Shown: piece by piece, positions 1 through 64,000 of the stretch
How positions within the stretch are numbered: the first letter of the stretch is position 1
Layout of the letters: each line of letters starts with the position of its first letter
From: an uncultured Anaerolineae bacterium
GTDB lineage: Bacteria > Chloroflexota > Anaerolineae > VGOG01
Direction of reading: 5' to 3'
Length of the DNA stretch: 64,000 nt
Assembly: GCA_964390805.1 (NCBI GenBank)
Contig: CAYMKL010000006.1
Coordinates: 7,895-71,894 of the forward strand
Program-made: the position numbers and the translations under genes
Notes under the pieces: model-generated
What the model was told of the DNA's origin: nothing
The model's input: the letters and a program-made list of their open reading frames with translations, nothing else
Databases searched by the model: none

Positions 1-377
1 AGGAGCAGATCGAGAGCATCAAGGGGACCTTGACCTTTCTGGCAGAGCGGTCTGCCATGTCCACCATCACCGTTGACCTGCGCCCCCTCGTGCCTACGCC
101 CACCGTTACCCCTACGGTGACGGTCACTCCAACGCCGACGGCGACGCCAGTGGCGGCCTGGAGCCCAGGGGACACCTACAGCCAGGCCTCCGAGTTCTTG
201 ACCGTGGTGGTCTTGCGGCGGCTCGTAGATGTGGCTATCTGGACATCAGTGGTGTGCGGGCCCTTCCTCATCTTCCTCATCCTGATCGTCCTGGCCTTGC
301 GGGCCTTTGGCGTCCGTCTGCGCCCGCTCAGCCGGAGAGAGGAACGCTCGTCGGAAGAGCAGAGCAATCAGATGTGA
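1..377 (+). CDS. C-terminal fragment of a larger protein (starts upstream of the window). It has a Pro/Thr-rich linker and a C-terminal transmembrane anchor.
   Basis: The reading frame is open from position 3 and runs into the annotated 30..377 ORF. The PTPTVTPTVTVTPTPTATP linker is followed by a hydrophobic helix (IWTSVVCGPFLIFLILIVLAL). Confidence 0.4.
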   Translation, partial: EQIESIKGTLTFLAERSAMSTITVDLRPLVPTPTVTPTVTVTPTPTATPVAAWSPGDTYSQASEFLTVVVLRRLVDVAIWTSVVCGPFLIFLILIVLALRAFGVRLRPLSRREERSSEEQSNQM

Positions 378-393
378 TGGCTGAACCTGGCGT

Positions 394-402
394 TGGTATA
401 AT
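394..402 (+). promoter_or_regulatory. Extended -10 element (TGgTATAAT) upstream of the alpha-2-macroglobulin gene
   Basis: TGGTATAAT at 394-402 lies about 150 nt upstream of the ATG at 551, in an AT-richer intergenic stretch. Confidence 0.3.
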
Positions 403-550
403 GTAGTCAAGAGAATCCTGCCGATGATCTCCTTAGTATTGGCAAGGATTTTGCCTTCGGCTTTTGTTTTGTATGAAAGGGAGTGCTGAAAGAAATTTGC
501 CAACATTCATTAGCTCGGAAGCAGCCTACAGACTTTGAAAGGAGTAGACA

Positions 551-3500
551 ATGAGTTACCATAAGTTGCTACAGCGCATCATTCGCACAGTGTTGGTCCT
601 GTCTTTCCTGGTTGGGTGCCGCGCCGCTACACCTACACCCACACCTGTCCCGGCGACAGCTACGCCTATCCCCATTCCACCGACAGCTACGCCCACCCTC
701 ATCCCACCGACGCCCGTCCCGACACCCACCCCTCTGCCGTCGCTTCCAGAGGTGCGATACACTCCCGTGGCCGAGGCTGCGGTGTCCCCCATCGTCGTGG
801 ACCGCACCCCGCTCCGAGGGGCAACCCTGCAACCTGAGGGTGTCGTGGAGATCATCTTCGACCGGCTGATGGATGCGAAAGCTGTCCAGGCAGCCTTCAC
901 CCTTCAACCGGCTGGCGGGGAAGCCATTGCCGGTGAGGCCACCTGGCCCGATAACCGGACCATGCGCTTTCAGCCAGGCCAGTCCCTGGCCCTCAACACC
1001 GCTTACGACGTGGTGCTGACCCAGGATGCCACCGACGCGGACGGCACGCCGCTGGCAGAACCCTTCGTGTTTCGTTTCTTCACCACTGGCTTCCTGGAAG
1101 TGGCTCAGGTCATTCCCGCCCATGGCACCACTGACGTGGAGACCGACGGCACCATCACCGTCATCTTCAATCGTCCGGTGGTTCCCCTGACGACGCTGGG
1201 GCAGCAAAAAGACCTGCCACAACCTGTGGTCTTCGACCCGCCCATCGTCGGTGACGGTGAGTGGTTGAACACGTCCATTTACATCTTGCGGCCCAGCGAA
1301 CCCCTGGCTGGCGGCACCACCTACACCGCCCAGGTGAAGGCCGGCTTGACCGATGCCGCGGGCGATGCCTTGCTGCCCGAAGACTTCTCGTGGCAATTTG
1401 TCACTACCCCGCCCAAGGTGGTGTGGGTCAAGCCAGCGGACGACGCTGAACTGGTGGACGTTGACACCGCCATCACGGTCCAGTTCAACCAGCCCGTTGA
1501 TGCTGACTCGGTCCGAGCTACTTTCGGTCTTCAGGTGGGCTCCCAGGCCGTGTCCGGCCAGATCGAAGTTGACGGTGACACCGTGACCTTCACGCCGGAT
1601 GCACGGCTGGCCTTCGACCAGAGCTACCAGGTCACCATTGCCCCGGGAGTGACCTCGGCGGCGGGCGGCGCCGGCATGGGCGAAGCCTACACCTGGCGCT
1701 TCACCACCGTCCCCCTCCCGCGCATCGTTGATACCGAGCCGCGAGACGGTGAGCGCAACGCCTGGCCGTACACCGGCTTTCGGATCCAGTTCAACGCCCC
1801 CATAGATCCGACCACGGTGATGCCCCACGTCTCCATGACCCCGCCTCTCGAGGCAACAGAGGTGTACACCTCTTATTCGCACTGGGACAACAGCTTCTTC
1901 TTCTCCTTCGGAGCCCAGCCGTCCAGCGATTACGAAGTGCGCATTGAGGCCGGGATCGCCGATCCCTACGGAAACGAGATCGAGGAGGGGCGCACGGTAC
2001 GTTTCCGAACGGCAGCACTGGAGCCGGACTATCGGTTGCACGTGCCCGACATCGTGGGCACCTACAATGCCTACGATCCGGCGCGGCTGTACGTGTCCTA
2101 CGTGAACCTGAACCGCATCAACCTGCGCCTGTATCGCCTCAGCGCCGATGCCCTTCTCCAGCCCACTTATCGCCTGATCGAGAATCTGCCGGCAGAGGCG
2201 AGCCCGATCCGCCAGTGGGAGCTCCCGCTGGAAGCCCCGTTGAACGAGCGGAGCTACGCGCCCATTGATCTGGCGGAGGACGGCGGCAGTCTCGAGCCCG
2301 GCCTCTACCTGCTCGACACCGATGCGCCGGGCATTGATCGCGGCTACTGGGGCCGGCGACACATTCTGGTCGTGTCCCACATCAACCTGACCGTCAAGTC
2401 CGGCCCGCGGGATCACTTGGCCTGGGCGACGGATCTGGCCAGCGGAGAGCCGGTGCCCGACCTACCACTGACCTTCGCGGCACAAGAAGGCGGACTGCTG
2501 GGCAGCGCCAAGACGGATGCCGATGGCGTCGCCCGACTCGACCTGGCCTCTCAGCCCTATGGCCCCATCATGGTCTACAGTGAGGAGCCCTTCACCGCCG
2601 GGTCCGCGGAGTGGGGGCGGGGCACGTCGCCGTGGGATTTTGGACTGCAAGGCGGCTATGGCTGGTCGGACTTCCGCGTGCACACCTACACCGACCGGCC
2701 CATCTATCGCCCAGGCCAGACGGTGTACTTCAAGGGCGTCATTCGCGCCGAGGATGACGTCAGCTACACCCCACCCGACCCTTCGATAGGCTCAGGGCAG
2801 GGCCTGGGCCAAGTCCAGGTCATTGTGCACGATGCCAACTACGAGGAAATCTACAACCAATCCCTGGACGTCAGCCAGGCCGGCACATTCCACGACCAAC
2901 TGGAACTGGGCGGCGGTGCATCCCTGGGGAATTACGGCATCAGCGTGCAGTTTCAGAATCAGCACTTTTGGACTGAATTCCAGGTGGCCGCCTATCGCGC
3001 GCCGGAGTTCAAGGTGACGGTTGATCCCGGCCCCGACGAAATCCTGAAGGGTCAGGACATCAAAGCCACTGTCCACGTCAACTACTTCTTCGGCGGCCCC
3101 GTGGCCGACGTGCCCGTCGAATGGAACGTGCTGGCAGAAACCTACATTTTTGAGCCGCCGTGGGGTGGTCGCTACAGCTTCACTGACTCCGACGATCCCT
3201 GGATCTGCTTCGACTGCTGGTGGTATCGCCGCGAGGAATATCGCCCACCGATCCTGAGCGGCAGCGGCACCACCGATGCGCAGGGCCAACTGGTCATTGA
3301 GCTTTCGGGCGCGGAGCTCCGAGAGAAGTTGCCCGAAGGCAGCGTGGAGGTGACCATCGAAGCCACCGCCACCGGACGCGACAACCAGGTCATCTCCGGT
3401 CGTTCTAGCCTCATCGCCCACCGCGGCCAGTGGTACGTCGGCCTCAGCCCACAGCGCTACGTGGGCGAAGCCGGCGATGACTTTCCCATTGATCTGATCG

Positions 3501-6500
3501 CCGTGGATTGGGAGGGCGAACGCCTGCCGGGGCGGGAGATCGAGGTCAGTTTCTACCGCCGCGAGTGGAAGAACGTCTTCGTGGAGAACGAGGTCGGCGG
3601 CGGCATCTGGGAGACCGAGACCGAGGACACGCTGGTTGACACCGTTCCCGTGACCACCGACGAACTGGGTGAGGCAGTGGCCAGCTTCGTCCCGCCTCAG
3701 AGTGGTTCCTACAAGGTCGTCGCCGAGGACCCGGATCCCGCCAGCGACGTTCGCTCTTCGGTTTTCGTGTGGGTCAGCGGTGCGGAGTACGTCTCCTGGC
3801 GGCGCGAGAACCACGACCGCATCAATCTGATCTCCGACAAGAACAGCTACGAGCCGGGCGAAATGGCGGAGATTCTCATTCCGTCCCCCTTCGCCGGCCC
3901 GCACTGGGCGCTGGTCACGGTGGAGCGTGGCCGCATCATCCGCCACGAGGTGGTTCCGATCACCAGCAACAGCCAGGTCTACCGGTTGCCCATCCAGGAC
4001 AGCGACGCGCCCAACGTCTACGTGTCTGTGGTGCTGATCAAGGGACAGACCGCCGACGCGCCTCTGGCCGACTACAAAGTGGGCCTCCTGCCGCTGGACG
4101 TCACCCCGCGCGCCCAGACACTGAACGTCTCCGTCAGCCCCGACCGGCCCCAGGCCCAGCCCGGCGAAGAAGTCACCTACGTCGTCCAGACCACCGACGC
4201 CGAGGGCAACCCGGTCTCAGCCGAGCTGTCGCTGGATCTGGTGGACAAGGCTGTTCTGAGCCTACTGCCTCGGCAGCCCAGCGCCATCAAAGAGACATTC
4301 TATGGGCGGCAGGGTCTGAGCATTCAGACGGCCAGCGCCTTGGCCATTTCGGTCAATCGCCTGCTTCAGGAGATCGAGGAGGACTTAGGAGGCAGGGACG
4401 AGGCAGCCCTGCAGCCTATGGCGACGGTGGTTGTTGAGAAGCAGGTAGTGGTCGAGGCAGAGATGGCCCTTGAAGCACCTCAAGCAGCTCCTCGGGCAGC
4501 AGCGCCGCCGGGCGTCGAGCTGCGAGAGGAGTTTGCCGACACCGCCTACTGGAATCCGGTGGTCACCACCGATCCCGCCAGCGGCGCAGCCGAAGTGACG
4601 GTGAAGCTGCCGGACAACCTGACCACCTGGGTGATGCGGGGGGTCGGGCTCACAGGCCAGGGCATCTCGCCGCTGAAGGTCGGTGAAAGCACATCGGAAG
4701 TAGTCGCCACCCTGCCGCTGCTGATCCGGCCCGTGGCGCCGCGCTTCTTCGTGGTGGACGACCGGGCTGAGCTGGCAGCGCTGGTCAGCAACAACACCGA
4801 TACTGCGCTGGAGACCAGGGTCAGCCTGAGTGCGGAGGGCGTTTCGCTGCAGAGCGAGGCCGAGCAGACGGTGACCATCCCCGCTCGCAGCGAGACCAAG
4901 GTGACGTGGGACGTGACCGTTCAGGACGTCCCTCAGTCCCAATTGATCTTCGCCGCCGTTTCCGACCAGTACTCGGATGCCAGCAAGCCTCGCCTGACGA
5001 CGGGGCCCGAAGGCTCGCTGCTGGTGCTGCGCTACTCCGCCCCCGACATCGTCGGCACGGGCGGTCAACTGATCGAGGCCGGCAGTCGAACCGAAGTCGT
5101 CGCTCTGCCGCCGCGCTTCGATGATCGCCAGGGCGAGCTCAGCATCCAGCTCGATCCCAGTTTGGCGGCTGGTATGCGCGACGGGCTCACCTACCTGAAG
5201 CACTTCCCGTACGAGTGCACCGAGCAGACCGTTAGCCGCTTCCTACCCAACGTGCTCACCTACCGGGCGCTGACCGAGTTGGGCATCAGAGACGAAGAAT
5301 TGGCCGAAAAGCTACCGGGGCTGGTGGAACAGGGGCTGGAGAAGCTGTATCTCCAGCAGCACTCCGACGGTGGCTGGGGCTGGTGGGCTGACGATGAGAG
5401 CAACCCTCATCTCTCGGCCTACGTGGTGTTCGCTATCCTCAAGGCTCGCCAGGCCGGCTTCCCGGTGAGAACCGACGCCATCAGCAACGGTGAGTCGTAC
5501 CTGCTGAGCCAGGTGAAGGAAACGCGCCAGTTCGAGAGCTATCGTCAAGCCAATCAGCAGGCCTTCCTGTTGTACGTGTTGGCCGAGGATGGGAAGGCGC
5601 CGACCCAAGACCTGGACGCCCTGTACGAAGATCGCCAGAAGCTCAGTCACTACGGCCGCGCCTTCCTGGCCCTGTCCCTGTCGTTAACAAACCAGGCCGA
5701 GGGGCGCGTTGACACCCTGCTGTCCGACATCAACAACGCCGCCATCCTCAGCGCCACCGGCGCCCACTGGGAGGAGGAGAACTACGACTGGTGGGCCATG
5801 AATACCGACACGCGCTCCACGGCGGTGATCCTGGACGCCCTGGCGCGGCTGGACCTGGACAACGCGCTGATTCCCAACGTGGTGCGCTGGCTCATGGTCG
5901 CCCGGCGGGACGGTATCTGGGAGACGACCTATGAAACCGCCTGGGCCCTCATCGGCCTGACCGATTGGATGCGCGTCACTGGCGAACTGGAGGCCAACTA
6001 CGCTTACACCGCCCTGCTGAACGATGGCGAGATCATGCTGGGCCAGGCCACCCTGGAAAACGTGCAGGAGAGTGTGAAGCAGAAGATAGCCATCGCCGAT
6101 CTGGTGCTCGCCAGCAACCGCCTGACCATCGCTCGTGGTGAGGGGCCGGGGCGGCTGTACTACACCGCACACCTCAAGGTGTACCTGCCCGTGGAGGAGA
6201 TCGAGCCCGAGGATCGAGGCGTCATCGTGCAGCGCCGCTACACGCTGGCCAGTTGCCAGGATGGCGCAGCCCTTCGACAAGCTCAGGACACCGCCTGTAC
6301 CGATGTGCAAGAGGTCGCGCTCGGTGACGTGATCCGCGTAGACCTGACCATCATCGCGCCCAACGATCTGTACTACGTGGTGGTAGAAGACCCACTGCCA
6401 GCCGGTGCCGAGGCCATTGATACCGGCCTGGCGACGACCAGCCTACTGGCCCTGGAGCCCAGTCTAAGCCGGCAGCCGGAGGATGATCGTTGGTATCCGT

Positions 6501-6718
6501 TCTACTGGTGGTGGAACTGGTACAGCCGCAGCGAGCTGCGCGACGAGAAGGTCGTCCTGTTCGCCGACTACCTGCCCAAGGGCACCTACGAGTACTCCTA
6601 CACCATGCGGGCCACGCTACCTGGCGACTACCACGTGATCCCCACGGTCGCTCACGAGTTCTACTTCCCCGAGGTGTTCGGTCGGAGCGGCGGCCGGCTG
6701 CTCTCGATTGGACGGTAG
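551..6718 (+). CDS. Bacterial alpha-2-macroglobulin family lipoprotein with thioester (2055 aa), carrying N-terminal Big/Ig-like repeats
   Basis: Signal peptide plus lipobox (LVGC), then a PT-rich linker. Repeated Ig-like/MG domains follow. A CTEQ thioester motif (FPYECTEQTVSRF) sits at about 5215-5226. The C-terminal receptor-binding-like domain resembles YfhM/ECAM. Confidence 0.85.
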   Translation: MSYHKLLQRIIRTVLVLSFLVGCRAATPTPTPVPATATPIPIPPTATPTLIPPTPVPTPTPLPSLPEVRYTPVAEAAVSPIVVDRTPLRGATLQPEGVVEIIFDRLMDAKAVQAAFTLQPAGGEAIAGEATWPDNRTMRFQPGQSLALNTAYDVVLTQDATDADGTPLAEPFVFRFFTTGFLEVAQVIPAHGTTDVETDGTITVIFNRPVVPLTTLGQQKDLPQPVVFDPPIVGDGEWLNTSIYILRPSEPLAGGTTYTAQVKAGLTDAAGDALLPEDFSWQFVTTPPKVVWVKPADDAELVDVDTAITVQFNQPVDADSVRATFGLQVGSQAVSGQIEVDGDTVTFTPDARLAFDQSYQVTIAPGVTSAAGGAGMGEAYTWRFTTVPLPRIVDTEPRDGERNAWPYTGFRIQFNAPIDPTTVMPHVSMTPPLEATEVYTSYSHWDNSFFFSFGAQPSSDYEVRIEAGIADPYGNEIEEGRTVRFRTAALEPDYRLHVPDIVGTYNAYDPARLYVSYVNLNRINLRLYRLSADALLQPTYRLIENLPAEASPIRQWELPLEAPLNERSYAPIDLAEDGGSLEPGLYLLDTDAPGIDRGYWGRRHILVVSHINLTVKSGPRDHLAWATDLASGEPVPDLPLTFAAQEGGLLGSAKTDADGVARLDLASQPYGPIMVYSEEPFTAGSAEWGRGTSPWDFGLQGGYGWSDFRVHTYTDRPIYRPGQTVYFKGVIRAEDDVSYTPPDPSIGSGQGLGQVQVIVHDANYEEIYNQSLDVSQAGTFHDQLELGGGASLGNYGISVQFQNQHFWTEFQVAAYRAPEFKVTVDPGPDEILKGQDIKATVHVNYFFGGPVADVPVEWNVLAETYIFEPPWGGRYSFTDSDDPWICFDCWWYRREEYRPPILSGSGTTDAQGQLVIELSGAELREKLPEGSVEVTIEATATGRDNQVISGRSSLIAHRGQWYVGLSPQRYVGEAGDDFPIDLIAVDWEGERLPGREIEVSFYRREWKNVFVENEVGGGIWETETEDTLVDTVPVTTDELGEAVASFVPPQSGSYKVVAEDPDPASDVRSSVFVWVSGAEYVSWRRENHDRINLISDKNSYEPGEMAEILIPSPFAGPHWALVTVERGRIIRHEVVPITSNSQVYRLPIQDSDAPNVYVSVVLIKGQTADAPLADYKVGLLPLDVTPRAQTLNVSVSPDRPQAQPGEEVTYVVQTTDAEGNPVSAELSLDLVDKAVLSLLPRQPSAIKETFYGRQGLSIQTASALAISVNRLLQEIEEDLGGRDEAALQPMATVVVEKQVVVEAEMALEAPQAAPRAAAPPGVELREEFADTAYWNPVVTTDPASGAAEVTVKLPDNLTTWVMRGVGLTGQGISPLKVGESTSEVVATLPLLIRPVAPRFFVVDDRAELAALVSNNTDTALETRVSLSAEGVSLQSEAEQTVTIPARSETKVTWDVTVQDVPQSQLIFAAVSDQYSDASKPRLTTGPEGSLLVLRYSAPDIVGTGGQLIEAGSRTEVVALPPRFDDRQGELSIQLDPSLAAGMRDGLTYLKHFPYECTEQTVSRFLPNVLTYRALTELGIRDEELAEKLPGLVEQGLEKLYLQQHSDGGWGWWADDESNPHLSAYVVFAILKARQAGFPVRTDAISNGESYLLSQVKETRQFESYRQANQQAFLLYVLAEDGKAPTQDLDALYEDRQKLSHYGRAFLALSLSLTNQAEGRVDTLLSDINNAAILSATGAHWEEENYDWWAMNTDTRSTAVILDALARLDLDNALIPNVVRWLMVARRDGIWETTYETAWALIGLTDWMRVTGELEANYAYTALLNDGEIMLGQATLENVQESVKQKIAIADLVLASNRLTIARGEGPGRLYYTAHLKVYLPVEEIEPEDRGVIVQRRYTLASCQDGAALRQAQDTACTDVQEVALGDVIRVDLTIIAPNDLYYVVVEDPLPAGAEAIDTGLATTSLLALEPSLSRQPEDDRWYPFYWWWNWYSRSELRDEKVVLFADYLPKGTYEYSYTMRATLPGDYHVIPTVAHEFYFPEVFGRSGGRLLSIGR

Positions 6719-6735
6719 GTGGGTTGGATTTGCTC

Positions 6736-6764
6736 TTGACAAAGGGATGGCGATGTGGTATAAT
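6736..6764 (+). promoter_or_regulatory. Near-consensus sigma70-type promoter (TTGACA-17 nt-TATAAT) upstream of the ROK regulator and sugar operon
   Basis: TTGACA at 6736-6741 and TATAAT at 6759-6764 with an exact 17-nt spacer, about 40 nt upstream of the ROK start. Confidence 0.5.
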
Positions 6765-6805
6765 AAACTTGCTTCAGTGAAGAAAGTAACCTGGGAGTAC
6801 TTCTC

Positions 6806-8044
6806 TTGGCCCGTCTGCGCAGGGGCAACCGCGACCTCATTAAAGAGATCAACCGCAATCTGGTGCTCAACCTCATAAAAAGCCGCGGCTCCATCTCCCG
6901 CACTGACATCGCCCGTCTCTCCAGCCTCAGCCTGGCTACCGTGTCTGGCATCACCGCTGACTTCATCGCCAGCGGCCTGGTGCACGAGCTGGGTGAGGGG
7001 GAATCCACCGGCGGCCGGCGGCCCGTGCTGCTGCGCCTCAACTACCGGGCCGGCTTCGTGGTGGGAGTCAAGCTCATGGAGCAGGCGGTTGCCAGTGCCC
7101 TCACCGACCTGGACGCCCAGGTCCTTCATCATCAGGTAACTCCCCTGGAAGACCAGCGTAGCCTGGCAACCGTACAGGAGGTCATCGCTGCTGCTGTGGA
7201 AGCGACCATCGCTGCGTCGGAGGTGGAACGTCAGCGGGTACTGGGGATTGGCATCGGCCTGGCTGGGGTGGTGGACGGGGAAGCGGGGGTGTGCCGCTAC
7301 TCTCCCTTCTTCGGTTGGCGCAATGTGCAATTCGCCCAGCCCTTGGCTGATCATTTCGGCCTGCCTGTGTATCTGGAGAACGACGTCAACACCCTGACCA
7401 TCGCCGAGCAGTGGTTCGGCTACGGCCACGGAGTGGATCACTTCGTGGTGGTGACGGTGGGTCGCGGCGTGGGCGCCGGCATCGTGGTCAACGGTCAGTT
7501 CTACCGAGGAGCCCTGGGCGGGGCGGGGGAGTTGGGGCACATCACCCTGCAAGAGAATGGCCCACCCTGCGGCTGCGGGAAGAGGGGTTGCCTGGAGGCC
7601 CTGACCTCGGATCCGGCGATGGTGCGCCAGGCCAGGGTGGCCATCACGCTGGGGGAGCGGACGACGCTGGCTGAGGCCGAGCCATTGACCTTGGAGGCTA
7701 TTGTGACAGCAGCCGAGGCGGGGGACGAGCTGGCCCGACGACTGCTGGGCGACGCAGGACATTGGCTGGGGATCGGCATCGCTCACCTGGTGAACGTTCT
7801 GAACCCCCAGATGGTGATCGTGGGAGGCGAGGGAGTGCGGGCCGGGGAGTGGCGTTTCGGCCCCATGCGGGAGGCTATCCACGAACACGCCTTCGACAGC
7901 CTGGCCGATGATTTGCAGATCATCATTGAGCCCTCAGGCGATGAGACCTGGGCGCGGGGCGCGGCCTGCGTGGTACTGGGAGAGATATTCAAGTCACCGG
8001 TGCACACAGGAGAGAAGATTGACTTGATAGCTGGGATGGCTTGA
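6806..8044 (+). CDS. ROK family transcriptional regulator (NagC/Mlc/XylR-like)
   Basis: N-terminal HTH (GNRDLIKEINRNLVLNLI). ROK zinc motif GHITLQENGPPCGCGKRGCLE. Likely TTG start. Confidence 0.85.
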   Translation: MARLRRGNRDLIKEINRNLVLNLIKSRGSISRTDIARLSSLSLATVSGITADFIASGLVHELGEGESTGGRRPVLLRLNYRAGFVVGVKLMEQAVASALTDLDAQVLHHQVTPLEDQRSLATVQEVIAAAVEATIAASEVERQRVLGIGIGLAGVVDGEAGVCRYSPFFGWRNVQFAQPLADHFGLPVYLENDVNTLTIAEQWFGYGHGVDHFVVVTVGRGVGAGIVVNGQFYRGALGGAGELGHITLQENGPPCGCGKRGCLEALTSDPAMVRQARVAITLGERTTLAEAEPLTLEAIVTAAEAGDELARRLLGDAGHWLGIGIAHLVNVLNPQMVIVGGEGVRAGEWRFGPMREAIHEHAFDSLADDLQIIIEPSGDETWARGAACVVLGEIFKSPVHTGEKIDLIAGMA

Positions 8045-8104
8045 CGGTTTTCTTTTTTGCTCAAACTTATTTCGCCAAATGAAGCAAGCTGATGGAGGAA
8101 ATGG

Positions 8105-8986
8105 ATGGCCGGTGAGAAAGGGATTCGCAGATACGCTTGGATCTGTTTTTTCCTGCTCCCCAGCCTGAGCGGGCTGGTGCTCTTCACTCTCTTGCCCATT
8201 CTGGCCTCACTGGGATTGACCCTCTTCGAGTGGGATCTGCTCACGTCACCCCAGTTCGTCGGCCTGGGCAACTTCCAACGCCTGATCCGCGACCGAAATT
8301 TCTTGACGGCTCTGGGCCACACCTTGCAGTTTATCGCTGGCTACATCCCGCTGGTGATGATCATCTCCCTGGGGGTGGCTGTGATTTTGAATCAGAGAAT
8401 CAGGGGCGTGATCCTCTTTCGCGCTGCCCTTTTTACCCCAGTGGTCTCCGCTTGGGTGGCTGTCGCGCTGCTATGGAAATGGATATTCAACCCCAAGTTC
8501 GGCATAGTCAACTACTTGCTAGGGTTGATAGGCATCCAGGGCCCGGCCTGGCTGTTCGATCCACAGTGGGCCATGCCAGCCGTCATCATCACCAGCGTGT
8601 GGAAGGACATCGGTTTCGTCATGGTGATGTTCCTGGCCGGTCTGCAAGGCATCCCCACAGAGTACTACGAGGCAGCATCCATTGACGGCGCGAGTAGCTG
8701 GCGACGATTTCGCCACATCACGCTCCCCCTGCTCTCTCCGACCACCTTCTTCGCTCTGATCATCTCGCTCATCAACTCCTTCCAGGTTTTCGATCAGGTG
8801 TGGATCATGACTGGCGGGGGGCCAGCCGGGGCCACCAGCGTCCTGGTGGAACAGATTGTCAAGAATGCCTTCAGTTACAGCCGCATGGGCTATGCCGCCA
8901 CCCTGTCGTGGGTGCTCTTCCTGCTGGTCTTCACCGCCACGGCTTTCCAGATGCGCCTGCAGAAACGTTGGGTGACTTATGATTGA
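8105..8986 (+). CDS. ABC sugar transporter permease (MalF/UgpA-like)
   Basis: Six predicted TM helices and a binding-protein-dependent permease signature. RBS GGAGG is upstream. Confidence 0.85.
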   Translation: MAGEKGIRRYAWICFFLLPSLSGLVLFTLLPILASLGLTLFEWDLLTSPQFVGLGNFQRLIRDRNFLTALGHTLQFIAGYIPLVMIISLGVAVILNQRIRGVILFRAALFTPVVSAWVAVALLWKWIFNPKFGIVNYLLGLIGIQGPAWLFDPQWAMPAVIITSVWKDIGFVMVMFLAGLQGIPTEYYEAASIDGASSWRRFRHITLPLLSPTTFFALIISLINSFQVFDQVWIMTGGGPAGATSVLVEQIVKNAFSYSRMGYAATLSWVLFLLVFTATAFQMRLQKRWVTYD

Positions 8987-9845
8987 GACAGCGACCAGGC
9001 CAAGAGCACAATCTGTCACCGGATTGCTCCACTTCGCCCGTCAAGGGTTGTTGTACGCTATCCTTGTTGTCTGCGCGCTGTTCATGATCGTGCCCTTTCT
9101 GTGGATGCTCTCCACATCGCTCAAGGCAGACCAGTACGTGCTGACCATGCCGCCACAGTTCTTCCCGCGTCCGTTGACTCTGAGTAGCTACACCCGACTG
9201 ACTGAGTTATTCCCCATCGGCCGCATGTTCTTCAACAGCCTGTTGGTGGCCGTGCTGACCACCCTGGGCCAGCTTCTGGCCAGCTCTATGGCAGCCTATG
9301 CCTTCGCCCGCATGAGGTTCAGGGGCAGTGGGGCGCTGTTCTTGCTCTACCTGGCAACTCTCATGATCCCTTCCCAAGTAACCATCACGCCGCTTTTCAT
9401 CCTGATGCGCCACCTGGGATGGATCAACACCTATCAGAGCCTGATCCTGCCGGGCGTCTTCAGCGCCTTCGGCACGTTTCTGTTGCGACAGAACTTTCTG
9501 ACCATCCCCCCAGAATTGGAAGAGGCTGCGTTCATTGACGGCGCGTCCCATTGGACCATCTACCGGCACATCATTTTGCCTTTGGGCAAGCCGGCCCTGG
9601 CCACACTGGGGGTGTTCGCTTTCATGGGGTCGTGGAATGCCTTCCTGTGGCCCTTGTTCGTCGTTCGAGACTTGGAGCTAATGACCTTGCCCGTGGGATT
9701 GGCCACCCTGCATGGCCGCTGGCTCACCCAGTGGAATTTGGTCATGGCGGGCACGGTTATTACCGTATTACCAATGCTGGTCGTGTATCTTTTGGCCCAG
9801 CAATACTTCGTCAGGGGCGTTGTCCTGAGCGGTATCAAGGGTTAG
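8979..9845 (+). CDS. ABC sugar transporter permease (MalG/UgpE-like)
   Basis: EAA loop motif (EEAAFIDGASHWTIYRHIILP). Overlaps the upstream permease by 8 nt, consistent with translational coupling. Confidence 0.85.
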   Translation: MIETATRPRAQSVTGLLHFARQGLLYAILVVCALFMIVPFLWMLSTSLKADQYVLTMPPQFFPRPLTLSSYTRLTELFPIGRMFFNSLLVAVLTTLGQLLASSMAAYAFARMRFRGSGALFLLYLATLMIPSQVTITPLFILMRHLGWINTYQSLILPGVFSAFGTFLLRQNFLTIPPELEEAAFIDGASHWTIYRHIILPLGKPALATLGVFAFMGSWNAFLWPLFVVRDLELMTLPVGLATLHGRWLTQWNLVMAGTVITVLPMLVVYLLAQQYFVRGVVLSGIKG

Positions 9846-9956
9846 GTCCCGTAACTTGGAAGGAGGTGGCTAAACAAGGAAACAAAATTTGAGCAACGAG
9901 CTTCGTGTTACACATGACTTTCCAAACAAATCCAAGGAGGAAAAAACAACCAACCA

Positions 9957-11359
9957 TGAAAAAGCACTTGCCTGTATTACTGATGGGGGCCCTGTTACTG
10001 GCCCTGTTTGCAACGGCCTGCTCACAGGCGGCGCCTGAGGTGATTGAGAAAGAGGTGGTCGTCGAGAAGCCGGTCGTGGAGACCGTGGTGGTCGAGAAAG
10101 AAGTGATCGTTGAGAAATCGGTCGTCGAGACCGTGGTGGTGGAGAAGGAAGTGGTGGTGGAGAAGGAAGTGAAAGTGACGGTGCCGCCTGAGCCGGTGAC
10201 CCTCACCCACTTCACATTCTCCGCCGCCCCAGATCACCTGGAAGACCTGGATGAGATGATTCAGATCTTTGGGCAAACTCATCCCAACATCAAGATCAAA
10301 GTAGAAACGGCATCCTGGGGTGACTACTTCACCAAGTTGCCGACGCTCATCGCCGGCGGGACAGCACCGGATGTCTTCGAGCTGAACTACGAGAACTTCG
10401 TCAGCTTCGCCTCCAAGGGAGTGCTGCTGAATCTGGATCCCATGGCCAAGGCCGACGCCTCGTTCGACCCGGACGTCTTCTATCCACGGGCGCAAGGTGC
10501 ATTTAGTTTCAACGGTATGCAGCTTGGCCTACCGGAGACGTTCTCAACGGTGGTTCTGTTCTACAACAAAGACCTCTTTGACCAAGCTGGCCTGGCCTAC
10601 CCAGCCGACGATTGGACATGGGAGGACGCAGTAACAGCCGCGGAGGCACTCACTGACGCCGACGCGGGCGTATGGGGTCTCTACTCCCCTACCCAGTTCT
10701 GGGAGTTCTACAAGAAGGCCGCCCAGAACGACTGCGAATTCTTCAACGCGGACCAGACCGAAGTGACCATCAACACTCCCGAGTGTGTCGAAGCACTTGA
10801 GACGATGGTGGGCTTCGTGACCAAAGACAAGGTCATGCCCAGCGACGCCGAGATGGGTGGCGTGTCGGATGGAGATATGTTCAAGGCTGGCGATATCGCC
10901 ATGGCCGTCACCGGAATCTGGATGTTCGCCGCTTTCGAGGATGCACCCTTCGAATGGGACATTCAGGTGGAGCCTGGACTCAAGCAGCAAGCCACTCACT
11001 TCTTCGCCAACGCGGTCTCAGTGTTCGCCGCTACCAAGCATCCTCAGGAAGCCTGGGAGTGGGTCAAGTTCTTCACCAGCAGCCCCGAGATGGCACAGAT
11101 CCGCGTGGATTCGGGATGGGAGTTGCCGGCCCTCAACAACCCAGCTTATGTCGAGGACTACCTGAAACTGAGTCCGCCCGACAACCGCACGGCCGTCTTC
11201 CAGTCTTTGGAGCACGCCATCGTGCCGCCGGTGATCGAGCGCCAGAACGAGATGCAGGACATCGTCAATCAGCTTCTGGATCAGGTGAAGCTGGGACAGC
11301 TCACGCCGCAGGAAGCGCTAGATCAAGCCAAGGCGCAGATCGAAGAGCTGATGAGGTAG
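9957..11359 (+). CDS. ABC transporter sugar-binding lipoprotein (SBP family 1) with a repetitive VVVEKEV tether
   Basis: Lipoprotein signal (LLALFATAC). About six repeats of VVVEKEV/VVETVVVEK follow the lipobox. The body is SBP_bac_1-like. RBS AAGGAGG precedes the ATG at 9957, which is internal to the 9905 ORF. Confidence 0.8.
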
Positions 11360-11439
11360 AGAGTAACCTGAGAAAGGGGCAAGGGGCAACTTGGAGTTGC
11401 CCCTTGCTCTTTACCCCTCAAGAAAGGTCGATGTAGTCA

Positions 11440-13881
11440 ATGAGTTCCGCTGCCACTCTTCAGGGCCTGCTTCACAATCCTCACGGCCTTGAGCATCCCT
11501 ATGAGCAGGAACCCACGGAACGCTTCCCGCGTCATCCGATGGCTGGTGAACCTGTCGCATTAGGAGTGGCGACCTGGCCAGCCGAGACCGCCGAAGCTGT
11601 GTGGGCCACCTGGCAAAGGGAGTCATCTCCTGAGGAAGGCCGAGCCGAGGGCCGTTGGGAGCGAGACGCCCAAGGTCAAAGCTACTGGCGTATCGAACTG
11701 CCGCCTTTCGGCCATCGAGAGCGAGTCGCCTACCGCTTGCACACCCAGCAAGGCGGACGACGTATATCCACTGAGGACTTCTCCTTTGTCGCTAACGGCT
11801 GGTCTCCTACAAAAGAAGTTGTCCGCTACCGCATCGCTCCCCAACACCTTGTACTCCAGTGCAAAGCGGGCGATCCAACTCTACGGCCTCGCGTGACGAT
11901 ATGCTTCCCTATGGCAAATACATTGCGCCTGCGATTGGCGGGTCTGGATTCGGCTCCTCCGGAGGATGTTGGGCGCCACGCCCCGTTCCGGGTGATGGAA
12001 GAAACGCTCAAGCACATTACCCTGGTTACAGAGAGGATAGAGTGTCGGATTAACCTCCAGCCCCTCCGCCTTGAGGTTTACAAACGGGACGGCACACCCC
12101 TTCTGCTCGAAACGGAGGCCATGGCGTGGCTGATGGGAGAATCGAACCACCCACTGCGAGTGCGTCAGACCTTCAGCAGCCCCCCCAGTGAGGGATTCTA
12201 CGGCTTCGGTGAGCGCTACAATGCCCTCGACCAGAGGGGGAATACCCTGGATGTTCGAGTATTTGACCAGTACAAAGGCCAAGACAAACGGACTTATCTT
12301 CCGATACCCTTTTTCCTTTCATCCCTGGGGCCCTACGGCCTTTACCTGAATACGAATCGCAACGTAGCTTATGACCTGGCTGCATCTCGTCCCGACCGAT
12401 GGTCATTCGACGCCGAACTGGGGCCGGACGCAAACCTGGAGTACCATTTGATCGCTGATGAAGATCCCAAGCACATCATCACTGGCTTCACTGACTTGGT
12501 CGGCAAACCCACGCTGCCGCCCAAATGGGCCTTCGGTCCCTGGATGAGCGGCAATGAATGGAACAGCCAAGCAGTGGTGATGGAGCAGGTGCAGAAAACC
12601 CTGGAGCATCGCATCCCAGCCACAGTGCTGGTCATTGAAGCCTGGAGTGATGAAGCCACCTTCTACATCTGGAATGACGCCCAACATGATCCAAAGCCTG
12701 GAAGCGATGCCTTCTCCAATGATGACTTCGCGTTTCCGCCTGATGGCAAGTGGCCTGATCCCAAAGGCATGATAGATGAATTGCATCGCCTAGGGATCCG
12801 AGTGCTGCTGTGGCAGATTCCGGTCATGAAGAAGCTGGAAGAACCACATCCTCAGCACGATGCGGACGAGGCTTACATGATCAAGAAGGAATACTGCGTC
12901 CATGAGGCTGATGGACGACCCTATCGGGTGCGCCCCTTCTGGTTTAACGGCAGTCTGCTGCTGGACGTTACCAATCCCGACGCGGTGCGCTGGTGGCTGA
13001 GCAAACGCGCCTACCTTCTGGACGACCTGGGAGTGGATGGCTTCAAGACCGACGGGGGGGAACACCTCTGGGGGCGAGACCTCCGCTTTGCCGATGGCCG
13101 GCGGGGAGACGAGCTTTGGAACCTCTACCCAAACTTGTACGCCAATGCTTACTACCGCTTTGTCCAGGACAAGCGACAGGGCGATGGAATCACTTTCAGT
13201 CGAGCAGGGTTCACCGGAGCGCAAGCTCATCCCTGCCACTGGGCTGGAGATGAGGACTCTACTTGGGAGGCTTTCCGCTATTCCGTCCTGGCCGGGCTGA
13301 GCGCGGGCATTTCAGGCATCCCTTTCTGGGGTTGGGACCTGGCCGGTTTCAGCGGAGAAATCCCGTCGGCCGAGCTTTATCTCCGGGCCGCGGCTATGGC
13401 AGTCTTCTGTCCCATCATGCAGTACCACTCAGAGTACAACGAACACCGCAAGCCCTGCCGAGACCGCACCCCCTGGAACATCGCCGAGCGCACTGGTGAG
13501 CCGAGGGTCATCGAACTATATCGCCGCTTCGCCCAACTGCGCATGGAACTGCTGCCCTACATCGAGGCTGAGGCCGCCCACTGCGGGGCTACAGGCGAAC
13601 CTCTGATGCGGCCGCTATTCTTGGATTGGCCCGAAGACCCAGTGGCATGGAAGATTGCCGACCAGTATTGCTTCGGGCGGGCATTGCTGGTGGCTCCGGT
13701 GGTCGAATCCGGCGTTACTCAGCGACACCTTTACCTACCCGCGGGGAAGTGGGAAGACTTCTGGGATGGGACTCGCCTGACCGGTGGCCAATGGATCACA
13801 CGACCGGCTCCACTGGACGTAGTTCCTGTCTACCGCCGCCTGGACGCTTCCTGGCCGGGCCTCTCACTCTGGCCTGGTTGA
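11440..13881 (+). CDS. Glycoside hydrolase family 31 (alpha-glucosidase/alpha-xylosidase, YicI-like)
   Basis: The catalytic region motif VDGFKTDGGE matches the DCFKTDFGE motif of YicI. Length (813 aa) and domain order are typical of GH31. Confidence 0.85.
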   Translation: MSSAATLQGLLHNPHGLEHPYEQEPTERFPRHPMAGEPVALGVATWPAETAEAVWATWQRESSPEEGRAEGRWERDAQGQSYWRIELPPFGHRERVAYRLHTQQGGRRISTEDFSFVANGWSPTKEVVRYRIAPQHLVLQCKAGDPTLRPRVTICFPMANTLRLRLAGLDSAPPEDVGRHAPFRVMEETLKHITLVTERIECRINLQPLRLEVYKRDGTPLLLETEAMAWLMGESNHPLRVRQTFSSPPSEGFYGFGERYNALDQRGNTLDVRVFDQYKGQDKRTYLPIPFFLSSLGPYGLYLNTNRNVAYDLAASRPDRWSFDAELGPDANLEYHLIADEDPKHIITGFTDLVGKPTLPPKWAFGPWMSGNEWNSQAVVMEQVQKTLEHRIPATVLVIEAWSDEATFYIWNDAQHDPKPGSDAFSNDDFAFPPDGKWPDPKGMIDELHRLGIRVLLWQIPVMKKLEEPHPQHDADEAYMIKKEYCVHEADGRPYRVRPFWFNGSLLLDVTNPDAVRWWLSKRAYLLDDLGVDGFKTDGGEHLWGRDLRFADGRRGDELWNLYPNLYANAYYRFVQDKRQGDGITFSRAGFTGAQAHPCHWAGDEDSTWEAFRYSVLAGLSAGISGIPFWGWDLAGFSGEIPSAELYLRAAAMAVFCPIMQYHSEYNEHRKPCRDRTPWNIAERTGEPRVIELYRRFAQLRMELLPYIEAEAAHCGATGEPLMRPLFLDWPEDPVAWKIADQYCFGRALLVAPVVESGVTQRHLYLPAGKWEDFWDGTRLTGGQWITRPAPLDVVPVYRRLDASWPGLSLWPG

Positions 13882-13939
13882 ATCCTGACAATTGCCCCCT
13901 GCCCGGTTTAACACTCATTTTCAGGAGGACCAACGTTTC

Positions 13940-15019
13940 ATGGTCGACCTCTTCCAGCACAGCATCCACGTTATTCTGGCTAATCAAGCCCCCACGGGGG
14001 CCTACATCGCCTCACCCAGTTTTCCCACCTACCACTACTCCTGGTTTCGCGATGGCGCCTTCATCGCCCACGCCATGAACACGGTCGGCCAACACGAAAG
14101 CGCGCGTCGCTTCCACGACTGGGCAGCCCGCACCATCCTGGGCCACGCGGACAAGGCCAAACGAGCTATTGAGAAAGTCGAACGGGGTGAACCCGTGGGC
14201 GAGGATTACTTGCACACGCGCTATACGCCGAACGGAGAGGAAGGGCCGGGTGACTGGCCTAGCTTCCAACTGGACGGATTCGGAACCTGGCTGTGGGCCC
14301 TGGCCGAACACCTCCGCCTGACAGCCGACCCACTCCCCTCCCACTGGCAGCAAGCCGCCCACCTCAGCGGCTCGTATCTGGCTGCCCTCTGGCGTTTCCC
14401 CTGCTTCGACCTCTGGGAAGAGCATCCGGACAAGATCCACCCCTACACCCTGGCGGCCATCTACGCGGGCCTGCGGGCCATCGGTGAGCTGACCGGCAAC
14501 GCGGGCTGGCTTGCCATTGCCGTCGAGATCCGCCGCTTCGTGCTGGAGCACGGCGTGCAGGGCAGCCATCTAGTGAAATATGTGGGAAGCGAGGCTGTTG
14601 ACGCCAGCCTGGTGGGCGTTGCCACCCCCTACCGCCTGCTGGCGCCGGATGATCCAATCATGCACACCACCGTAGCCAGGATCGAGGGCGACCTGCGCCA
14701 TCAAGCTGGAGGGCTGCACCGCTACGCCGATGACACCTACTACGGCGGCGGTGAATGGGTGTTGCTGGCCACCTGGCTGGGCTGGTATTATGTCGAGATT
14801 GGAGAACAAGCCAGGGCGCGAGAGTTGCTGGCCTGGGTGGAAGCCCAGGCTGACGGGGAGGACAACCTCCCAGAACAGATCCCTCAGACCCTCAATGACC
14901 CATCCATGCTTCAGCCCTGGGTCGAGAAGTGGGGCCCCATCGCCCGCCCCCTGCTCTGGTCCCACGCTATGTACCTTATCCTTCTTCACGCTCTTTGTCC
15001 GGCACCCGGACCAACCTGA
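13940..15019 (+). CDS. Glycoside hydrolase family 15-like (glucoamylase/glucodextranase-type (alpha/alpha)6 barrel)
   Basis: YSWFRDGAFIA motif (GH15 WxRDG). RBS GGAGG precedes the ATG at 13940. The ORF track starts at a TTG at 13892. Confidence 0.7.
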   Translation: MVDLFQHSIHVILANQAPTGAYIASPSFPTYHYSWFRDGAFIAHAMNTVGQHESARRFHDWAARTILGHADKAKRAIEKVERGEPVGEDYLHTRYTPNGEEGPGDWPSFQLDGFGTWLWALAEHLRLTADPLPSHWQQAAHLSGSYLAALWRFPCFDLWEEHPDKIHPYTLAAIYAGLRAIGELTGNAGWLAIAVEIRRFVLEHGVQGSHLVKYVGSEAVDASLVGVATPYRLLAPDDPIMHTTVARIEGDLRHQAGGLHRYADDTYYGGGEWVLLATWLGWYYVEIGEQARARELLAWVEAQADGEDNLPEQIPQTLNDPSMLQPWVEKWGPIARPLLWSHAMYLILLHALCPAPGPT

Positions 15020-15090
15020 TGACTCTTTTCACGGGAACCAGAGAAGGAAAAAGCCGCCGACTTTCGCGCTCAGTCGGCGGCTTTGCTTTG
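14252..15090 (+). repeat. Copy 1 of a ~0.83 kb direct duplication (3' two-thirds of the GH15 gene plus its terminator)
   Basis: About 98-99% identical to 25287-26110 over the coding part. Aligned by eye, e.g. cggaacctggctgtgg[g/t]ccctggccgaacacctccgcctgacagccgacc. Confidence 0.85.
15046..15090 (+). terminator. Rho-independent terminator hairpin (GCCGCCGAC-loop-GTCGGCGGC followed by a T-run)
   Basis: aaaaagccgccgactttcgcgctcagtcggcggctttgctttg lies immediately after the GH15 stop. Confidence 0.7.
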
Positions 15091-15193
15091 TCGCTTATTC
15101 ACCTTGCCCTGCCCAGGCGAGAGCCCCGCCAGTGGTACTTACACAACCCCGCGCACTGTGATCAGATAATGACCCCATCCCATTGCGGGGGAG

Positions 15194-16558
15194 TCAGCCA
15201 CACCTTTCTCCCCAATTCGCCGCCACCTGCATGATGTCCACGATGTCTATACGACAGTCGCCATTCAGGTCGTAGCGAGCCTCGTAGCTGGGCGTAGCCG
15301 GGTTGCTGTCAGGATCGGGGTTCTCACATGAGGTACTCCAACGGCTGGCAACGAGCATGATGTCCACAATGTCCACATCGCCATCACCATCCACGTCGGC
15401 AGGGAGGACACAGGCAGGTCGCGTGCTGTGGAAGATGTCCCAGTTGAAAGCGGAGACCTCCTCAGCCCAGGCAGCATGGACCGTGCCGTTGTTGACAAAC
15501 AGCGCCGGGTCGGAAATGCCGAAAACGTCGCTGGCCACTGGCTCGCGGGCAGACCACGTGCTGGTGGCAGCGTATAGCTCGCGTCCCATGATGACGCTGC
15601 CCTCATCCCAGAGGAGAAACCCACTGCCGGCCGAGCTGATGTCCAGCGCCGGGAACTTGGCGCTCTCCAACGTGCCTGACACGTCGTCGGCTTGCGCCCA
15701 ATCGCCTGGTTTCCCTGACACATGGTAGATGGCCGTGTTGAAACCGAGCGCTTCCTGCCAGACGATGTGCACCGTGTTGTCTGGTGCCACAGCGAGGGAA
15801 GGGACCGTCGAGGTCTCATCTGGCGTGGCGGAAATGTTCTCGGGAAGGGACCAGGAACCACCACTCAACTGCGTATGCCAGATCTCGTTAAGGCCAGTGT
15901 CCGCGTCCGGACTCTGCCAGGCCAGGTGAAGGATGCCGTCGTAGCCAATGGCCAGTGCCGGTGCACTGCCCGTCCCATTGGGAATGGGGAACGTTGACCA
16001 CGCGCTCCCATCGCTCGATTGCCCGTGGTAGAGAGCCGTTGCCCCGCCCGTGTTGTCCGCCCAGATGATGTGCAGGCTGTTGCCGGGCACGAAGGCGATG
16101 ACAGGCGAAGAGGAGACGCCAGAGGTGGCAGAGACATTCACCGGCAATGTCCACCCCCCACCATCCCAGCGAGCATAGAAGACATCGAACACACCCCCAA
16201 TCTCGGAGACGAAGGCCATGTGCACTCCGTCGCTGCTATCGAGGGCCAACGACGGGCTGTCGCCCAGCACCGCCTGGACCGGCGTCGTCCACGAGCCACT
16301 GCTGCCGCTGGTGTAGTAGATGCTCTCTTCCTCTTCCCACACCATGTACACGGTTCCGCTCCCCGTGACCACCAAGCTTGGCGCCCTGGAATCAGTGGCG
16401 GTGCTAGCCAAGTTCTCAGGTGTGGCCCATTCCTGCAGTGCGCTTGCGACCGTAGAAGGCACTGTGGTAGGCAAGGGGGCATCCCCAGCGGCGGCTGAGG
16501 ATGCCCCGATCACGATAGCACAGCAAAGAGTAATGGCGAGAAGGGATACTCGATGCAT
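15194..16558 (-). CDS. Secreted beta-propeller-like repeat protein with a C-terminal type I dockerin domain
   Basis: Signal peptide. Six repeats of about 40 aa (SGxSWTxP...DGxxHxAW, BNR/sialidase-like). The C-terminus has two dockerin calcium-binding repeats (DVDGDGDVDIVDIMLVA and DLNGDCRIDIVDIMQVA). Confidence 0.7.
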   Translation of the reverse strand: MHRVSLLAITLCCAIVIGASSAAAGDAPLPTTVPSTVASALQEWATPENLASTATDSRAPSLVVTGSGTVYMVWEEEESIYYTSGSSGSWTTPVQAVLGDSPSLALDSSDGVHMAFVSEIGGVFDVFYARWDGGGWTLPVNVSATSGVSSSPVIAFVPGNSLHIIWADNTGGATALYHGQSSDGSAWSTFPIPNGTGSAPALAIGYDGILHLAWQSPDADTGLNEIWHTQLSGGSWSLPENISATPDETSTVPSLAVAPDNTVHIVWQEALGFNTAIYHVSGKPGDWAQADDVSGTLESAKFPALDISSAGSGFLLWDEGSVIMGRELYAATSTWSAREPVASDVFGISDPALFVNNGTVHAAWAEEVSAFNWDIFHSTRPACVLPADVDGDGDVDIVDIMLVASRWSTSCENPDPDSNPATPSYEARYDLNGDCRIDIVDIMQVAANWGERCG

Positions 16559-18159
16559 CAGTCACTCTCGAAGACCTTGATGCGATGGGCTACCAGGGTG
16601 CCATCGTCTTGGAGCAAGGCCGTGACGCGAGCCAGGGCGCCGAGTTCGACCTCGCCATTTTGGGTATCTATCGCCGTGTCCGCCGTGACCTCGATCGAAA
16701 CATTGCTGCCATCTTCAGTAGTGATGGTCCAGATTCCGATGTGATTCACGGTCCCCGGCAATTCCGCGATGATGCCGCGAATCCTCACTGGCTCAAGGCT
16801 GGGGTCTTTGACCTCGATCTCGGTGGCGCGCACAATCCGCGGCCCTACCTTCGTACCCTTGACCTCAGCCAGCAGTCCCACTCGCGGAGTGGCGCCTGTG
16901 ATAATAGTGGCATGGGTGATGAGCACGGTCACGCCACCGACAATCCACACATCATCCTCAATGCTCTCTATACGGCCCCTGAATTCGACTTCAGGGTACT
17001 TGACCACGATAAGCTTGGCTAGCACGGAGCGGTTGTCCAGGAGGAAGCCCTGCACCTTCACGTGGGCGCCCACTCGTAGCTCGCCCTCAATACGGGTGTG
17101 GTCGTTGATGAACACATCAACCAACGCGGCCGCGGAATCGGTGGTTGTCCAGACGTTCACCACGATCTTTCTTGGAGGGTTTCCTTCCATCTCTACGATG
17201 GTACCACGGAACTCCACCTCATGTGGATGATCTCCATCCCGAATGTGTATCTTCAAAGCCAGGATAGTGCCGTCCTCCCGGCGGACAGCGGTTACTTTCG
17301 CCCAATCCCCCACTTCCGGCCTGACTTCGGGTGGTCTGATCTCGGTATTCTCATTGACCAAGAAGGTGACAGCCGTGGAGTTGGTGGTTGCCACCGTCCA
17401 CTCGCCGATCAACCCGGCCGGCAGGTCGGTGATCCTGCCTTCGAAGCGTACCCATTCATGCCCGTGGTCCTCCAGCACTTCGATCTCGGTGGCCAGGATG
17501 CTGCCGTTCTCTTGAAGGACGCCCTTGCCCTTTATCTCCTGGCCCACTTCCAAGTCGCCAAACGTAATGGGGTTACCATCGGCGTCCTTGATCTCCGTGT
17601 TCTCGTCCGTGACCACGGTGAGAGTGCGAGATCCCATCTGCACCGTCAGAGTTGGAAGTGGTGTAACAGCGACCTCGTCGGACTTGGCAATGATGATGCC
17701 ACGGAAACCAACTTGAGCATCGTCGGTCTGCTTCACGTGGATCTTGCGGGCCAGGACACTGCCATCGTTCTGGAGAACGCCCTCTACTTCGACCCGCTGA
17801 CCCACGGCCAGATCAGCGATGGTGCCTTCCTCTCGCTCATGTCCGATGCGGATGCGCGTGTTGGCGTTGATGTGAACGGTCCACGTGGTCGGCGTGACGG
17901 GCGTCAGGGATGCTGCATCGTTTACGGTCTCGACGGTGATGGTGCCAGTAACCGAGTCAGTTCCAGAGGAGATGCTTCTGATGATGCCTCTGAACTCCAC
18001 CTCTTCTGGCTCGTCGGTTTCAGAGGGAGTTGCCACTTGCGGCAACTCCACCAATTCCTCTACGGCAACACTGCCGCTAGCCCCGGCAGTCGAGAACGAG
18101 CCGAGGATCGTGATGAGCATTAAGGCGAAAATCAGTAGTAGATTTGTCTTTCTAGTCAT
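16558..18159 (-). CDS. Secreted/anchored protein with six tandem DUF5666-like repeats of about 85 aa
   Basis: N-terminal TM/signal segment. Repeated units VEFRG(I/T)I...NTxI...G.L.VG..V.V.G.L..DGS.LA..I.V. RBS AAAGGAG precedes the ATG at 18159, which is internal to the 18279 ORF. Confidence 0.65.
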   Translation of the reverse strand: MTRKTNLLLIFALMLITILGSFSTAGASGSVAVEELVELPQVATPSETDEPEEVEFRGIIRSISSGTDSVTGTITVETVNDAASLTPVTPTTWTVHINANTRIRIGHEREEGTIADLAVGQRVEVEGVLQNDGSVLARKIHVKQTDDAQVGFRGIIIAKSDEVAVTPLPTLTVQMGSRTLTVVTDENTEIKDADGNPITFGDLEVGQEIKGKGVLQENGSILATEIEVLEDHGHEWVRFEGRITDLPAGLIGEWTVATTNSTAVTFLVNENTEIRPPEVRPEVGDWAKVTAVRREDGTILALKIHIRDGDHPHEVEFRGTIVEMEGNPPRKIVVNVWTTTDSAAALVDVFINDHTRIEGELRVGAHVKVQGFLLDNRSVLAKLIVVKYPEVEFRGRIESIEDDVWIVGGVTVLITHATIITGATPRVGLLAEVKGTKVGPRIVRATEIEVKDPSLEPVRIRGIIAELPGTVNHIGIWTITTEDGSNVSIEVTADTAIDTQNGEVELGALARVTALLQDDGTLVAHRIKVFESD

Positions 18160-18590
18160 TGGTATTCTCCTTTTCGTCATGGTTTGTTGGTGCGGGCAGG
18201 TCTCATCGTTGCTCCCTCTAGGTCTAGGCAGTGGCCCGCCGCTGTCTACGGTAGCTGGTCCCACCGATGACCGCCACAACCTACACCACGATCAGAGCGC
18301 CGACATGCCCACCATTCTATCATGTTTGCATATGCTTTGCTTGAAGTTTCCCTTGTGCTTACACTGCGTCTTTTCTACGGTTGCCTGCTGCTCGGCCAGG
18401 TGGCGAGAAACGCTGCGTCAGACATACAAAGAGATAGAACGATAGGCTCATTAGGTTATGCCCTTGAGGAGGACGAGAAATACATACCCAGAGCATCAGC
18501 GTAAACCCAGGCTCCGAGCCCCGTCCCCGGGGCGGCCCGAGGACGGGCCTTCGAGCATCAAGTTTACGGAAATGATACCCAGAGGTCCCC

Positions 18591-18618
18591 TTGCCTCTCC
18601 CTGCTACCTGTGGTATAC
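18591..18618 (+). promoter_or_regulatory. Candidate promoter (TTGCCT-16 nt-TGTGGTATACT extended -10) for the ECF sigma gene
   Basis: -35-like TTGCCT at 18591-18596 and an extended -10 TGtggTATACT at 18608-18618, about 90 nt upstream of the start at 18706. Confidence 0.25.
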
Positions 18619-18705
18619 TTCAGGTGCAGTAAAGACCCCTGACCCTTTGTCAGCCGCGTCCCATTCGTACGTATCGAACAACCCTTATTATCTAGCCATT
18701 GTGCC

Positions 18706-19257
18706 ATGTCTGATACCGACCGGAAACTAATCCTCGCCTGTCGCCGGAGCGACGAGCGCGCCTGGGAGACCCTCATTGGTCGCTACGAGCGCCTCGTCTT
18801 CTCCATCGCCCGCCGTCATGGGCTCTCTGCGGACGACGCTGCCGACGTCACGCAGAAGGTGTTCATCATCCTGTTGCAAAGCATGGACCGCCTGCCGGAC
18901 GACGTCAACCTGGGCGGCTGGTTGACCACCGTGACCCGCCGTCACACCTGGCGCGCCATGACTCGGCTAGGGCGAGAGTTGCCCGGCGAAAAGGAAAACA
19001 TCGCCGAGAGCGCCATCCTGCTCGGCTGCCAAGCCCCTGACCCCATTGACCGCTGGGAGACATTGCAGGCAGTACACGAGACCCTGAACCGCCTGGGCGA
19101 GCGCTGCCGGCAACTCCTGCTGGCCCTGTACTTCGACCCGAGCGAGCCTTCTTATGCTGAGGTAGCCTGCCGGCTGAACATGCCTGTGGGCAGCATCGGC
19201 CCCACCCGCGCCCGCTGCCTGATCAAGCTCAAGGCCCTACTCGAAGAGGAAAGCTGA
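18706..19257 (+). CDS. ECF-type RNA polymerase sigma factor (sigma-70 regions 2 and 4)
   Basis: Region 2 (WETLIGRYERLVFSIARRHGLSADDAADVTQKVFIIL) and region 4 HTH (SYAEVACRLNMPVGSIGPTRARCLIKL). Confidence 0.85.
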   Translation: MSDTDRKLILACRRSDERAWETLIGRYERLVFSIARRHGLSADDAADVTQKVFIILLQSMDRLPDDVNLGGWLTTVTRRHTWRAMTRLGRELPGEKENIAESAILLGCQAPDPIDRWETLQAVHETLNRLGERCRQLLLALYFDPSEPSYAEVACRLNMPVGSIGPTRARCLIKLKALLEEES

Positions 19258-19327
19258 GATGTATTTCTTGTCCCCTGTAAAAGCATAACTAAGTGACAAT
19301 ACCTGCACAATCTCTAGGAGGAGAGAG

Positions 19328-19954
19328 ATGGTTGCACGGACACGGATTCCATTTGAAACCCTGGCCGACCTGGTGGACGGTCGCCTCTCGGAAAGCGAAG
19401 CGGTCGAAGTGAGGCGCCGGCTGGCCAACGCCGACTCACGCACCCTGGAGGACCTGGCCTGGCTGGAAGCCCTGACCTCCATCTGCCAGACGATGTCCCT
19501 CGAAGTCCCACCAGAGCAGGTGCGCACAGCTCTGTGCGCCCACTTCCGCCGTTGGGCCGAGAGTCGCCGACAGCCTGGCCTTTTTGAGCGGCTGGTGGCC
19601 CAACTGACCTTCGACAGCCGGCTCCAGCCGGCTCTGGTGGGCGTTCGAAGTAGTCCGTCCGAGCCCGGCCAACTGCTCTACACCACCGACCGGATGGACA
19701 TCGAACTTCACCTCATGCCATCAGGGCCAGACCAAGTACGCATCCTGGGTCAGGCTTTGCCCCGTGACCCAGAACTGGATGTGGCTGATTGTCCAGTGCA
19801 ATTGCTGGCTGGGGAGCGAGAGATCGGCCTGACCAGCACCAACGAACTGGGCGAGTTTAGTTTCGAAGCTATCCCTGGCAGTGACTACACGCTAGTCCTG
19901 GTGAGTGAAGAGGGGGAGATCGAGCTTGAGTGCGTTGACCTCACCACTGGCTAA
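19328..19954 (+). CDS. Putative anti-sigma factor, cytoplasmic, with no TM segment
   Basis: Sits immediately downstream of the ECF sigma gene. Its N-terminus resembles anti-sigma N-domains (ETLADLVDGRLSESEAVEVRRRL). The call rests mainly on position and context. Confidence 0.45.
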   Translation: MVARTRIPFETLADLVDGRLSESEAVEVRRRLANADSRTLEDLAWLEALTSICQTMSLEVPPEQVRTALCAHFRRWAESRRQPGLFERLVAQLTFDSRLQPALVGVRSSPSEPGQLLYTTDRMDIELHLMPSGPDQVRILGQALPRDPELDVADCPVQLLAGEREIGLTSTNELGEFSFEAIPGSDYTLVLVSEEGEIELECVDLTTG

Positions 19955-22781
19955 GCTGCTTGACAGTCTCCTGGCTCAACCGGACACTGAGGCCAGGGTC
20001 GCTTTCCTACGCCAACGGGGGCAGTACGACACTGAGACGCTGGAAGCATTAGCCAAGGCTGGCGATGCTTTGGTGCGGGATGATCCCAGCCGTGGCACCC
20101 TGTTGGCAGAGGTTGTGGTCGAGCTGGCTGAGGCGCTGCCAGCTCCTTTAGCTGCTGCCCAGGCCCGTTACCTCCGCGCCCAGGCCCACGCCCTAGCTGG
20201 CGAGTGGACTCAAGCCCTGCCCCTCATTACTGCCGCTCGTGAGGGCTTCCTGGCTGCTGGCCGTCTGCAGGAGGCCATCCGTACCCGCGTGGGCGAGATG
20301 CACGCCCTCGCCGGCCTGGGCCGCTACCCAGAGGCACTGGCTGCTGGAGAGCGAGCCCTCGCTGAGACAGCAGATCCCTTTATAACCGCCCTAGTGGTTC
20401 AAAACCAAGGGCTGATCTACAATGTAATGGGACGCTACAGCGATGCCCTGGCCGCCTTCGACCGTGCTGCCGCCGGCTATGCCGCATTGGATCAAAGCGA
20501 GCGGCTCGGCCACGTCCACAACAACCGCGGCGTGACGCTCCTCAGTTTGGGCCGAGGGGACGAGACTGTCCAGGCCTTCCAGGAAGCAGAGGCCATCTTT
20601 GCTGCTAGGGGCCTAACCCTCCTCACCGCTCAAGCCCAGGCCAATCGCGGCGCAGCCCTATCGCTGATGGGCGACCATCGCACCGCGCTGGAAGCCTTCG
20701 AGACAGCACGGTGGACCTTTGAAGCACTGGAGCCAAGCGTCGAGCGTGGCACTTTGGACCTGGACACCGCCACCGCGTATCTGGCTCTCAATCTCTATCC
20801 GGAGGCACTGGCTACCTGCGACGAGGCATTGGCTAGCTTCCGTGCCGCCTCCATGCCATATGAGCAAGGCCAAGCTCTGGTCCGTCGGGCGGCGGCCCTG
20901 ACCGCCTTGGGGCAGCCAGCCGCAGCCGAAACAGCCCTGGCGGAGGCGGAAACCATCTTCCGCGAGCTGGGCAACGAACCCTGGCTGGCCATCGTCTGGC
21001 TGGAACAGGCCGCCCTTTGGGAGTCAATGGAGCGCGGCTATGAAGCCTTAACTGTTGCCCGGAAAACTCTGGCCCTCTGCGAACGCCTGGGCCAGGCTGT
21101 GCAAGGCACATACGCCCACCTGCGTCTGGCCGACCTGCTGGCCAAGCAGGACCACGAGACTGCACTGGCTCACTTGCAGAAAGCCCTGACCCAGGCCGAG
21201 AAGTTGGCCTTGCCCCAACTGCGCTATCGGGCCCACGCCCGACTGGGCCGGCTGTATCGGCTCCAGGAGCGAACTGACCAGGCCCTGTACCATCTAACGC
21301 AGGCAATAGAGGAAATCGAGCGCCTGCGGGCCACGCTGCCCCAAGAGACGCTGCGTACCGCCTTTCTGCGGGACAAACTGGCCCCTTACGAGAACCTGAT
21401 ACAGTTGTACCTGGCCATCGGTGATGAGAACGGATTGCGACAGGCCTTCGCCGTGGCCGAGCGAGCCCGGTCGAGAGCCCTATTGGACCTGCTGGCCGTT
21501 AGCATTGATGCCCGGCTCCAGGCCGCTGAAGCTGACGAGGCCCAGGCGACTTTGCGGCAGCAGCTGGAGGCAATGCGGGCCGACCTGGACCTGATTTACA
21601 ACGAGCTGTTGGCTGCCGATACCGAGACCGCAAAGGACGATCAGCGCGGCCCGCGCCTGGCCCGGCTCCGAGGTCAGGCGCACCAGCACGAGCAGGAGAT
21701 CACCCGCCTGCGCCTGCGCCTGGAGGCCGTTGGCCCTGGTTACCTCGACGTGGCTCGCCCGCTCTCGCTGGAAGCGATCCAGGCCACGCTGCCCCAACGG
21801 GCACGCCTGCTGGCTTACTACATCGTCGGCGACGAACTACTGGCCTTCGTCGTCAGCCCTCGTTCAGACATGAGGGTTTACCGTCGGCTGACCCCATCCA
21901 GCGAACTGGCGCCAGCCCTGGACCGGCTGGGGATGCAGTGGAATCGCTTTCGCCTCGGTGACGAGTACGTGGCCCGCCATCGGGCGGCCTTGGAGCAGAG
22001 CGCCCATGCTGCCCTGGCCGATCTCTACGACCAGTTGGTGCGTCCACTGGCCAATGACCTGGATGGCGAGCAACTGATCATCGTCCCCTATGGACCACTG
22101 CATGGGGTTCCCTTCCATGCCTTGTACGACGGCCAGAGCTATCTCATCGAGCGCTACGAGATTTCCTATGCTACCAGCGCCACCGTCATGGCGCGCTGCC
22201 AGGCCCGGCCGCATCAGCCGCTGGAACAGGCGCTAGTGGTCGGCGTCCCCGATGCCGGCATCCCTTACGTCGCCCAGGAGGCAGAGACCGTGGCAGCCCT
22301 GCTCCCCCAGGCGCAGCTTCTGCAGGGGAAAGAAGCTACCATACCTGCGCTGCGGGCCACGGCGCCGGGTCGGGATCTCCTTCACCTGGCCTGTCATGGG
22401 CTGTTCCGGACCGATAGCCCTCTTTTCTCCGCTCTACGGCTGGGGGACGGCTGGTTGACCGTGGCCGAGGCAGCCGAGTTGGAGCTGCAGGCCGGGTTGG
22501 TGACTCTCAGCGCTTGTGAATCCGGCCGCAGTCGGGTAGTAGAAGGCGATGAATTACTGGGATTGACGCGAGCCTTTCTGGGGAGTGGGGCAGCGTCGCT
22601 GATCGTCAGCCTGTGGCTGGTCAACGACGCCAGCACTGCCCGCCTGATGGAGGAATTCTATCGCTGTTTGCAGGCCGGTCAATCCAAAGCCGCGGCCCTC
22701 CGGGCCGCCCAACGGGCACTGCTGGCCACCAAGAGCCATCCTTATTACTGGGCCCCGTTCGTACTGGTGGGACAGAGTTGA
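19905..22781 (+). CDS. TPR-repeat protein with a C-terminal CHAT (caspase-like) protease domain
   Basis: About 600 aa of TPR-like helical repeats. The C-terminal CHAT motif has a His/Cys dyad (LHLACHGLF...LVTLSACESGRS). The 5' end overlaps the previous gene by 50 nt; the true start is uncertain (GTG or TTG). Confidence 0.8.
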   Translation: MKRGRSSLSALTSPLAKLLDSLLAQPDTEARVAFLRQRGQYDTETLEALAKAGDALVRDDPSRGTLLAEVVVELAEALPAPLAAAQARYLRAQAHALAGEWTQALPLITAAREGFLAAGRLQEAIRTRVGEMHALAGLGRYPEALAAGERALAETADPFITALVVQNQGLIYNVMGRYSDALAAFDRAAAGYAALDQSERLGHVHNNRGVTLLSLGRGDETVQAFQEAEAIFAARGLTLLTAQAQANRGAALSLMGDHRTALEAFETARWTFEALEPSVERGTLDLDTATAYLALNLYPEALATCDEALASFRAASMPYEQGQALVRRAAALTALGQPAAAETALAEAETIFRELGNEPWLAIVWLEQAALWESMERGYEALTVARKTLALCERLGQAVQGTYAHLRLADLLAKQDHETALAHLQKALTQAEKLALPQLRYRAHARLGRLYRLQERTDQALYHLTQAIEEIERLRATLPQETLRTAFLRDKLAPYENLIQLYLAIGDENGLRQAFAVAERARSRALLDLLAVSIDARLQAAEADEAQATLRQQLEAMRADLDLIYNELLAADTETAKDDQRGPRLARLRGQAHQHEQEITRLRLRLEAVGPGYLDVARPLSLEAIQATLPQRARLLAYYIVGDELLAFVVSPRSDMRVYRRLTPSSELAPALDRLGMQWNRFRLGDEYVARHRAALEQSAHAALADLYDQLVRPLANDLDGEQLIIVPYGPLHGVPFHALYDGQSYLIERYEISYATSATVMARCQARPHQPLEQALVVGVPDAGIPYVAQEAETVAALLPQAQLLQGKEATIPALRATAPGRDLLHLACHGLFRTDSPLFSALRLGDGWLTVAEAAELELQAGLVTLSACESGRSRVVEGDELLGLTRAFLGSGAASLIVSLWLVNDASTARLMEEFYRCLQAGQSKAAALRAAQRALLATKSHPYYWAPFVLVGQS

Positions 22782-22787
22782 GTTGAT

Positions 22788-24968
22788 GTGTGGGAGGTGA
22801 TGATCGTGTTTCAACGTAGTAAGTTACTGCAGGTGCTTGGTATTCTGCTGGCGCTGCTGGCGTTGCTGGGGACAGCTTCCTACGCTCAGGATGAGAACGA
22901 TGACAGCCCCAAGGACCTCAAATACGAGGCCATACGTGTCCTAGAAGGCCATATCGCGCCGGAGTATACTTCGCTTGACGATCCCATCAGGCAGGCCATT
23001 GAGCACATCAGGAAGAGTCTGGAGGACGAGCTTTGGGAGACCGATTGGAGCTTAACCAGCAAGGGCAAGGCGGTCTTCGACGAAGAGAAGGCGGCTGTTG
23101 AGATATTAATGAAGATTCGGGAGGCAGCCGATGCCGATCCCGTGATAACGAACAGCGCCCTGGCGGCCATCCGGTATCTAACTACAGCCGACCGGGCCCT
23201 GGCCTACACAGCCATCGAGCAGGCTATCGCGAGGGCCCAGGCAGCCGGCTGCTATGCCACAGACAGTTATGACAGCAAGTGCCAAAGGCTCTTGCACAGG
23301 ATTGCCCAGGCCCAGAGGGAAATGGCCAAGGCCGAGGAGGAGATGGCCAACGACAGGTATGACACGGCCATTGATCACTACAAGAAGGCCTGGCAACATG
23401 TCCAGTTTGATGAGCGTCACTTATATGGTTTTGTGAAGAGCATGCCCGATCCTGATCCTGACGGGCAGTTCATCGGCATCTGGGTAGTAGTAAGCAGCTC
23501 CGGCGTTGAAGCCACCTTTGTGGCCGAGGCCAGCACCGACTTTGAAGAGAATCACGGGCCGCTGGAAGTACGAGCCTATGTCAAGGTCACGTACTTCGTT
23601 CTAGATGGCATCAACTATGCTGACAAGATCGAGACCAAGAAGTACTACGTGTCGGACCAAGTGATAGCTCGCTTGAAACCCGAGGCGGACGTAGCAGGCA
23701 TCCATAGCGACTATAACGCATTGACTCTAGACCATCTGCTGGATCGGATCTACCTGCTAAGCCTGCAGCCCGGAACCAATGAGCGAGATACCGTGGACAC
23801 CATGCGCAACGACTCGCGTTTCGAATACGCCGAGCCCAACCTATTTGGAGAGATGCCGGAGGCCAACCCTTATCAGATCGGTGCGTGGGCCGGCTATGAT
23901 CCCGCGCCAGCCCTGGCTCAGTACGCCAACGAACACCTGGCCCTGCCCCTGGCCCGCGAATTGAGCACCGGCAGCGGCGTGGTCGTGGCCGTGTTGGATA
24001 CCGGCGTCCAACTGAACCATCCCACCCTGTCGCCACATCTGGTCACCGGCTACGACTTCGTGGACGACGACATCGTACCAGCCGATGAAGGGAATGGCCT
24101 CGACGATGACAGCGATGACCTGATTGACGAGGCCGTTGGACACGGTACCCACGTATCTGGCATCGTCCTCCTGGTGACCTCCGAGAGCCAGATCATGCCC
24201 CTGAGGGTTCTGAATAGCGACGGGATAGGAAATGTTTTCCAACTAGCCGAGGCCATAATCTACGCCGCCGACCATGGCGCCAAAGTGATCAACATGAGCC
24301 TGGGAACTAACCTTCAATCCGGCGTGCTGGCGGAAGCGGTTAACTATGCCCGTGCGGCAGGGGTGATGGTCGTGGCTGCAGCCGGCAACCTGAATAGCAC
24401 CGAACCTCAGTACCCTGCCGGCGACGAAGGGGTGATTGCCGTAGCTGCCCTGGACGAGGAGCGGCTGAAGACCAGTTTCTCCAATTATGGATCATGGGTT
24501 GACCTGTCCGCGCCGGGAGAGAGCATCTACAGCACCTACCCGATTGATGGTTATGGCTGGTGGAGCGGCACCTCGATGGCCACGCCCTTTGTCAGTGGAC
24601 AGATCGCCCTGCTGCGCTCGCTGGCTCCCTGGCTGACCCTGGCCCAAATCGAAGGGCAGTTAGCGTCCAAGGTCCACGGGTTGGATGAACTCAACCCGGA
24701 CTACGCTGGACAACTTGGGTCTGGCGAGCCGGACGTGGCCGCCAGCCTGGGCTGCCACTGGGCGGATGTACAGCCAGACGCCACCCACGACTTGCTGAAC
24801 AACACCTGCGACGACGACGTGGACATCGCTGACGTGATGGCCGTGGCAGCCCAGTGGGGCCAACCACAGCCACCGGGCAGTGTCTACGACAACGATCACG
24901 ATGGGGACATAGATATCGTGGATATCCAACAAGTGGCCAACCGTTGGGGCTGGAGACGCCAGCCGTAG
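22788..24968 (+). CDS. Secreted subtilisin-like serine protease (peptidase S8) with a C-terminal dockerin
   Basis: Signal peptide. Catalytic triad motifs VAVLDTGV, GHGTHVSG and GTSMATPFVSG. C-terminal dockerin repeats DDDVDIADVMAVAAQW and DHDGDIDIVDIQQVANRW. Confidence 0.85.
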   Translation: MWEVMIVFQRSKLLQVLGILLALLALLGTASYAQDENDDSPKDLKYEAIRVLEGHIAPEYTSLDDPIRQAIEHIRKSLEDELWETDWSLTSKGKAVFDEEKAAVEILMKIREAADADPVITNSALAAIRYLTTADRALAYTAIEQAIARAQAAGCYATDSYDSKCQRLLHRIAQAQREMAKAEEEMANDRYDTAIDHYKKAWQHVQFDERHLYGFVKSMPDPDPDGQFIGIWVVVSSSGVEATFVAEASTDFEENHGPLEVRAYVKVTYFVLDGINYADKIETKKYYVSDQVIARLKPEADVAGIHSDYNALTLDHLLDRIYLLSLQPGTNERDTVDTMRNDSRFEYAEPNLFGEMPEANPYQIGAWAGYDPAPALAQYANEHLALPLARELSTGSGVVVAVLDTGVQLNHPTLSPHLVTGYDFVDDDIVPADEGNGLDDDSDDLIDEAVGHGTHVSGIVLLVTSESQIMPLRVLNSDGIGNVFQLAEAIIYAADHGAKVINMSLGTNLQSGVLAEAVNYARAAGVMVVAAAGNLNSTEPQYPAGDEGVIAVAALDEERLKTSFSNYGSWVDLSAPGESIYSTYPIDGYGWWSGTSMATPFVSGQIALLRSLAPWLTLAQIEGQLASKVHGLDELNPDYAGQLGSGEPDVAASLGCHWADVQPDATHDLLNNTCDDDVDIADVMAVAAQWGQPQPPGSVYDNDHDGDIDIVDIQQVANRWGWRRQP

Positions 24969-25145
24969 CTTGATTAGAGCCGGCGAGATGCCCCGTCTTC
25001 ACTAGGACGCTGGAGAGAGATGCCGTACCAGTTGGTTAGACCCATCACGATAGAGAGGCAGGTTCCCATAACAGCGACATATCGGACGTAGGCCGCAATC
25101 GCCCAATAGTGGGAGACCTATGTCCAGCACCGGTCACTCCCAAAT

Positions 25146-25186
25146 AAAGCCGCCGACTGAGCGCAACAGTCGGCGGCTTTGTTTTG
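25146..25186 (+). terminator. Rho-independent terminator hairpin of the GCCGCCGAC family
   Basis: aaagccgccgactgagcgcaacagtcggcggctttgttttg lies after the S8 protease gene. It is nearly the reverse complement of the 15046 hairpin. Confidence 0.65.
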
Positions 25187-25262
25187 ACCCTTGCTCACTT
25201 CAATTGGAATTGTGCTCTGAGGCAAGCCCCTGGGCGATGACTACCTACACACCCACTACACC

Positions 25263-26060
25263 GTGGACGGTCACAAAGTCACTGACGACTGGCCCAACTT
25301 CCAACTGGACGGCTTCGGAACCTGGCTGTGGTCCCTGGCCGAACACCTCCGCCTGACAGCCGACCCACTCCCCTCCCACTGGCAGCAAGCCGCCCACCTC
25401 AGCGGCTCGTATCTGGCTGCCCTCTGGCGTTTCCCCTGCTTCGACCTCTGGGAAGAGCATCCGGACAAGATCCACCCCTACACCCTGGCGGCCATCTACG
25501 CGGGCCTGCGGGCCATCGGTGAGCTGACCGGCAACGCGGGCTGGCTTGCCATTGCCGTCGAGATCCGCCGCTTCGTGCTGGAGCACGGCGTGCAGGGCAG
25601 CCATCTAGTGAAATATGTGGGAAGCGAGGCTGTTGACGCCAGCCTGGTGGGCGTTGCCACCCCCTACCGCCTGCTGGCGCCGGATGATCCAATCATGCAC
25701 ACCACCGTAGCCAGGATCGAGGGCGACCTGCGCCATCAAGCTGGAGGGCTGCACCGCTACGCCGATGACACCTACTACGGCGGCGGTGAATGGGTGTTGC
25801 TGGCCACCTGGCTGGGCTGGTATTATGTCGAGATTGGAGAACAAGCCAGGGCGCGAGAGTTGCTGGCCTGGGTGGAAGCCCAGGCTGACGGGGAGGACAA
25901 CCTCCCAGAACAGATCCCTCAGACCCTCAATGACCCATCCATGCTTCAGCCCTGGGTCGAGAAGTGGGGCCCCATCGCCCGCCCCCTGCTCTGGTCCCAC
26001 GCCATGTACGTCATCCTCCTACATGCTCTTCATCTAGCACCCAAAAGAAAGGGAACCTGA
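25263..26060 (+). pseudogene. Truncated duplicate of the GH15 gene, lacking the 5' third
   Basis: Its 265-aa ORF is nearly identical to residues 120-360 of the GH15 at 13940-15019. There is no upstream catalytic N-terminal region and no RBS. Confidence 0.7.
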
Positions 26061-26110
26061 GAAGGAAAAAGCCGCCGATGAGTGCAAGAGTCGGCGGCTT
26101 GGTTTTGTTT
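25287..26110 (+). repeat. Copy 2 of the ~0.83 kb direct duplication (GH15 3' portion plus terminator)
   Basis: See copy 1 at 14252-15090. Confidence 0.85.
26066..26110 (+). terminator. Rho-independent terminator hairpin of the GCCGCCGAC family
   Basis: gaaggaaaaagccgccgatgagtgcaagagtcggcggcttggttttg. The upstream flank is the same as at the 15046 copy. Confidence 0.6.
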
Positions 26111-26126
26111 CTCGTTCACCACGAAA

Positions 26127-27323
26127 TCATCGCATGCACCAAGAGGAGATGTTAACTGCCCCCTCACAGAACACAACCTGGCTGGTGGTGGTTGAGTCAT
26201 CGGCCACAGAGATAATATCAAAGACCTGACACGGCTCGCTGCTACCAGTGGCAAACTGCCTGACCTCGGCCCGCTTGCCCTTGAAATAGACAGTGTTGCC
26301 AATGAGACTGACGGAGTGCCCTCCCGTCCCTTCTATCCGGACCCGCCCCCCAAGGCCATAAACGATTCCTTTCCACGTAGCGTCCTTACCATCACATTCT
26401 ATGACGTCCCTATTGCATTTGGGGGGTATGCCAGTTTGCTTATAGGAAAAGAGCAGAACGTTATCACTGGAATAAGGAGACAGATACGCACCATCACTAC
26501 GCACATCAATCATCCCCTGCTCAGCTACGATGGTCACCGTTCCCGTCAGGGCGGAATGTGGTAGTTTAACATCCCCACTCTCCACATAGTAGAGACCGCT
26601 AGGAATATGCCCATTGACAACACCAAATTCGTCCAAGCAATCCGAAGGGGGGCACCACTCGATGTGATAGTACTTCCCTTCCTGTTGAGCGCGACTGGCC
26701 ATCTCTCCACCTGGCCGGTAATCCTCGATACGGATCTCTATGGGAGGCTGTGGCGCAACCGACACTCTGCGCGGGTTATCTCCAGATGGGTTGAATCTCA
26801 TGTTCACTGGAAGATCATATGTGGTGACGTATTCCAATGTCCCCGTTATCTCGGCAGTATCTGCCTTGATCTTTATGTCAGTATTGGTATGAACATCACC
26901 CACGAGGCTCACGTCGGTGACATCAATGTCAATGCCCCACGTGGTGCAATCAGGGCTATTGGCCCAGATGACATAGCCATTGCCAGTACCGCCTTCGCCG
27001 AATACTGGTCCACGGCTAGTTATAGTCACGCTAATGGGCCAGATGCCATTGACTGAAGTGGGGACGGTGATGACTGTGGTAACCCCAGTGGTGATCATAC
27101 TCGAATAGAAACTGGGGTTATGGAGCAACTGCCCGATGGCATACTCCACCCCGGCATCTGATGCATACTGTTCCTTCATGGCCTCTTCGATGCCGCGTGT
27201 GGCGCGGAGGTTGACAGTGAGGTGGGAGAGGAAAGGAGGAATAAGGAGGCTGCTCACAGCCAGAACCATGAGGGCCAGAACAAGAACCCGTCCCTCTTGG
27301 CCAGAGGCTCTTGGATTCGACAT
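26127..27323 (-). CDS. PilX-like type IV pilus minor pilin/assembly protein with a long C-terminal extension
   Basis: The N-terminal hydrophobic segment is followed by a PilX-N-like stretch (LRATRGIEEAMKEQYASDAGVEYAIGQLL). It is the last gene of the pilV-pilW-pilX-like operon. Confidence 0.5.
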   Translation of the reverse strand: MSNPRASGQEGRVLVLALMVLAVSSLLIPPFLSHLTVNLRATRGIEEAMKEQYASDAGVEYAIGQLLHNPSFYSSMITTGVTTVITVPTSVNGIWPISVTITSRGPVFGEGGTGNGYVIWANSPDCTTWGIDIDVTDVSLVGDVHTNTDIKIKADTAEITGTLEYVTTYDLPVNMRFNPSGDNPRRVSVAPQPPIEIRIEDYRPGGEMASRAQQEGKYYHIEWCPPSDCLDEFGVVNGHIPSGLYYVESGDVKLPHSALTGTVTIVAEQGMIDVRSDGAYLSPYSSDNVLLFSYKQTGIPPKCNRDVIECDGKDATWKGIVYGLGGRVRIEGTGGHSVSLIGNTVYFKGKRAEVRQFATGSSEPCQVFDIISVADDSTTTSQVVFCEGAVNISSWCMR

Positions 27324-27345
27324 ATACGGTCCGTCCCCTCCCTGC

Positions 27346-27807
27346 CTACCCGGTAGGCCGCATGTCGAGGCGCAATGGAGCGTTCCCTTTGACATCGCCC
27401 GCCTGTGAGGTAATGGTGATCAGGACACAGGAACTCACCGGGCTTGTGAAGTCCACAGAGATTACGTGTCTGGCCACTGTAAGCGTTGACCCATTGGAAT
27501 GAGAGCGAACGAGATCAGGTGAAGCCAAGGTGTAGGTTATGGTATGCGAGCTGTTGTTCACAAGATCAGGGCAGGTTAGTACCATCCGCGTGCCGCTGAT
27601 GGCCGCAGGGGGCGAAGCGCATAGAACATCACGGTTTAGCCAGATGGCAGCGTTCTGCAGGTCGTGTTGCACACGCAGTTGATTGTTGCCCCTGGCGCTC
27701 ATATCCCCGACCTGGTACATCACCGTGCTGAGCATTCCGACCATCAGCCCGGTGATAGCGAGAGTTACCAAAAGCTCGACTATGGTCCTTCCCCTTTGGT
27801 CCCCCAT
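27346..27807 (-). CDS. Prepilin-type N-terminal cleavage/methylation domain protein (PilW-like minor pilin)
   Basis: Class III signal: G|RTIVELLVTLAITGLMVG with Glu at +5. Confidence 0.6.
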   Translation of the reverse strand: MGDQRGRTIVELLVTLAITGLMVGMLSTVMYQVGDMSARGNNQLRVQHDLQNAAIWLNRDVLCASPPAAISGTRMVLTCPDLVNNSSHTITYTLASPDLVRSHSNGSTLTVARHVISVDFTSPVSSCVLITITSQAGDVKGNAPLRLDMRPTG

Positions 27808-28175
27808 TATCGGTCTACCTTATACTCTTGAATCGTGAACATGGGCTTGTCATGGTGAAACACTGTGACGGTTATGAGCTGGACGCCGGTATAGACGGTT
27901 GTCGCAGAAATCCGAGCAGTATGTCCTGTGGATGAGGAAATGGTTGGGGTGTAGAAATCCGTGTCATCAATGAAAGCAGTTTCTTTCATATACTCCAGTT
28001 GGGAGCGGGCCATGTTCTCTGCACCCACTCGCTGGCGAGCCAGGCACGTCGCCAGGCTGCCTGTGGAAAAGGCTGAAACGAAGGCAGTCAGCGCAACGGC
28101 CAGGATGCTAACCGCACACAGCACCTCGACCAGGCTTGTCCCCCTCTGACCCGCAGGAACAGCTAACTTCACCAC
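27807..28175 (-). CDS. Prepilin-type minor pilin (PilV-like)
   Basis: Contains GTSLVEVLCAVSILAVAL, the prepilin motif. Its stop overlaps the next start (ATGA). Confidence 0.6.
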   Translation of the reverse strand: MVKLAVPAGQRGTSLVEVLCAVSILAVALTAFVSAFSTGSLATCLARQRVGAENMARSQLEYMKETAFIDDTDFYTPTISSSTGHTARISATTVYTGVQLITVTVFHHDKPMFTIQEYKVDR

Positions 28176-28330
28176 TCACCTCTCTTGTGCACAATGGTAT
28201 CGCTTTTGCTTCGGGAAAACCTTAGATGCAATAGCTTTCTACTTCTGACGCGCTAATTCACTTGTTTCCACATTGTTTTGAGATTATTATAGCATAACGT
28301 GCTCATTTTGACAAGTTCTGGTGACACCAA

Positions 28331-28368
28331 AAAAGCCACCCTTGTCAACTGCATAGGTGGCTTCTTGA
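28331..28368 (-). terminator. Rho-independent terminator downstream of the rlmI-like gene
   Basis: The minus strand reads CAAGAAGCCACCTATGCAGTTGACAAGGGTGGCTTTTTT: a GC stem followed by a U-run, 40 nt after the stop at 28408. Confidence 0.6.
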
Positions 28369-28407
28369 ACGTCTGTTAGGCCAGGCTGCTATCACCCAGT
28401 TACGTGT

Positions 28408-29595
28408 TCAGATCGCGCGACACACAAACCCCTTCAAGTACTCCGACTCAGGAAACGTGAGCAGGATGGCGTGATCGGAGGCCTGAGAGAGCTTCTCAAT
28501 GATCTGCACGTCGCGACCGGCGTCAACGCTGGCTCCGAAGAGCACTTTCTGGAAGAGGTCGGGACTCACCAAACCGGAGCAGGAGAAGGTGAAGAGGATG
28601 CCGCCGGGGGCGATGAGGTGCATAGCCAGGAGGTTGATGTCCTTGTAGCCCCGGCAGGCCGATTCCACCTGATGCTGAGAGTAGGCGAATTTCGGCGGGT
28701 CAAGGATGATCAGGTCAAAGGTCCGCCCCTGAGCGCGGTACTCCCGCATCACTTGAAACACGTCCCCTTCCACGTACTCATCATGGCGATCAGCGTAGCC
28801 ATTGAGAGCCATATTGCGCCGGGCCAACTCCAGGGCCTCGGCCGAGGACTCGACGTTGGTGATGAGCCCGGCTCCGGCTGCGGCAGCGTAGACGGCGAAA
28901 GCCCCGGTGTAGGCGAAGCAGTTGAGCACTTCCTTACCTGGACAGTACTTGGTTAGCTTTTGACGGTTCTCCCGCTGATCGAGATAGAAGCCGGTTTTGT
29001 GCCCCGTCTTTATGTCCACCAAGAAGCAGTGACCGTTCTCCGTTATCTCCAATAGGTCGGGCGGCTCCTCCCCATGCAGAAGGCCGCTGACTCGAGCCAA
29101 TCCCTCCTTCTTCCGCACCTCCACGTCGCTCCGCTCGTAGATGCCTCTGGGCTTCAACAGATCAGCCACCAAGCCGACCAACTCAGCCTTCCAACGCTCG
29201 ATCCCCAGCGTCAGAAACTGAACCACCAGATAGTCACTGTAGCGGTCGAGAATCAGGCCGGGCAAGAGGTCGGATTCGGCGTTGACCAGGCGGTAGGCGT
29301 CGGTGAACGGATCATCGGCCAGGGCCTGCCGGCTGGCGAAAGCCCGCTCCAGCCGTCGCCGCCAGAAGTCCCCTCCGATGACTTCGCCCTCGTCCCAGGT
29401 GAGGAGGCGCACCGTTATCTGAGAGCGGCGGTTCAGGTAACCCCGGGCCAGGAAGCGCCCCCGGTAGTCAGATACCTCCACCACCTCCCCGTCGGCGACC
29501 TCTCCTTCGATGCGTTTGATGGCTCCGGAGAAGATCCAGGGATGTCGGTTCAGGACCGGCTTCTCACGGCCTCGTTTCAAGACAACTCGTGCCAT
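28408..29595 (-). CDS. rlmI: PUA-domain SAM-dependent 23S rRNA m5C methyltransferase (RlmI/YccW family)
   Basis: N-terminal PUA-like region (ARVVLKRGREKPVLNRHPWIFSGAI). C-terminal class I MTase (FAYTGAFAVYAAAAGA...DLIILDPPKFA). Confidence 0.65.
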   Translation of the reverse strand: MARVVLKRGREKPVLNRHPWIFSGAIKRIEGEVADGEVVEVSDYRGRFLARGYLNRRSQITVRLLTWDEGEVIGGDFWRRRLERAFASRQALADDPFTDAYRLVNAESDLLPGLILDRYSDYLVVQFLTLGIERWKAELVGLVADLLKPRGIYERSDVEVRKKEGLARVSGLLHGEEPPDLLEITENGHCFLVDIKTGHKTGFYLDQRENRQKLTKYCPGKEVLNCFAYTGAFAVYAAAAGAGLITNVESSAEALELARRNMALNGYADRHDEYVEGDVFQVMREYRAQGRTFDLIILDPPKFAYSQHQVESACRGYKDINLLAMHLIAPGGILFTFSCSGLVSPDLFQKVLFGASVDAGRDVQIIEKLSQASDHAILLTFPESEYLKGFVCRAI

Positions 29596-29739
29596 GTCAC
29601 TCCTCAAATTGCTCTAGCTGGATCTGGCGATCCAGCCATTGAGCGACGGATTTGGCAATCCGTCGCGAGCCGAAGTGTCACTCTTGCCAAGCCGGTTAAA
29701 GGATGATACAATTGATGGCAGCGAAAGGAAAGACAATCC

Positions 29740-30093
29740 ATGCACAGAGAATACCCTGAAGCCCCCATCGTCGCGGTAGGCGTGGTGGTGAAACGAGGCC
29801 ACGAGGTTCTCCTGGTGCAGCGGTTGAACGAGCCCAGTCGGGGCCGCTGGAGCCTGCCCGGCGGCGTGGTGGAGCTGGGGGAGACGGTGCGGGAGGCCGG
29901 CCAGCGGGAGGTGCAGGAGGAGTGTGGGCTACAGATCGAACCGGGCGAAATCCTGGCCATCGTAGACAATATCGTTCGCGACGAGGCAGGCCGCATCCGT
30001 TTCCACTACGTCCTCATTGACCTCCTGGCCAAATACGTCGGCGGCGAACCGGCAGCGGCCTCAGACATCGGCGATGCCCGCTGGGTGAGCTAA
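29740..30093 (+). CDS. NUDIX hydrolase. It may be truncated by an in-frame TAA; see findings.
   Basis: Nudix box GGVVELGETVREAGQREVQEECGL. Confidence 0.75.
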   Translation: MHREYPEAPIVAVGVVVKRGHEVLLVQRLNEPSRGRWSLPGGVVELGETVREAGQREVQEECGLQIEPGEILAIVDNIVRDEAGRIRFHYVLIDLLAKYVGGEPAAASDIGDARWVS

Positions 30094-30151
30094 GAGAAGC
30101 TGGGAGAGCTCGACGTGACCGAGAAGGCAAGGGAGCTTGTGCAGAAGGTGC

Positions 30152-31396
30152 TCAGGTCCGCGCCGAGCTGAAGCTCGACGCTAAGATACCAAACAACAGC
30201 AATCCGATGCCGGCTAACAGCAGCCAGCGGTCACCCACCCACTGTCCGCCGGTCTCGGGAAGCCACGGCAAGCGCGGCAGCCACTCAACTAGCGTTTCCG
30301 CCTCGGTGTCCAAGACGAAAGCCAGGTGAGCCTCAGGGCGGCAGCGCGACATGGCATTTCCAGAGCCATAGATCAGCCCACCGGCCGGGATGGGCATCAG
30401 ACTGTTCACATAGACCAACAGGAGAACCTCGCTGCACTTGACCCCCTCCGGCGGAGTCGGCTCCTGGAAGGTGATGGTCAATTTGCGCTCCCTCGTCTCC
30501 GGCAGCAAGACGAATACATGGAAAGTCATCGCGCCGTCGCTCTCGCCAGCGACGTACAGCTCGCCGTCGGCGGGATCAACCGCCAGGGTGTACTGCTGCC
30601 TCGACGGCACGTTCGTCAGTGGGTCCAGCCACTGCTGGCTAGCGGTATCCAGTACGTGGATCGCGTCTGGCAGGGCCAGGTAGAAGCGCCTACGCGTCGG
30701 GTCCACCGCCATCCCGAAGAGATACCCCTCTGGCCGGGACAGCTCCGCCAGCACCGCGTCATCGGCTGTGTTGATCACGGCGACGCTCTCGTCGCTCGCT
30801 AGATAGAGCCGGCCACCCTCGCGGTCGAGCAGCACCCGACGGCCGCCAGGCAGCGTCCCCAGCTCTGTCAGCGTGACCGTGTCGTAGACTACAGTGTCCG
30901 TCTCGCCGACGGCGTAGAGCTTGCCGTGTGCTGGATCAGCGAGCAACTGGATGTACGGATAGACGACACCCAGGGGAATCTGCTGCACTATGGTGCCTTG
31001 GGCAGCGTCAATACCGAACAGCGTCCAGTGGTGCCCCTCCGGCCCTCGCCCCACGCTGTTGATGGCAAAGAGGCGTCCAGCCTGCTCGTCCAACGCCAGC
31101 GTCCGGATGCCCATACCCTCGTAGCGATGGCCGGGAACACCCACGTCGGCGATGATACTCACCAATTGACCGCTCTCCACGTCCATAGCCAGGATGCGGT
31201 TGTCATAGGCCAGGTAAGTGTACAGCCGTCCGGCGACGGGGTCCAGTAGCAATTCCCGCGGCCCCACTTGGCTGATCACTGCCCCCACGGGTGCGGCCAG
31301 CCCCGCCAGCAACAAGAGGCTCAGCAACAGGACCACGGACGGTCCCCGTATGGGGATGCCCCAGAGGCCGGATTTGCCATCCGTGTTTCGTCTCAT
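30152..31396 (-). CDS. Secreted beta-propeller repeat protein (YVTN/NHL-like) with a C-terminal TM anchor
   Basis: Signal peptide. Repeated G-L-Y motifs (RLYTYLAYD, RLFAIN, KLYAV, RLYLAS, RFYLAL, ELYVAG). Hydrophobic C-terminal helix. Confidence 0.55.
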   Translation of the reverse strand: MRRNTDGKSGLWGIPIRGPSVVLLLSLLLLAGLAAPVGAVISQVGPRELLLDPVAGRLYTYLAYDNRILAMDVESGQLVSIIADVGVPGHRYEGMGIRTLALDEQAGRLFAINSVGRGPEGHHWTLFGIDAAQGTIVQQIPLGVVYPYIQLLADPAHGKLYAVGETDTVVYDTVTLTELGTLPGGRRVLLDREGGRLYLASDESVAVINTADDAVLAELSRPEGYLFGMAVDPTRRRFYLALPDAIHVLDTASQQWLDPLTNVPSRQQYTLAVDPADGELYVAGESDGAMTFHVFVLLPETRERKLTITFQEPTPPEGVKCSEVLLLVYVNSLMPIPAGGLIYGSGNAMSRCRPEAHLAFVLDTEAETLVEWLPRLPWLPETGGQWVGDRWLLLAGIGLLLFGILASSFSSART

Positions 31397-31502
31397 TAAC
31401 TCTTCTCCCTCCTGCTGTTCTATCTTTGTTCAGCGCGCCTGCGCTGTCATCGTTTCCTGACCGACGGAGCCAACAGAGACGAAGCTGAGTCTTATTACCC
31501 TT

Positions 31503-33677
<2,175 letters not shown>

Positions 33678-33796
33678 TCAACGATAGAGAGCGACAATCT
33701 GAAATGAGTGAATTGAAAGTACGGATTGTACGTCTAGCAAAGCACCATAACCCTCGCCCCCGAGCATTGTCTCGGGGGCAAGCCGTTGGCCATCGC

Positions 33797-33825
33797 TTGA
33801 CAAAAACACAGAGTGGCTATAGAAT
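33797..33825 (+). promoter_or_regulatory. Candidate sigma70-type promoter (TTGACA-17 nt-TAGAAT)
   Basis: TTGACA at 33797-33802 and TAGAAT at 33820-33825, about 10 nt upstream of the ATG at 33835 (possibly leaderless or short-leader). Confidence 0.35.
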
Positions 33826-33834
33826 GGGCCTACG

Positions 33835-34653
33835 ATGCCCTACGACAAACTAAGTGCTGTGGTAAGTGTGATACTGCTTTGTCTGGCCCTCTCCCTGATG
33901 GTCGTCTTACCGACGGAGGCCTTCTCCTTCGCCATTCTGGGCTCAACTCTGACGGTCCCACTCTCTCAGAACTGGCTGGCGGCTGGGCTACTGGCCAGCA
34001 TGGCCTGTGTCGGCACCGCCTCCATCATGCGTCTCCATCCCCTGTCCCAGGAAGGTAAACTCCCCCGTACTTTCGTTTTCTGGATTCTCCCCGGCTTGGC
34101 GATGCTGCTGGTCACGATCCTCTTGCCTCAAGCCCCAGACCGAATCTACACCCTGGGCGGACTGGTTGTGATGGGAATCCTTCTCCTGCTGATTATCACC
34201 GCCGAATATCGCACCGTTGATACGAGCGCCCCTGGCTACAAGACAGCCCGGTTGGGCCTGAACTTCATCGCTTATCTCATGGCCCTTGTCCTTTTCGCCC
34301 TCATCAACGGGAGCAAGGCTCCTGGGCTGCTCATGGCCACGGCAGCGTTGGTCGGGAGTGGCTTACTGGCCCTGGATCTGCTGCACGGCGCGCAACAGGG
34401 CCTCAGACAAACCAGCCTCTACGCCCTGATCGTCGGTCTGGTCATGGGCGAGATCGTCTGGACCTTGAGCTACTCGAAGATGAACAGCCTGACCGCACGG
34501 GACACCCTCCCCATCTTGCTGCTGCTCATCTTCTACCTCATCACCGGCCTCGCCCGGCAGGGGCTCCTGAAACTCCTCAGCCGACGGATCCTCGTCGAGT
34601 TCGCTGTGGTAGCCCTGATCGGCCTGGCGCTGCTTCTCAGGTACGCCTCCTGA
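33835..34653 (+). CDS. Polytopic integral membrane protein of unknown function (about 8 TM)
   Basis: Hydrophobicity pattern only. Confidence 0.5.
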   Translation: MPYDKLSAVVSVILLCLALSLMVVLPTEAFSFAILGSTLTVPLSQNWLAAGLLASMACVGTASIMRLHPLSQEGKLPRTFVFWILPGLAMLLVTILLPQAPDRIYTLGGLVVMGILLLLIITAEYRTVDTSAPGYKTARLGLNFIAYLMALVLFALINGSKAPGLLMATAALVGSGLLALDLLHGAQQGLRQTSLYALIVGLVMGEIVWTLSYSKMNSLTARDTLPILLLLIFYLITGLARQGLLKLLSRRILVEFAVVALIGLALLLRYAS

Positions 34654-34660
34654 GCCACCC

Positions 34661-35650
34661 TCACAACTCCACCTCGATGCCTAGCCCCAGCGTCTCGGCC
34701 CGCGTCAGCACCGCGCAGGCCACCGACACATCCTGCACGGCATTGCCCACCGACTTGAAGAGTGTGATCTCCCCAGCAGTCTCGCGCCCTGGCCTGGTCC
34801 CGGCAGCGATCTCCCCCAGCTCGGCGTAGATAGCGTCTTCGGCGATCAGACCCTTCTGGATGGGTATGATCAGGTCGCCCGTTTCGGCCAGGCTTGCCTC
34901 CCGTGAACCCACCACGATTCTCGCCCTGCGGACCGTCTGCTCGGGAACCTCCTGCATCTCCGGCGTGAAGGAGCCGACGGCGTTGATGTGGGCACCGGGC
35001 TTGAGGTCCGCATCGGCGAAGACAGGCGTCCTGGAGGTGGTGGCGGTGCATAAGACATCGGCCTCACGGACGGCCTCCGCCGGGGAGGAGGCGGCCCGGA
35101 GGTCTGCGGGCACCCTCCCCTTTCCCCCCATCTCCTGGGCGAACCTTTCCGCCGTCTGGGGGTTGACGTCGTAGACCCAGGCTCTTTCAATGTCCCGCAC
35201 CTCGCAGACCGCCAAAAGCTGGGTGCGCCCCTGGGCTCCCGCCCCGAAGATGGCCGCCACCTTGGCGTCCTTCCTGGCTAGGAGGTCGGTGGCCGCGCCC
35301 GAAGCCGCGCCGGTGCGCAGCGCGGTGAGATAGGTGCCGTCCATCACCGCCACCGGCCGTCCGGTAGATGCCTCCACCACGGCCACCAAGGCGAAGATGG
35401 TCGGCAATCCCATCTTCAGGTTGCGGGGAAAGACAGACACGATCTTCACCCCCAGGTCGTCGCTCTCCGAGAGGTAGGCAGGCATGAACAGAGCCACTCC
35501 CTCGTGTCTATCCACCGGCAGTTGAGTGCGCAGGGGCACCACCGCCTTCCCCGCCGAGAGTTGAGCGAAGGCCCCCTTGACGGTCTCAATGGCCTCCCAC
35601 ATGGGGACGGCTTGCTGGACGTCCTGCTTCGAGAGCACTCGTAGTTTCAT
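34661..35650 (-). CDS. Ornithine cyclodeaminase/mu-crystallin family protein (OCD / Pyr2C-reductase type)
   Basis: The overall pattern matches the OCD_Mu_crystallin family (MKLRVLSKQDVQQAVPMWEAIETVKGAF...; NAD Rossmann AIFGAGAQG). RBS GGGAGGG precedes the ATG at 35650. Confidence 0.8.
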   Translation of the reverse strand: MKLRVLSKQDVQQAVPMWEAIETVKGAFAQLSAGKAVVPLRTQLPVDRHEGVALFMPAYLSESDDLGVKIVSVFPRNLKMGLPTIFALVAVVEASTGRPVAVMDGTYLTALRTGAASGAATDLLARKDAKVAAIFGAGAQGRTQLLAVCEVRDIERAWVYDVNPQTAERFAQEMGGKGRVPADLRAASSPAEAVREADVLCTATTSRTPVFADADLKPGAHINAVGSFTPEMQEVPEQTVRRARIVVGSREASLAETGDLIIPIQKGLIAEDAIYAELGEIAAGTRPGRETAGEITLFKSVGNAVQDVSVACAVLTRAETLGLGIEVEL

Positions 35651-35713
35651 TTGTCCCTCCCATTCTCCAGTCAATAAGGCAGGGCAGAATCGCCCCCGCT
35701 GCCCTCCCACATC

Positions 35714-36871
35714 CTACTTCAGCTTCTCTTCCCCGCCGAACTCCCGATACGGGCTCAGCTCCTCCAGCGTTTCCTCATCCTCCGGCGTCAGCTCTTCCTG
35801 CACCATGCGACTCAACAGAGAACCTACCCCCGGTCCCAACATATAGCCTTGCCCACACATGCCAACGGCGTAGATGTATCCTGCCAGTTCCCGCACCCAC
35901 CCAATGATAGGGAAGCCATCAGGCGTCATCGGATAGAGCCCCCGCCAGGTGCGGCGTACCCGGATGTTAGCCAGTTTGGGCATCAAGCCCACCATCCGTG
36001 GCGCGATCATCGGCAGGAATTCCGAGGTCTCCCGGCGGTCGGTGCCCACAATAGGCGGCTCCGGCGTGATGCAGAAGACAAGCGCGCCGGTCCCTTGCTG
36101 GTAGAAGTAGTAGTTCTTAGAGCCCTCAGCGGGGCGGATGTCCACGATCATCGGCTCCACGAAGCGCGCCACCGGCTCGGTGATGCCCGCCTCATGGCTA
36201 TCTGGCGCCACCGGCGCATCCAACCCGGACATCTGGGCGACCGCTCGCGCCCAAGGACCAGCAGCGTTGATCACCGTCTCCGTGGCGTAGCCTCCCTGGT
36301 CGGTGCGGACTCCGACCACCTTTCCTCGACGGCGAATGATTCCGGTAACCCGCTCGTGGAAACGGAACTCGACTCCCCGCTCTCTCGCGCGGGTGTAGAA
36401 CGCATGCGCAGTCAGCAAGGGCGACGCAGCCCCATCCCCAGGCGAGTAAGTCCCACCGATGAGGTGCTCAGGCTGCAAATCTGGGATTACTCCCAACAGG
36501 TCATCCCGATCCAGCCAGCGGATATCCAAGCCATAAGCCTGCTGAATCTTCAACAAGTCCTTGAGGACCAACTCCTCCCGCTCGCGATGGGCGACGAAGG
36601 AGTAGCCGCCCTGAACCCACTCGATGTCATCCCCGTAGGTCTCCTCCCAGGTGGAGAACACCTCAATGGACTTGAGGCAAAGGCGAATCTTCGATGGTGC
36701 CGAGTGGGTGGCGCGGATGCCGCCGATGGCCGCCTTGTTGGAGCCCTGTCCGGGGCTGGCGAATTGATCAATGACTAACGGCTTCAGTCCAGCCTGAGCC
36801 ATGAAGAATGCAGTCGGCAGCCCAACACTTCCTGCACCGACGATGATGACGTCGTAGACCCGGGTGGTCAT
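35714..36871 (-). CDS. FAD-dependent oxidoreductase (sarcosine oxidase beta / opine oxidase B / DadA-like), subunit copy 1
   Basis: FAD-binding GXGXXG (YDVIIVGAGSVG) and DAO family fold. Confidence 0.8.
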   Translation of the reverse strand: MTTRVYDVIIVGAGSVGLPTAFFMAQAGLKPLVIDQFASPGQGSNKAAIGGIRATHSAPSKIRLCLKSIEVFSTWEETYGDDIEWVQGGYSFVAHREREELVLKDLLKIQQAYGLDIRWLDRDDLLGVIPDLQPEHLIGGTYSPGDGAASPLLTAHAFYTRARERGVEFRFHERVTGIIRRRGKVVGVRTDQGGYATETVINAAGPWARAVAQMSGLDAPVAPDSHEAGITEPVARFVEPMIVDIRPAEGSKNYYFYQQGTGALVFCITPEPPIVGTDRRETSEFLPMIAPRMVGLMPKLANIRVRRTWRGLYPMTPDGFPIIGWVRELAGYIYAVGMCGQGYMLGPGVGSLLSRMVQEELTPEDEETLEELSPYREFGGEEKLK

Positions 36872-36887
36872 GCATACCTCTCCATAA

Positions 36888-36955
36888 GTAGGACAAGTTG
36901 GCAACTTGTCCTACTGTGGCGGGAGGAGTAGGACAAGTTGCCAACTTGTCTACAA
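36888..36955. repeat. Pair of REP-like palindromes flanking the RAYT gene (GGACAAGTTGGCAACTTGTCC and GGACAAGTTGCCAACTTGTCT)
   Basis: Perfect 9-bp-stem palindromes at 36891-36912 and 36931-36951. Confidence 0.8.
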
Positions 36956-37594
36956 GGGATATTTACAATAGCTCCACTTCCACTCTTCCCAGTACTCAAC
37001 CAAGCCGGCTTTGACGGGATTGTTCAGTACGTACCAGATGATCCGACGTAGTTCCGCTTCATCTCGCACGAAGTGGTCGTAGTTCTCGTGTTGCCAGAAC
37101 TGCCCTTCACGTCCCAACAACAGATTGGACTCGCGAGCAGTGTATAGTTTGAGGGAGTGCATGATAGCGGACATGGCGTAGTAGGTGCCATCTTCCTTAA
37201 GTAGTGGGGTGTAAACCACGTGGACGTGGTTGGGCATGATGCAATAGGCCACCAGGTCGTAGACCCGACCGTCACGATGGTGCAAGCTTTCAGCCACCAG
37301 GTCGGCGATCTGAGGGTCTCGAAGCCAGAAGGGGCCGCTCCGGGCCATATCCAGTGCTGTATCCCATTTGCCGAAAAGGCGGCGTTGCTCCAGGTAGGCC
37401 CGCTCGGCGCGTTTCTGGGGATCGGGGATGCAGGCCAGGATTGCTTCGACCCGGTCGGCTTCCACACGCAGTTGCTGCAGAACCTCGGCCGGGATGGAAC
37501 CCGCCAGGCGGAAGGTGATGAACAGCGTAGCACCGGGCGGTTGGATGTGCGGCAGGTGCCTACGGTAAAACAGCTTGTATTCCAGGGTGCTCAT
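36950..37594 (-). CDS. REP-associated tyrosine transposase (RAYT; IS200/IS605 TnpA-like HuH enzyme)
   Basis: HuH motif (CIMPNHVHVVY) and a downstream catalytic Tyr region. The N-terminus YRRHLPH is typical of the Y1 transposase/RAYT family. Confidence 0.8.
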   Translation of the reverse strand: MSTLEYKLFYRRHLPHIQPPGATLFITFRLAGSIPAEVLQQLRVEADRVEAILACIPDPQKRAERAYLEQRRLFGKWDTALDMARSGPFWLRDPQIADLVAESLHHRDGRVYDLVAYCIMPNHVHVVYTPLLKEDGTYYAMSAIMHSLKLYTARESNLLLGREGQFWQHENYDHFVRDEAELRRIIWYVLNNPVKAGLVEYWEEWKWSYCKYPL

Positions 37595-37604
37595 GTTTTC
37601 CTCT

Positions 37605-37670
37605 GGTAGGGCAAGTTGGCAACTTGCCCTACAGTCCTTCTCGTAGAGCAAGTTGCCAACTTGCTTTACA
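37605..37670. repeat. Pair of REP-like palindromes (GGGCAAGTTGGCAACTTGCCC and AGCAAGTTGCCAACTTGCT) upstream of the RAYT gene
   Basis: Palindromes at 37609-37629 and 37646-37666 share the CAAGTTGGCAACTTG core with the pair at 36888-36955. Confidence 0.8.
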
Positions 37671-39798
37671 GTCCGCCTTCGTGCAGGTCGGTGGCGTGGG
37701 TGACCGGCACCTCCTCGGCCAGCCCCTCCCCGACGGCGATGCCAGCGAAGGCCCCTAGCGGCACCTCAATGAAGAGCGGACGCTGCGTGTTCTCCCTCAC
37801 TTCCTCCAGTGAGACGCCCTCCTCGCGGAAGAGACGTTTGATCAGGTTGGTGCACGTCTTGCCACCGCAGGCCCCCATCCCGGCCCGCGTCACCGCCTTG
37901 AGATGGTTCATATCTCGCACACCAGAGCGGATGAGTTCGCGGATCTCCCCTGCCGTCACCCGCTCACAGCGGCAGATGATCGTGTCGCTGGAAATGTGCT
38001 GGACGGCACGCTCCAATGGCTCGGTTACCCAGGGATCCTGCACACGGATGCCGGCGATGCGCTTGGCGATCTCGTGGGGCGCTTTCACCCGCACCAACAG
38101 CGCTCGGTCGGCGAACCTGGTCTTTCGCACCCTCACCACCCTCACGTTGCCTAACACCTTCCCCTCCGTGTCTAGCACCGTTACGATGTCCCCCTCATCA
38201 ATGGTCTCCTCGGGGAACTCGTAGGGGATGGTGACGGTGGGGTACTCGACGTCTTTCCGATAGTCCACCATCGTAACAGCCAGCCCAGGGCAGATGGCGA
38301 CGCACTGCTCACAGCCAAGACAATCCTCGCCGATGTACTCCGGCAGACCTCGGATGTCGTTCTCCTCGATGATGATACAGCCTTGCGGACAGACGGAGAT
38401 GCAGGGATTGCACGGGATCTCCTGAGCGCAGTGCAGCACCGGGAAGACCCCCTCCTCTTTTTCCGGGATGTCCTCGGTGACCACCGCGCCAGGCCGCGAT
38501 TTGAGGACCTCGGCGGTGCGGTGCCACTCCGGTGGCACTTCCCCCACGTCCCGCCCCAGAGCTTTGGCGATCTCCAAGCCACGGATGCGACCCATGAACA
38601 TCGCCGCCGACGCCTCAGCGATCTCCTCAGCGTCGCCCGCTGCGTAGACCGGCAAGCCAAACTCCTCCGCCTTTTGGAAGAACTCGTCCACCGGATCCAG
38701 TCCCACCGCGACGAGCACCGTGTCACATTCGAACGTCTTCTCCGTGTCGGGGATGGGCTGCCAGTTCTCGTCTATCTGGGCGATAGTGACCGAGTCAACC
38801 TCATCCGTGCCGCTGGCGCTGAGGACGGTATGTGAAGTGTAGATAGGCACACCCAGGCGAGCTAGTTTGTCCTTGTGGACCTTGTAGCCAGAGCACTCGG
38901 GCAGGGCCTCGCACAGGCCGACGACCTGGATGCCGGCCTGGAGCGCGTGATAACCGGCGATCAGCCCTACGTTTCCTCCGCCGACGATGAACAAGCGGTC
39001 GGAGGACTTCACCAGATCCCGATTGACCAGCGTCTGGAAGGCCCCCGCGCCGTAGACGCCCGGCAGCGTGTTCCCCCTGAAGGCCAGCGACTTCTCTCGC
39101 GCGCCCGTCGCCACCAGCAGGATGTGAGGCCGGACCAGAACGTAGTGCCCCTCCCGCAGAAGCCCCACCTTCCGATCGGAGTAGACGGCCAGCGCCGTGG
39201 TGTTGAGCCAGACCTGGACGTTCTCGTAGCCGCTCACTTCCTGTTCCAGCTTCTTGGCGATGTCAATGCCGCGCGTCCCGGCGTAGCAGGCCTCGATGGA
39301 GCCGAAGAACTTGTGCGTCTGGAGCACCAGCTTGCCGCCCAGGCAGTGCTTGTCATCCACGATGAGCGTACGCACGCCCGCCTTGCCCAGCTCGATGGCC
39401 GCCGAAAGCCCCGCCGGCCCAGCGCCGATGATCAAACATTCGACATCGCCGACATGGATCCCCTGTGTATCGAGCACCGTTTCGACGGCGGGCAGCACCG
39501 GCTTCCCGTCCATCGGCTCGACCCACATTCCCGCCTCCACCGGGGTCATGCAGGACTTGACGGGCAGACCGTTGGCCATCACCAGGCACTGCGCACACTG
39601 ACCATTGGCGCAGAAAATGCCTTGGGGCGCACCATCCTTGGGGTGGTGCCCGAAGATGCGCACCCCTTTAGCAAAAAGGGCCGAAGCGATGGTCTCTCCC
39701 TCACGCGCCACCATCGCTAGGCCCTGCCAGGTGAACTCAAACGTAGGTTGATCCTCGACGGGGAGGATAGGATGCTCACGAATACGATAGTCCGCCAT
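37666..39798 (-). CDS. Opine/amino-acid dehydrogenase alpha subunit (OoxA/HcnAB/PDH-alpha-like): N-terminal 2Fe-2S domain, FAD/NAD(P)-binding, BFD-like [2Fe-2S] and 2x[4Fe-4S] ferredoxin domains
   Basis: N-terminal Cys motif CANGQCAQC. GXGXXG (IIGAGPAGLSAAIELG). BFD-like CRCERVTAGEI...CGGKTC. 4Fe-4S motifs CISVCPQGC and CLGCEQCVAICPG. Confidence 0.8.
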   Translation of the reverse strand: MADYRIREHPILPVEDQPTFEFTWQGLAMVAREGETIASALFAKGVRIFGHHPKDGAPQGIFCANGQCAQCLVMANGLPVKSCMTPVEAGMWVEPMDGKPVLPAVETVLDTQGIHVGDVECLIIGAGPAGLSAAIELGKAGVRTLIVDDKHCLGGKLVLQTHKFFGSIEACYAGTRGIDIAKKLEQEVSGYENVQVWLNTTALAVYSDRKVGLLREGHYVLVRPHILLVATGAREKSLAFRGNTLPGVYGAGAFQTLVNRDLVKSSDRLFIVGGGNVGLIAGYHALQAGIQVVGLCEALPECSGYKVHKDKLARLGVPIYTSHTVLSASGTDEVDSVTIAQIDENWQPIPDTEKTFECDTVLVAVGLDPVDEFFQKAEEFGLPVYAAGDAEEIAEASAAMFMGRIRGLEIAKALGRDVGEVPPEWHRTAEVLKSRPGAVVTEDIPEKEEGVFPVLHCAQEIPCNPCISVCPQGCIIIEENDIRGLPEYIGEDCLGCEQCVAICPGLAVTMVDYRKDVEYPTVTIPYEFPEETIDEGDIVTVLDTEGKVLGNVRVVRVRKTRFADRALLVRVKAPHEIAKRIAGIRVQDPWVTEPLERAVQHISSDTIICRCERVTAGEIRELIRSGVRDMNHLKAVTRAGMGACGGKTCTNLIKRLFREEGVSLEEVRENTQRPLFIEVPLGAFAGIAVGEGLAEEVPVTHATDLHEGGL

Positions 39799-39936
39799 AC
39801 GTCTTCTTCCTTGATTGGACGCGCTTCCGCTGCGCGCTTCTCGCCATTGAGAGATGCAGACCGATTCTATCACAATCCTCTTGGGATGTCAAACAAACTT
39901 CTTCCGTTGACAGCAGTGGCACCATAGAGACTGTTT

Positions 39937-40044
39937 GTCATTGCGAGACGGAGGCGAAGCAATCCCCACCCCGCAAATTGGAGATTGCCCTTCGGCTAAG
40001 CTCAGGACAGGCTTCGGCACAGAAACCGTGCCTCGCAATGACAC
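39937..40044. repeat. MITE-like element of about 108 nt with imperfect terminal inverted repeats GTCATTGCGAG...CTCGCAATGAC (copy A)
   Basis: gtcattgcgagacggaggcgaagcaatcccc...cgtgcctcgcaatgacac. A related copy lies at 42829-42917. Confidence 0.6.
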
Positions 40045-40059
40045 ATGCACCCGGCAAAG

Positions 40060-41208
40060 CTAAACGGCGCGGCTTTCTCCCATCAACTCCCCGGTTTCGA
40101 ATCTCTCCAACTGGAAGGGGCCCAGGTCGAAGTCCGTCTGGCCACTGGTGATGAGGTCCGCCAGGATCCGCCCCACAGCGGGTGACTGCTGGAAGCCGTG
40201 ACCACTGAAACCCACGGCGCAGTAGAAGCCCTGCACCCCGCCGATGTCCTGGCCGATGACGGGGTTGTTGTCGGGGGTGATGGCGTAGAGGCCGCCCCAG
40301 CCACGCATGAAGTCCGCTCGATCAAGGACTGGTACGCGGTGCGATGCCTTCTCCGCCACCTTGACCAGGAATTCCAGATCGAAGTTGGTATTGAAGCTGG
40401 AGGGCTCCTCGTGATCAGTCATGCCCATCAGGATGCTCGCTCCCTCCCGACGGAGGTAGAAACTGGGAGCGAAATCAATGATCAAAGGGGTTTGCTTAGG
40501 CAGCTCGTCGAAAGGTGCGGTAACGAAGACCTGGCGACGATAGGGCAGCACAGGCAACTCCAGGCCAGCCATGTCTCCCACCTGGGCTGCCCACGGCCCG
40601 GCGACGTTGACCACCACCGGGGTCGCTATCTCGCCCTGGTTGGTCACCACCGCCCGCACCTTCCCCTGCCTCACCTTTATGTCGAGAGCTTCCGTCTCCT
40701 CGCGGATCCTCACCCCCATCCGCCTGGCCTGCTTGGCGAAGCCCATGGCCACGCTGTAGGGATCGGCGTAGCCATCGCGAGGGCAAAACGTACCGCCCAC
40801 CACGTCGTCCACATAGAGATAGGGCGCCAGTTCGCCTATCTCCGCTGGCGATAGCAGTCGCACCGGCACACCCATGCGCTGTTGTATCACCACGTTGGCC
40901 TGGAATTCGGCCCAATCCCCAGGCTCGGTCGCCAGGAACAGGTAGCCATGCTGCCGGAAATCTATCTCCGCCTCGAACTCCTCGGCAAAGCGTTCAAAAA
41001 CCTGGAGGCTCTCCATGGACATGCGGATGTTGGCTTCCAAGGAGAATTGGAGTCGGATGCCGCCGGCTGACAGGCCCGTGGAGCCGGAGGCCACTTGCTT
41101 CTTCTCCACCAGCACCACGTCCTGGAAGCCCCGTTTGGCCAGATGGTAGGCGGTGCTGGTGCCCATCACCCCACCGCCGATGATCACTACGTTCGCTTTC
41201 TCGATCAC
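40060..41208 (-). CDS. FAD-dependent oxidoreductase (SoxB/OoxB/DadA-like), subunit copy 2
   Basis: VVIIGGGVMGTSTAYHLAKRG and DAO family fold. Confidence 0.8.
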   Translation of the reverse strand: MIEKANVVIIGGGVMGTSTAYHLAKRGFQDVVLVEKKQVASGSTGLSAGGIRLQFSLEANIRMSMESLQVFERFAEEFEAEIDFRQHGYLFLATEPGDWAEFQANVVIQQRMGVPVRLLSPAEIGELAPYLYVDDVVGGTFCPRDGYADPYSVAMGFAKQARRMGVRIREETEALDIKVRQGKVRAVVTNQGEIATPVVVNVAGPWAAQVGDMAGLELPVLPYRRQVFVTAPFDELPKQTPLIIDFAPSFYLRREGASILMGMTDHEEPSSFNTNFDLEFLVKVAEKASHRVPVLDRADFMRGWGGLYAITPDNNPVIGQDIGGVQGFYCAVGFSGHGFQQSPAVGRILADLITSGQTDFDLGPFQLERFETGELMGESRAV

Positions 41209-41747
41209 TCTTCCTCCTCAACTAACGTAAATTCCCAGGCGCACCAGTATTCGTCTGGGTGCGGGTCGGGTGGGCAGGCGATGCAGCGAGTTTGGAAGCA
41301 AGGGTCAATGGTGCGGGCAAAGTTGGCGTATTCCACCAGGCCCACCGGTTTACAGGGAAAATCCGGGCGACCATCCCGCTTACGCGCCGCCTGCACCCGG
41401 CACTCATTCATGCGAAAGACAATGGTGCGCTCATCCACATCTATGATCTCCTGCACATTCAGGAGGGCGTAGAGACGGTACTGCAGCGCCTCTTTCAGAG
41501 CGGGAATCCCGCCACCGGGCTCGATACCCAGCCGCCGCATGATGCGCCTGGCCTCGACGACGGTGAACTTCTCCCAGGCTTTAGCATCCAGCTCGATGGC
41601 CGCCTCCATGCCGAAAGCCCCTTCGACGGCCAAAAACCAAAGCCCGTCGTGAGCCAGCCAGTTCTTGGCCGCGTCCTCTAGCAAGCCGATCAGCTCTTCT
41701 TTGGATAGTTGACGCAATAGATCTCGGTCAGGCATAGAACCCCCTTG
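41205..41747 (-). CDS. Hypothetical Cys-rich protein, translationally coupled (ATGA overlap) to the downstream FAD oxidoreductase gene
   Basis: ORF with RBS GGGAGGGAG. C-terminal cysteine cluster CFQTRCIACPP...YWCAW. I recognise no family. Confidence 0.45.
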   Translation of the reverse strand, partial: QGGSMPDRDLLRQLSKEELIGLLEDAAKNWLAHDGLWFLAVEGAFGMEAAIELDAKAWEKFTVVEARRIMRRLGIEPGGGIPALKEALQYRLYALLNVQEIIDVDERTIVFRMNECRVQAARKRDGRPDFPCKPVGLVEYANFARTIDPCFQTRCIACPPDPHPDEYWCAWEFTLVEEEE

Positions 41748-41784
41748 CTTCATCACCATCTCCCTCCCTGGCAACGGCTGAGTA

Positions 41785-41836
41785 GAGACGAACAAGCAAA
41801 TCAGCGAACGACGCCCTTCGCCATTCGCTGATTTGT
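41785..41836 (-). terminator. Conserved 52-54 nt hairpin element (stem CAAATCAGCGAA/TTCGCTGATTTG), copy 1. Probably a minus-strand terminator.
   Basis: Nearly identical to 43970-44023, and both follow stops of minus-strand genes. Confidence 0.45.
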
Positions 41837-41950
41837 TGAACCCAATTCTACCACAACTTCATCTCTTTGGCAACCACTCAGTCTGGAAGTCAAAAAGCCG
41901 CCGGCCCACCTCCTCCGTGATGGCTTTTGCAAGGGCGAATATGGATTAGT

Positions 41951-42787
41951 TCAATCTTTGAGGTGATACTCTCTTATCCGTCCGTCTTTCCAGAGAAGCA
42001 GGTCCGCGGAGAGGGCGTGATCGCGCTCCGCTGCGTCGCGACGTACCTGGCCAGCGATAGCGGCTACCTGGGCCGGGTCGCGGTCGCTGAAGGCGATCAG
42101 AAAATCGCGATTAGGGATGCCGATCAACATCCGACCGGGGATGCGTCCGGCCCAGGTGTCCATCAGATCGGGCAGCAGGACGCGCGTGGCTGCGTAGCCG
42201 TCGTGCGTATCGCACACCACCATGGTCTTGTCGCGCAGCCCGTGCGTGTGATAGACGTCGCTAGTGGTGCGCAGGCGCAGGTTATGAAGCGCGTATTCGT
42301 GGATCATGTCGAAGGTGGTCTCCGGGCCAGCCATCATTTCGGCCAGCATGTTTTCGTTCACGTAAGCGCGGTAGTCAGGGAAATCGAACACGTAGCTGAT
42401 GACCAGCCCAGCTACGAACGGGCGATGCACTGGTGGGAGAGCACCTCGCTGCTGCATCTGTTCCAGCAATGCAGGCCGGTTGAGCATCGGCAGCAGCGCT
42501 TCGGCGGCCTCTTCTTCGGTCGGAGGTGGAGGGGTTGGGGGCACCTTGCCCAGGGCGTTCAGGTGCACCTGCACGATGTCATCCAGACGGTGAGGAGAGT
42601 TCAGGTAGGCCTGGTAGCTGATATCCAGCTTGCAGCGCATCGGCTCATCGTGCACCACGATGTGCAGCACGCCCTCTTCGCGTTTGACCACCTCGTAGCC
42701 AGCCTGCCGCGTGGCCGCCTCCATGTGGGCGGTGAAGGCTTCCAGATCAAGCAGTTTGTTCCTTCGGCGTCGTTTTCGTTTGGCCAT
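41951..42787 (-). CDS. Hypothetical protein (DUF1444/UPF0354-like?), basic N-terminus
   Basis: Clean ORF with RBS GAGGAAACACC. The family assignment is tentative and from memory. Confidence 0.45.
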   Translation of the reverse strand: MAKRKRRRRNKLLDLEAFTAHMEAATRQAGYEVVKREEGVLHIVVHDEPMRCKLDISYQAYLNSPHRLDDIVQVHLNALGKVPPTPPPPTEEEAAEALLPMLNRPALLEQMQQRGALPPVHRPFVAGLVISYVFDFPDYRAYVNENMLAEMMAGPETTFDMIHEYALHNLRLRTTSDVYHTHGLRDKTMVVCDTHDGYAATRVLLPDLMDTWAGRIPGRMLIGIPNRDFLIAFSDRDPAQVAAIAGQVRRDAAERDHALSADLLLWKDGRIREYHLKD

Positions 42788-42828
42788 GGTGTTTCCTCGG
42801 ATTCCGCTGGGGTAACTGCTCAAGCCGT

Positions 42829-42917
42829 GTCATTGCGAGGCGTTTCTTTGCCGAAGCAATCTCCCGCCAGCGAATTGGGGATCGCTTCGTCGCAAAACCC
42901 GCTCCTCGCGATGACAC
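42829..42917. repeat. MITE-like element (copy B) with GTCATTGCGAGG...CCTCGCGATGAC termini
   Basis: gtcattgcgaggcgtttctttgccgaagcaatctcccgcc...ggggatcgcttcgtcgcaaaacccgctcctcgcgatgacac. Confidence 0.6.
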
Positions 42918-43103
42918 CTACGAGCGCACCTTATACACGTTCAGCCCCACTTTCACATCAGAATGGGGCTCAGGTAGCGGCTGGTTGCCTTTGGTAGAGG
43001 CAATGATGATGCTCTTGCCCGAGGCGCTTGGCCCAGCCGTCTTGCTCAGGTCCACCTTGATGGTGAGGATGCTGCCCTCGATCTTCATTTCGACGTTGAC
43101 CAT
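42918..43103 (-). CDS. Small hypothetical protein (61 aa)
   Basis: ORF only, with weak resemblance to swapped-hairpin small proteins. Its stop abuts the MITE-like element. Confidence 0.3.
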   Translation of the reverse strand: MVNVEMKIEGSILTIKVDLSKTAGPSASGKSIIIASTKGNQPLPEPHSDVKVGLNVYKVRS

Positions 43104-43139
43104 TGGAGTGTTCTCCTCTCTGGGATTATGGTCAGAACT

Positions 43140-43604
43140 CTACCTCTCTGCTTCTTCTGTGCTCAGTTGGCTCAGCAGACTGCGAACCGTGAGCAGAAAC
43201 TCACCCGGTTGCTGCACGGTGATGATGTGGGCAGGCGGAGAGTAATGGCGTACATTGAAAGTCAGGAGATAGGGACATCTCTCCCGCAGCGCCGCAACCA
43301 GGATGGGCAAGTCCTTGGAGTCGGCTTGGTCGGCATGAGGGAGGAGATCATCTGGCTCCGGGTCAGGCACCACGCGCAGACAGCGGCTGACCAACAGATG
43401 GAGCTCAGGCAGCTTCGTGGGTAACTTGTCGGCCAGATTGCGCTCCACCTCGGTCACGGCCTGCTGAGAGGTGACGCACTCGATCAGGGTGATTTCGCCC
43501 ATGCGCAGCACAACGTGACTGGCGCCATACTCAGAGGGTGAAGCTGCTCCAGCGAAGATGACGTCGGCATCCAGGAAGACGGTTGGCTTACGTATCCTGG
43601 CCAC
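43140..43604 (-). CDS. PIN-domain ribonuclease (VapC-like toxin)
   Basis: The N-terminus VFLDADVIF carries an acidic Asp. Overall PIN fold pattern. Overlaps the upstream antitoxin gene by 17 nt. Confidence 0.65.
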   Translation of the reverse strand: MARIRKPTVFLDADVIFAGAASPSEYGASHVVLRMGEITLIECVTSQQAVTEVERNLADKLPTKLPELHLLVSRCLRVVPDPEPDDLLPHADQADSKDLPILVAALRERCPYLLTFNVRHYSPPAHIITVQQPGEFLLTVRSLLSQLSTEEAER

Positions 43605-43863
43605 CGTACTTCTCCGCCGTGTACCGCTCGCGTTGCTCGCGCAGCCCTTTGAGCATCTCCTCCATGCTCAGTCCCGCTTCGATGCGCGCCCGTTCGATCT
43701 CCCGTGCCAGCTCGGGCACCATGGGCGTCATCGGTGTCAGCACGAAGATGCCGTCCAGGTCCACAAGGCGGAAGGTGTCACCCGGCTTGATGCTGTAACG
43801 CTCGCGCAACCGAGCGGGTAAGGTCAGCGTACCCCGCTGACGCACCTGTACTGTGATGTCCAT
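43588..43863 (-). CDS. AbrB/MazE/SpoVT-type antitoxin (swapped-hairpin DNA-binding domain)
   Basis: MDITVQVRQRGTLTLPARLRERYSIKPGDTFRLVDLDG. The start at 43863 is internal to the longer annotated ORF. Confidence 0.6.
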   Translation of the reverse strand: MDITVQVRQRGTLTLPARLRERYSIKPGDTFRLVDLDGIFVLTPMTPMVPELAREIERARIEAGLSMEEMLKGLREQRERYTAEKYGGQDT

Positions 43864-43969
43864 AGAATCGTCTCCCGTCCGCATTTCTGCTTCATCTGAT
43901 TTCCAGCACAATCTGATTATACACCAGAGAGACGTTGGAGTCAAGTGCTACTCCGGCATCGTCCGCTGG

Positions 43970-44023
43970 CAGAGACAAACAAACAAATCAGCGAACGACG
44001 CCCTTTGCCATTCGCTGATTTGG
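43970..44023 (-). terminator. Conserved 54-nt hairpin element, copy 2, downstream of the TIR-STAND gene
   Basis: agagacaaacaaacaaatcagcgaacgacgccctttgccattcgctgatttgg. On the minus strand the stem is followed by GTTTGTTTG. Confidence 0.5.
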
Positions 44024-44039
44024 GGATGCTGGGCGCTGC

Positions 44040-46922
44040 TCACAGCGACTCCTCCAACCGGGCCAGCAGAGCACCGGCCTCGTCGTAGGCCACGCGGTAG
44101 GTGTAATCCGGCGGGCCGTCGCAGGTGGCCAAGTGGCGGGCCTGCTGCGCATGGGCCAACGCCGCCTCTCGATCCCCCTTCTCCAGCGCCATCTCCGCCA
44201 GGAAGAGGTGCACGTCGGCGCCTTGCAGCACGTACTCGCTGCGTTCGGTGATGATCAATGCTTCCCCGGCCAGGCGCAGCGCCTCGTCGGTATGCCCCTG
44301 GTCTCGGCGCAGACGAGCCAGGTCCAGCAGGATGTATGCCTCGTGATCCACCATGTTGATGCCCCGGCAGCGGGTCAGGGCCTCGGTCAGGTGGCGGTCG
44401 GCATCGTCGAGGCTTCGCCCTGAGCCTGTCGAAGGGTCGCCGCTGGCCCAGTGCGCCGCGCCCAGCAGCCAGTGGGCGCACACGTAGTCCCGCTCGTACG
44501 GGGACCAGGTTCGGGCCGTCTCGTCCGCCAGTTGCAGCGCCCTCCGGGCGGCGGCCAGTCCCTCAGCGTGCAGGGGCGCAGCGTGCTCTGCCCCTACAGC
44601 CCGCACCCACAGCAGGGCGCGCAGCGTCCGATAGGCCCAGTTCACAGATCCGTAATTTGTCTGTCCTGGTCCCAGTTCGTCGAACACCTTTTGGGCCGTC
44701 AGTAACTCCTTCTCCGCGTCGGCCCACGCGCCACAGTAGGCCAGCAGCCGCCCCAGTTCCGAATGCCCAATCGCCTCGTTGAACTCATCCTCAATCTCCC
44801 GACAGAGGGCAATACGGCGGCGCAGGCTGGCCTCTGCCGCCCGCAGCGCACCGATGACCAATTGCTGCGTTGCCAGGTTCCCCAGGTCGATGGCGAGATT
44901 CCGCCTATCACCCTCGCTTTCATCCAGGTCCGCCGAAACTTGGAACAGTGGCACAGCACGACCTGGCTGTCCTGAGAGAGAGTGGGAGTTGGCCAGAGCA
45001 CATGCAGCCCATGACTGGGAACGCTTGGTTTCCAAGCACGGCGGTTGATCTTCTCCCCCAGGGAATAAGACACTTAGCAGTTCAATCTGCAATTGATAGC
45101 TGCCAAGCTGATAATAGGCAGCGCTGTGAAGACGATTCTGAAAGAGCCTGAACGCCTCGTCGTAGAACCCAGCGCGCACGGTGTGGTGGTAGAGTTCGAT
45201 CACCGGCGCCAGGTCGTCCAGGGAGTGCACCTGGTCCGGCGGGGGCACGGCGGCGAAATAGTCCCGCAATTGGCCGTGGGCGGCCTGCCGCTCGGGATCG
45301 CCCAGCCGGTCGTACGCGTAACGTCGCACAATGGGGTGCAGGTCGTAGCGTCCTTTCTGGCGGTCGTGGTGCAGCAGGCCACGGGCCACCAGGTCGCGCA
45401 GGTCAGCATCCAATCCGTAGGGGCGGGGCAACCCCGCCCCTTGCGGCGATGGGAGCGATGGGGGTGATGGGGCCGAGGGAACCTCGCCCCTACCGATGGC
45501 GGCGATGGCCTCGTAGCCCACCGCGCCGCGGAAGCAGGCGATGCGACTGAGCAACCGCTGGCGTCCGGGCGTCAGGTTGCTGTAGGCCTGCCCCAGCACG
45601 TGGTGCTGGCGCTGCTTCAAATTGCCGCTCACGTCCAACCGCCGGGCGGCGGCCACGTCGCCGGGTTGCTGTGGATCACGCACGGTGAGACCGGCCAACA
45701 AGCGCAGGCTCAGCGGGTGGTAGCCGTAGGGGGCGCAGGCCGCCTGGATCTCGGCCCGCGCGCCGCGGATGCCCTGGGCACGGAAGAAGGCCACCGCGTC
45801 GGCCTTCCCCATCTGGGTCAGCTCCTCCTCGCAGCAGCCCTGCAGCAGGTCGCCCCCGTGGACTTGCAGGATGCGGGGCAGCAGCCGGGTGGTTAGGAGG
45901 ACCTTGCCGCGGATGCCCGGCAGGGTGGCCACGCCGCGCAGGAGGTGCTCGGCGAGGGGAGAGATGCAGTCGCGCTGGCCCTCACCCCTCCCCCCGTCCC
46001 CCTCCCCTCTCCCAACATCAGGAGAGGAGAGGGGGTGGTCGCCGAGGTAGGCGGCGTTCATGCTGCTGTAGGCACGCAGGGCGCGCTCGAAGCCGTCCAG
46101 GATGAGCAGCGTGCCGGGCTGGCGCAGCAGCCGCAGCAACTCGTCGGCCTGCTGGCGGGGGCCCAGGCGGGACGCACCTCGCAGGTGCATTGCACTCTGC
46201 AGGTAGCCCAACGCCTCCCGCAGGAAGGAGTCGAACTCCCGCTCGTCGTAGAAGCCCCACCAGACGACGCGAGGCCAGGCGGCGGGGTTCACGTCGTGCA
46301 GCAGCCAGTGCCAGGCCAGGGCGGACTTGCCGAAGCCACCCAGCGCACGCAGCACCAGCAGGGAGTGACCGCTGTCGGCGTGGAGCCAGCGGCTCAGCAT
46401 CTCCCGCTCGGCCAGCCGCCCGGTGAAGTTGGGCGGCATGGGGTAGGGATGCTTCAGGAACCATTCCTCCCGGCGGGGTGGCTCTGGTGCTTCCTGCATG
46501 GGCGGCGCGCCCAAGGCAGTAAGGAGCTGCGTCCAGGCGAGGTCGCGTTCCTCCGGGTCGGTGAAGTCCACGTAGGTCAGGTAGCGGATACGTAGCGGCA
46601 GATCGCACCTTTCCTTCAGCAGCGGGATCAACCGGCGCTCACGGTTGGCCGGATCGAGCACCTGGAGCATCAACGTCTCGAACTCGGTCCAGGCGCTGGT
46701 CAGGTAGGCGGGCGTCAGTACGAGTAGCGTCTTGCGACTGGTCAGCACGGCCCGCTCCATCTCGGTGACGCTGGGTGCGCCGGGCTCGAAATCGCGGTAG
46801 TCCATGATGACCTCCAACCCCGCTGCCTCCAGAAACGGTAGTAGCGTTCCCCGTACCCAAGCTTTGTCAGCGTGGCTGTAGGAGATAAAGACGTCGTAGC
46901 GGTATTCTTCCTGTTCGCTCAT
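44040..46922 (-). CDS. TIR-domain / NB-ARC (STAND P-loop NTPase) / TPR-repeat protein, a candidate antiphage defence sensor-effector
   Basis: N-terminal TIR (YDVFISYSHADKAWV...). Walker A LRALGGFGKSALAWHW with Walker B/NB-ARC features. C-terminal TPR-like repeats of about 350 aa. A low-complexity G/E/R-rich insert sits inside the NTPase. Confidence 0.85.
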   Translation of the reverse strand: MSEQEEYRYDVFISYSHADKAWVRGTLLPFLEAAGLEVIMDYRDFEPGAPSVTEMERAVLTSRKTLLVLTPAYLTSAWTEFETLMLQVLDPANRERRLIPLLKERCDLPLRIRYLTYVDFTDPEERDLAWTQLLTALGAPPMQEAPEPPRREEWFLKHPYPMPPNFTGRLAEREMLSRWLHADSGHSLLVLRALGGFGKSALAWHWLLHDVNPAAWPRVVWWGFYDEREFDSFLREALGYLQSAMHLRGASRLGPRQQADELLRLLRQPGTLLILDGFERALRAYSSMNAAYLGDHPLSSPDVGRGEGDGGRGEGQRDCISPLAEHLLRGVATLPGIRGKVLLTTRLLPRILQVHGGDLLQGCCEEELTQMGKADAVAFFRAQGIRGARAEIQAACAPYGYHPLSLRLLAGLTVRDPQQPGDVAAARRLDVSGNLKQRQHHVLGQAYSNLTPGRQRLLSRIACFRGAVGYEAIAAIGRGEVPSAPSPPSLPSPQGAGLPRPYGLDADLRDLVARGLLHHDRQKGRYDLHPIVRRYAYDRLGDPERQAAHGQLRDYFAAVPPPDQVHSLDDLAPVIELYHHTVRAGFYDEAFRLFQNRLHSAAYYQLGSYQLQIELLSVLFPGGEDQPPCLETKRSQSWAACALANSHSLSGQPGRAVPLFQVSADLDESEGDRRNLAIDLGNLATQQLVIGALRAAEASLRRRIALCREIEDEFNEAIGHSELGRLLAYCGAWADAEKELLTAQKVFDELGPGQTNYGSVNWAYRTLRALLWVRAVGAEHAAPLHAEGLAAARRALQLADETARTWSPYERDYVCAHWLLGAAHWASGDPSTGSGRSLDDADRHLTEALTRCRGINMVDHEAYILLDLARLRRDQGHTDEALRLAGEALIITERSEYVLQGADVHLFLAEMALEKGDREAALAHAQQARHLATCDGPPDYTYRVAYDEAGALLARLEESL

Positions 46923-46984
46923 CGTCCCTCCTATCGGCGCGGCATCGGGACTCAATCGCCAGGCGGCTACCACCTGGCGACAAT

Positions 46985-48367
46985 TTACCGGGCACAGCGG
47001 AAGCCGACGTCGTCGTTGGCCAGTTCAACGGCGCTAGCGCTCCGCTCGGTGGTGCGCACCAGATTCTGGTCGCTGAACCAGCCGCCCCCTCGGATCACCC
47101 TGTACTTCTCTCCAAAATAAGGGGAATAGAAGTCACCGCCAGGATAGGCCTTAAACCAGTCGCTCGTCCACTCGGATACGTTGCCCGCCATGTCCATCGC
47201 ACCATAAGGACTGGCCCCGGCAGGGAAGCTCCCTACAGCGGTGGTCCCGCGATGACCTGCCTCCTTCGCGTTGGCCCTGGCTGCATCCCACTGGTTGCCC
47301 CAGGGATAGCTGCGCGCATCGGTGCCCCGCGCCGCCTTTTCCCACTCCGCTTCGGTAGGTAACCTCTTCCCCGCCCACTGGCAAAAAGCTTTGGCATCGT
47401 TCCAGCTTACTTTCACCACGGGATGCTGAGCCTTGTCCTTAGCATAGTACCGCCAGGACGTGTCACCTGCCTTCTCCGCATCGGTGACATAGCCTGTTTC
47501 CGCGACAAACTTCTCAAAGTCCTCGTTGGTTACCTCAAGCTTGTCCATCTCAAAGCCATCAACGAAGACCGCATGAGGCGGCCTCTCGTCCTCGACATCG
47601 CTGCCCATGGTGAACTCTCCAGCAGGGATGGCGATCATGGCCGCCTCTACCGCGGGGCGCGGAGTCGGCGGGGTCGAGGTTGCCGTCGCCCTGACTTCAG
47701 TTGCGGTGCTGGTGGGCGCTATCGTCCCACCCTGGGGGATGATCAACTCCTGGTCTATCTGCAGCCGATTGGGATCTGATATAGCGTTGACCTCTTGGAG
47801 AGCCTCGACTGTAACCCCGTACTGCTTGGCGATGGCACCCAGCGTGTCGCCGGCCTCAACCACGTGGATCACAGGCGCGGTGGTCGGTGAGACGGAGGTT
47901 GATGTGACTGTAGCCTCTACCTGCCTCTGAGGAATGACGAGCTCCTGGTCTATCTGCAAACGTGTGGGATCGGAGATAGCATTGACTTCCTGGAGGGCTT
48001 CCACGGTAACTCCGAACTCCTTGGCGATGGCGCCCAAAGTATCTCCAGCCTGAACCACATAGATCACCGGCGTAGGCGTAGGCAAGGCAGGCGTCAGAGT
48101 GGGCGGTGGGAGCGTTGCTGTCGCTTCGTACATATGTTGATGAAGCGGCGGCATAAGGTGCATGGGAGTCGTCGTTACAGGGGCAAGAGTCCTTTCAGGC
48201 GGCATCGGCGTGGTAGCGGTAGCCGTCAGCGGGATAAGGGTTGGAGTTTCCTGCACAGGTTGTGATGTTGGCGTAGCTCGTGCAAGCGTTGGAATTCGCG
48301 AACAGGCTGTTGTGGCGAGGACAAACCCCATCGCCACCAGCAAGGCCCCTAGCTTGTTTCTTATCAT
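46985..48367 (-). CDS. Lipoprotein with two LysM domains and a C-terminal FGE-sulfatase (SUMF1-like) domain
   Basis: Lipobox LATTAC. Two LysM repeats (YVVQAGDTLGAIAKEFGVTVEALQEVNAISDP and HVVEAGDTLGAIAKQYGVTVEALQEVNAISDP). The FGE-sulfatase signature ends in RGGGWFSD and GFRCAR. Confidence 0.8.
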   Translation of the reverse strand: MIRNKLGALLVAMGFVLATTACSRIPTLARATPTSQPVQETPTLIPLTATATTPMPPERTLAPVTTTPMHLMPPLHQHMYEATATLPPPTLTPALPTPTPVIYVVQAGDTLGAIAKEFGVTVEALQEVNAISDPTRLQIDQELVIPQRQVEATVTSTSVSPTTAPVIHVVEAGDTLGAIAKQYGVTVEALQEVNAISDPNRLQIDQELIIPQGGTIAPTSTATEVRATATSTPPTPRPAVEAAMIAIPAGEFTMGSDVEDERPPHAVFVDGFEMDKLEVTNEDFEKFVAETGYVTDAEKAGDTSWRYYAKDKAQHPVVKVSWNDAKAFCQWAGKRLPTEAEWEKAARGTDARSYPWGNQWDAARANAKEAGHRGTTAVGSFPAGASPYGAMDMAGNVSEWTSDWFKAYPGGDFYSPYFGEKYRVIRGGGWFSDQNLVRTTERSASAVELANDDVGFRCAR

Positions 48368-48400
48368 CGCAAAACCTCCATTTCGTGTGGCGGGCAAGTT

Positions 48401-48904
48401 TCAGCCACGCTTCTCTGCTCCCCCTTCAACCCTATTCAAGTCCACATGCAAAAAGGGGTTGTCGGTCATCAGGCCCTCTGCTTTAGCTGCACGCAACATC
48501 TGATCGTCGCCGCTGACGAAGACCAGTATGATCTCCTGATCGGCCAGGTTGCGAGCAGCTTCCAACCCGGTAGCCAGGTGTACTGCATCGCAGCCTTTCA
48601 GTGGATGTGCTCGGGGCAAAAGGGCGGCACGGTCAATGAGCAGTCGGGTCACAGCCAAGAGTTGATAGGCACCTGTTTCTACGTCATTGGCGAAGTCTCG
48701 ATACGCATGTTGACCCTGCCGTTTGGTCAATTTGCCCACCCTGATAGAGATGGCAATGGCGGCTGACACCTCCACGATGGTCATCTCGCTGGTCAGGAAT
48801 ACGTTTTCCGGGTCGGCTGCCAGCAAACGCACCCAGGCACTACCTGGCTCGTCTACGTACCGCTTGACCACCACACTGGAATCCCAATAATAGAAGAAGC
48901 CCAT
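48401..48904 (-). CDS. PIN-domain protein (VapC-like)
   Basis: WDSSVVVKRYVDE and PIN pattern. Confidence 0.7.
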   Translation of the reverse strand: MGFFYYWDSSVVVKRYVDEPGSAWVRLLAADPENVFLTSEMTIVEVSAAIAISIRVGKLTKRQGQHAYRDFANDVETGAYQLLAVTRLLIDRAALLPRAHPLKGCDAVHLATGLEAARNLADQEIILVFVSGDDQMLRAAKAEGLMTDNPFLHVDLNRVEGGAEKRG

Positions 48905-48915
48905 GGCACAATCTC

Positions 48916-49239
48916 CTAGCGACGGCTCGCAAGAATGATTTGCGATAACGGCGGGTCCAGACGCAAGGCTCTTAACTCAGCCTGAATTTCCCGGCGCTCT
49001 TCTTCGGGAATCTGACGCCACTCCTCTGCTGCAGCCAGGATGTGAGGCGGGGGATCCACCAGCAAGCCGGCCCGGCGCAGCGCAGCTAAACCCCGCTCCT
49101 TCTCGCCCAGTTCTGCTTCCGCAACCTCAGTCGCTGGAGTCACTCCTTGCCCTATCGCGATTTCCAGCCAGTGAACTCCCGTCTCCAGGCGTTCCACTCG
49201 CTTGACCAGTTCCTTAAACTGAGCTTCTAAGACAGCCAT
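48916..49239 (-). CDS. Putative antitoxin partner of the PIN gene (small helical protein)
   Basis: RBS AAGGAGG precedes MAVLEAQFKELVKRVERLE. Lies immediately upstream of the PIN gene. The longer 208-aa ORF seems over-extended. Confidence 0.4.
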   Translation of the reverse strand: MAVLEAQFKELVKRVERLETGVHWLEIAIGQGVTPATEVAEAELGEKERGLAALRRAGLLVDPPPHILAAAEEWRQIPEEERREIQAELRALRLDPPLSQIILASRR

Positions 49240-49679
49240 ATCACTTCCTCCTTCACCGTATTTTGAGCATCGGCACCGGACATTCCACCAGTGATAACCC
49301 CTCGTACAGGATCGCCCTGGTGTTGACACTTTCATTCTGTCAACGAATGAAGCAACGAATTTGAATCGTCTGGTGCAGTGACTCCTTGGAGAACACGTCG
49401 TATCGCTCGCGGATCTGAGCGATTTCCCACTCCGCCAAGCGGATCTCTTTTTCGATGAAGGCAGTAACCCTTTTCGAATGAGTTCGGATTCCGAGATCGC
49501 CAACGTGTTGCTCAATTCGAGAGTCAACGCTTGAACATCCATTTAACACCTCCTGACTTGATCTCTGAGTAGGCCAGGTCACTGCGCCCGCACAAGAAGT
49601 ATACCATAGCTCTATCAAGCCTGCAAGTCCCCAATCGCCTCCAGCACCAGTTATGACAGGCTACTCCCCCACCTCGATA

Positions 49680-49850
49680 ACCAGACGATCCCCCTCCTGC
49701 TCGATCTCCGTCCCCATCTCCGCCGAGAGGCCACGTATCTACCGAGAGGCCACGTATGCGCTCGGCGATTTCGTCGAAGGCGTCCCCTGTGGCCTGGTTG
49801 ACCTGCATGTAGGAGATGAGCAACGGGATCAGCTCGATGCGCTCTACCAG
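49680..49850 (-). pseudogene. Small ORF disrupted by a 19-bp tandem duplication
   Basis: Direct repeat ccgagaggccacgtat(cta)ccgagaggccacgtat at 49721-49757. Removing one unit gives ...AFDEIAERIRGLSAEMGTEIEQEGDRLVIEVGE*. Confidence 0.35.
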
Positions 49851-49860
49851 CGCCGCCTGT

Positions 49861-50889
49861 TCACGGCGGCGCGAGCAAGAGACGCTCCGGCTGGCCTCGG
49901 TACTCCTCCCAGGCAATCTCCCCCTTCACAATGCCCATCAACACCGCGTGCAGCGCTCGATTGACGGGCACGTCCAGCCCCAGCTCTTGGGCGCACCTGA
50001 CCACCGCGCCGTTCAGGTACTCCACCTCCGATTTGCCCTTGCCCCTGGACAGGTCTATGTGCAAGGAGGGCATCTTACCCCCCCGGCCACGAACGATGAC
50101 TTTTCGGAGAATGGGGCCCAGCAGCCAGGCGGGCAGGGAGCAGATGGCCCAGGCGAAGAGGGGCACGGGGTAGCCGGGCAGGGACACCGGTCGCAGGCCC
50201 AGGCCCCGCATCACAGCCACCGCCTCGCGGAAGGCAACCTGCTCCAGGGCAAACAGGCGGTCATCGGCAAAGACCTCATCCGGAGGCATGTCCAGAATGG
50301 CCGGGGAAGCATTAGCGATTATGTTAAGGAGTAGCTTGGTCCATTTCATCGCCCGGTAGTCTCGATACACTGAAGTCCCGAAACCAGCCTCCTGAAACAT
50401 CTCGTCCAACTCGGCAATTGACTGACTAGGAAGGGTTGGCGCTAGGCCGATGCCGCCCCGCGTCGTGGCCTGGCTTACCAACCCGGGCTCCAGCACCCTG
50501 ACCGACAGGGTGATCACCGCCGAGAGAATCGTGGTCTCACCCACAACCTCCGCCACCGCCTCCTCGCCTCCCACCCCGTTCTGCAGGACGAGGATGGGAA
50601 CGCCGCGCCGGGCCAAAGGCTCGACCTGAGCCGCGGCCTGGGCTGCATCGTAGGCTTTCACAGTGAGGAGAACCAGATCGAACGGCTCATCGGCCACGTC
50701 CAGCACACTCGTCACCGCCCGCGCGTCCATCCTTGTGACCCCGCCACCGTCCTCAAGGCCCAAGCCCCGCGCTCGCACGGCGGCCACGTAGGGCTGGCGA
50801 CCCACCAGGGTGACCTCGTGCCCCACCCTCGCCAGCCCGTGCCCCACCAGCGACCCAATAGCCCCCGCTCCAACGATCAAAACCCGCAC
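49861..50889 (-). CDS. 2-dehydropantoate 2-reductase family protein (PanE/ApbA)
   Basis: N-terminal Rossmann VRVLIVGAGAIGSLVG and a C-terminal ApbA_C pattern. A GTG start with RBS GGAGG is likely. Confidence 0.75.
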   Translation of the reverse strand: MRVLIVGAGAIGSLVGHGLARVGHEVTLVGRQPYVAAVRARGLGLEDGGGVTRMDARAVTSVLDVADEPFDLVLLTVKAYDAAQAAAQVEPLARRGVPILVLQNGVGGEEAVAEVVGETTILSAVITLSVRVLEPGLVSQATTRGGIGLAPTLPSQSIAELDEMFQEAGFGTSVYRDYRAMKWTKLLLNIIANASPAILDMPPDEVFADDRLFALEQVAFREAVAVMRGLGLRPVSLPGYPVPLFAWAICSLPAWLLGPILRKVIVRGRGGKMPSLHIDLSRGKGKSEVEYLNGAVVRCAQELGLDVPVNRALHAVLMGIVKGEIAWEEYRGQPERLLLAPP

Positions 50890-50930
50890 GTCTCTACCTC
50901 CAATACCCAATATCTAATATCCAACACCCC

Positions 50931-52079
50931 CTACGCCTTGCTCTCCACTTCTATCAGCGCGTAGGTTTTACTCCCCAAACCCAACTCAGCCGCCGCATCA
51001 ATGTGCTCCTGAGCATCAATGCCCAGGGCATCGGCCAGAATGCGGTCGCCCTGGCGTAGCCCTTTGTCTGCCGACAGCGAATCCGGCAGAGGGGCAGCCT
51101 GATTGATCAGATCCCAACTGGCCTGTTCGACGGCCACGATGTCGGTGGAAGCCAGGATGCCCTGATCCTGTACCAGCGGGGTGTCGGCGACGGGCATGCA
51201 GTCACATTCAGGCTGCACCTCCAGCAGGAAGTTGAAGTAGAGCACCTTCCCCGGCGCGAAGGTGCTCAGCACCGCCTGGGCAGCCTCGGCCAGACCCCGC
51301 TGGAACTCGGTAAACTCGCGTCCCTTGTAGATAGCGCCCTCGGGACAGACACGGGCACAGCGTCCGCAGCGCCAACACTTGTCCTCGTCGAAGGAGATGT
51401 CTACTCCGTCGAACAGGACAGCCCCGGTGGGACACACGTGGTAGCACTGCAGGCACATATTACACAGCTCCAGATTGCGGACCATGTCCATCTCACCCGG
51501 TACGTGCAGGTGGCCTCGCGCCCGCTTCCAATCGCCGCTGCGATGGCGGCCGCTGACCCCGCCCATGGCGACATTCTTGATCGCGCCGGCGTAACCAGAC
51601 ATGATGTGCCCCTTGCAGTGGGTGACCACCACCATGGCTGGCGCGTCATGGATGGCCGAACTGACACTGATCTCACCCAAAATGGGGCCGGCTTTGACCG
51701 GCACGTTGTCATAACCGAAGATGCCGTCGGCCAGGATCACCGGAGCACCCATGGACATGGGATTGATGCCATGTTGGTTGGCAACCTCCAGGTAGTCCCA
51801 GCCCCTGATGCGGGTGCTATCGGTCACGAAGGGTTTGCCGCCGGCTTCCTTGACCCCTTCAACGATCTTGCGCAGGAAAATAGGCCGCACGATACGATGG
51901 GCTCCCTCGGACCCGAGATGGGTTTTCACAGCCACATAGTCGTCGGGCTCGACGCGCTGAGAGAATTCCAGCCGCTTGATCAGCTCCTCTAGTGTGGCGA
52001 TCAGGCTATACCTGTAGTCCCACTTGGTGGCCCGCGCACTGGCATAGTAGACTATGCTGGCCTCACTCTTTTTCGCCAT
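50931..52079 (-). CDS. DUF362-domain protein with a 2x[4Fe-4S] ferredoxin insert
   Basis: CNMCLQCYHVCP and CWRCGRCARVCP motifs. RBS AAGGAGG. Confidence 0.65.
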   Translation of the reverse strand: MAKKSEASIVYYASARATKWDYRYSLIATLEELIKRLEFSQRVEPDDYVAVKTHLGSEGAHRIVRPIFLRKIVEGVKEAGGKPFVTDSTRIRGWDYLEVANQHGINPMSMGAPVILADGIFGYDNVPVKAGPILGEISVSSAIHDAPAMVVVTHCKGHIMSGYAGAIKNVAMGGVSGRHRSGDWKRARGHLHVPGEMDMVRNLELCNMCLQCYHVCPTGAVLFDGVDISFDEDKCWRCGRCARVCPEGAIYKGREFTEFQRGLAEAAQAVLSTFAPGKVLYFNFLLEVQPECDCMPVADTPLVQDQGILASTDIVAVEQASWDLINQAAPLPDSLSADKGLRQGDRILADALGIDAQEHIDAAAELGLGSKTYALIEVESKA

Positions 52080-52174
52080 TCCAACCTCCTTGATATGTTC
52101 GAGCAATTGCGCGCAACTTCACTACAGTCTCGGTGTTGTAAACAGTAAACCGGTTTGAGTAGGAGGAAATTCCC

Positions 52175-52780
52175 ATGGAGATCCTTCGTTACGCGATCAT
52201 GATAGCCTTCGGCTATTTGATGGGCTCCATCCCCATTGGCTACTTGGTAGTAAAGCTGGCAAAGGGCACTGATATACGCCAACACGGCAGCGGCCGCTCA
52301 GGGGGCACCAACGTTTGGCGCGCTGCTGGCCTTTGGCCAGCCCTCCTCACCACCGTGAGCGACTTTCTAAAGGGCATGAGCGCTGTTTTGATCGCCAGAG
52401 CTGTGCTGGGCAACTCAGTTGGCGAAGTCCTGGTAGGAGTAGCGGCGGTTGTAGGCCATAACTGGTCGGTTTTCCTGGGCTGGCGGGGCGGAGCTGGCAC
52501 CGCCACCAATCTGGGTGTGATCTCTGCGCTATCCCTACCGGTGGCCCTGGCCCTCATCGTAGCCGCGCTCCTGGTCGTGGTTGTCTCCCGCTATGCCTCT
52601 GTAGCCTCTTTGGCGGTGGCCATCCTGGCCCCCACCATCTTCCTTGCCCTGGCCCTCTTCGCTCACCATCCCCTGCGGCACGCCATCTACGGCCTGCTAG
52701 CGGGCGCAATTGTTGTCCTGGCCCTTCGTCGCAACATAATCCGCTTGCTGTCCGGCACCGAGCGGCGTCTGAGCTACTAG
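52175..52780 (+). CDS. plsY: Glycerol-3-phosphate acyltransferase PlsY
   Basis: HGSGRSGGTNVWR motif, about 200 aa, five TM helices. RBS AGGAGG. Confidence 0.85.
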   Translation: MEILRYAIMIAFGYLMGSIPIGYLVVKLAKGTDIRQHGSGRSGGTNVWRAAGLWPALLTTVSDFLKGMSAVLIARAVLGNSVGEVLVGVAAVVGHNWSVFLGWRGGAGTATNLGVISALSLPVALALIVAALLVVVVSRYASVASLAVAILAPTIFLALALFAHHPLRHAIYGLLAGAIVVLALRRNIIRLLSGTERRLSY

Positions 52781-53017
52781 ATTCAGTACATCGCAATTGC
52801 GAAGATGAGCTGGCTCCAATGCCCGCGTTTCGGCGGCCCTTCGGCCGTAAGCGGAGCGACGCTCAGGACAGGCGTGGGAGCCGCCTCTGCTTATAGCTGG
52901 CGAGCTAGTAGATTATAGCACAACGAGCCGGGGTAGCAAACTCCAGGAAGTCGGCTTGCCTGTTCCTTGACAGGTAAGCCGACTTTGGCTTTCTGGCAGG
53001 CCAGGCGGAACATCTCT

Positions 53018-53046
53018 TTGACAAAATCCCGGCTACGTGCTATCAT
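53018..53046 (+). promoter_or_regulatory. Candidate sigma70-type promoter (TTGACA-17 nt-TATCAT) for the mttB-family operon
   Basis: TTGACA at 53018-53023 and TATCAT at 53041-53046, about 45 nt upstream of the RBS and ATG at 53093. An upstream hairpin at 52955-52992 may terminate plsY. Confidence 0.45.
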
Positions 53047-53092
53047 TACGCCGCTCATCAAGGCTTGTCCAAAAAACGCAAAGGAGAGAAGA

Positions 53093-54550
53093 ATGTTCAG
53101 GCCCAAGCTAGAACTACTCGACAGAGAAACCATTGAGCGCATCCTGGCGGAAGCCCACGAGTTGCTGTGGGACCCCGGCGTGCGCATCCATAGCGACGAG
53201 GCCCTCAAGCTGGTCGCTGATGCTGGAGCCACTGTTGATTTCGACAGCAAAGTGGCTCGGATCCCAGCCGAACTAGTTGACAAGGCTGTGGAAACGGTGC
53301 CCTCCTCGTTTCACCTCCACGATTTCGAGGGGAACCCTGTAGTACACTATGGCGACGATGACGTGCAGTTTGACCCAGGCTCGGCAGCCATCGAATTTTT
53401 GGATTATGGAGCGACCCAGTCGCGCACACCAATCACGGCCGACTTTGTCGCTTATATCAAGTTGGCTGACATGCTGCCAGAGCTAGACGCGGTCAGCACG
53501 GCTCTGGTCTGCTCGGACGTGCCGGAGAGCATGGCTGATCTCTATCGCCTCTACCTGGTGCTCAGGTACGCCAGGAAGCCCGTCATCACCGGCGCCTTTG
53601 CCGTTGAGACTTTGGCAATCATGAAAGACCTGCTCGTCGCTGTGGTCGGCAGCGACGAGGCGCTGGCCGCCAAGCCCATCGCGGTGTTCGACGTCTGCCC
53701 CTCGCCCCCCCTGCTGTGGAGCGAGATCACCTGCCAGAACATGATTGACTGCGCCCGCGCGGGTATCCCAGCCGAGCTGGTCTCCATGCCCCTGGCCGGG
53801 GCGACGGGCCCCGCTACCCTGGTTGGCTCGGTGGTGCAGCACGCCGCCGAGTGCCTGAGCGGCATCACCATTCACCAACTGGCCAAAGCCGGTTCTCCCA
53901 TCGTTTGGGGTGGCTCACCTGCCGCCTTCGATATGCGCACGGGGACACCCCCCATGGGGGCTATCGAGACCATGATGATAGATTGTGCTTATGCTCAGGT
54001 CGGCAAGTACCTGGGACTGCCCACCCACGCCTACATGGGCATGAGCGACGCCAAGATCGTAGATGCGCAGGCCGGCTTCGAGTCCGGCATCGGCAACATC
54101 ATGGCAGCCCTGGCCGGGGTGAACATGGTTTCTGGGGCCGGCATGATGGACTTCGAAAGCTGTTTCAGCCTGGAGAAGCTGGTGATTGATAACGAGCTCA
54201 TCGGCATGGCACGCCGCCTGGTGCGGGGCATTGACGCCTCAGAGGATCCCCTGGCCACCGTCATCATGCGCCAGGTCGGCCATGCGGGCAACTTCCTGGC
54301 CACCAAACACACCCGCCGCTGGTTCAAGCGAGAGCAGTTTATCCCCTCCCCCGTCATTGACCGCGACTACCGTCAGGCCTGGGAGAACAAGGGTGCTAAG
54401 GACATCGTGCAGCGAGCGCATGAACGAGTTGAGCAGTTGGTAGCAGCCTACCAACCCAAGCCCCTGCCCAAAGGGGTGGAGCAGGAGTTGGTGGCTATCA
54501 CCCTGCGGACAGCCAAAGCCCAGGGGCTAGAGAGATTACCGCCACTGTGA
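53093..54550 (+). CDS. MttB-superfamily (trimethylamine methyltransferase family) non-pyrrolysine methyltransferase, paralog 1
   Basis: The N-terminus MFRPKLELLDRETIERILAEAHELLWDPGVRIH is a typical MttB family start. TIM-barrel length, with no in-frame amber codon. Confidence 0.85.
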   Translation: MFRPKLELLDRETIERILAEAHELLWDPGVRIHSDEALKLVADAGATVDFDSKVARIPAELVDKAVETVPSSFHLHDFEGNPVVHYGDDDVQFDPGSAAIEFLDYGATQSRTPITADFVAYIKLADMLPELDAVSTALVCSDVPESMADLYRLYLVLRYARKPVITGAFAVETLAIMKDLLVAVVGSDEALAAKPIAVFDVCPSPPLLWSEITCQNMIDCARAGIPAELVSMPLAGATGPATLVGSVVQHAAECLSGITIHQLAKAGSPIVWGGSPAAFDMRTGTPPMGAIETMMIDCAYAQVGKYLGLPTHAYMGMSDAKIVDAQAGFESGIGNIMAALAGVNMVSGAGMMDFESCFSLEKLVIDNELIGMARRLVRGIDASEDPLATVIMRQVGHAGNFLATKHTRRWFKREQFIPSPVIDRDYRQAWENKGAKDIVQRAHERVEQLVAAYQPKPLPKGVEQELVAITLRTAKAQGLERLPPL

Positions 54551-54578
54551 TCTATTGCGGGAAACGAGTAACGAGGGG

Positions 54579-56018
54579 ATGAGTCAAATTGAACGCCCCA
54601 AACTGCGCCTGGAGGTGCTGAGCCAGGACGAGGTGCGACGCATCCACCAGGCCAGCCTGGAGGTCATCAAGACGGTTGGGGTGCGCTTTCCTTCGGACTG
54701 GGCCCTTGATATTCTGGAGGAGACGGGAGCGATAGTGGATCGAGAAAGCCAGATCGCCCGCCTCCCCAGCCAGCTCATTGTCGAGGCTTTGACCAACGCG
54801 CCGCCATCGTATGTGCTCTGCGCCCGCGATCCCGCCCTGGATCTGCCCCTGGACGGTGAGCACTCCTATCTGTCCACCGACGGCTGTGGCGTGGAGGTCA
54901 TTGACATCGAGACGAGAGAGCGACGGCGCTCGACCAGGCAGGACGTGGCCGAGTCAGCACTGGTGGCCGATTACCTGCCTCAGATCGCTTTCTACTGGCC
55001 TATAGTAGCCGCCCAGGACTGTCCCCCGCAAACGCGCTCTTTGCACGAACTGGAGGCCGCCTGGAACAATACCACCAAGCACGTCCAGACCGAGTGCGTC
55101 ATCACGGCCAGGGAAGCCGAAGCGGCCATTGAGATGGCTGCGGCCATCGTCGGCGGGCGCGACGAGCTGAGAAAACGCCCCATCCTCTCCATCATGCAGT
55201 GCACCATCAGCCCCCTAGGGCAGGATGGGGGCAGCCTGGAGGCCGCTCTGGTTGCTGCCGCAGCGGGCCTACCAGTGGGCTTCATGACCATGGCCAGTTG
55301 CTGCTCCACCGGGCCAGCCACGCTGGCCGGCAACCTGGTGGTGGGCAACGCCGAGGTGATCGCCGCCTCCGCCCTCATTGAGCTGGCCTACCCAGGCACG
55401 CCCATTTTCTACGCCGCCGCTCAGACGGCCATGGACCTCCGCACGGGGGCCTATACCGGTGGAGGGCCGGAGGACTACCTCTTCGGAGCAGCCACCAACC
55501 AACTGGCTGACTTCTACAGGATCCCCCTCTCCATGGGTGCCTTCGCCAGCGGCGCAAAAGAGCCCGACTGGCAAGCGGCGCTGGACAACGCCTTTGCCGG
55601 CCTGATGCCCGTCCTCAGCGGAGCCGACATGCTGACCGGTGCAGGCCTGCTCTATGGCTCGCGCATCCTCTCCTACGAGCAATTGCTCATGGATTGTGAG
55701 ATCTACGACCTTATCCAGGCCACAGCACGGGGCATCGAAGTAAGCGACGAGACCCTGGCTTTGGAGGTCATTAAGTCCGTGGGTGTGGGTGGACACTACC
55801 TGGACCAGACACACACACTGAAGCACATGAAGAAGCGATGGGTGCCAAGCCTGGTGGATCGCCGCTCCTATAGAGCCTGGGAGAAAGATGACCGGCGAGG
55901 GGCGAGGGAGTGGGCCCACGAGAAAGCAAGGTGGATCCTGGCTAATCACCGCCCAGAGCTGTTGGAACCCAGGCTGCAGGAAGAACTATCCAAGATCATT
56001 GCTATCATGGAGAAGTAG
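54579..56018 (+). CDS. MttB-superfamily methyltransferase, paralog 2
   Basis: ERPKLRLEVLSQDEVRRIHQASLEVIKTVGVRF. Lies 28 nt downstream of paralog 1. Confidence 0.85.
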   Translation: MSQIERPKLRLEVLSQDEVRRIHQASLEVIKTVGVRFPSDWALDILEETGAIVDRESQIARLPSQLIVEALTNAPPSYVLCARDPALDLPLDGEHSYLSTDGCGVEVIDIETRERRRSTRQDVAESALVADYLPQIAFYWPIVAAQDCPPQTRSLHELEAAWNNTTKHVQTECVITAREAEAAIEMAAAIVGGRDELRKRPILSIMQCTISPLGQDGGSLEAALVAAAAGLPVGFMTMASCCSTGPATLAGNLVVGNAEVIAASALIELAYPGTPIFYAAAQTAMDLRTGAYTGGGPEDYLFGAATNQLADFYRIPLSMGAFASGAKEPDWQAALDNAFAGLMPVLSGADMLTGAGLLYGSRILSYEQLLMDCEIYDLIQATARGIEVSDETLALEVIKSVGVGGHYLDQTHTLKHMKKRWVPSLVDRRSYRAWEKDDRRGAREWAHEKARWILANHRPELLEPRLQEELSKIIAIMEK

Positions 56019-56023
56019 GGAGT

Positions 56024-56138
56024 CTTTGGGGATTTACGTGAATAGCAGGCCGGAGTCCTCAACTTGTTGAGGTTTGCCGCACCGCAACCTCAACAAGTTG
56101 AGGACTCCGACACCATGACCCCGCGAAATCCCAAAGAG
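56024..56138 (+). repeat. Large nested palindrome: a 21-bp perfect inner stem (GGAGTCCTCAACTTGTTGAGG/CCTCAACAAGTTGAGGACTCC) within outer arms CTTTGGGGATTT/AAATCCCAAAGAG
   Basis: Read directly from the sequence at 56052-56072 and 56088-56108 (inner stem) and 56024-56035 and 56126-56138 (outer arms). Confidence 0.8.
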
Positions 56139-56161
56139 CCTGAAGAGCAAGGAGCTAGACC

Positions 56162-57625
56162 ATGCGACCCAAGCTGGAACTCCTGGAACATGAGCTAGTG
56201 GAACGCATCGTGGGCGAGGCCTACGAGCTGTTGTGGGACCCCGGTGTGCTGGTGCACCGAGAGCGCGCTCTGACAATCCTGGCCGAGGGCGGGGCCACGG
56301 TGGACTTCGAGAAGAAGACCGCCAAGATACCCCAGCATAAGATTGACGAGGCCCTCAAGACTGCCCCGGCCAGCGTGGATGTCTACGACCTGAAGGGAGA
56401 GCTGCGCCTGCGCCTGGGGCAGGACAACACGTATTTCTACCCCGGCGCTACCGCTCTGCAGATCATAGACCCCGTCACCGACGAGTACCGTCCTCCCGTC
56501 ACCGAAGACCTGGTGCGCTTCATCCAGATGGTGGAGGGCTTGCCCCAGATTGACGCCCAGGCTGGCTCGCTGCTGTGCGCCGATGTGCCCAAGATGGTTT
56601 CGGATAGTTATCGTTATTACCTGATGCTGCTCTATGGCACGAAACCCCTCTGCGGCGGGGCCTTCAGCATCGAGGGCTGGTATCCCATGAAGGACCTGCT
56701 GGCGGCCTACTTCGGCAGCGAGGAGGCCATCGCCGCCAAGCCCGTCAATACTATGGCCATCTGTCCATCGCCGCCCCTTCTTTGGAGCGACATCACTTGT
56801 CAGAACCTCATGGACTGCGCCAAATGGGGCCTGCCGGCGGTGCTCATCTCCATGCCCCTGTCTGGAGCCACCGCCCCAGTGACCATCGCGGGTACGGTGG
56901 TGCAACACGCTGCCGAATCCCTGAGCGGCGTAGTCATCCACCAGTTAGTGAACCCGGGTGCACCCATCATCTACGGCAGCTCGCCAGCTATGTTTGACAT
57001 GCGTGAGGGCACCACGCCCATGGGATCCATCGAAACTGTCATGATCAACTGTGCCAACGCTCAGGTAGGCAAATACCTGAACCTGCCCACTCACGGCTAC
57101 GTGGGCTTGAGCGACGCCAAGATCGTGGACGCGCAGGCCGGCCTGGAGTCGGCGATGGGGTCGGTTCTAGGGGCCCTGGCTGGAATCAACCTCATCTGCG
57201 GGGCCGGCATGTCCGACTTCGAGAGCGGGTCGAGCTTCGAGAAGGTGGTCATAGACGCCGAGGTGATCGGCATGGCCAAACGACTGCTCGCTGGAGTCGA
57301 AGCCCGTGAGGAGAGCCTGGCTACGACCCTGATGCGGGAAGTGGGACACCAGGGCAATTTCCTGGCCACGGAGCACACTCGTAGATGGTTCAGAGAGGAG
57401 CAGTACATTCCCTCAGCGGTCATTGACCGCGCCTCCCAAAGCATTTGGGAGAATCGCGGGAACAAGAACGCCGTGCAGCGCGCCCGCGAACGGGCCGTGG
57501 CCCTGATCGCCGAGTACCAGCCCCCTGAAGTGCCCGCTGAGGTCCGTAAGGAGTTGAAGGCCGTTATGACTAGGGCTGCGAAGCAGTATGGTGTGGATGA
57601 ATTGCCGCCCCTGCCAGAGTTGTAG
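56162..57625 (+). CDS. MttB-superfamily methyltransferase, paralog 3
   Basis: MRPKLELLEHELVERIVGEAYELLWDPGVLVH. RBS AAGGAG. Confidence 0.85.
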   Translation: MRPKLELLEHELVERIVGEAYELLWDPGVLVHRERALTILAEGGATVDFEKKTAKIPQHKIDEALKTAPASVDVYDLKGELRLRLGQDNTYFYPGATALQIIDPVTDEYRPPVTEDLVRFIQMVEGLPQIDAQAGSLLCADVPKMVSDSYRYYLMLLYGTKPLCGGAFSIEGWYPMKDLLAAYFGSEEAIAAKPVNTMAICPSPPLLWSDITCQNLMDCAKWGLPAVLISMPLSGATAPVTIAGTVVQHAAESLSGVVIHQLVNPGAPIIYGSSPAMFDMREGTTPMGSIETVMINCANAQVGKYLNLPTHGYVGLSDAKIVDAQAGLESAMGSVLGALAGINLICGAGMSDFESGSSFEKVVIDAEVIGMAKRLLAGVEAREESLATTLMREVGHQGNFLATEHTRRWFREEQYIPSAVIDRASQSIWENRGNKNAVQRARERAVALIAEYQPPEVPAEVRKELKAVMTRAAKQYGVDELPPLPEL

Positions 57626-57670
57626 GGCCATCAGAGCGGGGCTAAGTATCACTTCAACCAGACAAGAACC

Positions 57671-57702
57671 ACAAAGAGGAGTCAACGCTGACTCCTCTTT
57701 GT
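57671..57702. terminator. Bidirectional terminator hairpin between convergent mttB3 and the ABC ATPase gene
   Basis: ACAAAGAGGAGTCA-acgc-TGACTCCTCTTTGT: a 14-bp perfect stem flanked by A-rich and T-rich runs. Confidence 0.7.
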
Positions 57703-57733
57703 CTTGCCGATTGGTATAGGACAATGTCGCATG

Positions 57734-58483
57734 CTACAAAATATGTCGCAGGAAATCCCTCGTGCGCGGGTCCTGGGGGTTATCGAACATCTCCTGTGGC
57801 GTCCCCTCCTCAACCCACACTCCCTCATCCATGAACATAACGCGATGGGCGACCTCACGGGCGAAGCCCATCTCATGGGTGACCACGATCATGGTCATTC
57901 CCTCCCGCGCCAGGCGCTTCATCACGTCTAGCACCTCGCCGATCAGCTCGGGGTCCAAGGCTGAGGTTGGCTCGTCGAAGAGCATGATCTTGGGCTCCAT
58001 GGCATAGGCGCGGGCGATGGCCACCCGCTGCTGCTGCCCACCGGAGAGGCGCGCGGGGTACTCGTCGCGCTTGTCCATCAGACCCACCCAGCCCAGGTGC
58101 CGTTCGCCGATTTCGGTTGCTTCCTCTTTGGACATCCCCTTGACCGTCACTGGCCCCGCAATGACATTCCCCAGGGCTGTCATGTGGGGGAAGAGGTTGA
58201 AGTGCTGAAAGACCATGCCGGTCTTGGCCCGGATCTGCTGGATGTGAACGCGGTGCTCGCGACTGGGCTCCCCCGCTGGGATCACCACCCCGTCAATCTC
58301 GATGGTGCCCGCCGTTGGCTCCTCCAGGAAATTCAAACAGCGCAAAAACGTGCTCTTCCCCGACCCGGAGCGGCCGATGACCACTAACACCTCGCCCACT
58401 TCTACATCTAGATCAAAGCCTCTCAGAACGTAGAGCCCGCCGAAGCATTTCTCCAGCTTCCGAACTTTGATGATAGGCTCCAT
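57734..58483 (-). CDS. Polar amino acid ABC transporter ATP-binding protein (GlnQ/HisP/ArtP-like)
   Basis: Walker [10 protein letters not shown], signature [14 protein letters not shown], Walker [13 protein letters not shown]. Confidence 0.85.
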
Positions 58484-58489
58484 ATCACC

Positions 58490-59338
58490 TCATTTCCTCT
58501 CGCCCCGACTCATGTGGGTCTCCAGGCGGCCTTGCAATGCCTGCAACACGATACACATGATCCAGTAGATAATCGCGGCCACTGTCAGTGTTTCCAGGGA
58601 GCGGAAGTAGCGGCGACCCATTTTTGTGGCCCGGTAGGTCAACTCCCAGACCCCCATCACCATGACCAGAGACGAATCCTTGACCATGGCCACGAAGTCA
58701 TTGCCGATGGGGGGGATGACGACGCGGAGGGCCTGGGGCAAGATGACGCGGCGTCTTGTCTGGTTTGGCGTCATACCCACAGAATAGGCAGCCTCAGTCT
58801 GGCCTTTGCTGATGGATTGGATGCCGGCCCGGAAGGTCTCTGTCATGTAGGCGCCATAGCACACGCCCAGGGCCAGGATGCCAGCCGGTATGGCAGGCAA
58901 TGTCAGGAGCTTCTGCGCCCCAGTCAAGCCCAAGTCTTCCAACTGTTGCCCGATCTGCGGTAGACCAAGATACCACATATAGACCTGAACCAGCAAGGGC
59001 GTGCCTCGGACAAAGGAGACGTAGAAGCCAGAAATGCCGTTGGCGATGGGATTCTTGGAAAGCCGCCCCAGGGCCCCTAAGAGCGCCAAAATGATGGCCA
59101 CGATGATGGCGGCCACCGACACCAACAACGTGTACTGAATCCCCTGGACAATGAAGCCCAGCCTGTCGTACATGAAGTTGATGTCGAACTTGAGAAGCTT
59201 GACCCCCACTCCAAGGGCGATGAAGATGCCGACCCATACCACGCCCAACTGGATGACGAAATTCCGCACCTTGCCCCGCTGGGCGGCCATATTGCGCTCT
59301 GCCTCAGCCGACGGTTGAGATAATGCAACAGTACTCAT
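58490..59338 (-). CDS. Polar amino acid ABC transporter permease (HisM/GlnP-like)
   Basis: TM pattern and the conserved permease core region (SFVRGTPLLVQVYMWYLGLP). Confidence 0.8.
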   Translation of the reverse strand: MSTVALSQPSAEAERNMAAQRGKVRNFVIQLGVVWVGIFIALGVGVKLLKFDINFMYDRLGFIVQGIQYTLLVSVAAIIVAIILALLGALGRLSKNPIANGISGFYVSFVRGTPLLVQVYMWYLGLPQIGQQLEDLGLTGAQKLLTLPAIPAGILALGVCYGAYMTETFRAGIQSISKGQTEAAYSVGMTPNQTRRRVILPQALRVVIPPIGNDFVAMVKDSSLVMVMGVWELTYRATKMGRRYFRSLETLTVAAIIYWIMCIVLQALQGRLETHMSRGERK

Positions 59339-59379
59339 TGGATCACCTCCATATCAGGTTCGCAGGTCCAGGGCAGGTG

Positions 59380-60303
59380 CTATAGGCGCAGCCGCGGGTC
59401 GAGCGCGTCACGCAAACCATCGCCCAGCAGGTTGAAGCCTAGCACTGTGATCATGATCGCCAAGCCGGGGAAGAACACCAGGTGCGGCGCACTGAAGACC
59501 TGGTTCCGCTCGCTGGCTAACATGGATCCCCATTCAGGATCAGGGGGTTGCGCGCCCATCCCGATAAACGAAAGCGCAGCCGTCTCCAGAATGGCGCTGC
59601 CAATACCCAATGTGCCCTGCACGATCATCGGAGAGATGGCATTGGGCAAGACGTGCAAGAAGAGAATTCGCAATGGACTAGCCCCAATTGACCGGGCCGC
59701 CGAAACATATTCCTCCTCTTTGACCGACAGAACACTGGAACGGATAACTCGGGCAAACGCTGGAATATTGATGATAGCGATGGCCATCATCGCATTAGTC
59801 AAACCCGGCCCCAGAACAGCAACAATGGCAATGGCCAGCAGTAGAAAGGGAAAGGCCAGCACCACGTCAAGGACACGCATGATAACGTCTGATACCCATC
59901 CTCCGACATAGCCAGCTACAGCCCCCAGGATTGTCCCCACAATTATGGCGGCGCCAATGGTGACAAATCCAATACGTAGGGAGATACGGGTGCCATAAAT
60001 GATGCGGCTAAACTCATCCCGCACATTGCCATCAATGCCCATCAGGTGCTGGGGTTGGTCTTCAGGGCAACCCAGCAGGTGAATGCACGGATCTGCCCGT
60101 CTCTTAACCGATTCTACTCCGATTAGAACTTGAATCGGATCATAGGGTGCAATGATGGGGGCGAAAATCGCCACCAGGGTCAAGAACCCCAGGAGAATCA
60201 TCCCGGCGATTCCTGATCGTTGTCGAAAGAGGCGTCGAAGGGCCACCAACCACAAATTCTCAGAGCGTGAGTATTTTCGGAAATCTGTAGATAGAGTCTG
60301 CAT
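59380..60303 (-). CDS. Oligopeptide/dipeptide-type ABC permease (DppC/OppC-like)
   Basis: N-terminus typical of OppC (LWLVALRRLFRQRSGIAGMILLGFLTLVAIFAPIIAPYDP) and the conserved permease core region. Confidence 0.8.
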   Translation of the reverse strand: MQTLSTDFRKYSRSENLWLVALRRLFRQRSGIAGMILLGFLTLVAIFAPIIAPYDPIQVLIGVESVKRRADPCIHLLGCPEDQPQHLMGIDGNVRDEFSRIIYGTRISLRIGFVTIGAAIIVGTILGAVAGYVGGWVSDVIMRVLDVVLAFPFLLLAIAIVAVLGPGLTNAMMAIAIINIPAFARVIRSSVLSVKEEEYVSAARSIGASPLRILFLHVLPNAISPMIVQGTLGIGSAILETAALSFIGMGAQPPDPEWGSMLASERNQVFSAPHLVFFPGLAIMITVLGFNLLGDGLRDALDPRLRL

Positions 60304-60407
60304 TAATCGTTTCTCGAAAGCTCGGCAAAGTCTCCTGACCGCAGCCGCCTTTGGGCTCGGTCAGAGACCCTCGCCCAACGGAGTAGGAGCTTCTTTACTG
60401 TCTGCTT

Positions 60408-61487
60408 TCAGCTCATTTTAATGCGGGGATCGAGGAAAGCATACGATAGGTCTACCACCAGGTTTATGACGATATACCCTAACGCAACTACAACCGTGAA
60501 ACCCTGAATAATGGGAAAGTCGCGTGCAGTGATTGCTTCATATAGGCTTCGCCCTACCCCCGCCAGGCTGAAAATCGTCTCTGTGAGAATCGCCCCACTG
60601 AAGACCACACCCAGTTGAAGCCCCACTATCGTCACAATTGGTAGAAGCGCATTGCGGAAACCATGCCTCATCACTACCCATCGTTCAGACAGCCCCTTGG
60701 CCCGGGCCGTACGCATGTAGTCTAACCCCAATACCTGCAACATGCTGGAGCGAGTCATACGCGCGATAATTGCCATGGGAATAGTGCTGAGCGCCGCCGC
60801 AGGCAAGATCAGGTGCGTAATCGCGTCCTTTAGAACCTCCCAATTGAGGGTGATCAGGGAGTTAAAAACGTAGAAGTTGCCAACGAATTCCAACAACTTG
60901 GCGATCAACGCACCTTCTGTCAGTTCCCAACCATATACCTCATAGAAAGGCGTCGCTGCCAATCCCGCCGACAATCGCCCCGAGGGCGGCAACTGTAAGG
61001 GCGTACCTTTTAACACCAAAGCAAAGACATAGGCCAACATCAAACCCAGCCAGAATACGGGCATCGAAACCCCGACATTTGCCCATACCATCGTACCTAC
61101 ATCAACGGCAGAATTATGGCGCAGGGCCGAAACAATGCCAAGGGGTATGCCGACTAAACAAGCGATGAGCAATCCGGCAAAACCCAGTTCGATCGTCATT
61201 GGCAGGCGCTCGACCAGGATTTGGGTAATAGGACGACGAAACCGAATCGAGTTACCGAAATCGCCATGCGCTAACTCATTCATATAGATACCAAACTGAA
61301 CCAGAATGGGCTTGTCAAACCCCCTTTCGCGATTGAAACGCTCACAAACTTCATCGGTGGCTTTTTCTCCCAGCATCGCTTTGCAAGGGTCACCAGGAAT
61401 CGCCCGGGCTAGAGCAAAAGTGACCAGCAAAACACCAAACAAAACAGGCAATGAGGCCACAATGCGTCGAATGGCATATTTGATCAT
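60408..61487 (-). CDS. Oligopeptide/dipeptide-type ABC permease (DppB/OppB-like)
   Basis: MIKYAIRRIVASLPVLFGVLLVTFALARAIPGDP is the classic DppB N-terminus. Confidence 0.85.
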   Translation of the reverse strand: MIKYAIRRIVASLPVLFGVLLVTFALARAIPGDPCKAMLGEKATDEVCERFNRERGFDKPILVQFGIYMNELAHGDFGNSIRFRRPITQILVERLPMTIELGFAGLLIACLVGIPLGIVSALRHNSAVDVGTMVWANVGVSMPVFWLGLMLAYVFALVLKGTPLQLPPSGRLSAGLAATPFYEVYGWELTEGALIAKLLEFVGNFYVFNSLITLNWEVLKDAITHLILPAAALSTIPMAIIARMTRSSMLQVLGLDYMRTARAKGLSERWVVMRHGFRNALLPIVTIVGLQLGVVFSGAILTETIFSLAGVGRSLYEAITARDFPIIQGFTVVVALGYIVINLVVDLSYAFLDPRIKMS

Positions 61488-61600
61488 AGGGTTCCCCCAA
61501 AGTATAGAAAAACTGTTATCAAGAATAAGTAATGGGTTGAGTTCTGTAGGGGCAGTACCTTACACCTGCTGTTGAGGGACGACTGCGTTCCCAGGCAATG

Positions 61601-61650
61601 GTGCGGGGTGGCATATTGCCAATCATTGAGGCAGATAAGCCACCCCGCAC
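61601..61650 (-). other. Intercistronic hairpin (12-bp GC-rich stem GTGCGGGGTGGC/GCCACCCCGCAC) between the SBP gene and dppB-like gene
   Basis: Read directly from the sequence. Lies about 50 nt after the SBP stop. Confidence 0.5.
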
Positions 61651-61699
61651 TGTTGTTAGCACACGCTCAAGTTAAGCTAAGCACTGGCAACAGAATGCC

Positions 61700-64000
61700 T
61701 TATTCTTCAGCATTCATCAAGGCATTCCACAGGTATGTGAAGTACTGGAAGGTACCTGTGTTGCCGACGTGATACGGGCTAGCCGCGTTTATGCCTGCTT
61801 CCCAGGACGCAAGCACGTCTTCGGCGCCGAAGTCTGAGCCGTCGTGGAACTTGACACCTTCACGCAGATAGCAGGTCCACACGGTGGAGTCCGCGTTCGG
61901 CTCACACGACGTGGCCAGCGCAGGGATGGTGTCGCCGGAGTCAAGCTTGTAGTTCAGGAACGGCTCAACGATCTGCTCACAGATCGACAACGACTCGCCA
62001 TCGGACTCGTCGCCACAGTATATGCTGATGGGCTCTGCGTTCTGCATCCAGATAACGGTGTCTTTGCCCGGATCAAGCTTGGCGAGGACGGGCGCACCAA
62101 ACGGACGAGCATGCGCAGTCATGTCAGCCCGCGCTGCTTGAGCTGAAGCGCCGTTAGCAATCGGCACCATCGGTACCAGCTCGCGGATGGCGTTGTTAGC
62201 CTCGACGTAGAGTTCCACGGCCGCTGCCGGGTCGCCGATCTGAGCGCCTGCTTCCAGTGGTTCGTAGATCTCCGGGTGTGGATCGCCAAACTGCTGGGTG
62301 TTCCTGCCAAAGTGGAAGTCCAGGAAGTTGGTCACGTGCGGATAGTCCGCTCCCCAACCCAGGAGGTAGAAGCCATCCAACTGGCAAGTCGTTGACAAGT
62401 CAATGAACTGCCCAGACTCCATCACGATCACTTCGGCGTCAATGTTCAGGTTTTCCTTCAACTGGGCCTGGAATTCAACTGACACCAAGCCAGGCTCTGG
62501 CAAGTAGCCGCGGAACACGTCGCGGTAGGTAATCGTGGTCTCAAAGCCATCGGGGAATCCCGCCTCGGCCAGCAACGCGCGGGCAGCTTCGGGGTCAAAG
62601 TCGTACCATGGATCGCCGGCGCAGCCATTGGGCAGACTGCACGGTGTAAAGTGCGTGGGTACGACAGAGCCTTCGGGGTAGAAGTTGTCTACGATGCGCT
62701 GGCGGTCAATCCCCATAGCGATGGCCTGGCGAACTTTGAGGTTGCCATAGGGCTCCTTCAAGTTGCACATCGCCAGGTACAGGATGTTGGGGTTGGGGAC
62801 TGGCAGAAGCTGCAAGTTGGGATCGCTCTTGACGGTCTCGAAGTCATCCGGGCTAACATTGGTGATCTGGTCCACATTGCCGGACTGCAACTCCAGCAAG
62901 CGGGCCGCGCCTTCCGTCGCCCAGCGGATGACCGCGGTCTCGGCGATGGCCGGCTCACCCCAGTAGTCGTCGAAGCGCTTGAGAACAATGCTCTCCCCGC
63001 GGTTCCAAGACTCCAGCATGTAGGGGCCGGTGCCAATGGAATTCTCCAGGATTTCGCCTGAGGCAGCGGTGGCTTCGATGTGTTCTTTGGGTTGGACGCT
63101 AAAGGGGATAAAGGCCACCTTGGCCAGGAAAGCTGGGTCAGGTGAGCACATTGTGAACTGAACAGTGTAGCGGTCAAGAGCTGCGATTTCCTTGATCTTG
63201 CCGCCATAGTCACAATCGGGAGCCACGATGGACGCCAACTCATCCGCAGTCTCCTTGGTGATGTCCTCACCGAACCACTCCATGGATAGCGCGGTCAAGG
63301 TACCATCGCTGTGCATGTCCGCCAGGATGTCGTTGAGCTTGGCCAGCAGCCTTGCACTGGGCCCACGCGACTTGTCCAGCGCGAAGGATAGGGGCTCGTA
63401 GAAGGCCGGAGCGCCCAGCAGCTTGATGGGCACACCCTCATCAATGGCGCCTTGCAGGGTGGGAATGGCCGACATCACAGCGTCCAGTCGGGCGCCGTCG
63501 CCCAAGCGCAGGTCTTCGATGGCATTGGCGTCAGTGGGATAGGTCCTCAGCTCTCCAGCCTCCCAGGCGACGTAGTTAACCTCATACCCCGCGATGGGAA
63601 TCTCGACATCCTTGTTCATGAAGTACTCGTAGGTGCACTCGCCGCACAGGCCGATGACTTTGCCTGCCAGGTCGTCCACCGATGTGAAGGTATTGTCCTC
63701 GTGCACAGCAAAGCCAGCCGGCGTGTAGTAGTAGGGATCAGTGAACCACAGCACCTCCCCCCGTGCCACCGTAGGGGTCATGCTGCCGATGCTGATGTCC
63801 CAGCGAGCACCCCAACTGCCAGCGGTGATGAGGTCCCAATCGGGAGTCACGAGCTCCAACTCGACGCCCAGCCGGGCAGCGACTTCTTTGTAGACGTCAA
63901 TGTCAAAGCCAACCATCTCCCCATCGTCGTCCAGGAAGCTCTGGGGAGCGTAGTTGGCATCGCTGGCGCCAACCAATACGCCGGCCGCCAGTATTTCGTC
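61700..64000 (-). CDS. Two-domain ABC substrate-binding protein: N-terminal SBP family 3 (polar amino acid type) fused to C-terminal SBP family 5 (peptide/opine type). Partial; the N-terminus lies beyond the window end.
   Basis: An SBP_bac_3-like region of about 250 aa (GFDIDVYKEVAARLGVELELV...LTALSMEWFGEDI) is followed by an SBP_bac_5-like region of about 500 aa. The ORF is open to the window edge. Confidence 0.75.
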   Translation of the reverse strand, partial: DEILAAGVLVGASDANYAPQSFLDDDGEMVGFDIDVYKEVAARLGVELELVTPDWDLITAGSWGARWDISIGSMTPTVARGEVLWFTDPYYYTPAGFAVHEDNTFTSVDDLAGKVIGLCGECTYEYFMNKDVEIPIAGYEVNYVAWEAGELRTYPTDANAIEDLRLGDGARLDAVMSAIPTLQGAIDEGVPIKLLGAPAFYEPLSFALDKSRGPSARLLAKLNDILADMHSDGTLTALSMEWFGEDITKETADELASIVAPDCDYGGKIKEIAALDRYTVQFTMCSPDPAFLAKVAFIPFSVQPKEHIEATAASGEILENSIGTGPYMLESWNRGESIVLKRFDDYWGEPAIAETAVIRWATEGAARLLELQSGNVDQITNVSPDDFETVKSDPNLQLLPVPNPNILYLAMCNLKEPYGNLKVRQAIAMGIDRQRIVDNFYPEGSVVPTHFTPCSLPNGCAGDPWYDFDPEAARALLAEAGFPDGFETTITYRDVFRGYLPEPGLVSVEFQAQLKENLNIDAEVIVMESGQFIDLSTTCQLDGFYLLGWGADYPHVTNFLDFHFGRNTQQFGDPHPEIYEPLEAGAQIGDPAAAVELYVEANNAIRELVPMVPIANGASAQAARADMTAHARPFGAPVLAKLDPGKDTVIWMQNAEPISIYCGDESDGESLSICEQIVEPFLNYKLDSGDTIPALATSCEPNADSTVWTCYLREGVKFHDGSDFGAEDVLASWEAGINAASPYHVGNTGTFQYFTYLWNALMNAEE

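Follow-up and report, generated by a model that had tools for sequence, protein, structure and literature searches.

The described systems with which the present locus is best compared are the Avs/AVAST receptors (Avs1-5; Avs7-21), in which a single polypeptide joins a variable effector at its N-terminus, through a STAND NTPase, to a TPR-like sensor at its C-terminus, and the EAD/Death-like-coupled NTPase conflict systems (Kaur, Burroughs, Iyer, Aravind; eLife 2020, 2021). Avs7-21 come from Lee et al. (Nature 2026; PMC13581612), who report 589 clades, 684 sensor clusters and 198 defence-associated clades. One of the Avs effectors, DUF4062, depletes NAD+, as established by experiment (bioRxiv 10.64898/2026.09.04.749371). 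The class of Kaur et al. was described computationally, with a catalogue that includes TIR, trypsin, REase/HNH, calcineurin-like phosphoesterase, caspase/CHAT, EAD1, EAD7, bDLD1 and GT4-conflict domains. The exchange of effectors and EADs is a published signature of conflict STANDs (PMC8195603; PMC13581612). In the literature, we found neither a description of the conserved TIR–STAND–TPR family presented here nor experimental work on any of its members.

The stretch of DNA analysed (hereafter the window; 64,000 nucleotides from an uncultured Anaerolineae bacterium) encodes a 960-residue protein starting with MSEQEEYRYDVFISYS, in which a TIR domain, a STAND nucleotide-binding oligomerization module (NOD) and a TPR-type solenoid follow one another (Table 1). 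Its N-terminus agrees with those of its homologues and an identical protein is on record (P0001). The original prediction had proposed this architecture, which is borne out by the TIR_2 and TPR_12 matches and by a full set of STAND motifs; all of the open reading frames that it described were found in place, every one on the minus strand. The protein is thus NLR-like and belongs to a large family that is strongly conserved, in a class that is itself already known. The original prediction had further placed the gene in a defence island spanning positions 43140–49240. The flanks of this block are ordinary genes (DUF6125, DUF1444 and ApbA/PanE by Pfam), and Rfam and tRNA scans of the block gave no match.

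Table 1. Features of the TIR–STAND–TPR locus, in window coordinates.
Feature	Position	Strand	Basis
52-nt terminator-like hairpin, second copy	41784..41835	-	z = -4.4; downstream of the DUF1444 gene
PIN_3 (VapC-like) toxin, 154 aa	43140..43604	-	Pfam PIN_3 6.3e-11
AbrB/MazE-type antitoxin, 91 aa	43588..43863	-	Pfam MazE_antitoxin 2.3e-05, NCBIfam AbrB 5.2e-05; gene call
Intrinsic-terminator-like hairpin, 16-bp stem and T-rich tail	43971..44022	-	-31.8 kcal/mol, z = -3.05
TIR–STAND (NB-ARC-like)–TPR, complete CDS, 960 aa	44040..46922	-	ORF list; stop codon 44040-44042
TPR-type alpha-solenoid sensor, residues 561-960	44043..45242	-	Pfam TPR_12 1.9e-07; AF2 helical repeats
STAND NOD, residues 158-560	45243..46451	-	Invariant columns; profile versus PDB
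G/E/R-rich segment HPLSSPDVGRGEGDGGRGEGQRD, residues 296-318	45969..46037	-	Indel hotspot after Walker B
TIR domain, residues 9-140	46503..46898	-	Pfam TIR_2 1e-24
LysM x2 and C-terminal FGE-sulfatase, secreted/lipoprotein-like	46985..48397	-	Pfam FGE-sulfatase 4.8e-65, LysM 2.1e-32
Second PIN-domain (VapC-like) protein, 167 aa	48401..48904	-	Pfam PIN (PF01850) 4.7e-07
107-aa ORF directly upstream of the second PIN gene	48916..49239	-	Antitoxin-like by position only
Two overlapping small frames resembling a frameshifted RHH-type antitoxin remnant	49340..49618	-	Sequence reading

More than 1,100 full-length homologues, with identities of 58–79%, were found in Chloroflexota, Planctomycetota, Cyanobacteria, Acidobacteriota and Verrucomicrobiota. 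The STAND–TPR part alone retrieved 4,269 cluster representatives, 1,007 of them at E ≤ 1e-30, and this chassis carries very different N-termini: TIR, DUF4062/NIR, Trypsin_2, Mrr_cat, HNH, CHAT, PGAP1/DUF676 hydrolase, Metallophos, GT4-conflict, EAD1, EAD7 and bDLD1. Such swapping of the N-terminal module is typical of immune or conflict sensors, and the exchange of effectors on one and the same STAND–TPR chassis lends strong support to the NLR-like sensor–effector reading that the original prediction had advanced. Full-length homologues on mobile elements were absent from 72,556 plasmids, 50,697 phage records and IMG/VR; a Prosthecochloris plasmid sequence annotated fxsT gave a partial tblastn match (query residues 5–203, spanning the TIR region), and the NCBIfam FxsT model does not match the window protein. 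The composition of the gene is high but within range (GC 0.671 and GC3 0.813, where the window averages 0.604 and 0.732 with standard deviations of 0.035 and 0.069), a weak signal of recent transfer. Finally, it should be noted that experimental tests are feasible, since cultured cyanobacteria have orthologues (for example, Acaryochloris marina MBIC11017, Stenomitos frigidus ULC18, Nostoc mirabile CHAB5784 and Leptolyngbya sp. CCNP1308).

On balance, we consider it probable that the core feature of the locus is one self-contained NLR-like receptor gene acting through an immune mechanism modelled on that of Avs. At rest, the C-terminal TPR solenoid would keep the NB-ARC-type STAND module ADP-bound, as an autoinhibited monomer. 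The TPR sensor would then bind its ligand, for which a conserved protein encoded by a phage or another invading mobile element is the likeliest candidate, and binding would permit ATP-dependent oligomerization. The N-terminal TIR domains would thereby be clustered, and composite active sites formed around Glu82 would cleave NAD+, so that the infected cell stops growing or dies, by abortive infection or programmed cell death. The terminator-like hairpin lying directly 3′ of the gene also counts in favour of this reading. If this mechanism is correct, one more sensor joins the list of bacterial NLR-like receptors, from a family spread over phyla that have hardly been sampled experimentally (Chloroflexota, Planctomycetota, Acidobacteriota and Cyanobacteria).

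The effector assignment depends on the TIR domain, whose HMM check was positive: TIR_2 matches with 87.8 bits (cutoff 28), as does the Pfam TIR model at 8.9e-08. The domain contains all three boxes of the TLR type, namely YDVFISYS, a BB-loop-like RDFxPG (RDFEPG; 46779–46796) and a box 3 of the form AW..LL, together with a WxxxE motif (WTEFE; 46677–46691) at the start of helix alphaC. Within this motif, Trp78 is present in 32 of 32 homologues and Glu82 (46677–46679), the conserved glutamate at the catalytic position that the original prediction had suggested looking for, in 30 of 32. A BLASTP comparison with an approximate SARM1 TIR sequence gave 2e-07 overall, with alphaC gapped and the WxxxE motifs out of register; the register with SARM1 Glu642 is unconfirmed by this alignment, and the equivalence of Glu82 therefore rests on the motif. 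By profile and glutamate motif, the domain fits the NADase-capable class, and NAD+ cleavage is predicted.

Using phmmer against the PDB, the nearest solved relatives of the TIR domain are those of animal TLR1/2/6/15, MyD88 and TIRAP (1e-12 to 1e-9), whereas bacterial TIR structures score only 5e-4 to 0.2. Among solved structures, the window TIR thus resembles the animal TLR/MyD88 domains far more than the bacterial ones, a finding of interest for how animal TIR signalling arose. This resemblance to scaffold-type domains counts against reading the protein as an NADase receptor. Moreover, the TLR-type TIRs also have a glutamate aligned to Glu82 in the phmmer alignment and are not known to be NADases; a glutamate at this position is therefore necessary but not sufficient.

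We may wonder at this stage whether the TIR domain signals or scaffolds rather than killing the cell by NAD+ depletion, either by producing, once oligomerized, a small NAD-derived messenger or through TIR–TIR assemblies that recruit separate effectors, as in the Myddosome or Thoeris; small TIR or TIR–EAD7 proteins would be the candidates for such separately encoded effectors. The TLR-type boxes and the solved relatives point in this direction, as do the EAD7 N-termini of some homologues and the additional TIR-containing ORF found directly beside the gene in seven of 78 related loci (six immediately upstream, one downstream). These seven include at least one full-length tandem paralogue and one ORF that may instead be a detached part of the TIR–STAND gene; one upstream gene (locus L004) encodes a TIR–EAD7 adaptor-type protein. 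However, most loci lack a partner gene, neither a further TIR nor an EAD nor a candidate downstream effector lies beside the gene in the window and tblastn detected no paralogue of it there. Furthermore, directly toxic domains (nucleases, proteases and the NIR NADase) replace the TIR domain on the same chassis, which argues that the N-terminal position holds the executioner. Both the signalling role and the recruitment of these small TIR proteins are, in our view, unlikely. We regard as quite improbable the further-reaching idea of a cross-phylum TIR-NLR family whose TIR is the closest prokaryotic counterpart of the TLR/MyD88 TIRs, forming an analogue or ancestor of Myddosome type that works by scaffolding together with accessory TIR or EAD7 proteins or on a universally conserved, possibly endogenous ligand, and not as a simple phage-triggered NADase.

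In the executioner reading that we prefer, the STAND module acts as the switch. Its lead-in, HPYPMPPNFTGR, is invariant among homologues, and it carries the Walker A motif GGFGKS (195–200), the Walker B motif LLILDGFER (LLILD, 272–276), the sensor 1 motif TTR (344–346), the GxP motif GYHPLSL (400–406), a CFR motif and LHPIVRRYA, in which LHP (528–530) supplies the MHD-equivalent histidine. Lys199, Ser200, Asp276, Arg346, His402, Pro403, His529 and Pro530 are invariant in 32 of 32 homologues. Two observations count against the NLR-like receptor reading: the Walker B motif ends in DGFE and not in DD/DE, and the AF2 confidence is low over residues 347–441. The label NB-ARC, given to this module in the original prediction, holds only in part. 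The Pfam NB-ARC model (PF00931) does not match the window NOD even at E ≤ 1, the only Pfam scores being those of AAA_25 (0.0026) and NPHP3_N (0.13), but it does match 11 of the 15 NOD sequences of an alignment that includes distant relatives (best 1e-08). In the same alignment, the Pfam NACHT model reached only E ≥ 0.021, in three of the 15 sequences. A profile of the NOD found NB-ARC-type structures in the PDB, namely the STAND–TPR protein PH0952 (2.9e-10), AfsR (8e-4) and plant NLRs (1e-3 to 5e-3), and Foldseek placed 6mfv_A first (4.6e-12), with Avs3 (8dgc) and the TIR-NLR RPP1 also among its hits.

The G/E/R-rich insert had been taken as the possible mark of an undescribed variant. It proved to be a hypervariable loop and no feature of the family: its column identity is 0.26, compared with 0.7–0.8 elsewhere, its pLDDT is below 50 in the AF2 model and its length varies widely among 32 homologues, some having only a few residues here and others several dozen. 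The TPR tract was correctly recognized, but is longer than the 350 residues or so first estimated: AF2 models helical repeats over residues ∼568–958 (about 390 residues), with pLDDT mostly above 85. These repeats resemble the TPRs of LGN/Pins, OGT and MalT domain III (Foldseek/phmmer), and the sensor includes a conserved C-terminal motif, CDGPPDYTY (44097–44123). The pairwise identity of the sensor across phyla is 53–70%, which is unusually high for a receptor engaged in an arms race and counts against the immune reading. Since the whole protein, sensor included, is about 60% identical across phyla, its trigger is predicted to be very conserved.

The surroundings of the related loci were compared by greedy ORF calling and all-versus-all BLAST (723 neighbours, 78 loci). 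Apart from tandem paralogues and occasional extra TIR genes, no neighbour recurs across the 78 loci: the TIR–STAND gene has no obligatory partner gene. The 150 immediate neighbours from 76 loci comprise six TIR, three caspase and two Fic proteins, scattered single PADLOC hits and otherwise housekeeping genes. Many homologues lie among housekeeping genes, and known defence genes are not recurrent beside them, which counts against the immune reading. These surroundings, like the evenly high cross-phylum conservation of the sensor, would suit a non-defence STAND protein, that is, a stress, developmental or kin-recognition switch of bacteria with complex lifestyles and with an endogenous ligand, in which the TIR domain lowers NAD+ as a regulated output, physiological or of programmed cell death, unrelated to phages. 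The taxonomic range, mostly Chloroflexota, Cyanobacteria, Planctomycetota and Acidobacteriota, would fit as well, together with the HTH N-termini of some relatives, as in regulatory STANDs, and weak NCBIfam similarities to AfsR, NsdA and MalT. Against it, swapping with nucleases, proteases and Death-like/EAD adaptors is a trait of conflict systems, tandem paralogues occur and the distribution is patchy (matches in 195 of ∼185,000 species genomes); this patchiness, combined with a cross-phylum identity near 60%, fits horizontally moving accessory genes. We judge a non-defence switch unlikely and retain the immune receptor as the preferred reading.

The remaining genes of the block are real. Both PIN genes match Pfam models, as does the LysM–FGE gene, which probably starts at the Met at 48367 and contains a 146-nt internal duplication accounted for by its LysM repeats. 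The PIN_3 gene and its AbrB/MazE-type antitoxin gene overlap by 17 nt and form the predicted pair, with the MazE score exactly at the Pfam cutoff; a promoter-like site (43916–43944; 11 of 12 positions in a promoter scan) precedes them. This arrangement is that of VapBC-type type II toxin–antitoxin modules, in which a small antitoxin gene lies ahead of the PIN toxin gene, overlapping or adjoining it; here, the antitoxin is of the AbrB/MazE fold. The second PIN gene is likewise preceded by a small ORF, with a Shine-Dalgarno-like GGAGGAAG upstream, but this 107-residue ORF matches no antitoxin family, nor indeed any Pfam, NCBIfam or PADLOC model. The frameshifted small ORF reported further upstream is plausible, although the fused translation of the two frames matches RHH_3 only below the cutoff (0.0095). 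As for the dispersed repeats, one is present in two copies, 94% identical, and turned out to be a 52-nt terminator-like hairpin, the first copy of which starts 18 nt past the TIR–STAND stop codon. As the copies fold as terminators after two co-oriented genes, this explanation is sufficient and borders of a mobile cassette need not be invoked.

Could the whole block nevertheless be a composite defence island or operon that cooperates with the TIR–STAND protein? All of its genes run in one direction and are closely spaced; the antitoxin-like ORF, the second PIN gene, the LysM–FGE gene and the TIR–STAND gene could form one transcript ending at the hairpin, and FGE-sulfatase is a known sensor module of other STAND conflict proteins (PMC8195603; PMC13581612). 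However, PIN, AbrB, LysM and FGE are all absent from the recurrent neighbour families in 76 loci, none of the block genes recurs beside homologues in 76–78 loci, neither PIN pair accompanies the STAND gene in other genomes and the closest relatives share no synteny with the window. PADLOC flags none of the PIN, antitoxin and LysM–FGE genes, so the defence role proposed for them was not upheld. Moreover, the signal sequence of the LysM–FGE protein would place it outside the cytoplasm, and the AbrB–PIN_3 pair lies beyond the terminator with its own promoter-like site. A cooperating block is thus extremely improbable, the hypothesis being already largely refuted by the comparative context. Because this context speaks for a chance juxtaposition, the toxin–antitoxin and LysM–FGE genes are chance neighbours and not parts of one system; the co-location of toxin–antitoxin modules does not make a defence island.

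How, then, does the self-contained receptor compare with known systems? When the nine ORFs of 41951–49618 were all scanned with PADLOC and NCBIfam, only TIR-level matches were obtained. There was no bNACHT match on the window protein; for Thoeris, the ThsB matches are TIR-level and weak (6.8e-05 and weaker), with no ThsA in 41951–49618. The best match for the NOD plus TPR part, by profile and by fold, is PH0952 of Pyrococcus horikoshii (PDB entry 6mfv), which has the NBD–HD–WHD–TPR order and the TTR, GxP and His motifs in common with the window protein. PH0952 is, however, archaeal and only ∼14% identical, and the match starts at residue 11 of its 653-residue chain, too close to the N-terminus for a TIR or other effector domain to precede it. 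The plant TIR-NLRs RPP1 and ROQ1 and the NB-ARC proteins ZAR1 and ADR2 follow the same TIR–NB-ARC–repeat logic with a similar WxxxE-type glutamate. ZAR1, ADR2 and RPP1 were reached by Foldseek and profile searches as remote relatives; the plant sensor is an LRR, whereas that of the window protein is a TPR solenoid, with neither a C-JID nor an EDS1 pathway. The animal TLR, MyD88 and TIRAP TIRs share boxes 1, 2 and 3 with the window TIR, but are scaffolds on membrane receptors and adaptors and not on a STAND ATPase.

An assignment to Avs proper, also implied in the original prediction, did not stand: none of the PADLOC Avs models (AVAST I–V; Avs1-5) matches the window protein, only TIR-domain models do, and PDB sequence and profile searches returned no Avs chains. 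The likeness to Avs3 is at the level of the fold only (Foldseek TM 0.17). The window family also differs from Avs in its far more conserved sensor (∼60% identity across phyla) and apparently lacks defence-island enrichment. Yet the two share the three-part architecture, the swapping of effectors on a constant sensor chassis and the use of TIR and DUF4062/NIR NADase effectors. With the EAD-coupled systems of Kaur et al., the family has in common the phyletic bias towards ‘multicellular’ bacteria and the same catalogue of effectors and adaptors on AP-ATPase–TPR cores; the window protein itself, in which Pfam detects no EAD or Death-like domain, differs from them in having its TIR fused directly to the NTPase.

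All of the ORFs originally predicted between positions 43140 and 49240 are present, and all lie on the minus strand. The start codon of the TIR-STAND gene agrees with the N-termini of its homologues in the alignment, and an existing entry (P0001) is identical to its product. The protein is composed of an N-terminal TIR domain, a STAND NTPase module (NOD) and a TPR sensor, with Pfam matches to TIR_2 (1e-24), TIR (8.9e-08) and TPR_12 (1.9e-07). Its gene has high GC and GC3, yet both values are inside the range of the window.

Features of the gene block and its surroundings, and motifs of the TIR-STAND protein (nucleotide positions in the window; residue numbers for protein motifs)
Feature	Position	Strand	Details
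52-nt element, copy 1	41784-41835	-	3′ of the DUF1444 gene
PIN_3 ORF	43140-43604	-	Pfam PIN_3 6.3e-11
MazE/AbrB ORF	43588-43863	-	91 aa; 2.3e-05, exactly the cutoff; 17-nt overlap with the PIN_3 gene
52-nt element, copy 2	43971-44022	-	3′ of the TIR-STAND stop codon; 16-bp stem, T tail
TIR-STAND gene	44040-46922	-	960 aa; starts at Met 46922; N-terminus MSEQEEYRYDVFISYS
LysM-FGE ORF	46985-48397	-	470 aa; FGE-sulfatase 4.8e-65; two LysM 2.1e-32
Second PIN ORF	48401-48904	-	Pfam PIN 4.7e-07
107-aa ORF	48916-49239	-	good ribosome-binding site; no family match in Pfam, NCBIfam or PADLOC scans
Two overlapping small frames	49340-49618		5′ of the second PIN pair
STAND lead-in HPYPMPPNFTGR	residues 158-169
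Walker A GGFGKS	residues 195-200
Walker B LLILDGFER	residues 272-280
TTR motif	residues 344-346
GYHPLSL motif	residues 400-406
CFR motif	residues 463-465
LHPIVRRYA motif	residues 528-536

The NTPase had been called NB-ARC from its motifs. Ten residues of these (K199, S200, D276, E279, R280, R346, H402, P403, H529 and P530) are invariant in 32/32 aligned homologues, and the positions flanking the key STAND residues are invariant or at least 90% conserved in the same set. Pfam NB-ARC does not match the window protein even at E<=1, but it matches 11 of the 15 NOD sequences in the alignment that includes distant relatives (A3; best 1e-08); NACHT gives weak matches to three of the 15. A NOD profile made from A3 and searched against the PDB retrieves the Pyrococcus STAND-TPR protein PH0952 (6mfv; 2.9e-10), AfsR (8e-4) and the plant NLRs ADR2 and ZAR1 (1e-3 to 5e-3). 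Confidence in the AF2 model (mean pLDDT 73.9) is high across the TIR and the TPRs but low at residues 284-320, 347-441 and 480-502. The model's top Foldseek match in the PDB is again 6mfv (4.6e-12), after which come LGN/Pins-type TPRs, Avs3 (8dgc), RPP1 (a plant TIR-NLR), the TLR1 TIR and MalT domain III. The NB-ARC call therefore holds through transitive homology and fold rather than through a direct HMM match.

The most notable traits of the family are its conservation across phyla and its animal-like TIR. A word-indexed search yielded 1,157 proteins. Among the best 120, all but a few with partial coverage are full-length homologues (57-79% identity); their phyla include Chloroflexota, Planctomycetota, Verrucomicrobiota, Acidobacteriota and Cyanobacteria. 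Scanning one genome per species placed relatives in 195 genomes, including the cultured cyanobacteria Acaryochloris marina MBIC11017, Stenomitos frigidus ULC18, Nostoc mirabile CHAB5784 and Leptolyngbya sp. CCNP1308. The A. marina orthologue (L043) is located at about 5,219,693-5,222,404 of NC_009925. Separate searches of plasmids, phages and IMG/VR contigs found no full-length copy. One full-length member (58% identical) comes from a contig assigned to an archaeal bin (L020, DATKVG010000190.1, from a Candidatus Bathyarchaeia archaeon MAG), which reflects either a cross-domain transfer or a binning error. Mean pairwise identity is even along the protein (TIR 0.62, NOD 0.66-0.74, TPRs 0.53-0.70), except at three indel hotspots (residues 241-260, 296-318 and 481-503). 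The G/E/R-rich insert that had been proposed as a distinguishing trait is the second of these hotspots: with a column identity of 0.26, a pLDDT below 50 and a length that varies among homologues between a few residues and several dozen, it is a variable loop that does not define the family.

In PDB sequence searches, the closest solved TIRs are all from animals (Hydra TRR-2, TLR15/2, TLR1, TLR6, MyD88 and TIRAP; 1e-12 to 1e-9), whereas bacterial TIR structures match much more weakly (PdTIR 5e-4, BtpA-like 0.08, AbTir 0.2). Three TLR-type boxes are present: YDVFISYS, RDFEPG, with an invariant RD.F..G core, and an AW..LL box. The glutamate expected at the catalytic position of an NADase TIR is there as E82 of a WxxxE motif (W78 in 32/32 homologues, E82 in 30/32). 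In a BLASTP comparison with the SARM1 TIR, the αC region was gapped and the WxxxE motifs were out of register. TLR-type TIRs have a glutamate at the same position and are not known to be NADases, so that this residue would be necessary but not sufficient for NADase activity. A TIR acting as a signalling or scaffolding module, recruiting separate TIR or EAD proteins, would fit a TLR-like domain of this kind; we consider such a role distinctly unlikely. Within the alignment of close homologues (A1), TIR residues ~46-110 occur as two subtypes on an otherwise near-identical STAND-TPR chassis, one in P0003 and P0083 and the other in the remaining sequences. P0003 shares its N-terminal 45 residues and the exact GRGEGDGGRGEGQRD loop with the window protein, while its TIR core is of the other subtype. 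Such a mosaic points to recombination within the effector domain.

The effector is also exchanged as a whole. The STAND-TPR part alone (residues 151-960), queried against 1.84 billion cluster representatives, gave 4,269 matches, 1,007 of them at E<=1e-30, with widely divergent N-termini preceding a conserved HPYP..FTGR lead-in. A Pfam census of 36 sequences identified enzymatic N-termini (DUF4062, TIR_2, Trypsin_2, Mrr_cat, HNH, CHAT, PGAP1/DUF676 hydrolases, Metallophos and GT4-conflict), adaptors (EAD1, EAD7 and bDLD1) and a DNA-binding domain (HTH_3); several further N-termini read by eye as transmembrane segments. Such swapping is the pattern of conflict STANDs (Kaur et al., PMC8195603) and of Avs proteins (Lee et al. 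2026, PMC13581612). Experiments have identified DUF4062 as an Avs effector that depletes NAD+ (bioRxiv 10.64898/2026.09.04.749371), and its alternation with TIR on the same chassis supports a role for the TIR as an NADase executioner.

The original prediction also treated the block as a defence island. We called ORFs in 78 non-redundant homologue loci and clustered 723 neighbours; the sole recurrent neighbour is a tandem paralogue, at 7 loci. When the neighbours were searched with the TIR by BLAST, an extra TIR-containing ORF was found directly adjoining the gene in seven loci (immediately upstream in six), at least one being a full-length tandem paralogue and one possibly a split fragment of the gene. 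Loci with the extra gene directly upstream (L004, L032, L035, L038 and L044) are mostly cyanobacterial; it encodes a TIR-EAD7 protein of 223-230 aa in L004 (7182-7874), a TIR-only protein of 150 aa in L035 and proteins of 416-490 aa with a C-terminal TIR in other loci. [quoted passage not shown] Among 150 immediate neighbours in 76 loci there are six TIR, three caspase and two Fic genes, the others being unrelated housekeeping enzymes (for example acetyl-CoA carboxylase, CTP synthase and histidine biosynthesis); PIN, AbrB, LysM and FGE are absent from the recurrent families. No synteny was found between the window and its closest relatives, and the block is flanked by ordinary genes (DUF6125, DUF1444 and ApbA/PanE).

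Two 52-nt elements, 94% identical and the sole copies in the window, each fold on the minus strand into a hairpin of 16-17 bp that ends in a T-rich tail; they resemble a repeated intrinsic terminator or an element of the REP kind. They enclose a segment with DUF1444, a 61-aa ORF, PIN_3 and AbrB, and a promoter-like site (11/12 positions matched) precedes the AbrB-PIN_3 pair. The absence of recurrent partners and synteny, the ordinary flanks, the hairpin and the separate promoter-like site lead us to conclude that the block is a local juxtaposition and that the functional unit is the single TIR-STAND gene. A composite defence island, for all that its ORFs are present and co-oriented, is largely refuted by the comparative data and hardly credible. 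In the literature, FGE-sulfatase (‘FGS’) is described as a lectin-like sensor that other STAND conflict proteins carry as a fusion (PMC8195603; PMC13581612); here, the LysM-LysM-FGE-sulfatase protein is secreted and extracytoplasmic and is not kept beside homologues, so its adjacency is probably coincidental. The small frames beyond the second PIN pair can still be read as a frameshifted antitoxin remnant, but the RHH_3 match of the fused peptide is sub-threshold (0.0095).

The housekeeping contexts of the homologues, together with an unusually conserved sensor, could also fit a non-defence physiological or developmental switch, which we regard as unlikely. The best-supported model, held with moderate confidence, is an Avs- or NLR-like single-chain receptor. 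Its TPR sensor would keep an ADP-bound NOD autoinhibited, as in PH0952; ligand binding would trigger ATP-dependent oligomerization, and the clustered TIRs would cleave NAD+, leading to cell arrest or death and presumably protection against phage. The domain architecture, the motifs, the exchange of effectors and the self-sufficiency of the gene are shown by the comparisons, and the ligand, oligomerization, NAD+ chemistry and effect on phage are inferred from them.

Elsewhere in the window (18706-22781), two ORFs that sequence reading alone assigns to an ECF-type sigma factor-like protein and a putative anti-sigma factor precede the gene of a 958-aa TPR-CHAT protein (caspase-like protease, CHAT 4.9e-72), which is unrelated in sequence to the TIR-STAND gene. 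It represents a further conflict or PCD-type architecture. An Rfam match to PYLIS_3, the mttB pyrrolysine insertion element (54041-54140; 38.6 bits, barely over the gathering score of 38), sits within three large co-oriented ORFs (52967-57625).

Assignment to Avs itself could not be upheld: neither the PADLOC Avs1-5 models nor any solved Avs sequence (PDB sequence and profile searches) matched, which places the protein outside the Avs families as judged by these models and sequences. The identities bNACHT, Thoeris and FxsT were likewise rejected. A gene annotated as fxsT (FxSxx-COOH system TPR protein) on a Prosthecochloris aestuarii plasmid (NC_011061.1, 39798-40439) is 30% identical over residues 5-203, which cover the TIR and the beginning of the NTPase; FxsT proteins might thus form a TIR/STAND/TPR lineage related to this family. 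Our literature search found no experimental work on the TIR-STAND-TPR family. Computational accounts of the AP-ATPase/NB-ARC plus TPR class, whose effectors are swapped and whose hosts are bacteria with complex lifestyles, go back to Leipe et al. (2004; cited through PMC8195603) and include those of Kaur et al. (2020, 2021). The window protein is a further member of this described class, and its sequence and predicted structure suggest a working logic like that of Avs proteins and plant TIR-NLRs.

Follow-up and report, generated by a model that had tools for sequence, protein, structure and literature searches.

Results

Three MttB-superfamily genes in tandem

The window analyzed here, a 64,000-nt stretch of an uncultured Anaerolineae genome, carries an array of three intact, consecutive MttB-superfamily genes on the forward strand: P1 (53093–54550), P2 (54579–56018) and P3 (56162–57625). 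The Pfam model PF06253 (MTTB) covers all three proteins over their full length at E-values of 1e-90 to 3e-94 (316, 309 and 304 bits for P1, P2 and P3), and solved MttB and MtgB structures match them at 1e-61 to 1e-70 (7XCL for P1 at 3.8e-70 and for P3 at 3.3e-65; 9YCE and 7XCL for P2 at ~1e-67). An AlphaFold model of P1 (pLDDT 81.8) superimposes on MttB (7XCL) with a TM-score of 0.86 and on MtgB (9YCE) with 0.84–0.85. The HMM assignment is to the MTTB family rather than to another TIM-barrel family, and with the lack of TAG codons described below it bears out the original prediction of pyrrolysine-free MttB-superfamily proteins in a Chloroflexota (Anaerolineae-like) genome.

The longest ORF of P1 spans 52967–54550; the likely start is the ATG at 53093, which is preceded by a Shine-Dalgarno sequence, AAAGGAGA, 7 nt upstream. 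A sigma-70-like promoter at 53018–53046 on the same strand (TTGACA, 17-nt spacer, TATCAT with TG; 11 of 12 positions matching) lies within the extension that begins at TTG 52967, which favors ATG 53093. P1 is thus predicted to have 485 aa, and the upper size of 527 aa given earlier stems from the upstream TTG, an unlikely start. The P2 ORF spans 54555–56018 with ATG 54579 as the likely start, giving a 479-aa protein identical to the recorded P0121, and P3 has 487 aa. The N-termini read MFRPKLELL in P1, MSQIERPKLRLEVL in P2 and MRPKLELL in P3. P1 and P3, both of clade A, are 56% identical, while P2, of clade B, shares 26–28% with either, so that the array holds two divergent types and not three equally divergent ones.

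P1 and P2 are separated by a 28-nt junction (54551–54578), the site of a corrinoid gene in sister genomes. The P2–P3 spacer (56019–56161) forms a single long hairpin whose 21-nt arms (56052–56072 and 56088–56108) match perfectly, with a fold energy of −71.5 kcal/mol and a z-score of −9.4; it occurs once in the window and may be an RNA element within the operon or what remains of an insertion. A terminator-like 14-bp hairpin (57671–57702) lies between the convergent P3 and ABC ATPase genes.

The pyrrolysine position

In the alignment, the codons at the position of Pyl334 are ATG in P1 (54041–54043, Met317), GCC in P2 (55545–55547, Ala323) and TTG in P3 (57107–57109, Leu316). No in-frame stop was found within any of the three genes, in agreement with the earlier statement that TAG is missing. 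Some features recall pyrrolysine-dependent trimethylamine methyltransferases all the same. The Methanosarcina barkeri Pyl-MttB (PDB 7XCL–7XCN) is the best match, in structure as in sequence, for P1 (240 bits) and P3 (224 bits), both of which score slightly higher against MttB than against MtgB; the SDAK motif that follows the Pyl position in the M. barkeri enzyme is kept in P1–P3; and the nucleotide sequence downstream resembles it closely enough to give Rfam PYLIS_3 matches in P1 (38.6 bits, gathering score 38) and P3 (37.6 bits) that begin at exactly the Pyl-aligned codon. Pyrrolysine is moreover used by some Chloroflexi (PMC5424206). The PYLIS hits, however, contain few base pairs, some of them non-canonical, pointing to coding-sequence homology. 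Tyr364, fully conserved in Pyl-MttB (PMC9842639), is replaced by Ser, Thr or Cys in P1–P3, and Gly110 is present only in P2. The TIGR02369 scores of P1, P2 and P3 (416, 471 and 401 bits) all fall below the cut-off of 525, the window has no tRNA genes, and TAG serves as the stop codon of 16 of the 48 genes in the window, P2 and P3 among them. With the Pyl-aligned codons and the uninterrupted reading frames, these observations leave virtually no probability that P1–P3 are genuine Pyl-dependent enzymes, an identity that the sequence itself rules out by its lack of TAG codons.

Loss of the local corrinoid gene

Pfam searches of all non-overlapping ORFs of at least 100 aa, and tblastn searches seeded from related loci, found no B12-binding, Pterin_bind, RACo/RamA, URO-D, MTHFR or DUF1638 gene in the 64-kb window, so that the absence of a corrinoid protein, a methyltransferase partner and a RamA-type activase noted earlier extends across its entire length. 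The DUF362 ferredoxin-domain protein that had been put forward as an Fe-S candidate is not of the RamA/RACo type and is missing from its position in some relatives.

Sister genomes, whose P1–P3 proteins are 85–91% identical to those of the window, have the order P1-corrinoid-P2-P3, with a 217-aa corrinoid protein encoded between P1 and P2. This protein has the DxHxxG motif and passes the TIGR02370 model for methyltransferase cognate corrinoid proteins (230 bits, cut-off 215). The arrangement P1-B12-P2 is seen in sister genomes L011, L012 and L092–L094, and PlsY-P1-B12-P2-P3-ABC in L088–L091. In blastn comparisons with L012, L088 and L089 the flanks align at 85–90%, while ~1 kb at the P1–P2 site is absent from the window (segments without a counterpart: L012, 9275–10008; L088, 526–1558), and tblastn detected no corrinoid-gene remnant in the window. 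The same junction is present in three independent Logan assemblies and is therefore not an assembly artefact. Further relatives also lack the corrinoid gene and have different P1–P2 junction sequences. These alignments indicate that the gene was lost from the window's lineage by a local deletion of ~1 kb. The absence of the corrinoid protein, originally presented as puzzling, is accounted for by this deletion, and scattered partner genes are already documented in Eubacterium limosum (PMC8604678) and Ruegeria pomeroyi (PMC12478193).

The dN/dS values are 0.08–0.13 for P1, 0.10–0.20 for P2 and 0.11–0.12 for P3, and the comparison with eight further species, the majority of them likewise devoid of the corrinoid gene, gives 0.08–0.19. 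This indicates purifying selection on all three genes, whose products therefore probably draw on a corrinoid protein encoded at another site in the genome. Selection of this strength is unexpected for pseudogenes in waiting, and the three ORFs are intact with good predicted expression signals; we thus consider it very improbable that the array is a decaying remnant left functionless without an acceptor. Such decay would fit the traceless disappearance of the corrinoid gene and the instability of the locus, seen as deletion of P3 in L012 (which retains the P3 3′ end as a remnant), duplication of P1 in L004 and variable junctions. It would also fit the finding that no relocated close orthologue (84–100% identical) of the deleted protein exists among those examined, all of which occupy the P1–P2 slot; any replacement would consequently be a more distant paralogue.

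Alternatively, P1–P3 might work without a dedicated corrinoid protein, using free cobamide or a borrowed corrinoid domain, for example that of a split methionine synthase. In vitro, MtgB (PMC13080624) and MtcB (PMC8604678) can pass the methyl group to free cob(I)alamin, the MtgC of R. pomeroyi is common to methionine synthesis and betaine demethylation (PMC12478193), and the corrinoid gene has been lost repeatedly in this group with retention of the methyltransferases. MtyB, on the other hand, cannot use free cobalamin (PMC8604678), the window contains no such free-standing corrinoid source, and the corrinoid gene is tightly conserved beside P2 homologues elsewhere (see below); we regard this alternative as quite improbable.

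Partner genes and clades across Chloroflexota

We surveyed 78 GTDB species loci, counting genes within 400 nt as neighbors. A corrinoid gene lies upstream of the P2 homologue within this distance in 48 of 56 loci of more distant Chloroflexota, and a clade A gene of the P1/P3 type lies downstream in 44 of 55. About twenty loci have the complete set, with Pterin_bind MT2 (21), RACo (18), DUF1638 (17), MTHFR (15) and URO-D family protein (9) genes. The predicted dependence on a corrinoid protein, a methylcobalamin:THF methyltransferase and an activase gains support here, as all of these adjoin P2- and P1-type homologues in related loci. P2 and the P1/P3 type appear from these data to be old partners that have stayed together throughout Chloroflexota. 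The tree marks P3 as the positional orthologue of the partner found after P2-type genes in the phylum at large, and P1 as a duplicate of the P3 type specific to this lineage, indicating that both stem from a duplication of the clade A partner.

This pairing raises the possibility that the two or three MT1 enzymes around one corrinoid protein act in sequence on one trimethylammonium compound, each removing one methyl group (tri- to di- to mono-methyl to none) to yield a primary amine or amino acid, which would be a special case of the explanation we prefer. The recurrent order of clade B followed by clade A is consistent with it, as are 27 loci in which a further MT1 gene, of clade C, precedes the single corrinoid gene as the third of the set, the alternative route by which the window's group has three MT1 genes (P1-B12-P2-P3), and an invariant residue specific to each clade (His, Ser or Phe) at the Arg312 position. 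Downstream of the three-MT1 cluster, 11 related loci have genes for an MFS transporter and a tyrosine phenol-lyase (770 bits, above the equivalog cut-off of 720.7), which would fit tyrosine as the end product, but these loci are mutually related and may owe the linkage to common descent rather than to selection. Characterized members, moreover, take only the first methyl group off a quaternary amine, and neither dimethylglycine nor sarcosine is a substrate of MtgB (PMC13080624). Tertiary and secondary amines have to be activated, a role that Pyl fills in MttB, with no substitute evident in P1–P3, and some loci have a clade A or a clade B gene by itself (L008, L009, L019, L030). Sequential action is thus unlikely.

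Pocket residues and substrate

At the positions of MtgB Y97, R312, H348 and F356, the multiple alignment places S, H, S and E in P1, A, H, C and E in P3, and G, S, T and S in P2, where pairwise alignment gives Cys for Y97. Arg312, conserved across all characterized members (PMC13080624), corresponds to His312 in P1, Ser318 in P2 and His311 in P3, and all 53 clade B sequences compared have the P2-type Ser at this position and Ala at the Pyl334 position. P1–P3 lack both the glycine-betaine residues of MtgB and Arg312, and the substrates originally suggested (glycine betaine, proline betaine, carnitine or gamma-butyrobetaine) are not indicated. The proposal of three different substrates goes too far, given that P1 and P3 are recent paralogues that agree at two of the four aligned pocket positions (both have His in place of Arg312 and Glu in place of Phe356) and only P2 is of another type. 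From the residues that line the pocket, we infer that the substrates differ from those of the characterized enzymes; N-methylated amino acids, or small amines related to them, are our best guess.

The neighboring ABC importer

Pfam and NCBIfam searches define an ABC importer region on the reverse strand (57734–64000), convergent to the array. It encodes a TcyN/GlnQ/EhuA-like ATPase (57734–58483), a polar-amino-acid-type permease (58490–59338), a GsiD/DppC-like permease (59380–60303), a DppB-like permease (60408–61487) and a fused SBP_bac_3 + SBP_bac_5 binding protein that runs from 61700 to beyond 64000, where it is cut by the window end, and whose top solved-structure match is DppA (1e-81). 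The importer, described earlier as unusual, is a hybrid of Dpp and polar-amino-acid types and not a betaine-type system. Its synteny with the array (L004, L010, L012, L015 and L088) is limited to close relatives, among which its modules are shuffled, and any functional link to the array is hypothetical.

Discussion

It is likely that P1–P3 are the MT1 components, the first and substrate-specific enzymes, of a corrinoid- and THF-dependent N-demethylation system whose partners are encoded elsewhere after the deletion. The ancestral layout would have been P1-corrinoid protein-P2-P3, with ~1 kb then lost in the window's lineage, and with the local gene deleted the corrinoid protein, second methyltransferase and activase would have to come from elsewhere in the genome. 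In the proposed cycle, a methylated amine would bind in the TIM-barrel pocket of each enzyme and one methyl group would pass to Co(I) of the small corrinoid protein, from which a pterin-binding methyltransferase would hand it on to tetrahydrofolate. Oxidized cofactor would be re-reduced by a RACo/RamA-type activase, probably with DUF1638, and methyl-THF would enter C1 oxidation or assimilation via MTHFR.

MtgB of Desulfitobacterium hafniense (PDB 2QNE, 9YCE), which acts with MtgC and MtgA, belongs to the same superfamily, shares the full-length TIM barrel (E ~1e-62 to 1e-68) and is likewise pyrrolysine-free, and the sister-locus corrinoid protein scores near MtgC models (207 bits). P1–P3 differ from it in sequence (~29–30% identity), in the replaced glycine-betaine residues and in the absence of a local corrinoid gene. 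Relative to M. barkeri MttB they differ also in the methyl acceptor, which is THF in the pathway of their relatives and coenzyme M for MttB. In E. limosum, a strict anaerobic acetogen, several MT1 enzymes (MtpB, MtcB, MtyB, MthB) share one MtqC, together with MtqA and RamQ, and the MtqC, MtqA/RamQ and MT1 genes lie in separate clusters (PMC8604678), so that there, as in the window, MT1 genes are not linked to those for the corrinoid protein, MT2 and activase; these enzymes, however, retain Arg312, and their substrates are acidic quaternary amines. The R. pomeroyi set, MtgB1/MtgB2-MtgC-MtgD with MetF2, RamA and DUF1638, comprises the same families as the full Chloroflexota clusters (PF06253, B12-binding, Pterin_bind, MTHFR, RamA/RACo, DUF1638) and has been tied experimentally to glycine betaine demethylation through its pfam06253 MtgB and these partners, in an aerobic heterotroph with scattered genes and up to seven PF06253 paralogues per genome (PMC12478193). 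It belongs to a different phylum, and the related S. meliloti structure 4YYC keeps the Arg at position 312 that P1–P3 lack. P1–P3 are thus uncharacterized members of a known methyltransferase superfamily, in which the scattering of partner genes is already documented in E. limosum and R. pomeroyi.

Three tandem MttB-superfamily methyltransferase genes

The three methyltransferase genes, designated P1, P2 and P3, lie head to tail on the + strand within open reading frames at 52967–54550, 54555–56018 and 56162–57625. The P1 start is most likely the ATG at 53093, giving a 485-residue protein (53093–54550); a Shine-Dalgarno sequence, AAAGGAGA, is found 5' of this ATG, and a near-consensus sigma-70-type promoter (TTGACA, 17-nt spacer, TATCAT) at 53018–53046 falls within the longer, TTG-initiated P1 frame. 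P2 most likely begins at the ATG at 54579 (54579–56018), and the resulting 479-residue protein is identical to the recorded protein P0121, while P3 (56162–57625) encodes 487 residues. P1 and P3 share 56% identity, and P2 is 26–28% identical to either of them.

All three proteins match PF06253 (MTTB) end to end, at 304–316 bits against a cut-off of 25 (E 1e-90 to 3e-94) and covering profile positions ~23–497 of 500. Their sole NCBIfam match is the trimethylamine methyltransferase equivalog TIGR02369, with 416, 471 and 401 bits for P1, P2 and P3, respectively, against a cut-off of 525. Each also matches the solved structures of Methanosarcina barkeri MttB (7XCL), Desulfitobacterium hafniense MtgB (2QNE/9YCE) and a Sinorhizobium meliloti protein (4YYC) across ~465–475 residues. 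An AlphaFold model was obtained for P1 only (pLDDT 81.8, pTM 0.84), and Foldseek gave TM-scores of 0.86 with 7XCL, 0.84–0.85 with 9YCE/2QNE and 0.82 with 4YYC. P1 is thus predicted to fold as a TIM-barrel that ends in a C-terminal helical extension and superposes on the solved MttB and MtgB structures. The full-length family matches, the structure matches and the P1 fold bear out, at the family level, the original prediction of three tandem MttB-superfamily paralogs, and P1–P3 are uncharacterized members of an already known kind of system. The chloromethane dehalogenase CdmB was considered as a further family member and rejected, as the CdmB paper merely cites papers on the MttB family.

Pairwise comparison of the window with nine related species gives dN/dS values of 0.08–0.13 for P1, 0.10–0.20 for P2 and 0.11–0.12 for P3. 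All three genes are clearly under purifying selection, and this also holds for pairs of genomes in which neither has the corrinoid protein gene described below.

Absence of pyrrolysine from P1, P2 and P3

No internal stop codon is present in any of the three genes. The codons that align with Pyl334 of M. barkeri MttB are ATG in P1 (Met317, 54041–54043), GCC in P2 (Ala323, 55545–55547) and TTG in P3 (Leu316, 57107–57109), so that the alignments place no TAG at the Pyl-equivalent position in any of the genes and the earlier statement that they lack an in-frame amber codon stands. A sign of recoding might be seen in the matches of P1 (54041–54140, +; 38.6 bits, gathering score 38) and P3 (57107–57206, +; 37.6 bits) to the Rfam pyrrolysine insertion element PYLIS_3 (RF02510), in which model position 1, the UAG, coincides exactly with the P1 ATG and P3 TTG at the Pyl-aligned position. 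The predicted base pairs in these matches are few and some are non-canonical. With Pyl-aligned codons that are not UAG and poor PYLIS_3 pairing, a pyrrolysine reading of P1–P3 is ruled out; we read the matches as probable coding-sequence homology (SDAK...DAQAG) and not as evidence of recoding. The Rfam PYLIS_3 model is able to fire on non-Pyl homologs, as P1 and P3 show.

Tyr364 and Gly110 are 100% conserved in Pyl-containing MttB (PMC9842639). In a multiple alignment the Tyr364 column holds Ser, Thr and Cys, and the Gly110 column Ser, Gly and Ala, in P1, P2 and P3, respectively; the Tyr364 column moves by one in a second alignment, and neither alignment puts a Tyr nearby. No tRNA genes were found in the 64-kb window, nor any pyl domains in its Pfam annotation. 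Of its 48 called genes, 25 end in TGA, 16 in TAG (P2 and P3 among them) and 7 in TAA; TAG usage in the window is ordinary, with no sign of avoidance or reassignment.

Loss of the corrinoid protein gene between P1 and P2

The original prediction had also stated that a corrinoid protein, a methylcobalamin:tetrahydrofolate (THF) methyltransferase and a RamA-type activase are missing from the window, and Pfam and tblastn searches agree. In Pfam searches of all non-overlapping open reading frames of at least 100 residues and in tblastn searches seeded with proteins from related loci, the window yielded no corrinoid protein (B12-binding_2 plus B12-binding, with a DxHxxG motif) and none of the Pterin_bind methyltransferase, RACo, DUF1638, MTHFR or URO-D families; tblastn found neither a remnant of the corrinoid gene nor a relocated copy of it anywhere in the window. 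The neighboring DUF362/4Fe-4S protein (50931–52106) was rejected as an activase, having no RACo/ASKHA domains and being missing from the same position in the related loci L004 and L012.

P2 was used to scan one genome per GTDB species, yielding 78 loci (L-numbers; 44–91% identity), which were annotated by tblastn with seed proteins, with GC3-weighted gene calling for the GC-rich genomes. There are many homologs of P1 and P2, all of which, where the source is named, come from Anaerolineae or other Chloroflexota metagenome-assembled genomes (MAGs). In the sister species L012 and L011, whose P1 is 91% and 88% identical to that of the window and whose P2 is 89% identical, a 217-residue gene lies between P1 and P2. 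Its product carries B12-binding_2 and B12-binding domains and the DxHxxG motif, and passes TIGR02370, "methyltransferase cognate corrinoid protein", at 230 bits against a cut-off of 215. The metagenome contigs L088–L091 have the order DUF362, PlsY, P1, corrinoid, P2, P3, ABC ATPase and permease, and L092–L094 the order P1, corrinoid, P2.

In nucleotide alignments, window positions 52109–54558 and 54587–56002 match the L012 flanks at 88–90%, while positions 9275–10008 of L012 and 526–1558 of L088 have no counterpart in the window, where the P1–P2 gap is 28 nt. An identical P1/P2 junction occurs in three independent assemblies, and the window junction is therefore real; the corrinoid gene is missing through a deletion of ~1 kb, in a locus that is fluid. 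Other relatives also lack the gene (L004, L010, L013, L014, L015, L017 and L031), with at least four other junction structures, and L031 keeps the entire corrinoid–P2 spacer. Since the junctions vary, and loci with and without the corrinoid gene are interleaved in a star-like P2 tree, we infer, with moderate confidence, that the gene was lost several times independently within this close group. No relocated gene was seen when the L012 corrinoid protein was used as a query and the contexts of its closest orthologs were inspected; all of these lie in the P1/P2 slot, and there is therefore no evidence of relocation.

Short repeats containing ACGAG or ATGAG, for example AACGAGTAACGAG and GGCAATGAGGCAACGAGGCAATGAGG, are present at P1/P2 junctions lacking the corrinoid gene (L014, L015, L031 and window 54551–54578), and in L017 a ~100-nt hairpin insert takes their place; these repeats and the hairpin may have been involved in the deletions. 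Fast gene gain and loss is seen across the MttB array inside this one genus-level group. L012 is without P3 and retains its last ~170 nt (L012 11471–11640, corresponding to window 57454–57625), so P3 was deleted there, and L004 has P1 twice, the copies being 87% and 91% identical to window P1. The P2–P3 spacer, 54 to ~830 nt long in relatives, forms in the window (56019–56161, +) one long hairpin, which is present there as a single copy. Its fold energy is −71.5 kcal/mol (z-score −9.4), and its 21-nt arms, at 56052–56072 and 56088–56108, pair perfectly.

Unlinked partner genes have precedents. In Eubacterium limosum the genes for the substrate-specific methyltransferases (MT1) are clustered apart from mtqC and from mtqA/ramQ, which are themselves separate, and several MT1 enzymes share a single corrinoid protein (PMC8604678). 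All demethylation components are scattered in Ruegeria pomeroyi, a precedent for unlinked partners of the window genes. The ordinary explanation for the oddity of the missing partners is a deletion on top of this known tendency of partner genes to be unlinked.

Organization of related Chloroflexota loci

Outside the close group, a corrinoid gene is positioned at most 400 nt upstream of the P2 homolog in 48 of 56 loci, and a P1/P3-type gene at most 400 nt downstream of it in 44 of 55. A neighbor-joining tree resolves three clades, with P1, P3 and the partner genes in clade A, the P2 type in clade B, and in clade C a third paralog, which 27 loci carry upstream of the corrinoid gene; MtgB and MttB belong to none of these clades. 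P3 is nearest in this tree to the partner gene of the complete genome CP070811 (L006), and is therefore the positional ortholog. P1 is a lineage-specific duplicate, and its clade also takes in singleton genes (L008, L009). An obligate heteromer of clade A and clade B proteins is unlikely, because genes of both clades are also found singly.

About 20 loci add further partner genes: a pterin-binding methyltransferase of the methyl-THF:corrinoid type in 21, a RACo/RamA-type activase (Fer2, RACo_middle and RACo_C_ter) in 18, DUF1638 in 17, MTHFR in 15 and a URO-D/MtaA-like protein in 9. In L054, for example, the Pterin_bind and RACo genes (3160–4200 and 6004–7605) are clustered with P2/P1-type genes. 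The same set of families as in the full Chloroflexota loci has been tied to glycine betaine demethylation in R. pomeroyi by genetics and proteomics (PMC12478193).

Residues of the substrate pocket

The glycine betaine site of MtgB is formed by Y97, R312, H348 and F356, and every member whose function is known, namely MtgB, MtcB, MtpB, MtyB and MthB, is stated to keep R312 (PMC13080624). The corresponding residues are S, H, S and E in P1 and A, H, C and E in P3 by both pairwise and multiple alignments, and G, S, T and S in P2 by multiple alignment, with a Cys at the Y97 position of P2 in the HMMER pairwise alignment. The Arg312 position is thus occupied by His312 in P1, Ser318 in P2 and His311 in P3. 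The residue there is invariant inside a clade, with His in 43 of the 44 clade A sequences, Ser in all 53 of clade B and Phe in all 8 of clade C. Unlike P1–P3, S. meliloti 4YYC keeps the Arg. The glycine betaine, proline betaine, carnitine or γ-butyrobetaine substrates that had been proposed for P1–P3 accordingly find no support, the MtgB site residues and Arg312 being absent from all three proteins.

A search with P3 returned 7,337 clusters at 50% identity, and among 130 diverse cluster representatives nearest P3 only 7 have Arg at the 312 position, which often carries His, Gln, Tyr, Phe, Asp or Trp instead. Since Arg is this rare, its absence is normal for the uncharacterized bulk of the superfamily, and places P1–P3 outside the known specificity groups but says nothing more.

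Neighboring genes and substrate class

Downstream of P3 is a mixed-type ABC importer (57734–64000, −) comprising a TcyN/GlnQ/EhuA-like ATPase, a TcyL/EhuD-like polar-amino-acid permease and DppB- and DppC/GsiD-like permeases. Its binding protein, a fusion of a Gln/Arg-type SBP_bac_3 and a DppA-like SBP_bac_5 domain, is cut by the window end (880 residues in L004) and has DppA as its best PDB match (1e-81). No OppD/F-type ATPases were found in the importer region, and the importer is not of the OpuA/ProU betaine type. The importer adjoins the array in close relatives only. Its modules have been shuffled among these relatives: levels of identity are very different for the ATPase–permease module and for the Dpp-type module, and the Dpp-type set is present twice in L012. 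Dpp/Opp-type sets also lie beside MttB clusters in L036, L073 and L081. The importer and the neighboring genes give weak hints of the substrate class, for which our best guess, by inference only, is N-methylated amino acids.

A tyrosine phenol-lyase gene (TIGR02618, 770 bits, cut-off 720.7) is positioned 3' of the MttB cluster in L062 (15148–18183) and in 10 related loci (L043, L044, L047, L054, L058, L061, L064, L065, L083 and L084). The preceding cluster in these loci encodes three MttB paralogs, a corrinoid protein, a pterin methyltransferase, RACo, DUF1638 and MTHFR, and in 5 of the 11 (L043, L044, L047, L062 and L064) an MFS transporter gene accompanies the lyase gene. This arrangement hints at N-methylated tyrosine as the substrate in the tyrosine phenol-lyase genomes. 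A class-III aminotransferase is encoded in 12 loci.

Elsewhere in the window, a cluster at 34661–41795 (−) encodes an ornithine cyclodeaminase/mu-crystallin protein, two DAO-family flavoproteins, DUF6125 and a 735-residue Fer2_4, Pyr_redox_2 and BFD protein resembling the alpha subunit of opine, sarcosine and D-hydroxyproline oxidases, and is interrupted by a weak IS200-like frame. This cluster could oxidize secondary amines or N-methyl amino acids. It lies 11 kb from the MttB array, with unrelated defense/toxin genes between, and is not syntenic in L092. Defense/toxin-type genes occur at 551–6718, 19905–22781 and 43140–48904, and include those for a 2055-residue bacterial alpha-2-macroglobulin, a CHAT-TPR protein, a 977-residue TIR-TPR protein, PIN-domain proteins with a MazE-like antitoxin, and an FGE-sulfatase/LysM protein.

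Implications for the MttB superfamily

The absence of partner genes from a window should not be read as biology, and here it is a 1-kb deletion. Of continuing interest is that Chloroflexota conserve sets of two or three divergent MT1 enzymes around a single corrinoid protein, an organization that might reflect the stepwise, complete demethylation of one compound. One scenario, which we regard as improbable, is that two or three divergent, pyrrolysine-free MttB paralogs of clades C, B and A, represented in the window by P1–P3, would form with one corrinoid protein a conserved Chloroflexota module. Each enzyme would remove one of the three methyl groups of an amino-acid betaine or a similar trimethylammonium compound, to leave the amino acid (tyrosine in the tyrosine phenol-lyase loci), and in the window lineage the module would go on working, after repeated loss of its own corrinoid gene, with a corrinoid protein borrowed from elsewhere.

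To our knowledge, the substrates identified for the MttB superfamily number only about six. Its genes rank with the most frequent "methylamine" annotations of environmental genomes, and in one floodplain study "mttB" was annotated in 17% of MAGs (PMC11264602). The abundant Anaerolineae versions fall in clades with pocket residues of their own, and should therefore not be taken for users of trimethylamine or glycine betaine. The sister loci provide the cognate corrinoid protein and the more distant loci the full partner set, both usable for enzyme reconstitution and substrate screens.

Follow-up and report, generated by a model that had tools for sequence, protein, structure and literature searches.

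Five minus-strand genes lie at the end of the window (the whole 64-kb stretch of Anaerolineae DNA analysed), encoding in order a fused binding protein, a DppB-like permease, a DppC-like permease, a polar-amino-acid-type (PAAT) permease and a GlnQ/TcyN-like ATPase (Table 1). The initial annotation had read the gene order and domain content correctly, and all five genes are where it placed them. A terminator-like hairpin sits between the ATPase stop codon and a convergent MttB gene and is likely the end of the operon; the promoter/terminator scan detected no terminator-like sites in the three internal spacers. A 212-nt spacer separates the binding-protein gene from the dppB-like gene; the GC-rich hairpin within it may stabilise the mRNA or act as an attenuator. 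The genes for the PAAT permease and the ATPase lie 6 nt apart.

Table 1. Features of the operon in window coordinates, listed in minus-strand order.
Feature	Coordinates	Strand	Evidence
Fused binding-protein gene, 3' 2.3 kb	61700..64000, runs past window end	(-)	frame open to window edge
SBP_3 receptor domain, polar-amino-acid type, "type A"	63251..64000	(-)	Pfam PF00497
Circularly permuted DppA-like SBP_5 module, P0001 aa 356-869	61703..63244	(-)	swapped-order two-piece DppA alignment
Segment corresponding to mature E. coli DppA 124-490, containing the invariant R600 and D655	62114..63196	(-)	130.4 bits, i-E 6.4e-37
C-terminal permuted piece, equivalent to mature DppA N-terminal residues 26-116	61736..62002	(-)	35.5 bits, i-E 3.1e-8
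GC-rich hairpin, stem GUGCGGGGUGGC...GCCACCCCGCAC, no U-tract	61601..61650	(-)	folding z-score -3.26
DppB-like permease, 359 aa	60408..61487	(-)	Pfam BPD_transp_1_N + BPD_transp_1
DppC-like permease, 307 aa	59380..60303	(-)	Pfam OppC_N + BPD_transp_1
PAAT-family permease, 282 aa	58490..59338	(-)	TIGR01726, 80.7 bits vs cut-off 42.2
PAAT-family ATPase, 249 aa, GlnQ/TcyN/HisP-like	57734..58483	(-)	Pfam + NCBIfam
Terminator-like hairpin, perfect 14-bp palindrome	57671..57702	.	promoter/terminator scan

The N-terminus missing from the window was supplied by the Logan assembly L001 and the NCBI protein P0001. The full 869-aa product comprises a signal peptide, a LysM-like domain, an SBP_3 domain and an SBP_5 domain; its first 103 aa, carrying the signal peptide and the LysM-like domain, fall beyond the window end, the region in which the initial annotation had suggested looking for a signal peptide. 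The proposed fusion of SBP_3 to SBP_5 is borne out, as Pfam SBP_bac_3 (PF00497; 102.9 bits against a cut-off of 26.4, E 1.5e-29, aa 12-245 of the fragment) and SBP_bac_5 (260.1 bits, E 4.6e-77) match within one reading frame. BPD_transp domains are absent from the fusion protein, the permeases being separate genes. The unusual length of the reading frame could, taken alone, suggest that a frameshift or mis-assembly has merged two adjacent binding-protein genes. This origin has virtually no chance of being correct: it is refuted by the identity of the fusion sequence in P0001 and two independent Logan assemblies (L001, L002), and by fused homologues in many other assemblies, dozens of which share a conserved short linker. 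Both domains are also intact.

The LysM-like domain is a candidate assignment: it matches only positions 1-16 of the Pfam profile (PF01476; 20.4 bits, cut-off 20.9), and AF2 models P0001 aa 32-92 as strand-helix-helix-strand with pLDDT 80-93, to be compared with the beta-alpha-alpha-beta fold of LysM domains. This domain probably holds the fusion protein at the cell wall in this lineage; most relatives carry a lipid anchor and a Pro/Thr/Glu-rich linker in its place. In the AF2 model of full-length P0001 (pTM 0.43), the placement of the domains relative to one another is not confident. The PDB relatives of the SBP_3 domain are Gln/Arg/Lys-binding proteins. This part of the protein scores 81 against a cut-off of 312 with the cystine-receptor equivalog (NCBIfam NF008426), and only 25 bits with EhuB.

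The SBP_5 module is circularly permuted. Consistent with the two-piece alignment in Table 1, matches to the last 150 aa are confined to the N-terminal portion (residues ~3-184) in each of the 37 distinct solved SBP_5 sequences matched (37/37). A circularly permuted form of a peptide receptor was not found in any solved structure or in the searchable literature. Modelled alone by AF2 (pLDDT 87.6, pTM 0.83), the module has a DppA-like cluster C fold according to Foldseek, whose top matches are DppA, GbpA and HbpA (probability 1.00; ~390 of 514 columns aligned). Two residues, P0001 R600 and D655, align with R383 and D436 of DppA (precursor numbering), which clamp the dipeptide ligand (PMC12136057); both are invariant in alignments of 14 and of 66 sequences, including loci without DppDF. 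The score against the DppA equivalog NF043070 (NCBIfam) is 142.8 bits, below the cut-off of 1005.

At least 80 species genomes contain a member of this permuted family, which is unusually conserved, at 60-70% identity across phyla. Most members are unfused. The module is also a recurrent C-terminal partner of other binding-protein families: its fusion partners represent at least five other receptor families, along with a kinase. The permutation, the spread over at least 80 genomes and the recurrent C-terminal partnering are all absent from the initial annotation.

The permeases fall into two sets. An end-to-end alignment (E 5.4e-75) pairs residues 1-357 of the DppB-like protein with E. coli DppB 1-336; its E41-K42 aligns with the scoop-loop E41-R42 of E. 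coli DppB, and its coupling-helix (EAA) region (...RNALLP) is almost that of the E. coli protein, which pairs specifically with DppD (PMC12136057). The EAA regions of both window permeases match the consensus of DppDF-linked loci, and the EAA motifs and scoop loop are invariant, loci without DppDF included. By sequence, the coupling-helix regions point to a DppD/F-type partner. Among the features of a Dpp/Opp importer (TC 3.A.1.5), the locus has a family-5 receptor, a DppB/DppC-type pair and the clamping Arg and Asp; it lacks the canonical N-to-C order of the receptor and DppD/F ATPases (oligo_HPY) encoded with the permeases.

The remaining two genes supply, with the SBP_3 domain, the receptor, permease and ATPase of a PAAT importer (TC 3.A.1.3). 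The TcyL/EhuD/GlnP-like permease, presumably a homodimer, passes TIGR01726, the HEQRo three-TM N-terminal signature, and matches BPD_transp_1 (Pfam) with 85.4 bits; its best named match is a cystine permease (TcyL, 187.5 against a cut-off of 300). The 249-aa ATPase contains ABC_tran only, without oligo_HPY or a C-terminal accessory domain, and scores best with TcyN (337 bits, cut-off 406), GlnQ (318 bits) and EhuA (299 bits). Every NCBIfam equivalog score for a named substrate system (TcyJLN, GlnHPQ, EhuABCD, HisJQMP) lies under its curated cut-off. Conserved residues and weak family matches would suggest amino-acid specificity for one module and dipeptide specificity for the other.

No DppD/F-like reading frame is present anywhere in the window. 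Its single ABC ATPase is of polar-amino-acid type, as the initial annotation had it. That annotation also noted that a dppDF pair just upstream would make the locus two ordinary neighbouring systems. In the syntenic relative L003-L005, no DppD/F is encoded upstream, where a complete Liv-type system lies instead; the locus is therefore not simply two complete adjacent operons. Every DppDF pair returned by a search seeded with the DppD of a related locus lay within a Dpp operon, and none was an orphan, which counts against the supply of DppDF in trans proposed below.

Across 68 assessable loci, DppD-DppF follows DppC in 38 and is absent in 30. Of the latter, 26 are neither the window nor L003-L005, and 24 of these 26 have no ABC ATPase after DppC and mostly unfused binding proteins; the lack of DppDF in cis is therefore independent of the PAAT genes. 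DppBC lacking DppDF in cis is a trait spread across the lineage, seen also with unfused binding proteins. Two loci (L008, L013) encode triple SBP_8-SBP_3-permuted SBP_5 fusions alongside CUT1-like permeases, DppBCDF, a PAAT permease and a PAAT ATPase, giving each receptor module its own permease, with both ATPase types coexisting. The unfused state is represented by L086, in which genes for SBP_3, a PAAT permease and a PAAT ATPase lie immediately upstream of permuted SBP_5-DppBCDF. L014 and L009, two other fusion loci, have no adjacent permease gene for the partner, and the rule of a permease in cis is therefore not universal.

Comparison of the window with L003 reveals a natural swap. DppB, DppC and the permuted SBP_5 module are 96.4%, 98.7% and 86.9% identical, and the flanking MttB genes 92% and 89%, whereas the SBP_3 domain is 31%, the PAAT permease 42% and the ATPase 59% identical. 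The swapped parts, SBP_3 on one side and the PAAT permease and ATPase on the other, are separated by ~3.9 kb of conserved DNA. Despite the ATPase swap, the EAA regions are identical at 58/58 (DppB) and 57/58 (DppC) positions. Ten loci fall into two SBP_3 types, with identities of 44-94% within A, 63-86% within B and 27-36% between them; the PAAT permease and ATPase split in the same way, and permuted SBP_5, DppB and DppC have a tree of another shape. Variation in the ATPase tracks that in the SBP_3 domain and the PAAT permease and does not track DppBC.

Taken together, these data suggest, with a probability of roughly 0.7, that the operon codes for two separate type-I ABC importers with their extracellular receptors fused into a single secreted polypeptide. 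One module would be a complete PAAT importer, made up of the SBP_3 domain, a homodimeric 282-aa permease and a homodimeric 249-aa ATPase. The other would be a DppA-like dipeptide importer, made up of the permuted SBP_5 module and the DppB-like and DppC-like permeases; by analogy with many relatives, its ATPases would be of DppD/F type, encoded elsewhere in the genome and supplied in trans. The fusion protein would be exported via its N-terminal signal peptide, and the fusion would allow the amino-acid receptor to reuse the tether and expression of the peptide receptor. We infer that this is the main effect of the fusion and that the ligand of each receptor domain goes to the permease of the same module. 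The initial annotation had considered two interleaved transporters that share components; the co-variation, the distribution of DppDF, the triple-fusion loci and the coupling-helix regions argue for the interleaving, not for the sharing.

Its other option, a novel composite importer, is not favoured. Such a self-sufficient, dual-specificity machine, in which the single GlnQ-type ATPase powers both the PAAT permease and DppBC, fits the presence of one ATPase gene in the operon and the window, the recurrence of the same five-gene layout without DppDF in L003-L005 and L025, and the precedent of ATPase sharing in other ABC families, for example by MsiK. It is nevertheless very improbable, given that the coupling regions of DppB and DppC remained 58/58 and 57/58 identical through the exchange of the ATPase, that the DppB EAA region remains near that of the DppD-specific E. 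coli protein, that 24 loci lack DppDF and any ATPase after DppC, that L008 and L013 retain DppDF beside a PAAT ATPase, and that L074 has a PAAT permease with no ATPase after it. Slightly more doubtful still is the view that, in lineages without DppDF, permuted SBP_5 and DppBC form a conserved membrane scaffold that positions fused receptors and is not primarily a transporter. The conservation of the module, its variety of fusion partners and the many loci without ATPases would suit such a scaffold, but cis DppDF is kept in 38 loci, most family members are unfused, and the EAA motifs, scoop loop and clamping residues are invariant even where DppDF is missing. An unlikely further proposal is that, in Chloroflexota, the permuted module and DppBC serve as a conserved membrane platform for grafted receptors of other families (SBP_3, SBP_8, Bmp, Peripla_BP_4/6), giving physically coupled multi-transporter assemblies; where cis DppDF is missing, as in the present lineage, the ATPase of the grafted system could also drive DppBC. 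If true, the permutation would be an adaptation providing an N-terminus suited to grafting and tethering.

The surroundings of the operon raise the question of substrate. Three MttB paralogues directly adjoin it, this neighbourhood is retained in L003-L005, an MttB gene also lies next to an unrelated Dpp operon in L093, and the matches of the PAAT permease and ATPase to the ectoine Ehu models are moderate, under the cut-offs. A dedicated supplier that provides the adjacent MttB-family methyltransferases with a methylated amine or betaine-type substrate, along the lines suggested by the initial annotation, finds little support and is quite improbable. The MttB genes are convergent to the operon and lie beyond the terminator-like hairpin; the SBP_3 domain is poorly conserved between loci whose MttB genes are 89-92% identical, and its match to EhuB is low. 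Neither the other window-type loci nor 80 genome loci have an MttB gene closer than 10 kb.

With respect to known systems, the two-importer reading has several partial parallels. In CUT1 sugar ABC importers, an ATPase encoded elsewhere (MsiK/MsmK) is borrowed. As in those systems, permease and receptor genes here lack an ATPase gene in the operon; those are sugar systems that share within one ATPase family, and for Chloroflexota Dpp-type systems they offer an analogy only. GlnHPQ of E. coli and the cystine system TcyJLN are one-permease, one-ATPase PAAT importers. Compared using NCBIfam models (NF007027, NF007028, NF008428, NF011680), the window likewise combines an SBP_3 receptor with one HisM/GlnP-type permease gene and one ~250-aa ATPase gene, the last two adjacent in an overlapping-style arrangement. 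Unlike in those systems, the receptor forms only part of a larger protein, two Dpp permease genes separate it from its permease, and the permease is extended by ~50 aa at its N-terminus.

E. coli DppABCDF (PDB 8z1v-8z1z; PMC12136057) resembles the other module in the end-to-end match of DppB, the scoop-loop position, the EAA region, the OppC_N domain of DppC, an SBP_5 receptor nearest DppA/GbpA/HbpA by sequence and fold, and the retained dipeptide-clamping Arg and Asp. It differs in that the window module is permuted, with DppA 124-490 preceding 26-116, and is fused behind another receptor, that no DppD/F is encoded in the operon, and that an insertion of ~20-25 residues lengthens a periplasmic loop of the window DppB. 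Natural circular permutation of an ABC binding protein has a precedent, in principle only, in TpMglB-2 (Tp0684) of Treponema pallidum, a "Cluster Bc" sugar-binding protein in which fold and ligand binding are preserved (PMC4990184). That permutation occurs mainly in lipid-anchored binding proteins, and its authors proposed a link to tethering (PMC4990184); it belongs to cluster B, has another breakpoint and no reported fusions, whereas the window module is of cluster C. In Lactococcus lactis GlnPQ, two tandem SBP_3-type domains are fused to the permease and feed one translocator (PMC8025302). Both cases place more than one receptor domain, of differing specificities, on a single polypeptide in a cell without an outer membrane; in the window, by contrast, the two domains represent different SBP families, are joined to one another and not to a permease, and match two different permease sets.

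Five consecutive minus-strand ORFs lie between position 57734 and the end of the window. ORF calls and Pfam bear out the gene order and domain calls of the initial annotation, including the presence in a single receptor ORF of SBP_bac_3 (102.9 bits) followed by SBP_bac_5 (260.1 bits). An assembly artefact as the source of this fusion is ruled out by identical sequence elsewhere and by fused homologues. Annotation of every ORF by blastp returned no second ABC ATPase in the 64-kb window. The intergenic gaps, in operon order, are 212, 104, 41 and 6 nt. The 212-nt spacer contains a hairpin; placing a receptor gene before such an element is a classic way to make more receptor than permease, and we infer that this hairpin favours receptor over permease production.

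Features of the importer operon and other features of the window
Feature	Place in operon	Window coordinates	Strand	Remarks
Fused receptor ORF	first ORF	61700 to beyond 64000	-	no upstream stop within window; 766 residues visible
DppB-like permease	second ORF		-	BPD_transp_1_N + BPD_transp_1
DppC-like permease	third ORF		-	OppC_N + BPD_transp_1
HisM/GlnP/TcyL-like permease	fourth ORF		-	TIGR01726 score exceeds cut-off
ATPase, 249 aa	fifth ORF	from 57734	-	best models TcyN, GlnQ, EhuA, HisP; without oligo_HPY domain
Hairpin	receptor-dppB spacer	61601-61650	-	GC-rich, stable, z = -3.3, without U-tract
Perfect 14-bp palindrome	just past ATPase stop	57671-57702		sole strong terminator-like element of operon; common to convergent MttB gene; apparently bidirectional
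Three consecutive MttB-family paralogues		52937-57625	+	26-56% mutual identity
CUT1-like sugar ABC permease gene pair		8093-9845	+	no ATPase match nearby in window; importer apparently relies on ATPase encoded elsewhere

The locus is best read, with a probability of roughly 0.7, as two ordinary importers: a complete polar-amino-acid-type (PAAT) importer and a DppA-like importer that would borrow its ATPases, the receptors of both being joined on one tethered chain. The mechanism of transport is probably ordinary; the novelty lies in the permuted receptor family, its fusion habit and the co-located permeases, not in a new transport mechanism.

The pairing of components can be followed in L003, a syntenic relative that forms with the window a natural swap experiment. 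Identity between the two is high for DppB (96.4%), DppC (98.7%), the permuted SBP_5 module (86.9%) and the flanking MttB genes (92% and 89%), and low for the SBP_3 domain (31%), the PAAT permease (42%) and the PAAT ATPase (59%). Two sequence types of SBP_3 can be told apart in a set of ten loci: members of type A are 44-94% identical to one another and members of type B 63-86%, and identity from one type to the other is 27-36%. The PAAT permease and ATPase split in the same way, while the tree of the SBP_5 module, DppB and DppC is a different one. In evolutionary terms, the ATPase thus goes with SBP_3 and the PAAT permease. In addition to CUT1-like permeases and DppBCDF, the triple-fusion loci L008 and L013 encode a PAAT permease with its PAAT ATPase, so that every receptor module is matched by a permease of its own and the two kinds of ATPase occur together. 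A further locus, L086 (6912-15778), has the appearance of a state before fusion: a stand-alone SBP_3 gene and the genes for the PAAT permease and PAAT ATPase come immediately before, on the same strand, an unfused permuted SBP_5 gene followed by DppB, DppC, DppD and DppF. In the triple-fusion loci, a WD40 beta-propeller of ~450 aa is fused to the PAAT permease N-terminus (L008 18165-20447; L013 16772-18976); the 451-aa PAAT permease of L074 has an N-terminal half without assignment.

The initial annotation left room for two interleaved transporters that share components, for a novel composite importer, or for dppD and dppF directly upstream, outside the window. For the sequence beyond the window end, L003-L005 served as a stand-in; they share the flanking MttB genes with the window, and their DppB is 96% identical to the window DppB. 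Upstream they carry a full Liv-type ABC system, LivG and LivF included, and dppDF was not found there, which speaks against the two ordinary adjacent systems named in the initial annotation as a refutation. In a census of the 68 loci whose flanks were long enough, DppD-DppF follow DppC in 38 and are missing in 30, of which 26 are neither the window nor L003-L005. No ABC ATPase follows DppC in 24 of these 26, most of which have unfused binding proteins, and in L074 no ATPase comes after the fused receptor, DppBC and a PAAT permease. Missing cis DppDF is thus ordinary for the permuted family, and an operon of this kind should be assumed neither to be defective nor to draw on the ATPase nearest to it. 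Starting from the L010 DppD, a protein search together with two context look-ups returned no orphan dppDF; the matches were DppDF inside Dpp operons only (L092-L094). The DppD of L010 (6487-7461), a permuted-type locus, is 80% identical to that of L093 (8001-8987), a different Dpp operon in which DppB and DppC share just 33-37% identity with those of the window. The L010 protein shares just 51% identity with DppD of another permuted-type locus, L008 (16042-17070). Judged by these identities, Dpp systems seem to exchange ATPases.

The coupling helices bear on the same choice. Despite the ATPase swap between the window and L003, the EAA regions are identical at 58/58 positions in DppB and 57/58 in DppC, and these regions agree with the consensus of DppDF-linked loci. 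No EAA-loop signature in DppB or DppC separates loci with DppDF from those without. The EAA region of the window DppB is near-identical to that of E. coli DppB, which specifically binds DppD in the cryo-EM structure (PMC12136057). Because the EAA regions are kept and E. coli DppB pairs with DppD, this comparison argues for a DppD/F-type ATPase as the partner of the window DppBC.

The initial annotation also suggested that the operon feeds the adjacent MttB-family enzymes. This proposal loses ground, since the MttB genes converge on the operon, stay 89-92% identical to those of L003 while the SBP_3 domain has been exchanged, and do not occur within 10 kb in the other window-type loci or in 80 genome loci. 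A dedicated link is unlikely. Compared with the window, L003 has one more gene between its MttB genes, for a class-I methyltransferase.

Analysis of the SBP_5 module suggests a dipeptide-like substrate. R383 and D436 are the ligand clamps of E. coli DppA (PMC12136057); R600 and D655 of P0001, the full receptor, align with them and are invariant in both family alignments. In the window DppB, E41-K42 is in register with E41-R42 of the E. coli DppB scoop loop. Given these correspondences, the ligand is likely dipeptide-like. At family level only, the SBP_3 domain is similar to binding proteins for Gln, Arg, Lys and cystine, and none of the five operon proteins reaches an equivalog cut-off.

The missing receptor N-terminus was taken from the identical Logan contig L001 and from P0001. 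The precursor is 869 aa and starts with a signal peptide, sought beyond the window end by the initial annotation, that has no lipobox (MLKRTFTNLILVFAMLLTMLGVASA). It is followed by a domain of ~60 aa with a LysM-like motif (YTVKLGDNLWTLAEKY...HPGWKFIIPG), which falls just short of the Pfam LysM threshold (20.4 vs 20.9 bits) and is predicted by AF2 to fold as strand-helix-helix-strand (pLDDT 80-93). Most relatives have a lipobox (L-x-A-C) and then a Pro/Thr/Glu-rich linker. The non-lipobox signal peptide and LysM-like domain recur in P0004, P0005, P0007 and the unfused P0043. Judged from these N-termini, the sub-lineage of these five proteins appears to have replaced lipobox and linker with a non-lipobox signal peptide and LysM-like domain, so that anchoring would have shifted from membrane lipid to cell wall. 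Structure prediction of the fusion, also proposed initially, is confident for the SBP_5 module alone; the full-length model (pLDDT 71, pTM 0.43) is too uncertain to place the receptor domains relative to one another.

The permuted module is ~70% identical to hundreds of Chloroflexota proteins of 520-630 aa, and 543 relatives turned up when species-representative genomes were scanned. The best 80 of these all align in the permuted order without rearrangement; the majority come from Anaerolineae, Ardenticatenaceae or Caldilineales, among them the cultured Bellilinea caldifistulae GOMI-1 with the unfused locus L062, and some from Acidimicrobiia, Devosia, Rhodospirillales and Kiloniellales. Operons of this kind in Proteobacteria (Devosia, L067 and L075; Rhodospirillales, L063; Kiloniellales, L047) and in Acidimicrobiia of the Actinomycetota (L020, L046, L051, L060, L069, L087) are 60-70% identical to Chloroflexota ones, which points to transfer of the whole Dpp operon across phyla. 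In every fusion seen, the module is C-terminal; its N-terminal partners are SBP_3, SBP_8 + SBP_3, Bmp, Peripla_BP_4, Peripla_BP_6, a protein kinase or a second copy of the module itself. The family is thus a repeated C-terminal partner in multi-receptor fusions, with matching permease sets co-located. In P0089 (983 aa), the partner is a Ser/Thr protein kinase domain, which suggests that the module serves also as an extracellular sensor. The Bmp-SBP_5 fusion locus L092 (1-9984) has a GH43_C2-domain gene between two permease genes and four oligo_HPY-type ATPase ORFs after the permease region.

The specificity of ABC importers is set by their binding proteins, which are widely used as biosensor scaffolds. 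Here, receptors from different SBP families stand on one chain with matching permease sets in the same locus; such multi-receptor chains offer a design rule for nutrient capture where bacteria must tether receptors. These proteins of 800-1300 aa are now labelled just "peptide/nickel substrate-binding protein".

The order of the SBP_5 module, a feature absent from the initial annotation, differs from that of E. coli DppA, which was matched (phmmer against PDB) in two significant pieces with their order swapped. Residues 269-629 of the receptor fragment correspond to DppA 124-490 (i-E 6.4e-37) and residues 667-755 to DppA 26-116 (i-E 3.1e-8); the 38 residues between correspond roughly to the two ends of DppA linked C-terminus to N-terminus. 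The last 150 residues of the receptor matched 37 distinct solved SBP_5 sequences, at the N-terminal end every time, and none of these 37 has the permuted order. Modelled alone, the module forms a single body (AF2 pLDDT 87.6, pTM 0.83) in which the C-terminal piece reaches pLDDT 89-97. Foldseek aligned this model with GbpA, DppA and HbpA (TM 0.65-0.68) over ~390/514 columns, the outcome expected when a sequential aligner, which cannot itself show the C-terminal piece in place of the DppA N-terminus, faces a permuted relative. Together, matches and model indicate that the module is circularly permuted relative to DppA. The unfused P0078 (562 aa) and similar relatives share its start and end points, and the whole family is therefore permuted. 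Two proteins, P0003 (1050 aa; L011 9836-13153) and P0002 (1098 aa), contain two permuted modules in tandem, and across the boundary between the two, Pfam matches an SBP_bac_5 domain in canonical order (profile 2-365). A duplicated form of this kind is the intermediate to be expected on the way to circular permutation or back from it.

The searchable literature and the matched solved structures hold no report of a permuted DppA/OppA-type protein, and the literature searched gave nothing relevant on SBP_3-SBP_5 fusions; as far as we could find, this widespread family is undescribed. The sole natural precedent for permutation in the searchable literature is TpMglB-2, a sugar-binding protein whose authors tied its permutation to tethering (PMC4990184) and which belongs to cluster B, a different cluster from that of the DppA-type module.
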